From positions 108,666,840-108,701,547 of the forward strand of contig NC_068982.1 in assembly GCF_001194135.2 (NCBI RefSeq): a stretch of DNA of 34,708 bases, read 5' to 3'. The position numbers and the translations under genes are program-made. Under the pieces are notes generated by a model. That model did no database searches. It was not told where the DNA came from and was given only the letters and a program-made list of their open reading frames with translations. The first letter of the stretch is position 1; every line of letters starts with the position of its first letter. The DNA comes from Octopus bimaculoides. Its lineage: Eukaryota. Below are positions 1 through 34,708 of this stretch, in pieces.

Positions 1-226
1 CTCTGTGAAGTTACCTCAGTTGAGACAGTATTTCGCTTGAGCCAGTCAGCCTCTTCTCTGTCAGTTGCTCTCACTAACTGCTTTGGCTTACGGAGTTCTT
101 GTTTTTATAACTATCCAAAACTAGCCAGAAGGATAGACATATTGTTGAGAACAATAGATTTCGTTGGGGTCTGTTATCTCTATTCTTGCTTTTGGTGAAA
201 TAGAAGAGGTTAGAAGGGTCAAGTGG
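1..226. repeat. Segmental duplicate, copy A (first block); matches 6330-6555
   Basis: Position 1 aligns with 6330; about 5 differences over ~215 bp by eye. Confidence 0.95.
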
Positions 227-393
227 CAAAGACATTATTCTGCTTAGCGAAGGCATCTGGCAAATGTAACTGCTGTCACTCAAAACTATTGTTTTACAGT
301 GAGAAAAGTGCTGCTGAACAGTTAAATGAAATTTGGCGATTGCAGATCAAATCGCGTTATACCTGCATGAAGTCACTACAAAAGTATTCAGGA

Positions 394-419
394 TTGTTGT
401 TGTTGTTGTTGTTGTTGTT
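394..419. repeat. (TTG)n microsatellite
   Basis: Direct reading. Confidence 0.95.
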
Positions 420-424
420 AATGA

Positions 425-562
425 AAACAAAGTCTGCTGAGGTTGACTTTGCCTTTCATCCCTCTCTGAGTCAATAAAATAAGTACCAGTTGAGTACTGC
501 AGTTGATGTAATCAACTTATCCCCTACCCAAAATTGCTGGCCTTGAGCTAAAATTTGAAACT
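425..562 (+). mobile_element. SINE fragment
   Basis: gaggttgactttgcctttcatcc...aataagtaccagttgag...aaaatttgaaac matches a common octopus SINE body/3' end (recalled, not searched). Confidence 0.7.
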
Positions 563-570
563 ATTGTTAT

Positions 571-604
571 TACTACTACCACCACCACCACCACCACCAC
601 CACC

Positions 605-676
<72 letters not shown>
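571..676. repeat. Compound microsatellite (TAC)/(CAC)n/(TAC)n/(TAA)n
   Basis: Direct reading; explains the poly-L/poly-V ORF 517..735. Confidence 0.95.
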
Positions 677-677
<1 letters not shown>

Positions 678-864
678 TTTTATAAAGATTGATGTAACTC
701 TTCACAAAGATAAATAAACAATAAGAAGAGCACAATGTAATTTTTAATAGAGATTCACTTGGTTTATTGAAAAAGTGAAAACTGATGATTTTTTTTTTTC
801 TTTATCTAAGAAAGAATGCAGGATTTCCTCATTCATATTTTGAATTTCTGTGTTTCTATGTTAA

Positions 865-960
865 CAAGGGATTACCTGTTGAACACTGGAGTCAATGTAA
901 TTAACTTACCCCCTCCCACCAAATTGCTAGTCTTTTGCCAAAATTTGAAACCATTTGAAA
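865..960 (+). mobile_element. SINE 3' fragment, same family as 425-562
   Basis: gtcaatgtaattaacttaccccctccc...aaaatttgaaacc parallels 500-560. Confidence 0.6.
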
Positions 961-964
961 CCAT

Positions 965-1340
965 GATCATTATTTTGTTTTTGTACAACTCATTAGACAG
1001 TTGATAAAATTTACTAACATCAAGCTACAAGAAACCTTAGATGACGAAACCTTTCCTAAGTATACTAGATGTCCCTACTAATACTGTTTTCTGGAACTGC
1101 ACTAAACTAGGTTTTATGCCTATTTCCTTTATCCATCTGTTCGAATATTTAGGGATAGTTCCTAATGCACATATAACTACTGGGATGTATTTTACCCACA
1201 TTTTCCATAACCTCTGTAACTCAGTACTTTGCCATTTTCTCTATACCTCTCAAATTGATTTTCTCATCATTTGTCACTGTAAAGTCAACTACCTGGTTCT
1301 CTCTGTTCACTTTGTCTACAAATACTACTAAATCAGGCCT
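965..1340 (-). mobile_element. 3' end of an RLE-endonuclease non-LTR retrotransposon (R4/Dong-like), decayed
   Basis: Frameshifted translation RPDLVVFVDKVNRE..VVDFTVTNDEKINLRGIEK..TELQRLWKMWVKYIPVVICALGTIPK..IKEIGIKPSLVQFQKTVLVGTSSILRK: PD..D endonuclease motif and the typical C-terminus. Confidence 0.85.
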
Positions 1341-1990
1341 TCATTATTATCGCCGTCGTCGTTGTCATCATCATTTATCATCCATTTTCCATGTCGGCAT
1401 AGGCTGGATGGTTTGACAAGAGTTAGCAAGCCAGAGGGCTGCACCAGGTTCCAGTTGTCTGTTCAAACACGGGTTTTATAGCTAGATGACCGTCCAAATG
1501 ACAACCACTTCACAGAGTGTACTGGGTGCTTATTACAAAGTACTGGCACAAGTGCTTTTCATGTGGCACTGGCACAGGTACTTTGTTTGTGGAACAGGTG
1601 CTTCCTATGTAGTGCTAGCATGGATGCTTTTTTACTTGGAGCCAGCACAAGTGCTTTTTATATGGTACCAGTCCACACAGAGTCACCAAGTGGCTTGCAA
1701 GACAAGGATGTCTCAGCTGGGAGAAGTGGCCGTGTGACAGGCGAGAGGTTGGAGTATGATAGGAGCTGTTTTGTTACAGAAGAAATACTTGGCTACCCCA
1801 ATAGGATAAGGAAGTAGAGAGAGATGGAAGGTCATTGTAGCAGTGGTAGATAATGCAGTGAGGAGATAGCATGTCAATGTACCAGAGGTTGGAGTATTAC
1901 GAGTGACTTCATACCAATCATTCAGGTTGTATTTCTCTGGATGCAGCCTGGGATGGCTGTTAGTTGAGCACCAGGATCACATTGGGACAT
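1341..1990 (-). mobile_element. Non-autonomous retroelement with (GAT)n tail (family of 18184-18855, 25003-25492, 31851-32217), diverged
   Basis: (TCA)n tail followed by reverse complement of the family 3' end; right boundary approximate. Confidence 0.6.
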
Positions 1991-2305
1991 AGAGAATATA
2001 TATGTTCTCTATATATGTATGTGTAGATGTGAACAGTTAAACTAAAGTATAAATCACATCTCATTAGCCGACAAGCTTTGTAATTTAAATTATCATTCAT
2101 AATGTAAACACAGAGACCACATATTTATGAGGAAAGGGACTGTTGATTATACTAGGTTCAGCAGAATCCTGGAACTTATTTTATTGACTCTAGAAAAATG
2201 AAATGTAAAGCTGATCTTGAAAAGATTTAAATTCAGAATGTAAAGATATGCAACTAAATATCAAAGGCTGATGTACTGCCAATCTACCAATGCACTGCTC
2301 TAATA

Positions 2306-2474
2306 CACTAGTGTAGCTAGCGTGTGTGCTATTTGGGGTGGCCCTTCAGTCTGCCACACCTGGGCTGCCACAAAAAGTACATATTGCCTACAGCAGACCC
2401 AAAAGTGGCACCACACCCATAAAAGTGCTGCACATGGCAGACAACCCCTCTGTTCCCCTCTAGCTACACTAGTG
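2306..2474. mobile_element. MITE-like element with 15-bp perfect terminal inverted repeats
   Basis: CACTAGTGTAGCTAG (2306-2320) and CTAGCTACACTAGTG (2460-2474); no clear TSD. Confidence 0.65.
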
Positions 2475-3912
2475 CTTTAATAATAGTTAAAATTATGCTA
2501 CACGTACTACATTGTATACTGAAACACCATCATCTTTTTAATATACAGTATGATACACCATCTTAACCACCATCATCACCATTGTAGGCATTGGTGGCGG
2601 CAGTGGCATCGGCATTGGTGGCGGCAGTGGCATTGTTGTTCTTTTCACAGCTTTGCAAGCAGCATGATCAGGAGCATTCTCTCACCTTCCTCCCAACAAA
2701 GATCAATGCATTTTCATCTTCCTAAAAGAACTTGAAGAATTTAATTTTGGGGCTAAAATACGAAAAGCAACCTTCAGTTCTCAGTTATTCCAATCTAAAC
2801 CCATTGTATCATCTCTTTCACAAACATATGAATGTATTACTCGACAAGTCAACAATAGAGATTGATCAGCAAGAAATAGGAACCAAATTTCACACAAATT
2901 ATCTCACAGTCTCATAATGTGCTTCATAATGTGGTAACTGTACATTATACCTGTGTAGCAAGTCATGAAAGGCGGCAGTATGACATAATGTTTGTTTGCC
3001 CAAACAAGCATAATTGTTGGTATCCCATTGGTTAAAATTACTGTCCATATACGAATTCTAAACTTTTGTCAAAGAAATGTTTCATGAAATACAGTTCTTA
3101 GAATTCGGATATGAGCAGTTATAAAAACCCAGATTTTTGGGAAATTACTCAGTGTTCGTAGGATGTTACTAAACTCCACAACACTCATTCATTGAGATAT
3201 TGGCTATTTTTTATGCCATGTCTATGATAAAAATTCAACAAGACTTATCTGAATTGTTGTGAACTCTAGTAGTTAGTATGAAGGATTAGCTAGTGTGAAT
3301 TTTAAGTCATAATTCTCTATGACAAAATGACTTTACTTTCCAATTGTGCTATAAATGCTAAATGTACATAAATAAACTAATGTGGTAATTATTTTCTCTT
3401 TCTTCACACTCTTCAACTTGTTAATGAAATTTATTTCTGCAATTATGAAACTGTATATTTTTATAGTGATTAAAAGAACACAAATTTATTTATCTTCAAC
3501 ATACATGCACACATAAAATGTCCATTAGCGTTTCAGAGTATATATTTCTCGCTATGGTGTTTATGTAGCTGAAGTCAGGATTTATGTATAATGATAATAC
3601 TTATAAGTAAGTTATAAGTGACATGTTTATCAATATATATTCCTACTTCAAAAGTAAAATATATTTATTATCTATTTCCAAATAGGAAACATATAAAAGT
3701 AGTGTTATACAAACAGTAACCAAACCAGCTACACCTGAAAAGAAGGCAGGCTTGTCATGGCTAAAATACCACTGATCATTAGTTTGTTGAATCAGGGCTG
3801 GCCTCAAGTTAAAAAACAACTACATTACACTACATGGCTGTCCTTACAAAAGAGTACATGATGAACATACATGGACATTGATAAAGAGTACCACTTTTTA
3901 CTTACTTCTTAA

Positions 3913-4068
3913 GATGCAGTAGTGACTGAGTGGTATGTAGCATGCTTACCAACCACATGGTTTTGGGTCAGTCTCATTGCATGGCACCTTGGGCAAGTGT
4001 CTTCTACTATAGTAGCCTCGGGTCGACCAAAGCCTTGTGAGTGGATGGAAACTGAAAGAAGCCTGTCG

Positions 4069-4111
<43 letters not shown>

Positions 4112-4326
4112 GTATGTGTGTGTATATGTTTCTATCTCTGTATTTGTCCCCACTGCATTGCTTGACAACCGATGCTGGTGTGTTTACATCCCTGTAACTT
4201 AGTGGTTCAGCAAAAGAGACCGATAGAATAAGTACTAGGCTTACAAAGAATAAATTCTGGGGTCGATTTGCTCAACTAAGGGCAGTGCTCCAGCATGGCC
4301 GAAGTCAAATGACTGAAACAAATAAA
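3913..4326 (+). mobile_element. Near full-length tRNA-derived SINE, inserted in an exon
   Basis: tRNA-like head (gtgactgagtggtatgtagcatgcttaccaaccacatgg), internal (TA)/(TG) tract, tail ...gtcaaatgactgaaacaaataaag; possible AAGA TSD. Confidence 0.85.
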
Positions 4327-4430
4327 GAAGTAATTTCCAGAGCAAACACATCTAGTTCTTTTAGTGGAACAAAAGGCATTACAATCCAAACATTGATCTC
4401 CTTTTTCACAATCTTCACCAAAGCTTATCT
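4327..4430 (-). CDS. Second Cys-rich EB-module-like exon, interrupted by a SINE (possibly non-functional)
   Basis: Acceptor tacatttcAG at 4432-4431; phase 1; (K)ISFGEDCEKGDQCLDCNAFCSTKRTRCVCSGNYF; orphan GTAAGT donor at 3905-3900 beyond the SINE. Confidence 0.8.
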
Positions 4431-4589
4431 CTGAAATGTAGATTCATTAGTTATTGGAATTCATGTTAATCTGATATAATAAGCATTACAAAACGGGGCT
4501 ATACAGGTAACATTCAAAGAAATTTCCATAATAATATTTCCTTATATACAGACTAAGTAACTGGATTGATCATTAGATAAAATTTAATT

Positions 4590-5238
4590 AGAAAGTGTGA
4601 GCATAAAAGGCATCAAATGTGGTGTGCAAGAGAGATGACTGCACTGGTATGGTTGTGTGGTGCATGAGGACAGCTGTGTAAAGAAGTGCAGATCTCTAAC
4701 TGTGGAGGGAACCTGTGGTAGAGATAGATCCAAGAAGACATGGGACGAGGTGTTGAAGCATGATCTTGAAACGTTGGGCCTCACAGAGGCAATGACTAGT
4801 GACCAAGATCTTTGGCAATATGCTGTGCATGAGAAAACCCATCAGGCCAAGTGAAATTGTAGTTGTGGCCAATGCCAATCTTACATAACTAGCACCCATG
4901 TTGGTGGCACATAAAAAGCAACTTTTGAGTGTTTGGTCTCACAGAAGCAATGACAAGTGACTGAGGCCCTTGGAGATACACTGTGCTTGAGTAGAAAACC
5001 CATCAAGCTAAGTGAAATCATAGTCATGACAGATACTAGTGCTACACAACTGGCACCCATGCTGGTGGCAAGTAAAAGCACCCATTACAGTCTTGGAATG
5101 GTTGGTGTAAGGAAGGACATCTAGCCATAGAAACCATGCCAAATCAGACTGGAGTCTGGTGCAGCCCCTCAGCTTACTAGCCTTGGTCTAGCTATCCAAC
5201 ACATACCAGCATGGACCATGGACGTTAAATGATGAAGA
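4590..5238 (+). mobile_element. RTE-clade LINE 3' fragment with an internal imperfect duplication
   Basis: ORF 4657..4854 EDSCVKKCRSLTVEGTCGRDRSKKTWDEVLKHDL is the RTE C-terminus; ~4780-4925 is repeated at ~4935-5080; tail gacgttaaatgatgaagatg. Confidence 0.8.
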
Positions 5239-5242
5239 TGTG

Positions 5243-5560
5243 CAGGTATAGCTGTGTGATTTAGAAGCTCACTTTGTAACCACATAGTTTCAGGTCCAGC
5301 AAGTGCCTGCTACTAAATCCTCAGGCCAACCAAAGCCTTCTGAGAGAATTTGGTAGATCGAGACTGAAAATAAAGCCTCTTTTTTGTGTGTGCATGTGTG
5401 TAATTATGTGTCTTTATATCTGTGTTTGCACCCTCACCTGCACTATTGCTTGACGGCCAGTGTTGGTGTGTTTACGTCCCTGTAACTTAGCTGTTCAGCG
5501 AAAGAGAATGATAGAATAAGTACCAGGCTTACAAAGAATAAGTCCTGGGATCGATTTCTT
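5243..5560 (+). mobile_element. tRNA-derived SINE, same family as 3913-4326
   Basis: Shared body gtgtttacgtccctgtaacttag...gatagaataagtaccaggcttacaaagaataagtcctggg. Confidence 0.8.
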
Positions 5561-5666
5561 TAAGCATTGTTGCAGTAACCTATATTTATTTTTTTTTTAT
5601 TATTTCTAAGAGTAATCATAATCCTGTTTATAGTTCAATGTCAAAGTTCTGTTGTTTTTAACTTAC

Positions 5667-5789
5667 TTTCTTTACATGTAGATTTATCTTCAAAATAATC
5701 ATCTTTACAGACACACACTTGACTTTTGCAAGTGGTAAATAAAACTTTGCAGTCTGCAACTTTATCACATTTCCCATTGAGTGGTGCTT
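5667..5789 (-). CDS. EB-module-like exon (six Cys), 123 nt, phase 1-1
   Basis: Acceptor gtgtttcattgcAG; (K)APLNGKCDKVADCKVLFTTCKSQVCVCKDDYFEDKSTCKE; donor A|GTAAGT at 5666; Cys spacing C-x5-C-x6-C-x4-CxC-x10-C resembles the Pfam EB module. Confidence 0.9.
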
Positions 5790-6114
5790 CTGCAATGAAA
5801 CACATTAATTACAAAAATTAAATTGTGTATACCAACTTATAATAATAATTATTATATTAAAATTTATGGAACTCAACAACAGAAATAATGCATTTCTGAA
5901 TTGTTAGATATTGCTATTAGATTTTCTCTTATGATGATATATTTTTGTTATTATATTTATTATTCATTATTTTAGGAAGATATCAAGATATTTCTTTCTT
6001 TAAAAATGAATCAGATACATTTTGGAGAACATGCATCAAAATTTCAAGTTTAACAAAAATGTTTATGATCAAAATGTGTTGGAGGGTAACAAAACAAACT
6101 GAAAAAATAAAGAA

Positions 6115-6123
6115 NNNNNNNNN
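6115..6123. other. Assembly gap (9 N)
   Basis: Direct reading. Confidence 1.
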
Positions 6124-6329
6124 NCAACAGGTAGGCTAGTGTAATAGTGTAACACAGTTTGTAAAGCATGCAAAGTAAAAAGAGTTCATTTTGACCTGTA
6201 TATGAGTGTACACAAAGTAGTATATAGAGAGAGATATGGTTATGTTGCAGAGAAAAGAAATTGAGCTAATGAAAGTGAGAGAGTGTGGGACGAGACAGCG
6301 TCTACATTGATTTAATTCCATAGTTGTCA

Positions 6330-6601
6330 CTCTGTGAAGTTACCTCAGTTGAGACAGTATTTCGCTTGAGCCAGTCAGCCACTTCTCTGTCAGTTGCTCT
6401 CACTAACTGCTTTGGCTTACGGAGTTCTTGTTTTTATAACTATCCAAAACTAACCAGAAGGATAGACATAATTTTGAGAACAATAGATTTCATTGGGGTC
6501 TGTTATCTTTATTCTTGCTTTTGGTGAAATAGAAGAGGTTAGAAGGGCAAAGTGCCTATAAATACTACTAAATCAGGCCTTCATCATTATTGTCATCGTC
6601 G

Positions 6602-6641
<40 letters not shown>

Positions 6642-6729
6642 TTATCATCCATTTTCCATGTCGGCATAGGCTGTATGGTTTGACAAGAGTTAGCAAGCCA
6701 GAGGACTGCACCAGGTTCCAGTTGTCTGT
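6330..6729. repeat. Segmental duplicate, copy B: matches 1-226 joined directly to ~1316-1462 (about 1.1 kb deleted)
   Basis: 6330-6555 matches 1-226; 6560-6729 matches 1320-1462, with an expanded (CAT)n. Confidence 0.95.
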
Positions 6730-8225
6730 ATGTATGGATGGCCACAATTTTACTTAGCTTGACATGTCTTCTCAAGCACAGCAAACTGCCAGAAGTCTCA
6801 TTCCCTTGTCATCCCCTTCAGTGAGGCTCAATATCTGAAGATCCTTTCTCACCACTCTGTCCCACATCTTCCTCTATCTACCCCTTTTACAGGCTCCCTC
6901 TACAGTTAAGGATAGGTACTTCTTTATGCAGTTGTTCTCATCCATACACATCACATGACCACACCCGCACATTCTTCTCCCATACACATTACATCTGATG
7001 CCTCTTGTACCTGGTTATTTTCTTAAATTATTTACACTCTGTCGCACATGCACAGTGACATTACCCATCCAGTGGTGTATGCTGGCTACGTTTCTTTCAA
7101 GCCTTCACATATCGTCTATAGTCACAGCCCATGTTTCATTGTCATGTAGCATAGCTGTTGATATACAGATAGCATACAATCTGCATTTCATGCTGAGGTA
7201 AAGACCGGTTGTTATCATTAAAAAGTAGCAGCTCTCTGAATTTTGCCCAGCCCAATCTTATACTAGCAACTACACTTTCAGAGCTTCTACTTCCACTAGT
7301 AACTTACTAACTTCTGCCTCCACTATTAACTTGCTAACTTCCTCCTCCACTGTACCTAGGTAACAGAAGCTATCTACTACTTCTAAGGACCCCCACCCAC
7401 CAGACATTTGAAGAAATCTATTTTCTGTATATTCTTTGTGTTTAGTGTACCTGCACATCTGCCACACACAAAGACTACTTTCCTTGTTAACCGTCCTGTG
7501 ATACTGCTGCACTTTGTATGTATCCATAGCTTGTACTGAGTACACTGTACAGAGTTTCAACCCACATGTTTTCTACATATTAAGTAGGGCCATCTCCCTG
7601 AAGGGATCAGTGATTTACCTGTTTTCTAACATATTAGGACTTTGGTCTTTGCTAAATTAACTCTAAGGCCTTTTGATCCCAGACCATGTTCCACACCTGA
7701 AATTTCTTCTCTAGTTCTGGTAATCATTCAGCTATAAGAATAAGGTCACCAGTGTAGAAGAGCTCCTGTGGGCAGCCAGTCTTAAATTCCTCTGTTATGG
7801 CCTAGAGAACTATGATAAACAAGAAGGGTATGCAAGCCAATCCTTGGTGAACTCCTACTTGTACACTATATTCCAAGCTATTATCATTGCCGACTTTCAC
7901 CTCACTGACTCCATCCCTGTACGTGACTTGTACAGCTCTCACCAACCACTCATCTATTCCTAGCTTCTGCATCGCCCACCAGATAAGAGAGTCAGGGTCC
8001 CCATCCAAGGCTTTCTTCATGTTGACAACAACCAAGTACAGAGGTCTATTTTTGGTTAAATACTTCCCTTGCTGTTGCTTGTCCAAGAAGATAGCATCAG
8101 TAGTGTTTCTTCCAGGCACAATCTCAAACTGCATCTCATCTAGACTAACCCTCTTCCTAACTTTCTGTAACTTTCATCACTTGGTCCAGCAATTTGATAC
8201 CTCTGTAATTATTTCTGTCTAAAGC
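6730..8225 (-). mobile_element. RTE-clade LINE, 5'-truncated and decayed
   Basis: ORF 7802..8134 QFEIVPGRNTTDAIF...KKALDG...IWWAMQKLGIDEWLV...VGVHQG (RT); ORF 7270..7560 LEVVDSFCYLG; 3' end at 6730. Confidence 0.9.
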
Positions 8226-8344
8226 ATCATCTTTACCTTTGTAGCAGTTGACTATAATGTTGCTTCAGCAGTTGTTGGGTATGACTCACAAGGGGACAAT
8301 CTGATTAGCTATACTGGTGACTAAGCCATATCCTACTCTACAAG

Positions 8345-11095
8345 TTTACTTACTGTCAGTATGAATGGTAAAATTCCGCAAAAACTTATACTTCTTACTT
8401 ACTAGCACTTGACTAGGTTCGCATTTGAACCACTTATCAGTATGGTCAAATCCTAGCTTTCTACATAATTTCCAATGGATTATTCTCCCTAATTTGTCAT
8501 ACTTTTTTGTATTCCTTTTGTGCTAGCATACTACATTCATTAACTATATAAGTAACACTTTCGTCCTTTAATTTATATAACCTACATAGAGAATTTACCT
8601 GATTTTTATCTATCTTAGCTTTTATCCAGTTATTCCTCTATGCCTGATCTTATGTTCCTATTAAACTTTCTGTCTCCCTTTTTAGCTTTCCTTTCTACCA
8701 CCACAACCAATTTCACTATTATTATTTTCTGCAACTATTTTTAGAAATCTACCATCAAACCTTTCTCTTATCAGTCAGATAATCTTGCTTCCTTTTTCTG
8801 GCTTTTAATGACACTTGGCTTTTTGGTTTCCCCATCTCCTACTGTTACACTAAAATTTTGTCACTATTACCTACATAGGAAGCTATATCCACTCTAGCTA
8901 ACTCCACACAGTCTTCTACTGATATTAAACCTCTATCACCTTCCTTTGTAGGTAAATACAATCTTGCTACTCCATTCGTATTGAATTTGTTCTTCTGTCT
9001 AGATTTGCTAATTCAAATTTTGTCCAATCTACAAAAGCTGTTGAATATTGAAGTAAGGACAGTGTCCAAGTACTTACAGCCTTCGCCAGATTTGGACCAT
9101 TTAGCTTTGACTTCATTAACTTCCTCACCCATCTGACGTACTTCTTATCAACTTTCTCTTTCATTTCTATAGTTAGTATTCTGTCAGATTCTAATACTCC
9201 TTGATACTTATAACTTTTAATCTCTGGCTATCTGGTTTTTGAATGCTTTCACTACTAACTACATGTACCTTTTTTATGACTAATATTGTACACTTATCTA
9301 TGCCAAATTCCATGTTTATATCATTGCTGAAGAGTCTTACAGTTTTTATAAAAGAATCTGTCTCCTTTTTATTCTTAGTAAAAAGCTTCAAATAATCCTT
9401 GTAGAGAAAATTGTTAATGTTTCCTTTGCTATCTCTGAACTGATACCCTGCCTTTGTCTTTCTTAATACTAAACTGAGTGGGGTTAAAGGTAACACAAAT
9501 ATTAAAGGAGACAATGAGTCTCCTTGGAAGATTACCTCTCTTGATATTAACTTTCCCTAAGGTTGTATAACCTGAGTAAAGTCTACTTTCCATTTTTTTT
9601 GTGTTATAGCTAACTAAATCTTTTATGTTGTCTGTAATATTGAATATACTCAAACATTTGCTTATCCATGAACATGAATTCATGTCATAGGTGTTCTTAT
9701 AATCTATCCATTATAAAATTTTTCTTTCTTGATTTCACTTCTTTTAGAACTGCTTTGTCTATGTTTAATAGATCATAAACTCCTCTAGCCTTCTTCCTGC
9801 AATCTTTCTGTTTTTCTGGAAGTAAATTCTGTCTGTCAAGATGTTCAGAAATGCCTTCTGAGAGCATTTCTGTTAACACTTTGCTCACTAAAGGTAAGCA
9901 AATTATTGGTCTATGATTATTAGCTATATTTCCCTTACTTTTGTCTTTTATAAGGAGTACAGTACTCCCTCTGGTCATCTAGTTAGGTATGAATCCTCCA
10001 TTCAAACAATCCTGAAGCTGTTCTCTCATTCTACCATGTAAGTTTCTAAATATCTTTAACCAATACCCTTGAACTAAATCTGGTCCAATGCTCTTCCAAT
10101 TCAGCATTCTTCCTAAGATGTTATTCATTAATGCACTTGTTAGTTTTAGATCTGTCTGCTTCTCACTAACTATTTCTTCCCTCACTTTCTTTAACCATGT
10201 TGCATCCTCATTATGACCAACTAGTTTATCTCAAATATCACTCCAGAACTTTCTAGCTTCTTCTACATTAGGTTCTTCATCCTCAGTAGTTTCTTCTACA
10301 CTATTTACTTGGCAATAAAATTTCCTCTGGTTTGTCTTTAACAATCTGTTCTGTTGATACTGATCTATTCTTTTCTGATATCTGGAAAGCTTACTAGATA
10401 CTGCTATGATACATTGTTTCAACTCTTCTATGATTATCCTAAATCCTTTCTCTTTAACTAAGTATGTTTTGTTAAGATTTAAATCTTGTATTTCCCACCT
10501 TGTCCTGTTCCTAGGCTTCTATTCTACTCAGATCTTGGCTTAAAATATTCACTTTATTTTGTAATTTCCTTGTCTGCATCAGCTCCTTCCTATTCTTTCT
10601 TCATGGAATACTTAGTCTGCTGGTAACTATCACACCTGCTGCATAGCTCGATAAGTTAGTGTCACCTATATTTATAGTATCTACTTTCATAATAATATCA
10701 AGTAACTTCCTTTTATTAACACCTTTTAATTCTAGTAATCTTTTGCTCTCTTCTCATTACTTCTTTGAACTCACCTAAAATCTTTAGTCACTGGGGTCAG
10801 TTTTTCCCTTCCTGATTGGTAGGACTATTATTTTTTCTTGTAGGCTCGTCCTGACTTGAACTATATCACTTATGCATCTTGTTTCATCCTGGTTTGTGTT
10901 GTTTAGCTGTTCTACTTCTTGGTCTTTCTTTTTTGTCTTGCGATATATTCTACCTCCAATTCAGTCATCCACTTATTTCTCTTAATGGTATTAACCTGGT
11001 CCATTGGTCATACTTTTTTTTTAAAAAGTGCTAACATATGTTTCCTGTAACATCACTACCCTGTTACCTTCACTTGTCCATTTCCTCTTCATTAT
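8345..11095 (-). mobile_element. RLE-type non-LTR retrotransposon (R4/Dong-like) RT body, pseudogenised
   Basis: Colinear fragments SKLSRYQKRIDQYQQNRL, WKSIGPDLVQGYWLK, HRPIICLPL, LYKDYLKL (decayed YMDDLKL), MEFGIDKC, KYKFLRNFTIHTDSK; many stops; 5' boundary approximate. Confidence 0.9.
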
Positions 11096-11199
11096 TCTAT
11101 TATGTACTAATGCTGTCTTAGAATAACAACTGATGTCAGCCTGCATCCGTACTAAACAACTGCCAAGCAAGAGGTCTTCCCTTAAGGAAAGTGGTTTTA

Positions 11200-11850
11200 A
11201 GGGAAGTGGTTTATCAATTCAAAAATCGATATCCACAAAATAATCATACTTTCTGATTTTTTAATGCTACAAACCTTCCTGATGACCGTCTTTGTAATCC
11301 TGAAAAATGTCGTAACCATTAGTCCAGCTGTCTGGTCAGGAAGAGGGAACAAAGAGACAGACAGACAGATGGACATAACACCCACTGTAGTAAGATAGCA
11401 AAACTGCCCGTCTATGATGGGAAATAAAGGGATAGTATCGCAAATCTAAACCCTCTAAATTCATGAACTATACGGGGGGAAATCTAGATTTAATCCTTGT
11501 TGCCGGAATTCTAACAAAAAGAATCAAGGGTGATTTATTAATACAAAACTCAATATCCACTAAACAACCATACTTTTTCACATTTTTTTCACTAAAAACT
11601 TTCCTGATTACCACCTTCATAATCCTGAAAAACATTGTGACCATTGGTCCAGCCATTTGACCGTGAAGAGGGAACAGACAGGTAGACGGACATAACACCC
11701 ATTATAGTAAGATCATTACCTCCGCCATCACTAAGGCAGAGGTATTGTTTTGGATGGATTTGGATGAAACTTTCAGGGATGTTTGGCCTTGTGACTGGCA
11801 CAAACTGAATAGATTTTGGGATCGATCTGGTACCAGAAATCTGCAACCAC
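11200..11850. repeat. Two diverged tandem copies of a non-autonomous repeat plus an adjacent MITE-like piece
   Basis: ~11268-11396 resembles ~11595-11712 (ctgaaaaa..gaagagggaaca..acagacagatggacataacaccc..tagtaagat); the GACA microsatellite and end resemble Helitron-derived short elements (inference). Confidence 0.5.
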
Positions 11851-11859
11851 AATAAAACA

Positions 11860-12962
11860 ACATAACAAGGTGCCACATATCTTTCAATTTCAATGAGCAA
11901 ATCTTTATATTTTCTGAGCTTGTCAAATTCCATTGCCAAGATATTATAATCACAAGGAATACTTATGTCGAGCAATAAACAGACTTTATTGTTTTGGTCT
12001 TTCACAACGATATCCAGTTTATCAACTTTGATTGTTCTGTCTGTATGTACCAGAAAGTCTCAAAGAATTGTTACATTTTCTACCTCAGTTACAGCCTCAG
12101 ATTGGTACTCATATCACTTGCTAACAGTCTTGATTTTATGATGCCAACGTATTAACCAGTGTATATATTAGCCAACTCTGTCATGTCTTGATTTATACTC
12201 TACTGCTGCTAAAATTTTACATCCAGAGATTAGGTGGTCCACTGTTTCAATCTCATCATTGCAGAATTGGCACTTTGGATCTACTCCATTTTTCATCACA
12301 TTGGCTTAGTAGTTCCAGGTCAGCAAGTTTTGGTCTTGAGCAGCTAAGATGATGCCTTTGCTTTCTGCTTTTGGCCCTGAACTCTTTAGCTACTGATACA
12401 TGTGCTTCTGGTCAATATCAGATTGTTTGCTATGGGTCACATATTCGCCATGCAGAGGTTTCTGTTCTCACCTATCAACCAATTGTTCATTCACTTTTTT
12501 CCTCGCCATTAATTTCACCTTCTTTGTAATATTAGTTACTGCATTTCCCTCTTGCCATTGTTTTATGATAGTATTTTGTAGTTCCAGTTTTAGCTTAAAT
12601 TTTACTTGCTTTACAGCTTTTGTTGTTTTTCCTTTTTACTTTACTCATGCTTTGAGATTACTTGTAGTAGTTTTCCTTGGTTCTGAAAAAGATATCTCTG
12701 TAGTCTTATGATGAATATTTATAGTAATTTTTTAGTTATATAGGGCCTCTACCACCTTCAGTTTGTTGTATATATAACCTTTCTATGTCAGATTTTGGGT
12801 GGTGTATTCTAAATTCCATCATTATTTTTCTTGTTTTCCTGCCTAGTTTGACTAATTCACTTAGTGTCCAAATATCGTAACTGTAACTTATAACTGGGAC
12901 AGTGAGAGTGTTGATACCTATTATCTTGTTTTTTTGTTTTTGCATTGAGCTCTGTTTTACCC
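11860..12962 (-). mobile_element. Second RLE-type LINE family, 3' part (late RT, CCHC knuckle, RLE)
   Basis: NKIIGINTLTVPVISYS..HHPKSDIERLY..EGGRG; PKCQFCNDEIETVDHLISGC; KLDIVVKDQNNKVCLLLDISIPCDYN..KLRKYKDL. Confidence 0.85.
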
Positions 12963-13054
12963 TTATTAGATGGATAGTCATCATGATGGGTATATTGGGT
13001 TTCATATATTTGTACCCCAGTGTTACTTTGATGGCATGTACTGCTCTCTCACTC

Positions 13055-13084
13055 AATAATAATAATAATAATAATAATAATAAT
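13055..13084. repeat. (AAT)n microsatellite
   Basis: Direct reading. Confidence 0.95.
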
Positions 13085-13124
13085 TGAGTTCATGCATGAT
13101 ACCCAGGCTGAACAGGAGGAGGGA

Positions 13125-13442
13125 AGTGCAGTAACCGGTATTGCAAAGAAGGTGAAATTAATAGCAAGGAAAAAAAGTACATGAACAACTGGCTTATAGG
13201 CAGGAGCAAAAATCTCTACATGGCAAATATGTGGCCCATAGTAAACAAGCTGATGTTGACCAGAAGCATACATGTAAGTGGCTACAGAGCTCAGGGCCAA
13301 AGGCAGAGAGCAAAGGCATCATTTTAGCTGCTCAAGATCAAAGCCTACTGACCTGGAAATGCCAAGTCAATGTGATGAAAAATGTAGTATTTCCAAAGTG
13401 CCAATTCTGCAATGATGAGATTGAAACAGTGGACCACCTTTT
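13125..13442 (+). mobile_element. Inverted paralogous fragment of the same LINE family (zinc-knuckle region)
   Basis: ORF 13231..13467 SSGPKAESKGIILAAQDQSLLT..PKCQFCNDEIETVDHL; inverted, diverged match to ~12232-12560. Confidence 0.85.
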
Positions 13443-13525
13443 AAGTACTAATCTAATTTGTCTATAATATTTATTCCTAATCTTATCTTTCATTTGTACA
13501 TGTACCAATGTTGTTATCATCATTA
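13443..13525 (-). mobile_element. RT fragment contiguous in the LINE with the piece starting at ~12962
   Basis: MKDKIRNKYYRQIRLVLK, which joins to (K)TELNAKNKIIG. Confidence 0.7.
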
Positions 13526-13774
13526 TTATTCATGGTGAAATCCCCTGAAATGAATCCGTAGCAGTTGCATTTAATGAAATAGTGAGAAATCAAGATGAAC
13601 ATCTGAATGCCTACTGAGTGACATTCATTCTTAAAACAAAAACACCAGGAATGCCAAATGAACTAGGGTCCCATAACTTGCTGGTCAACAATATACAAAG
13701 TCCCTCACATCCATACTCTAAAATAAGCCAGTTATTCACCTTGAGAATAATATTGTATCAGAAGTCACCATAAG

Positions 13775-14088
13775 GTCCAGTCCTTGTTGCTATGTGGTGT
13801 TTTGTGTGCCTCAATGCCCCTGAAAACTATGCCAGTGGAGTGCAAGCTCCTGATAGGGTCTCTCATGCTAGAAAGGTCAAAAGATGGGCAGGTAAGGGAT
13901 ATAGACCACCTCTTCCCAGTCATAAAAACAGGTTTGTGTAGGGTTGACATCCCTACCTGGAAAAAAGTATTGATGACAATTTGAAAACAACTTTCAAGAA
14001 CTGGAAGAGGATACCCCAGAGTCAAGAACAATGGAGAAAAAAATCGTTGATGACCTGTGCTCCTTAGGGACCAAAAGGCTTAGGTAAG
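13775..14088 (+). mobile_element. Short RTE-derived element: 5'UTR joined to 3' end
   Basis: tgtgtgcctcaatg..aactatgccagtggag..gtagggtctctcatgctag resembles RTE 5'UTRs; tggagaaaaaaatcgttgatgacctgtgctcc..aaaggcttaggtaag resembles RTE 3' ends (recalled). Confidence 0.5.
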
Positions 14089-14565
14089 AAGAGCAGAAAG
14101 CATACTGGATAGGAATGTTTGGCTGTAAAGAGCAGTTACTGAAAAATTGTGCTATTTGTTTTGGGATGATCTGAGTGTGTGGTGTTGATAAGTCACAATA
14201 ATGGTGAAATATCAGTATCTATCACTCTCAGATTCATTCTCATGCAAGTTGTCTTGCCTGGTCTGTGACATTCAGGTGTTCTTTGACACTTGACATTGTG
14301 TAGGGAGCTTTCCCAGATGCTATCTTGCTGCAAATTTGGCATATAAACAAAACACATACACTGCATATGTATGATCAGTAATATATATAGTATGTTGTAT
14401 GAATGTAAGTATGTATATACAGAGAGATAAATAAGATAGATAGATAAAGAGAGAGTTCGAGAGTAAGTATATCACAGAACATGTCTGATATATTTCATGT
14501 TGTATATTGCGCAAATTATCAAGCAATCAGAAAAAAGAAGAAGAGAAAAACTAATAATTCCTTAC

Positions 14566-15016
14566 TAGCAGTCGTAGTTGTTAAATGTGTTGTATATTCT
14601 TCAGATGTGTTCATTGATGGTGCTTGTGTGTCAAACTGTGTTACATTCTCAGTGTCACTGGTTGATGTTGTTTCGAAAGAAGTGTTGGTTAGTATTTCTC
14701 CAGTTGGGCTAATTAACATTGTATTCCGAGATGCACTGAAGGGAGTTGTTATTTCAGATGCATTGAGTTTTGTTCCATTCTCAAGTGCTGAAGTATAAGA
14801 TGCAGTTGAAGATACTAAGTTTCCTTGTGCATTAAATGGTTGTGCACTTTTAGGTATATCTGTTGCTTGTGATGCTCCTGCTGCATTCTTTTTTACCGTG
14901 ATTTCCTTTATAACTTGCATTGCCTTTGTTTGGCCTGCCTTTGGTTCTGTCATGAAATCATTGATTTTACTAATGTGATGATTTGGTGAGACAGAAAAAG
15001 ATGCTGGCTGACCATG
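14566..15016 (-). CDS. Ser/Thr-rich mucin-like exon, 451 nt, phase 0-1
   Basis: Acceptor tttttttgttttAG at 15018-15017; stop-free HGQPASFSVSPNHHISKINDFMTEPK...TTHLTTTTA; donor A|GTAAGG at 14565; five N-X-S/T sequons (NGT, NAS, NTS, NVT, NTS). Confidence 0.9.
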
Positions 15017-16978
15017 CTAAAACAAAAAAAAAAAACAAATGGAAATTAATATAAGAAAACATATGAAAAGCTTTTAGTTTTGGTTATTCATTTTTAATGC
15101 AAGAGAAAAAAATCATTTTGCCAGGAGTCCATTCTTTTTCTTTTCTGTTTGTGAAATGGAAGGAATGAAATATATAATCTTTATGCATCTATTTAGTTCA
15201 ATTTTCTTTTCAACTAAAGAGTCCGTATTATTCATATATAACTACTATTCTCATCTCGCTGGATCCCTTCAGTTCAGAGTAACCAAGGATCTGGGGCTCA
15301 GTTAATTACTCTCCGTTACATTAAGGAGGAAGCGGGAATATAGAAAAAGTGTATATTGAAAGCATTTCACTTGGAGGAAGACAATACAATTGTGTAACAA
15401 AATATTGATAAGAAGTCCTCCAAATTACATTTCATAATTTTTCATTAATATATTTTTTAAAAATTTGTTATTCTTTCTATTTTTCCGCATGAACAAAGAG
15501 TGGGTAAAACAGAAAGTTAAGAAAAAATATGTCAAAATTCATGGAGCATGTATTTATTGTTGGGTGCTGTTCTTACATTGTCAGTTAACCTAAAAGGTGT
15601 AACACTTAGAAAATGATTGGTCAACAAACTTGTGATTGATCATTGTATTCCATGTCACTCTGTTACATTTATTCTCCAAAATAACAAAATAAAAATGTTT
15701 TGTTACAGTTGCTCACTTTATACTATGTGCATCTTCATTTTAGAAACAGTACACTGCATCCATACGAGTTGTATGGTCAGTGATATGAAGGGTATCCTAC
15801 CATTAAAAAAAAAACTGCCTCAGAAAACCATCCGATCCATGCCTGAAAGAGTGGACATAAAATGCTTATGAGGAGGGTGACAGCTATGCTTCACTACTAT
15901 GAGATTTTTGTCTGTCCAAATCATTCTTTCTGTAAATATTTTTGTAGTAAATTGTCATTTCTAAATCCAATTACTTGAGTGTGAAATGAGAAGTGTACAT
16001 ATTTTAGCTTAATTGAAACAAGTAGCATAGTTGAATTTTGTTAAGAGTCAGTAATTACATGGCAACTTAGGATTCTTGAATTGGTGGTTCAACACAACTA
16101 AATAACTGTGGGAAACACTGGTGTACAAGAATTATATTTTGGAAACTCTCTTCATCCTCTCTGTCTTGTTAGCAAATATCACCAACCTACAAGAATCCAG
16201 ACCTTTTTTTTCTGTTTTTGTTTAATGACTGAATCAGATGAGGGAGGGCAGGATCATTGCCACTTTGCAGAACCTTGATTGGAAACCTGTCTCAAACGTT
16301 TGCATTACCTCCACCACCAACACCATCACCATCACTATTATCCTCATTTTTGCATTTACCTTTGTATGCTGACATGGGTTAGATAGGTCATTATAAACCA
16401 AAACAGTTCTTTATAAATGCTACTACCCTCTCAGATAGGTTGGGGACTTCATGCTCATATAACTCATTTTTTAATATGTTTTCTATTGCTAGATGTCCTT
16501 CCTATCTTCAACCACTTTATAAAGTATACTGAGTGTATTTTGTAGTGGCAAAGCTGGAAAGTTGTCCCTGCTCTATATTGTGTCTGTTTGCTTGCTTAAC
16601 CACTTAACTGAAGGTACAGGGTGGACTTTATCATGGCACCAGCACTACAGATGTTGTATTGTCCCTGACAAGACTTATAGGCCCCCTCTGCCCTATGTTG
16701 ACTCTGTTCATTTATTGTTCACCAGCACAAATGGATTGTTCAGATGAAGCAAGGAGTAGAGAGAGTGATGAAAGAGGCCCAAAATAAGAGGTTGATAGTT
16801 TAATTGTTCAAAATTTACCTAACCATATACTATTTCTATAAAGAATGGGAAATACAGGGGAATATAAATTATGTTAATTAGTTTTTAATTAATAGGGGGT
16901 GGGGCGATTCTTCAAGCATCCAGTTTCACTAGCATCTCTCAAGATAGGATAGAACTAAAAAATACCATGTTAACTTAC

Positions 16979-17032
16979 CTTTATAAGGAATGAGACCACC
17001 CAAAGAATGGTGTATACTGGAAAAGTCTTCAT
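16979..17032 (-). CDS. First coding exon: signal peptide MKTFPVYTILWVVSFLIK (exon 17035-16979)
   Basis: Acceptor tttttcttacAG at 17037-17036; ATG at 17032; basic residue followed by a hydrophobic core; donor AAG|GTAAGT in phase 0, matching the next exon. Confidence 0.85.
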
Positions 17033-17442
17033 TGACTGTAAGAAAAATAGCAGCAATTTTATAGATAGATAGATAAATAGATAGACAGACAGACAGACAG
17101 ATAGATAGATACATACATACATAGATATGTACGTACATACATATATACATATGTACGTACATACATACACCACACACAAACTCACTCATAATTATAACCA
17201 AGGAGAAGGAAATGAGCAAGTCTTTTTATTACATTGATTTACAATTGTTTCATCAAAAAATGATCTCATGAGCATTACTATATTATCATGCAATAATATA
17301 TGCAACCATTTATACATGAGACATCATGGACACAAAATCAAAGACTGATTCTTTGGAATCACATATAAAAATTATTTGCTGTGGAAACTTGAGTGAACAA
17401 TAATCTATACCTATACTGATTTGGGCATATTTAAATGATTAC

Positions 17443-17489
17443 CTTTACATATTATAATTCAAATCAAACAAAATAAGCCCTGATTTGAG
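17443..17489 (-). other. Candidate 47-nt 5'UTR exon
   Basis: Long polypyrimidine tract ending tgtcAG; donor AAG|GTAATC; stops in all three frames. Confidence 0.55.
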
Positions 17490-17630
17490 CTGACAGGTCA
17501 AGAAGAAGAATGAATTGAAAAAGAAAGAATAAAAGCATAAAAGGAAAGTTTTTGTTTTTAGAGACCTAATTCTTATAGCTGAATCTGTAGGAGAATTAGA
17601 AATGGAATTCCAGTCTGCATAATGACTCAC

Positions 17631-17760
17631 CTTTTAGAAGAGAGTCAGAGTTGTTGGGTGGTGTTTGGAAAAGATAAAAATAATGATGATGAGATGTCTA
17701 GCTGGACTTTCAAAGTACAAGACATGTAGAAATGAATGGGAACAAAGACACCAGGAGTGC
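17631..17760 (-). other. Candidate upstream 5'UTR exon (5' end unknown, shown approximately)
   Basis: Consensus donor AAG|GTGAGT at 17630; no long compatible ORF. Confidence 0.4.
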
Positions 17761-17994
17761 AGATGGGTAGAAGTTGCAAGAGTGTATGTGAGAGAGTGAG
17801 AGATTAGGAATGGATAAGGATGTATGTGAATATAATGAATGAAGAACATGTGTTGAGAGGTGAATGTAGTGAATAGTGAATAAGGGCTAGAGGTGTCCGA
17901 TGACACATAGGGGTGAAGAGCAGCACAATACATACACTGACCAGAACAATACCATACCATACCATCCATCCATACATCCATACATACATACATT

Positions 17995-18175
17995 GTCGTA
18001 TTTCGGGATGGTGGTCATTTTTGTTTTTTTGCCAAAAAAACACACACACTATATATTTGTTCTTCACTCGTTTATTACTGTTCTTTTTTTTTTTTAACTC
18101 ATGTCCATTGTCTGGAAATCTTTTGTCACACATCTGTGACCTCTTCAGTGACACTTTTCGTTTCCATGTGTGCTC
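17995..18175 (-). mobile_element. Isolated tail of the Penelope-like element family at 25530-26680
   Basis: Inverted match to ~26515-26675. Confidence 0.7.
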
Positions 18176-18183
18176 TTGCTCCA

Positions 18184-18855
18184 CTAGCATGCTAGCATGG
18201 GTTGGATGATTTGACTGAGGACTGGTGAACTGGATGGCTGCACCAGGCTCCAATCTGATCTGGTAGAGTTTCTACAGCTGGATGCCCTTCCTAACGCCGA
18301 CCACTCCGAGAGTGTAGTGGGTGCTTTTACATACCACCAGCATGAGGGCTAGTCACACGGTACTGGCAATGGCCACGCTCAAAATGGTGTTTTTTATGTG
18401 CCACTTCCACAGGAGCCAGTCCAGCGGCACTGGCAACGACAAGTGCCAGTAAGGCGACGCTGGTAACAATCACGCTCAAATGGTGCTATTTATGTGCCAC
18501 TAGCACAGAAGCCAGACAGCTGCTCCGGCAATGATCACGCTCGGACGGTGCTGTCAGTGCTCCACTGGCACAGGTGCCAGTCATCGAATATGGTTCAATT
18601 ACGATTTCGATTTCACTTGCCCCAACAGGTCTTCACAAGCAGAGTTTAGTGTCCAATGAAGGAGAGGTTGGCATGGGTGCCAGTCGTTGAATTTGGTTCG
18701 ATTTCGCTTTCAATTTCAATTTCAATTCACTTGCCTCAACAGGTCTTCGCCAGCAGAGTTTAGTGTCCAATGAAGTAAAGATACGAATAAGTGAGCTGGC
18801 AACACTTCTGGCAGAGGCCACAGATTATGCACTCACTTGGCTTGCCGGGTCTTCT
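18184..18855 (-). mobile_element. Non-autonomous retroelement with internal tandem repeats
   Basis: Reverse complement of the 25003-25492 family; ~18590-18670 is duplicated at ~18680-18775. Confidence 0.75.
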
Positions 18856-19282
18856 CATGTACTATGCACATATATATCAGATCATTAGTAATATATTCAA
18901 AAGAAAAGGTGTTTCTCTGTATGTCCTGTTACGCATATCCAGTGATACACATTAACCAGTTATAGCATTTCCCAGAGCAGAGTACATGCTTATGCGGATG
19001 CATGAAGATAAAAATTATTGTCAATGTTATTTGAAATTTTCACAGATCAATCTTACGATCTATTCATACAATTTGATTTGCTTTTGTGATATAAGACATC
19101 TAAAAATATTTATTGCATAGTGTTTACTCTGTTTCTTTAATACTAATAATATTTTGTTTTGGTAAATATGAAGAATCTTTCCCAACAACAAATTAAAAAG
19201 AAAAAGTTTTCTAGGGTAAAATGAATGTGTAGACAACGAAGAACACAATAAAAATGGTGGACCTGGTGCACCCCCTAAACTG

Positions 19283-20078
19283 NNNNNNNNNNNNNNNNNN
19301 NNNNNNNNNNNNNNNNNNNNNNNNNNNNNNNNNNNNNNNNNNNNNNNNNNNNNNNNNNNNNNNNNNNNNNNNNNNNNNNNNNNNNNNNNNNNNNNNNNNN
19401 NNNNNNNNNNNNNNNNNNNNNNNNNNNNNNNNNNNNNNNNNNNNNNNNNNNNNNNNNNNNNNNNNNNNNNNNNNNNNNNNNNNNNNNNNNNNNNNNNNNN
19501 NNNNNNNNNNNNNNNNNNNNNNNNNNNNNNNNNNNNNNNNNNNNNNNNNNNNNNNNNNNNNNNNNNNNNNNNNNNNNNNNNNNNNNNNNNNNNNNNNNNN
19601 NNNNNNNNNNNNNNNNNNNNNNNNNNNNNNNNNNNNNNNNNNNNNNNNNNNNNNNNNNNNNNNNNNNNNNNNNNNNNNNNNNNNNNNNNNNNNNNNNNNN
19701 NNNNNNNNNNNNNNNNNNNNNNNNNNNNNNNNNNNNNNNNNNNNNNNNNNNNNNNNNNNNNNNNNNNNNNNNNNNNNNNNNNNNNNNNNNNNNNNNNNNN
19801 NNNNNNNNNNNNNNNNNNNNNNNNNNNNNNNNNNNNNNNNNNNNNNNNNNNNNNNNNNNNNNNNNNNNNNNNNNNNNNNNNNNNNNNNNNNNNNNNNNNN
19901 NNNNNNNNNNNNNNNNNNNNNNNNNNNNNNNNNNNNNNNNNNNNNNNNNNNNNNNNNNNNNNNNNNNNNNNNNNNNNNNNNNNNNNNNNNNNNNNNNNNN
20001 NNNNNNNNNNNNNNNNNNNNNNNNNNNNNNNNNNNNNNNNNNNNNNNNNNNNNNNNNNNNNNNNNNNNNNNNNNNNNN
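19283..20078. other. Assembly gap (796 N)
   Basis: Direct reading. Confidence 1.
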
Positions 20079-20639
20079 ATCAATCTTACGATCTATTCAT
20101 ACAATTTGATTTGCTTTTGTGATATAAGACATCTAAAAATATTTATTGCATAGTGTTTACTCTGTTTCTTTAATACTAATAATATTTTGTTTTGGTAAAT
20201 ATGAAGAATCTTTCCCAACAACAAATTAAAAAGAAATTCAGAGGCGTGACATCGCACAAGTTCATTTCCATAAATGTTTCTCTTGCACACCCCGCCAAAA
20301 TAAAAAATTTTGAAAACGTGGTTTTTTGCATATTCGGAATCTCCATCATTGAAAACATGGGAATCCGGTGAAAAAAAAATATTGGAAAGGTCAGTTTAGG
20401 TGCAGCAGGAAGTTTTGTCAGTGAACAGGTCGCAGTTTCAGAGCACCAAAAATATTTTGACACAAATTAAATTTAAATGTTGAAGTGAATCTAACAGTTT
20501 TTTGTGTGTTCTTAAATGGCTTACAATCATCTTCCACACTGCAATTGTTGTTTCAGCACATGATCTCAGATCAAGTCACTTGCTATGCAAGTACATCTCC
20601 ATAATTTTCATTTGTGTCAGAATTTTCGTTCCTTGACCA

Positions 20640-21870
20640 GTATCACAGACAAACTTTATCCAGGACAGACACCAGCTGACAGACCAGATTTAACTGACAG
20701 AGTATTTAATATGAAGCTTAGGGATCTCTTGGATGATATTTTGGAGAAGAATGTTTTGGGAGAGGTTGCAGGTTACATGTGGACTATAGAGTTTCAAAAG
20801 TGTGGACTACCCCATTGTCATATGTTGTTCATATTACAAAAAGATCCAGAATATTATGATAAATTTGTTTATGCAGAACTTCCAAATCTGCAAACACAAC
20901 CAATTCTGTTTCAACATGTCACCAAAAACATGCTACATGGTCCATGTAGAAGAGATAAACCCAATGCAACATGTATGGTTGATGGGAAATGTAAAAAACA
21001 TTTCCCTAAAGTCTTTCAAGAAAATACATTACACAGTTATAATGGCTATCCACTTTACCAATGTCGAAATAATGGTTTTACATTTACAAAGTCTAATGTT
21101 GAATTAGATAATTGTTCAGTAGTACCATATTCCCCCTTCTTTTTAGTCAAATATAGAGGTCATTGTAATGTAGAGATATGTGCATCTGTAAAATCAGTTA
21201 AATATATTAGCAAATATATTCATAAAGGTCATGATTGGGTGACAGTCAATATTAGTGGACAAACCAATGCACAACAAACACACAAAGATGAAATTGAAAA
21301 TTATATCAATGGCTGCTATGTATTCTCATCAGAGGCAGTCTGGAGGATTTTAGGGTTCAAATTACATGGTTCACATCCTGCAGTCCAACAGCTTACAGTT
21401 CATTTACCCAAAGAGCAATATATTTACTTTAATGATGATGATGATATTGAACATGTTATTCACACACACGACAGGTCCACTCACACTGAATGGATGCGAG
21501 TTAAATGGAAATCACCAGCTAACTCATTTGCATATACATTACACTATACTGATTTCCCTGAATTTTACACATGGAATAATAGTGAGAAAATGTGACATCT
21601 CAGAAAAAATAATACACACTCAATTGGGCGTATCTACTTTGTTTCACCAAAGGAACAAGAGAAATTCTATCTGAGAGCTTTACTATATCATATTCCCAGA
21701 GCTACATCATTTGAAGATATGAGGACTATTAATGGTGTAGTTTGTCATAGTTACAAAGAGACTGCAATGAAACTGGGTTTAGTACATGATGACCGTGAAT
21801 ACTATCGGACTATGGAGTTTGCAAATGTTTCAGCTACTCCATATCAGATGTGAAGACTTTTCTACTCCGT
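20640..21870 (+). mobile_element. Helitron Rep (HUH endonuclease) fragment; no helicase
   Basis: LYPGQTPADRPDLTDRVF, IEFQKCGLPHCH (HUH motif), MLHGPC, VVPYSP, HCNVEIC..VKYISKYIHKGHD, EAVWRI; reads through TGA at 21593-21595 into IGRIYFVSP..EKFYLRALL..ATSFEDMRTING. Confidence 0.95.
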
Positions 21871-22044
21871 TCTATATGTATACTTATGTATATATGTTAC
21901 ACAAATATATGATACAATGTAAGCATGTTCGAACTAGTATATATGTGTGTGTGTGTGTGCATGTATATTTGTATTGTAAACACACCCATATATATGTGTA
22001 TGTATTTTAAAATATATATATAGATATATATTTCTTGTTAACTA

Positions 22045-22560
22045 AAATTTTAGTCTTTCCTGTTTACTTGGTGACCTCTTGTTTCTAGATTTTGGTCTTC
22101 TCAAAATCTTTAACCAATTCTGTGGTGAGAGCTTGGTTAGATTGGTACAGGAGTTCCCACAGCCATCAGTACATATATGAAGATATATAAAAATATGTGT
22201 ATGTGTGTGTGTGTGTGAGTGGGGGTGTATGTATGTATGCATGTATGTATGTATGTTTGTATGTATGTATGCATTCATTTATGTACTAATGGTTGTTCAG
22301 ATACCTGTACCTAGATGACCAAGCTCTCAATAAAGAGGAACAGAAATCTAGAAATGAGAGGTCACCAGGTACACATACCAAAGGCTATGGATTTAGTTAA
22401 CAGGAAAGATAACCGGAAAAAAGATATGAATCTCCTGCCAACAGGAAAGAGGTCATGCTTCCCAAGCGGAAGAAGAGTAGGTAGAAATTCCATACAGCAT
22501 ACCTCGTATAAACTATGGATGCACAAATGCTGTTGTAGGCTCATAACTGGCTGACAGTGA
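22045..22560. mobile_element. Two decayed RTE fragments in opposite orientation around a (TG)/(TATG) tract
   Basis: Plus-strand GRRVGRNSIQHTSYKLWMHKC parallels the 29931..30224 ORF; the minus-strand piece 22045-22170 covers the preceding RT segment. Confidence 0.6.
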
Positions 22561-22920
22561 AAATTGACTTCATATCTAGCAGACGCACACGAGTATTTTG
22601 TACTCAGAGTACACTTGAAATAAACTTCTTTAAATACTTGGGGTACTCTTTAGTTGTCTTTCTCTCAATCTCTCTCTTTTCTTTTTTCCTCCCTGTCCAA
22701 CTTGCATCTCTGGCTCAATTGAAGAGTTTTAAACAATAGCAGGAGTTCTACAAAAAGACACTCTAGCTCCTTTTCTGTTTGTAATTGGAGTGGACTGCAT
22801 CCTGAGGCAAAGTCCGGAACCCACCGAAGACAAAGGCCTCATTATGAGAACCTAGGTGCACAAACTTTCAGAGTGTTCTTGAAGGAGGAAGAGGAGGAAG
22901 ACATGTCTATATCTATACTA

Positions 22921-24121
22921 TGAGGGTAAGCTGAAAAGTTCATAGGCTGACTACAAAGGAGTGCATTGTTTTTTTTTTTTCAGGTAAACTGATATGTCAC
23001 TGTTCAAAGACTTCTAAAGTAACTAATTGTAACTTCTCTTGAAAACAGACACCATGGTGTTATCAAGTACCTGCAGAAAAAGGGATTAGCCCCCAACAGC
23101 ATTCATGTTGACATGGTTGCTACATTAGGGGATGACACTCTAACTTTATCAACAGTGCAAAAGTGAGCAGCTGAATTTAGGAGAAAGAAGGGGAAGTCTT
23201 GAAGATGATCCAACATCTGAATGTCCTGCAACTGCCACCACTGAGGAAAACATTGATCGAGTTCACCACATAGTGATGGATGACAGGCGACTGACACTAA
23301 ATCAAATAACCAATTCTATTAGCATATCCTGTGAGAGAGTTGAGAATATTGTGCATAATGAACTTGGCATGATGAAGATTTCTGCTTGGTGGGTGCCACC
23401 TGATCAAAAGCACATCAGGCTGATCACATCATGGGTAAATCTGACAGTGTTTGATGCAGATTCAGTTAGTTTCCTTGAATGTTTCCTAACACAGGATGGT
23501 TAGGAAACACTTTGAACCAGAGACAAGAGACAATCCATGCAGTGGAAACATCCCTCCTCAACTGCTCCAAAGAAGATCAAGGTCATTTCACTTGCAGGGA
23601 AGGTGATGGCCTCAGGTTTTTGGGGCGCAAAAGGAACTGTGCTTATTGACTATCTTAAAAATGGCCACACCATCAATGAAGAGCATTATGCCAACTTGCT
23701 GAAGTCGTTATGAAATGCTATCAAGACCAAACACCCAGAAAAACTAAGGAAAGGTGTCCTGTTTCATCAGAACAATGTTCCAGCACACAAGTACTTGGTT
23801 TCAATGACTGCTGTCCATGACTGTGGCTTTGAACTGGTTAATCATCCTCCCTATTCTCCTGATTTGGCCCCATCTAAGTATTGTCTGTTCCTTAACATGA
23901 AAGAACACTTGGCTGGAAACCAGTATTCCAGAGATGATGACTTCATATCTACTTTTTTGACAAGAAGGACAAAAGCTTCTTTACCAATGGGATCCAAGCT
24001 CTGCAACACCAGTGGAAGAATTGTGTGAGTTGCAAAGGGGACTATGTTGGAAAATAAACTTCATTTGGTCACATTCCATGAGAGTATCTTGGTTAGCCTA
24101 TGAACTTTTAGCCAACCCTTG
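22921..24121 (+). mobile_element. Near full-length mariner (DD34D family) transposon, transposase pseudogenised
   Basis: TIRs tgagggtaagctgaaaagttcataggctgac and ggttagcctatgaacttttagccaacccttg; left TA; HNELGMMKISAWWVP and HPPYSPDLAPSKY motifs; stops and altered catalytic Asp positions. Confidence 0.95.
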
Positions 24122-24540
24122 TGTGTGTGTGAGTGTGTGCACACGCGCATGCGTGTGTTTATATGTATGTATGCATGTATGTATGCATACATGTGAGCAC
24201 ATAGCTGCAAAACAAGATGGGAAAAATAGTGCTCAAATACAAAAGCTAGAGTAAAATAGTATTTTATTGAAGCTACGAAAATTCCACAAACTGTTACTCA
24301 GCATTTCATGTAAATGATCATCAGACAGTTGTGAGTTTTTAGATTAATGTAATGTTTTTTTTTTCCAATATTTTGAGAAGTAATTGCCCTACCCAATCAA
24401 TTTTAAATGTTTATTCAATGATGTGGTAATTATGAATACTTATGATTATTTATCTACTCTAACACTTTTCTAAATACTCCATCAGCCTGATGATTTTTAT
24501 GTGAAATTTTAAGTAACAGTTACCACTTCAATAAAATAAA

Positions 24541-24542
24541 AT

Positions 24543-24602
<60 letters not shown>
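24541..24602. repeat. (TA)n(TTA)n microsatellite
   Basis: Direct reading. Confidence 0.9.
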
Positions 24603-24603
<1 letters not shown>

Positions 24604-24645
24604 TAAATCTCTCAAAGAGAGACATTCAGTAACAGTTCTTTAAAG

Positions 24646-24976
24646 TAAAGGCTATTTGCCAACATAATGTGCTGTCCTGGAAGGGTCGATGTTACTGTTG
24701 TTTATCCCTAGGAAACACCATTTCTAGCTGGCTATAGAACACAATATCTGTGTCCTATCTAGCCAAGAAACTACTCTGTGTTGATAAAGAGCAATAACCC
24801 AGAAACTAGTTCACATGTTGTTTTGTGCTGGATGGCGGTACTGAACTCCCTGTTTGAAAATATAAAGACACAGATATTATGTCATACAGCCAGCTAGAAA
24901 TGATGCTTCCTGGGGCTAAACAACAGTAACATTATCCCTTCCAGGACAGCTATATTATGTTGGCAAATAGCCTTTA
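24646..24976. mobile_element. MITE with ~112-bp imperfect TIRs and TA ends
   Basis: TAAAGGCTATTTGCCAACATAAT... at 24646 and ...ATTATGTTGGCAAATAGCCTTTA ending 24976; ~100-bp spacer. Confidence 0.85.
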
Positions 24977-25002
24977 TATATATTTATATATATATATATA
25001 TG

Positions 25003-25492
25003 GGCAAGCGAAAGCGAAATCGGGATAGCACCTGTGCCCAGCGTCGCCTTTCTGGCACTTGTGCCCGTGACATATGTAAGGGTTTTTGAGCGAGATCGTT
25101 GCCAGTGCCCCTGGACTGGCTCTTGTGTGGGTGGCACATAAAATACACCATTTTGAGCATGGCCGTTGCCAGTACCACCTGACTGGCCTTCGTAGGATTT
25201 TCGAGCGAGATCATTGCCAGTGCCCCTGGACTGGCTCTTGTGCGGGTGGCACATAAAATACACCATTTTGAGCGTGGCCGTTGCCAGTACCGCCTGACTG
25301 GCCTTCGTGCGGGTGACACGTAAAAGCACCCACTACACTCTCAGAGTGGTTGGTGTTAGGAAGGGCATCCAGCTGTAGAAACTCTGCCAATTCAGATTGG
25401 AGCCTGGTGTAGCCATCTGGTTTCACCAGTCCTCAGTCAAATCGTCCAACCCATGCTAGCATGGAAAGCAGACGTTAAACGATGATGATGAT
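25003..25492 (+). mobile_element. Non-autonomous retroelement with a ~113-bp internal tandem duplication and (GAT)n tail
   Basis: ~25081-25195 matches ~25196-25308; 3' end gacgttaaacgatgatgatg is shared with RTE 3' ends in this window. Confidence 0.8.
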
Positions 25493-25529
25493 ACTCTCAT
25501 TGACAGTTGTTGCTTCTATAGACTGATGC

Positions 25530-26680
25530 TCATAAGTGTCATTTGTTTATAAGTACAAGGCTATCATAGAGAATGATGCAAATGGAATCTGTCAGTTATA
25601 CAGGAGTAAATCCTGGAATAGCACAGAAAGGACCAAGAAAAAAATAGATAAGACCAACTCATGGTATGACACCAAAAAATACCAGAGTGTCATGTTCATT
25701 GATGCTACTCCTGGTGGCGAACTAGCATATCGTTTTAGAAAAGCATTAGATAATGTAAATCTACAGATTAAAGTAGTAGAAAGGCCAGGAACCCCCATAA
25801 AATCTCTGATCTATCTCTATGTACAGAGATCAATTGTATAGTATGTAAAATGAACCCACAAGTTAACTGTAAGATTAGGAATGTAGTTTATAGTTGACTA
25901 TGCACTGAGGAATGGTGCAGAAACAAGACAACTACTTACACTGGAGAGACAGCATGTAACATAGGGGAGTGGATAGGCAACCACTGGCAGAAGCTCAAAG
26001 AGGAGAAAAACTCATCAGTGCTCTACCAACATGCTCAATTAGAACATAGAGACTAAGATATTAGCAATGCTTAGAACAGACATGACATTTAGATAGATTA
26101 CAGCGGCCACACACATACTAATAGATAGACCGAGCCTCAATAGAGAACACGAATGGAACAATAACCCCCACCACCACACCATGCAACACAATGACTAAAG
26201 GGAAAAAAAAAAGACACAGATACAAACAGTGTAATACAAAAACTCATGTATAGACATAAATACACATGCACATATGAAAATATAAGAAACAGAGATAAAT
26301 AAGGAAATAAATGAAAAAGAAAACTATATAAAGGGCACAGATACAAATAATATAGTAAGCAAACCCATAGACACACATGCATACACACACATACAAAACA
26401 CACAGATACAAACATACACACACATATCACACAGATACAGCTGCAAATGTATGAACAAATAAGAGACACACATCATACAGACACAGAATGGACTAATCAG
26501 AACAGGAAGAAACACATGAATGGAAGAGTTGCTGAAGAGGTCACAGATGTGTGACAAAAGATTTCCAGACAATGGATGTATGATAAAATAAGAACAATAA
26601 TAAATAAATGAAGAACAAATATATAGTGCGCGTGTTTATTTGGCAAAAAAAAAATTACCATCCCGAAATATAACAATACC
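25530..26680 (+). mobile_element. Penelope-like element, 3' part (Neptune-like; GIY-YIG endonuclease plus tail), decayed
   Basis: LYRSKSW..SVMFIDATPGGELA..IKVVERPG; NCKIRNVVYS*LCTEEWC..YTGETACNIGEWIGNH..SVLYQHAQLEH. Confidence 0.8.
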
Positions 26681-26861
26681 TGTTTCAACAGACAATTTCA
26701 CATCAGGAATCTTGCAAAACAAATTCATAAACATAAAACCATTTGTTTTGGCACATAATCATCTTTTTTTCATTATTTCTTTTTATTATTTTAAAACTTT
26801 TCTTTCACTTTTTCAACTTAATTTTGTTATAATACAAGTACAGAAATTATTAAATACATTT

Positions 26862-27005
26862 GGCACAAGCATTGCAGCATGGTTAATAAATCTGCTTCCC
26901 AACGACATGGTTCTGTGTTTAGTCTTCTGTGGGCAAGTGTCTTCTACTATAGCCCATAGCCTACCAAAGATTTGATAGAAAGAAACTGAGAGAAACTCAT
27001 TGTAT
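26862..27005 (+). mobile_element. tRNA-derived SINE 5' fragment
   Basis: gggcaagtgtcttctactatagc..accaaag as at 3990-4030. Confidence 0.7.
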
Positions 27006-27128
27006 ACACATATATATGTATGAATATACATATAATCAAGTGGAGAATAGAGAAACAAACACAAGAAGAAGCAGATCAATTGGGCTAGTTAGCCATTGAT
27101 TTAATTATGTGGAGATTGTATAATGATT

Positions 27129-27180
27129 CATTGTCGATCGTTTCGATGTGCCAATTTGATTGACAGATCTCTTCAGAATG
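27129..27180 (-). ncRNA. Minimal type-I hammerhead ribozyme motif (Penelope type) with a mutated cleavage triplet
   Basis: CATT-CTGAAGA-GATcTGTCAAT-caa-ATTGGCAcATC-GAAA-CGATCG-AC-AATG: core boxes, stem II, palindromic stem III, 4-bp stem I; GAC instead of GUC. Confidence 0.8.
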
Positions 27181-27502
27181 TTGAGAAGTATGTTAAAGTT
27201 CATGGTGTGAGAGATGCAGGAATAACAGTTAGGGGATATAGTAATGCATATAGTGGTATAAGAATAGAGTTAGGTAAAGTTAGTCTTACATTTTAGTCGA
27301 AGTTGTGTTAATAGTCTTTCTGCGAAGGAGAGGTAGGGTGGGTGCTGTTCAAGCTCGTAGTTCCAATTTTGGTCAAATGCATTCTGCACGTGTTTGTTTT
27401 TAAAGTTCGAGCGTATGTTTTTGTTTTTTAGCACCGGTGGTGTTTGTAAAGGGGAGTAACTCCCCTAAGTTTTGGTGAAGAGGGAGCTAACTCTGACCTT
27501 AT

Positions 27503-27610
27503 TAATATTTAATTATACTTAGAAAAGGAAAATTCTTTTTTACATATTTAATTATACTTAGAAAGTGAAATTTTTTTTACATATTTAATTATACTTAGAA
27601 AATGAAAATT
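27503..27610. repeat. About 3 copies of a ~38-bp AT-rich tandem repeat
   Basis: atatttaattatacttagaaa occurs three times. Confidence 0.85.
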
Positions 27611-29009
27611 TTGTAGTGTGTAGACAAATTCGGTTATTTTCGTATCTCTTGTTTAAAAGGTGTGTTGTAGCCGTTAGGATTTTGAGGCGTTCAGTTAGGC
27701 AGAGGTCACAACCTCTGTTAGTTGGGTTATAAGAATTTGCTGTTTTTAGTATATGCCATTTTAGTTTGTATGCTAAATTATTGTCCTTTCATTCCCAGAT
27801 ATAGCTACTAAGTCTTGGTGAATTTGCCTTTTCTCTATTTTTAAAGCTAGATCGGTGTTCATTGTATCTGAGGCATATTTGGTTTTTCGTGGCGCGCATG
27901 TAAGATCTAATATTGCCGTTTGTGTGTACATCACATTGGTAAACTACATTTTCGGTCTTACATCTATTGGAGAAATTGCATTTATTCCTATCTCTACAGC
28001 TACATAAATTATAAGGGGTGTCTATGTCTGTGTTGTGTGGCCCTATTGTTTTTTTGGTGTGTGTCTCTACTAACAAGGGGTGTTGGATTAGAGTTGGGGT
28101 TTGTTCTATTAGTCGGACGGTTGTTAGTTTGGTTGTTCGTGGTCTTTCTAGCTGCATAGAATGCGTCTAATTTTTTCTTATCAATAGATGCTATGATGGT
28201 AGCTAAGTTACATGTCAGGCTGTGGCTGATTCTGATTTTGTTCTTAAATATTGCTGCATGTTTATTATTTACATTTAGATGTTTATCTGTTATGTTCATT
28301 AATGAAGGGACTATGTTAGATTTGAGGTTCATGGTGTAGGGGATAATTAGCCAGATTGTATCCTGATTGTTCTTATTGTTATTACGGCTATGTCTGGTAT
28401 AGAACCTGCCATCATAGCTGGGAAGGCTAGTGAATTTGTCTTTATGGCTATCTAATTTATTTCTATAGTTAGGTATATTTTTAATATGTGTCTTATCAGT
28501 GTTAGCTGTGTTAGTATTGTTTGGTTTTTGTGGGCCCGGCGTAGGGTTATATATATATATAGGGTTGCATATAATATACATATATGCATATGCATATAAG
28601 CCAAATAAGAAGACAAAGAAAGTCTTTAACACATCTTTAATGATCAACTACAATTGTTTTTATATCAACTCTGCTTTCAATGTCAGTTCACACAAAAGTT
28701 CCGAATGAAAATTTGCATAATATTTGCAGTTTTAAACATTACAGTGACACTTCTTCAGACCTGCATCGAAGTTGTACTTTTACATTGTGTGCCTGCCAGA
28801 CTTTGTGTTTTGGTTATATCAAGAGGGAACAAAAAGTAAATAAAGATGAAAATGTAAATAGAAGATGAAACCTTCTCCTCCTCTTCCTTCATCTTCTGCT
28901 TCTTCTTTCCCTCTCTCATCTCCTTCTTCTTCTATTGCTTCTTCATCCCCTAACCATACTTTTACCGACTTTAATATCAACACTTTACTTGCCTAGTCCT
29001 TCTTTTCAC

Positions 29010-29064
29010 AGCCACAACACAATGGTGAGTTCAACTCAGTTGAACTCACCATTGTGTTATGGCT
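29010..29064. repeat. 55-bp near-perfect palindrome
   Basis: 27-bp arms with one mismatch and a 1-nt spacer (C29037). Confidence 0.95.
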
Positions 29065-29089
29065 AACTTAGAAATTTATGCAACAATTT

Positions 29090-29712
29090 AATCTTTAATC
29101 CTTATTTCTTGTTCTGAATGATCTAAGGATCCATCCAGCTAGTTGCCTGCACAGTGTTGCTATCGCGGTAATATGCACATAGAATGTTGCATCATTACTC
29201 ATATGGATTCTAAGATCATGCATTGATTCTAACGCTGGGATAGCACTACACCCTGGTCTTATGCATTCCAATTGTAGTCTGTTTGTGGGCCAATAGTGGT
29301 ATGCTTCAAACTTAGTTATCTTCATCAGCTCATTTATATATTACATGCAGATCATTTTGAAGTTTTAGGATACTATCAGGATCCCTGACCACCTGTGATA
29401 CTTTTGTATAATCAGCATAGCTGGTGAGACTGGTTGACTGTACGACTGAGGCATATCACTATAAACAGTAGTGGTCCTAGTACAGTTCCCTAGTACAGTT
29501 CCCTAGTACAGCTCCCTAGAGAGAGCACATTGGCTGCAACTGTCTGACTGTTGTCTTTTAAAAAGCCACTCTCTCAGTTCACCAGTGATAACAAGGTCAC
29601 ATAGTTTGTAACATATCATCTCATGATCATCTTTGTCAAAGGCCTTGGCAAAGTTGAGATATATCACATCCAAATTTGAGTGGTTGATCTGCTGCTTCAG
29701 TACCCAATCATA
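29090..29712 (-). mobile_element. CR1/L2-type LINE RT fragments
   Basis: NLDVIYLNFAKAFDK (~29630-29680); ESMHDLRIHMSNDATFYVHITAIATLCRQLAGWILRSFRTR. Confidence 0.7.
29476..29519. repeat. 13-bp tandem repeat, about 3.4 copies
   Basis: cctagtacagttc x3. Confidence 0.9.
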
Positions 29713-29721
29713 TGTATGTAT

Positions 29722-29840
29722 CTTTTATCTTTTACTGGTTTCACTCATTTGACTGCGGCCATGCTGGAGCACCACTCTGAAGGGTTTTAGTTGAACAAAT
29801 CAACCCCAGGACTTTTCTTTCTTTAGCTTAGTACTCTTTA
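29722..29840 (-). mobile_element. SINE 3' fragment
   Basis: Reverse complement of the SINE tail (tttcactcatttgactgcggccatgctggagcac). Confidence 0.75.
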
Positions 29841-29854
29841 GCAGGTCATAACAG

Positions 29855-30835
29855 CAGAATTCAAAACTGGATGCCCATGGGATCTGCTATATGCTGATAA
29901 CTTGCTCTTATTGCAGAATCTTTAGCAGAAATGGAGAAGAAATTCCAGGTATGGAAGCAAAACCAAGAATCAAAGGGCCTCAAAGTTAAACTAGCAAAGA
30001 CCAAATTTGTTAGTAAGAAAGAAGGTACAATTTTCTCTCCGTCAAATAAATGGTTATGCTCAATATGTAGGAAAGGAGTTGGAAGAAACTCCATTCACTG
30101 CATCCAGTGTAAACTATGGACACATAAGAGGTGCAGTGGAATCACAGGTAGATTAACAGATAAAGTCGCCTTTGTACATGGTAGATGTGCAGGAACAATA
30201 AACACTAAGAGCACACGGGACTAGATTCTCTCAAATGCCTTGGAGGCTCTCTTGAGGCTGTAGATAGTTTCTGTTGCCTAGGTAACGAAATTAGCAATGA
30301 TGGAAAATGCTCTCACAGTATTGTTTCTAGAATAAGAATAGGGTGGAGGAAGTTCAGAGAGCTACTACCTCTGTTGGCAACAAAAGGACCCTCTCTCAGA
30401 GTGAAAGGTAGATTTTATGATGTTTGTGTGCAAATGGCTATACTCCATGGCAGTGAGGCATGGGCACTGAATGCAGAAGGATGCATAGACTGGAGAGAAA
30501 TGAAGGCAGTATGCTCCATTGGATGTGCAGCATCAGTGTGTGACAAAGTGCAAATGTATTGAGAGAAAAATTGGGCATAAGAGGAATCAAATGTAGCATG
30601 CAAGAGAGAAGACTACGTTGGTTTGGACATGTGATCTGTATGGATGAGGACAGCTGCATAAAAACATGCTGCTCGCTGAAAGTGGATGGTACCTGCAGAA
30701 GAGGGAGACCCAGGAAGACATGGGATGAAATGATAAGGACCGACCTCAGGATGTTGGGCCTCATGGAGGAAATGACAATGGATCGAGATGTCTGACGATA
30801 TGAGGTTCTTGAGAAGACCCACCCACATCAGCGAA
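29855..30835 (+). mobile_element. RTE-clade LINE 3' part, decayed
   Basis: LLYADN, WLCSICRKGVGRNSIHCIQCKLWTHKRC, LHGSEAW, RRLRWFGHV, RGRPRKTWDE. Confidence 0.9.
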
Positions 30836-30859
30836 ACTGAGTTCTAGAAGCATTGTGTG

Positions 30860-31640
30860 TTCCACCCACGCAAAACAAGAAAACTTCTCACACACCCTAC
30901 CACAACAAACCAAACTACATCTCTTCTCTTCCTCACATTTCCACTTCATGCACTATGCTTACCTCCCATTCCCCAATCCTGTCTTCTTGGCCCTGCCACA
31001 CTGCTATCTGCTAGTGCCCAAACTGTGTTCCACCACATGGAACAAGGAAACTTTTCATACACCATACCCCAACAAAACAATCTACAACCTACATCTCTTC
31101 TCTTCCTCACATTTCCTCCTTCATACACTATGCCTAACTCTTACTCCCCAAACCTGTCCTCATGGCCCTGCTTCTCTGTATCATTGCTATCTGGTAGCCC
31201 CCTTGCCACTTTATATACCCAGGTTTTCCCCACTCATTTCCCCACCCCACTCTCTAATCACGTTTCTTTGGTAACATCCTGCCATTTACATTATGACCTT
31301 CGAACCTCAAGGGTATGCCCTGTCACTTACCACCATATATATCTCTCTCTGCCTTTACTTGTGAGCATGCCCAGCACTTTGCCATCATCTTTGTCCTAAT
31401 GTCTCTCACTCTCTCTCTCCCTCTCCTGCACTTCACTCAGGTTGGATAAACATGTATCTCCTTTGCGGCAGCACACCTGTTTCTGTCCTCATTCCTGATC
31501 TCTCTCTCTCTCTTTCTCCGGCTGGGTAACCATGTACCTCCTTTACAGCAAGACATCTGTTTCGGTCTCTGCCTCACTATTGCTATTTAGCCCTAAGAAA
31601 CACTGTTTCCTGTTGGCCTTGACACATTTCCTGTGTTCTT
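30860..31640. repeat. Pyrimidine-rich repeat-derived segment with a ~180-bp imperfect tandem duplication
   Basis: ctacatctcttctcttcctcacatttcc at ~30917 and ~31089. Confidence 0.5.
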
Positions 31641-31850
31641 AGTAAAGCCAGCATCCAGAGACTAGTTTCAGAGTTATTGCTCATCATCAGTCTGGAGTAG
31701 CATGACTTGCTAGCTGTCGATGCCTATCTGCCTTTGTAAACATATATATATATACACACATATACACAAACATATATACACATATATACAAACACACACA
31801 TATATACACACACACATATACACATACACACGCGCCCACACACAGCACAT

Positions 31851-32217
31851 AAGATGCACCATTTTGAGCGTGGCCGTTGCCAGTACCGCCTGACTGGCCT
31901 TCGTAGGATTTTCGAGCGAGATCGTTGCCAGTGCCCCTGGACTGGCTCTTGAGCGGGTGGCACATAAAAGACACCATTTTGAGCGTGGCCGTTGCCAGTA
32001 CCGCCTGACTGGCCTTCGTGCGGGTGACACGTAAAAGCACCCACTACACTCTCTGAGTGGTTGGCGTTAGGAAGGGCATCCAGCTGTAGAAACCTGCCAA
32101 ATTAGATTGGAGCCTGGTGTTGCCATCCGGTTTCACCAGTCCTCAGTCAAATCGTCCAACCCATGCTAGCATGGAAAGCGGACGTTAAACGATGATGATG
32201 ATGATGATGATGATGAT
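31851..32217 (+). mobile_element. Non-autonomous retroelement, young copy of the 25003-25492 family
   Basis: Near identical to ~25140-25492; (GAT)n tail. Confidence 0.85.
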
Positions 32218-32229
32218 ATATATATACAG

Positions 32230-33060
32230 TTATGAGGGAAAAACTTGGATCTTGTGAATTTTCTGAAGTCCTCTCCCCACCCTTTGAAAATAATTTTCCC
32301 AACAAATTTCTTTATAATCGTAATGTATGCCATTTGAAAGGTATCTATTTAAAATTTCATTGAAAAACCCATTTTCCTAAAAGTTAAGTAGGAAAAACTC
32401 GGATTTTGTGAATTTTCCGAGTTCCTCTCCCCACCCTCCCGTTGCTTCCCCCCTTTTCTTTTGTTTCATATTCGTTTTACACCCATTCTAGTATCCTTTC
32501 TGGATTTTCATTTCCGGGTCAAGATTTGAACATTAACCGAAACGTTTACTTGGGAATTTACTTAAAGTGAAAAAGAAATCGTATGCAACAGATAAGTCGT
32601 CATGATAACATATTACTGCGTACCAGACTTTAGCTGTTATTTTTAGCAGAACGAGTTTTCTGGTGAGGGCTTCATTGCCTGTTGCGTCAGTAGAAATCTA
32701 CGGATGCACAAACGGAGAAAAAGAAACAAATATGGACGACTTGTTCCGAAACACCCCTTGAGTGGGGAACAGTTCTCAAAAATAACTCCCAATTGTTTTC
32801 CCCCAAAGTTCGTATGTCCTCGAAATCTACATAGTCCGAAGTATATTTGTAGAGAATTTCATAAAAAAATATCCATTTTCCTGAAAGTTAAGACGAATCG
32901 AAGTGGACTCCGGTTAATTTTCCGAAATTCCCCCGCCACACCCCTCCTACCCCCCCCCAAGTTTTATATATTCGGAATCTACATGATATAATACATATTC
33001 GTAGAAAATTTCATTAAAAAAATGTCCATTTTTCTGAAAGTTATGATCATCCAAAGTCGG
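32230..33060. repeat. Unclassified repeat with internal direct duplications
   Basis: gaaaaact.ggat..tgtgaatttt..ctctccccaccc at ~32239 and ~32392; gaatctaca..aatttcat.aaaaaa..tccatttt.ctgaaagtta at ~32822 and ~32974. Confidence 0.55.
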
Positions 33061-33130
33061 TGGGGCAGAAATCTGTAGTCATGCCAGCATTTCTACCAAC
33101 CTTTGAATAGAAGTAACAAGAATTATTAAC

Positions 33131-33217
33131 CGGCGGAGGTAAAGAATACGCACACCACCCGGTTTCGACGTAACTTTAACCCTAAATACAAGGTGTGCGT
33201 ATTCTTTAACTTCGCCG
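33131..33217. repeat. Inverted repeat: 26-bp arms, 2 mismatches, 35-bp spacer
   Basis: cggcggaggtaaagaatacgcacacc and ggtgtgcgtattctttaacttcgccg. Confidence 0.9.
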
Positions 33218-34341
33218 TATTGGCGAATTCGCCTTATTCAGGTTTTTCTTTTAACTTCTATTCTACATTTTGATGAACATTTAAATATTTATTATGTTTT
33301 AGCAATTGAAATGTCTTACCAGTCTACTTTATAAAATTTCTGCAGTTGTAATAGATGTTTTCTTGTGGTCTATTAAAATTTGTCTGTGAAGTCATTTAAT
33401 AGACCTTACTGCAATTCATACTTCCACATATATATCATACTGCTTTAAAGTGGTGAAACCCGCCGTGATTAAAAATAACGAGGCTCTGGAAATTTTTGCA
33501 GAAATATCCAACCAACTTTAAAACTTTCTGAAGACGAGGAAGAAAAAAATTTGTCCATCTCCCAATACAACACCATCTTCTATCTCAATATTTTGCTACC
33601 ACTTCAGTGACGCATATGAAGGTCTTAAATATTTTTTTTAACAGTTGCTGTTAAAAAAAACTAGTAATGTTTGTCAAATTCTAGTTTACATGCTATAATA
33701 TCATTATCTGGCATATTATAAGAAAAATTTTCCAGTTAGAAAACTCTTTTTCAAAATTGTATTTGCCGTTTTTAAGGTTACAAGCCATCGACAGCGAGAA
33801 CACATCTGCGCATATTTTTACCTCTTACTACTACTCCAGCGTTTTTTTTGAGAACGTCATTTACACCCGTTTACATCGTGTGCTAAAAATAGCAGTTAAA
33901 TCAGCCACTCGTAATTTTCTTGATAACCTAAACATCATGGAAAGTTTTCCAGTTTCATCAATTGCTGCTGAAAGTCATATCTTATAAGTTCAAGTTTCCA
34001 TATCTTTTGTTTCTTCAATTAATGGTGATTTTGAAAGAGGTGCACAGCGAGAAACAAATTACGAATAACGTAATTTCGGATGTCAAGCAATCAGGTGGTG
34101 GTAAAACGCGTGCACAACACCCATTTCCGCTTTATTTTTTTTTTCAAAATTTCTTCGGATTTCTGTTTTCGATATAGGAAAATAGGATTTTGCCCAGAAA
34201 TAACATTTTCAAAATTTTAATTTCCCCCCCTCCCCACCTCAATTTCTTAATTTTTAACTTTCCGAATTTTTTTAAAATCCACATAGAAAATTACAGAGAT
34301 TACGAATCTGAGAATTTTTTTTCTTTTTAAATTTTAATTTT

Positions 34342-34665
34342 TCTTGAAGAAACACTCCATGCCCTTTCCTCCACCTTGCCCACCCATCACCTCACTCTCA
34401 AAACGCTAAACACGCCGAATGTTTCACTTTATCTGGTGTTTTACGCATGTGTAGAATTCTACTGAAATAGCAGACGTCAAAAATATTAGACCACCATCAG
34501 AAAACCCGACATGCTAGAAACAACAGCTAAACGACATTATTTCTGAAAAAATTTCCCTGCTTTCAAAAAAGTTAAAAGTGAAACATTCGGAGTTTTTAGC
34601 TTTTTGAAAGTGGGGAGGTGATGGGTGAAGGTTGGGGAAGTGGATTAGTCTTTCTTGAAGAAGAA
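34342..34665. mobile_element. MITE-like fold-back with ~90-bp diverged arms
   Basis: cacccatcacctc..ccgaatgtttcacttt (~34381-34430) versus aaagtgaaacattcgg..gaggtgatgggtg (~34576-34627). Confidence 0.65.
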
Positions 34666-34708
34666 TTTTTTTTAAAGTTTTCTACGTAAATTACAAAAAA
34701 AAAAAAAA

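Follow-up and report, generated by a model that had tools for sequence, protein, structure and literature searches.

The analysed stretch of the Octopus bimaculoides genome (34,708 nucleotides of contig NC_068982.1, positions 108,666,840 to 108,701,547, hereafter the window) very probably holds the 5′ third of LOC106876748, a gene of 17 exons and about 70 kb that encodes a receptor-type protein tyrosine phosphatase (PTP) of type I membrane topology. The gene model is based on public annotations and on conservation; one UniProt entry and two RefSeq XP entries share one identical 813-aa protein. A protein search with exon 2 gave 100% identity to residues 19-168 of XP_052834560.1 / A0A0L8GHW8, and the joined translation of exons 1 to 3 (minus strand, 17032-16979, 15016-14566 and 5789-5667) was identical to residues 1-209. 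Exact spliced alignment of XP_052834560.1 to the genomic locus (L001) yielded 17 GT-AG exons. An earlier note, made from the sequence alone, had proposed four spliced minus-strand exons with phases 0, 1 and 1, and the first three are exactly the first three of this alignment, whereas the fourth (4430-4327) is absent from it. Reading of the raw sequence alone thus recovered three real exons to the base, two of them separated by an 8.8-kb intron that contains an assembly gap. The gene is not hidden, as had been supposed: the exon 1-2-3 chain is already present in RefSeq (XP_014780921.1 / XP_052834560.1) and UniProt (A0A0L8GHW8). A word-index homology search gave no match for the joined 244-aa product or for the 76-aa EB pair, an outcome that misleads, since its database contains XP_052834560.1; an exact look-up of the exon 2 ORF likewise gave no gene call. 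A literature search by accession and for the EB module together with octopus returned nothing, and no paper was found on the EB-module ectodomain of LOC106876748, an uncharacterised receptor phosphatase.

Coding exon 1 (16979..17032, 54 nt, read directly) starts with ATG, ends at a phase-0 donor GTAAGT and encodes MKTFPVYTILWVVSFLIK, residues 1-18. This segment is a predicted signal peptide by hydrophobicity, the -3/-1 rule and conservation as the sole criteria: a hydrophobic core follows MK (mean Kyte-Doolittle value 2.54), cleavage after residue 14 would satisfy the -3/-1 rule, and O. sinensis and O. vulgaris share 17 of the 18 residues. Upstream of exon 2, no other combination of ATG, hydrophobic core and GTRAG phase-0 donor occurs within 19.7 kb. 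An acceptor-like sequence, TTTTTCTTACAG, precedes the ATG by 4 nt, which makes a separate 5′ UTR exon possible. Coding exon 2 (14566..15016, 451 nt, phase 0 to 1, acceptor ending in TTTTAG, donor A|GTAAGG) encodes residues 19-168, an N-terminal stretch rich in Ser/Thr and N-glycan sites, and its O. sinensis ortholog is 466 nt long. Coding exon 3 (5667..5789, 123 nt, phase 1-1, acceptor TTGCAG, donor A|GTAAGT) encodes residues 169-209, the first EB module. Only 0.14 stop-to-stop pieces as long as the 150-codon open stretch of exon 2 are expected in the window; this length, the uniqueness of exon 1 and the identity to the annotated 813-aa protein show that the exon 1-3 chain is more than a chance arrangement.

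Intron 2 (5790..14565, 8776 nt as assembled) contains the remains of decayed retroelements, among them a weak reverse-transcriptase match at 9191-9514, and a gap of 10 N at 6115-6124, 326 nt upstream of the exon 3 acceptor. As the gap lies inside the intron, no exon or reading frame crosses it. Intron 2 is collinear along its full length with intron 2 of O. sinensis (8037 nt). The two gap flanks were compared for an overlap of unmerged ends and none was found; in the gap-free O. sinensis ortholog they keep their order and orientation and lie about 140 nt apart (L002 14797 and 14938). The window part of intron 3 comprises positions 1..5666. Window position 1 corresponds to L001 27032 in gene locus coordinates and is followed by a gap of 2333 N (L001 27033-29365), beyond which exons 4 to 17 are located to the left of the window; the distance from window position 1 to the true exon 4 (L001 30444-30566) is about 3.4 kb.

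The segment at 4327..4430 (minus strand), which had been taken for the fourth exon, was identified as a pseudo-exon, a truncated paralogous copy of the true exon 6, which encodes the fourth EB module. It retains the acceptor TTTCAG and an EB-like reading frame open for 34 codons, and shows 85-89% nucleotide identity to exon 6 (85% to L001 38145-38245), and its flanks on either side show homology to intron sequence. An octopus SINE (3912..4326, minus strand) lies inside it and supplies in frame ...FICFSHLTSAMLEHCP, followed by a stop codon. There is no donor at the pseudo-exon before the SINE, and read-through leftward from 4326 reaches an in-frame stop after ...CVCSGNYFFICFSHLTSAMLEHCP. The head of the SINE, TTTATTTGTTTCAGTCATTTGACT, recurs at window positions 29731-29772, and more than 10 copies of the element, at 80-89% identity, are present in the O. 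sinensis locus. On the far side of the SINE, a 3′ remnant of the pseudo-exon with the donor TAAGAA|GTAAGT (3900..3911, minus strand) precedes a homolog of the intron downstream of exon 6, with 92% identity to L001 38274-38444 in the sequence past the SINE. A scan of all six frames by HMM and by Cys pattern found no further EB exons in the window.

If the SINE stemmed from an error in assembly or from a private insertion allele, the fourth exon could be functional, and in most animals a fifth, intact EB exon would be spliced in between exons 3 and 4. The acceptor, the 34 open codons and the donor copy GTAAGT surviving past the SINE are in keeping with such an exon, as is the variation in EB exon number among species and isoforms (3, 4 or 5 modules). 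Even with the SINE removed, however, the copy remains short of exon 6 by its final ~20 nt, including the last Cys codon. It is skipped by the annotated transcript of 17 exons and occurs in none of the annotated isoforms found, and the intron between exons 3 and 4 of O. sinensis contains no counterpart at that position. With the missing donor and the in-frame stop, these observations make a functional coding exon at 4327..4430 quite unlikely, and the segment is regarded below as a skipped relic.

The EB-like Cys unit recognised in the earlier note was confirmed as Pfam EB (PF01683), with 34-37 bits for exon 3 and the pseudo-exon against a cut-off of 24.3. In XP_052834560.1 as a whole, four EB stretches with a conserved Cys pattern were found (61.7 bits, cut-off 24.3); the three further modules are encoded outside the window, each by one phase 1-1 exon of 123-129 nt. 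A sequence search of the PDB with the EB ectodomain matched no solved structure. The exons beyond the window also encode one predicted transmembrane (TM) helix, followed by one classical PTP domain with an acidic tail. The domain order of the protein is a predicted signal peptide, the stretch rich in Ser/Thr and N-glycan sites, four EB modules, the TM helix, an R3-like PTP domain and the acidic tail. The putative TM segment, IVFPYWWLGIIIVILLLVIAVFAYLFL, is hydrophobic over roughly 27 aa, is conserved, and separates the ectodomain from the PTP domain. Y_phosphatase (PF00102) matched at 246.2 bits (cut-off 20.9), with residues 439-669 spanning profile positions 1-232 of 234; this was the only such stretch found by Pfam, indicating a single catalytic domain. 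The catalytic motifs VHCSAGVGRTG (HC(X)5R), KWPDF (WPD loop) and QMVQNQDQY (Q-loop) are intact and align with PTPRE D1, while the phosphotyrosine-loop motif KNRY reads KNRF. In the acidic tail, some 140 aa long, the sequence MYSNDY provides a Y-x-N motif, a feature of R3 receptor PTPs.

These downstream domains bear on whether the gene encodes a secreted, non-enzymatic product, a mucin-like or matrix glycoprotein in which EB modules follow a signal peptide and a mucin stalk. Within the window alone, only a signal exon, a Ser/Thr-rich exon and EB modules are visible, and use of the pseudo-exon would end the product in the SINE as a secreted protein of 260 aa. The annotated product, however, runs on into the TM helix and the PTP domain, as it does in O. 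sinensis and O. vulgaris, and the pseudo-exon is missing in O. sinensis. Exon 2 has an S+T content of 30% (44% in its final 50 aa), 5% Pro and five N-x-S/T sequons, and no tandem repeats were found in 14566-15016; it thus lacks the tandem repeats rich in Pro, Thr and Ser that characterise mucins, and the term mucin stalk was an overstatement. A secreted product of this kind is accordingly very improbable. The suggested role as a mucus or matrix protein went astray because the defining domains lie outside the window, while the expectation of a surface glycoprotein whose first exon is of the signal type, whose N-terminus is rich in glycans and whose EB modules lie on phase 1-1 exons, and which continues to the left of the window, agrees with the annotated 813-aa protein.

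The pseudo-exon and exon 3 lie together in a block (2077..6111, minus strand) that duplicates, at 87-90% nucleotide identity, the region of exons 4 to 6 (L001 30126-39390) but lacks the part with exon 5. This block is the source of exon 3, which is of the exon 4 type, and of the pseudo-exon, which is derived from exon 6. The duplication was intragenic; its exon 4 copy persisted as exon 3, and its exon 6 copy was interrupted by the SINE, leaving the skipped relic. It is extremely improbable that the 6.1-kb contig carrying exon 3 (window 1-6114), gap-bounded at both ends (6115-6124; L001 27033-29365) and 87-90% similar to the exon 4-6 region, is instead a misplaced copy or haplotig of that region with a spurious exon 2-3 junction, since an orthologous exon 3 occupies the same place in the O. 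sinensis assembly, which is gap-free, the O. bimaculoides exon 3 block is closer to exon 3 (90.3%) than to exon 4 (86.6%) of O. sinensis, the collinearity of intron 2 extends to the gap from either side, and 10-13% divergence is far above allelic levels. Between the paralogous exons 3 and 4, the exon sequences are 70% identical and the introns 90-93%. Gene conversion was considered as the main cause of introns being more alike than exons, and was rejected because orthologs of two species show the same pattern of exons changing faster than introns.

The O. sinensis ortholog (P0112) shares the 17-exon structure in a gap-free assembly. The O. vulgaris protein, which was compared at the protein level only, and the O. 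sinensis protein align end to end with that of O. bimaculoides, and the full architecture is annotated in both. In O. sinensis, the ortholog of exon 3 is a cassette exon, present in isoform X1 (815 aa) and skipped in X2 (774 aa). The Argonauta ortholog carries N/T-rich tandem repeats in place of EB modules. Among molluscan receptor PTPs with EB modules, Haliotis rubra 'receptor-type tyrosine-protein phosphatase eta-like' XP_046560436 shares EB modules, a predicted TM helix and a single PTP domain, but differs in an additional fn3 domain and six EB stretches. An 882-aa protein from a Logan run assembly has the same combination and shows 38% identity across 542 aa that take in the EB array, but has five Pfam EB stretches and lacks the S/T-rich N-terminus.

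Among known phosphatases, the R3-subtype receptor PTPs (Drosophila Ptp10D/Ptp4E; vertebrate PTPRB/VE-PTP, PTPRJ, PTPRO, PTPRH and PTPRQ) resemble the octopus protein, a predicted type I membrane protein, in having a single cytoplasmic classical PTP domain, and they are its best single-domain matches among solved structures (198-224 bits), led by Ptp10D (224 bits), VE-PTP (223) and PTPRJ (214). The R3 ectodomain is a chain of fibronectin type III domains, whereas that of the octopus protein consists of EB modules and the S/T-rich stretch, with no fn3 hit in Pfam, and is thus not of the fn3-only kind. NCBI names the O. sinensis and O. vulgaris orthologs CD45 / PTPRC. CD45 has an analogous layout, with a glycan-rich N-terminus, Cys-containing extracellular modules and cassette exons that change the ectodomain, and its ectodomain evolves fast against a conserved phosphatase, as in the octopus protein. 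CD45, however, has two tandem PTP domains (D1, D2) and fn3-type modules, and its D1-D2 scores below R2A and R4 two-domain proteins, R3 being best among single-domain chains. Orthology to CD45 / PTPRC was therefore rejected in view of the single PTP domain with its ~140-aa acidic tail and of EB rather than fn3-type modules. The Cys pattern of the EB modules in nematode proteins (PF01683) matches that of the octopus modules, which score above the Pfam gathering threshold. Nematode EB proteins are mostly secreted and often combine the module with Kunitz domains; unlike these, the octopus EB modules form a phosphatase ectodomain. In the snail Biomphalaria sudanica, the SudRes1 receptor-like PTPs carry diverse Cys-rich extracellular modules at evolutionarily dynamic loci, and a role in pathogen recognition has been proposed for them (PMC11398393). 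They differ in having MEGF and GBD ectodomains and tandem PTP domains (PMC11398393). Their likeness to the octopus receptor is one of analogy only.

Evolutionary rates were compared between O. bimaculoides and O. sinensis. For this one species pair, with few synonymous sites, the EB exons showed dN 0.265 and dS 0.156 against 0.096 in the intron flanks, and dN/dS was ~1.6-1.7 for the ectodomain, within which the alignment of exon 2 is less certain owing to indels, and 0.17 for the PTP domain. Ectodomain dN was about three times the intron divergence. The comparison of nonsynonymous with synonymous sites gave p = 0.02 for the ectodomain and p = 0.08 for the EB modules only, and that of ectodomain nonsynonymous sites with introns gave p = 3e-15. 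Between O. vulgaris and O. sinensis, 35 of the 38 amino-acid differences are in the ectodomain. As judged from these alignments, the ectodomain evidently changes much faster than introns while the phosphatase domain is conserved.

By analogy with known receptor PTPs, the glycosylated, Cys-knotted ectodomain would bind an extracellular partner and thereby control the cytoplasmic phosphatase, which would strip phosphate from tyrosines of membrane-proximal substrates, like other single-domain R3-type receptor PTPs. Variation of the ectodomain by exon duplication, by cassette splicing of the first EB exon in the sister species and by faster-than-neutral change suggests a recognition role under diversifying selection. 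The more specific proposal, that the EB-module receptor phosphatase serves in immune, self/non-self or gamete recognition and has had its ectodomain diversified by EB exon duplication, of which the SINE-disrupted pseudo-exon would be a relic, by cassette splicing and by positive selection, is tentative and rather doubtful; if true, the protein would be functionally analogous, in cephalopods, to CD45 or to the SudRes1 receptor PTPs of the snail. Taken together, the module-by-module exons, copy-number variation, cassette splicing and faster-than-neutral change make LOC106876748 a reasonable candidate, as a modest lead rather than a discovery, for studying how diversifying selection acts on a surface receptor of cephalopods.

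The exons proposed in the earlier note were read directly on the minus strand of the window. Exon 1 begins with an ATG at 17032 and runs for 18 codons (MKTFPVYTILWVVSFLIK) to the donor GTAAGT after 16979, exon 2 extends from 15016 to 14566 (451 nt; acceptor ...GTTTTAG, donor A/GTAAGG), and exon 3 from 5789 to 5667 (123 nt; acceptor TTGCAG, donor A/GTAAGT). Joining of the minus-strand exons in phases 0, 1 and 1 reproduced the peptide of that note exactly, and the Cys-rich EB module (PF01683) suspected there was confirmed in the exon 3/4 product by Pfam (34-37 bits; cut-off, 24.3); a six-frame scan of the window turned up no additional EB-like unit. By chance, the window would contain 0.14 open stretches of 150 codons, and exon 1 is the sole combination of ATG, hydrophobic core and phase-0 GTRAG donor within the 19.7 kb that precede exon 2. 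The exon 1-2-3 chain is beyond chance.

In a full HMMER search, exon 2 alone hit one protein, the 813-aa P0001, with 100% identity over 150/150 residues. P0001 (XP_052834560.1 / XP_014780921.1) is named 'uncharacterized protein LOC106876748 [Octopus bimaculoides]' in RefSeq and 'Protein-tyrosine-phosphatase' in UniProt (A0A0L8GHW8), and exons 1-3 correspond to its residues 1-209. When the joined 244-aa product served as query, a word-index protein search had returned nothing, though its database contains P0001 with the 209 identical residues. In P0001, Pfam recognised EB in four stretches (61.7 bits) and a complete Y_phosphatase domain (residues 439-669, 246 bits), with a hydrophobic stretch of ~27 residues between them. 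P0001 keeps intact catalytic motifs (VHCSAGVGRTG, WPD and the Q-loop), with KNRF in place of KNRY. The gene is thus annotated, though uncharacterised, and therefore already known, as a predicted receptor tyrosine phosphatase. Exact spliced alignment of P0001 to the genomic locus L001 (CM046602.1, assembly GCA_001194135.2), of which the window is the reverse complement at 100% identity (window x = 27033 - L001 position), gave 17 GT-AG exons translated without mismatch. EB exons 4, 5 and 6 (123, 123 and 129 nt), each of phase 1-1, are located past a 2333-N gap abutting window position 1, followed by a putative TM exon and ten more exons; the gene therefore continues leftwards past the window edge, as had been supposed.

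Divergence between O. bimaculoides and O. sinensis (locus L002) was estimated by the Nei-Gojobori method. The dN/dS ratio was 1.69 for the EB exons (dN 0.265, dS 0.156), 1.58 for the S/T exon, 0.49 for the TM and juxtamembrane part, 0.17 for the protein tyrosine phosphatase (PTP) domain and 0.57 for the tail. It was 1.3-2.0 in each EB exon, as in every ectodomain exon, and intron flanks differed by 9%. Relaxed constraint retains some plausibility as a source of the ectodomain rates. Nonsynonymous and synonymous sites differed with p = 0.02 for the ectodomain and p = 0.08 for the EB exons alone, and ectodomain nonsynonymous sites differed from introns with p = 3e-15. The same pattern as between orthologs was seen between the O. 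bimaculoides paralogs exon 3 (5667-5789) and exon 4 (L001 30444-30566), which are 70% identical with flanking introns 90-93% identical (dN/dS 3.2, Fisher p = 2e-9) and share an identical acceptor context, TGTGTTTCATTGCAG.

The fourth exon of the earlier note, starting at 4430 on the minus strand behind an acceptor TTTCAG, is absent from the 17-exon model. No donor was found for its frame, and reading through ends in ...CVCSGNYFFICFSHLTSAMLEHCP followed by a stop. A SINE starts at 4326 and ends at ~3912; its head, TTTATTTGTTTCAGTCATTTGACT, occurs again at 29731-29772, and the O. sinensis locus holds >10 copies. The proposed exon is 85% identical in nucleotides to the true exon 6, its upstream intron is homologous to that of exon 6, and beyond the SINE, donor and following intron match their exon 6 counterparts at 92% identity. 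It is short of ~20 nt relative to exon 6, including the last Cys codon. As the stretch 6111-2077 repeats the exon 4-to-exon 6 region with 87-90% identity, the exon 5 part being left out, an intragenic duplication gave rise both to exon 3 (from the exon 4 type, still used) and to a pseudo-exon (from exon 6, dead). In the gap-free O. sinensis locus, an orthologous exon 3 is present, no exon 6 copy was found in the exon 3-exon 4 intron, and this intron retains only a part homologous to sequence downstream of exon 6. Thus, the earlier observation was largely correct, with exons 1-3 exact and the fourth a SINE-disrupted duplicate.

Repeat copies at 1-225 plus 1313-1462 and at 6330-6729, 96-98% identical and 6.3 kb apart, flank the exon 3 contig, one on each side. 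The left copy holds a 1.1-kb insertion with microsatellites and another SINE type. The pair probably belongs to the intragenic duplication or represents a young mobile element.

The assembly gap at 6115-6124 lies inside intron 2, and 326 nt separate it from the exon 3 acceptor downstream, so nothing is read across it. Its flanks showed no mutual overlap. The O. sinensis ortholog P0112 (XP_036356456, 815 aa) has the same 17-exon structure in an N-free locus, and intron 2 (8037 nt, vs 8776 nt in O. bimaculoides) is collinear throughout. The positions of the gap edges in L002 are 14797 and 14938, with order and strand kept; judged by this collinearity, the contig join is correct, and the assembled intron probably lacks ~140 nt. 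That the exon 3 contig is instead a misplaced copy of the exon 4-6 region is very improbable, as the O. bimaculoides exon 3 block is closer to O. sinensis exon 3 (90.3%) than to exon 4 (86.6%).

At a second gap (19283-20078, 796 N), the 158 nt directly to the right (20079-20236) are 100% identical to 19046-19203, which ends 80 nt left of the gap. These look like unmerged overlapping contig ends, or else a true tandem duplication; as identical sequence lies on both sides, the gap length is doubtful.

Several mobile element remains lie in and upstream of the gene. A 336-aa ORF on the plus strand at 20585-21595 matches Helitron_like_N (72 bits), overlaps an annotated gene of 225 aa (L001 5180-6322) and lies ~3.5 kb upstream of the phosphatase start codon. 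Intron 2 contains decayed retroelement pieces at 7270-9978 (minus strand), where 9191-9514 matches RVT_1 weakly. A second element, at 29931-30792 (plus strand) upstream of the gene, carries an ORF of PHD/C1-like zinc-finger type, as well as a LINE tail motif of the RLRWFGHV type.

Exon 2 is rich in S+T (30%; 44% in the last third) and encodes five N-x-S/T sequons. With no tandem repeat in the exon and only 5% Pro, its predicted product is a glycan-rich spacer rather than a PTS-repeat mucin domain. Of the earlier interpretation, the leftward continuation and the EB modules held, and the mucin stalk and a functional fourth exon did not.

The best single-domain matches of the octopus PTP among solved structures were the R3 subtype receptor PTPs Ptp10D (224 bits), VE-PTP (223), PTPRJ (214), PTPRB and PTPRO; two-domain PTPs outscored them only because both their domains match. 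The octopus ectodomain is without fn3 and therefore departs from the fn3 ectodomain of R3 receptors. A sequence search found no solved structure matching the EB array. The name CD45, given to orthologs by NCBI, was rejected because the octopus protein has one PTP domain. A Haliotis rubra protein combines EB, TM and PTP as in octopus, but has fn3 as well and six EB stretches. The combination recurs in a protein of 882 aa from a Logan run assembly (38% identity over 542 aa); as this protein is on a 3.6-kb contig, its source is presumably cDNA. In the O. vulgaris model P0110 (1050 aa, 195-kb range), the phosphatase is joined to a part from Peptidase_C48 (sentrin-specific protease 8), probably by read-through or a merged model of the upstream neighbour.

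Where octopus has EB modules, the Argonauta ortholog carries tandem repeats rich in N and T: in A. hians P0006, ~10 tandem 9-aa units, (Q/M)(M/R)LNYTTD-like and rich in N-glycosylation sequons, take the place of EB, and the ectodomain is wholly turned over while the PTP domain is still 81% identical. Between O. vulgaris and O. sinensis, the ectodomain accounts for 35/38 amino-acid differences, and the 231-residue PTP domain has none. The exon 3-type module behaves as a cassette whose copy number varies by species, as seen in isoform sets (815 and 774 aa in O. sinensis; 861, 820 and 779 aa in O. vulgaris). Snail receptor PTPs with diverse Cys-rich ectodomains are reported from a parasite-resistance locus (PMC11398393); their likeness to the octopus gene is an analogy only. 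Among the few species compared, the pattern of ectodomain variation would fit diversifying selection on a recognition surface.
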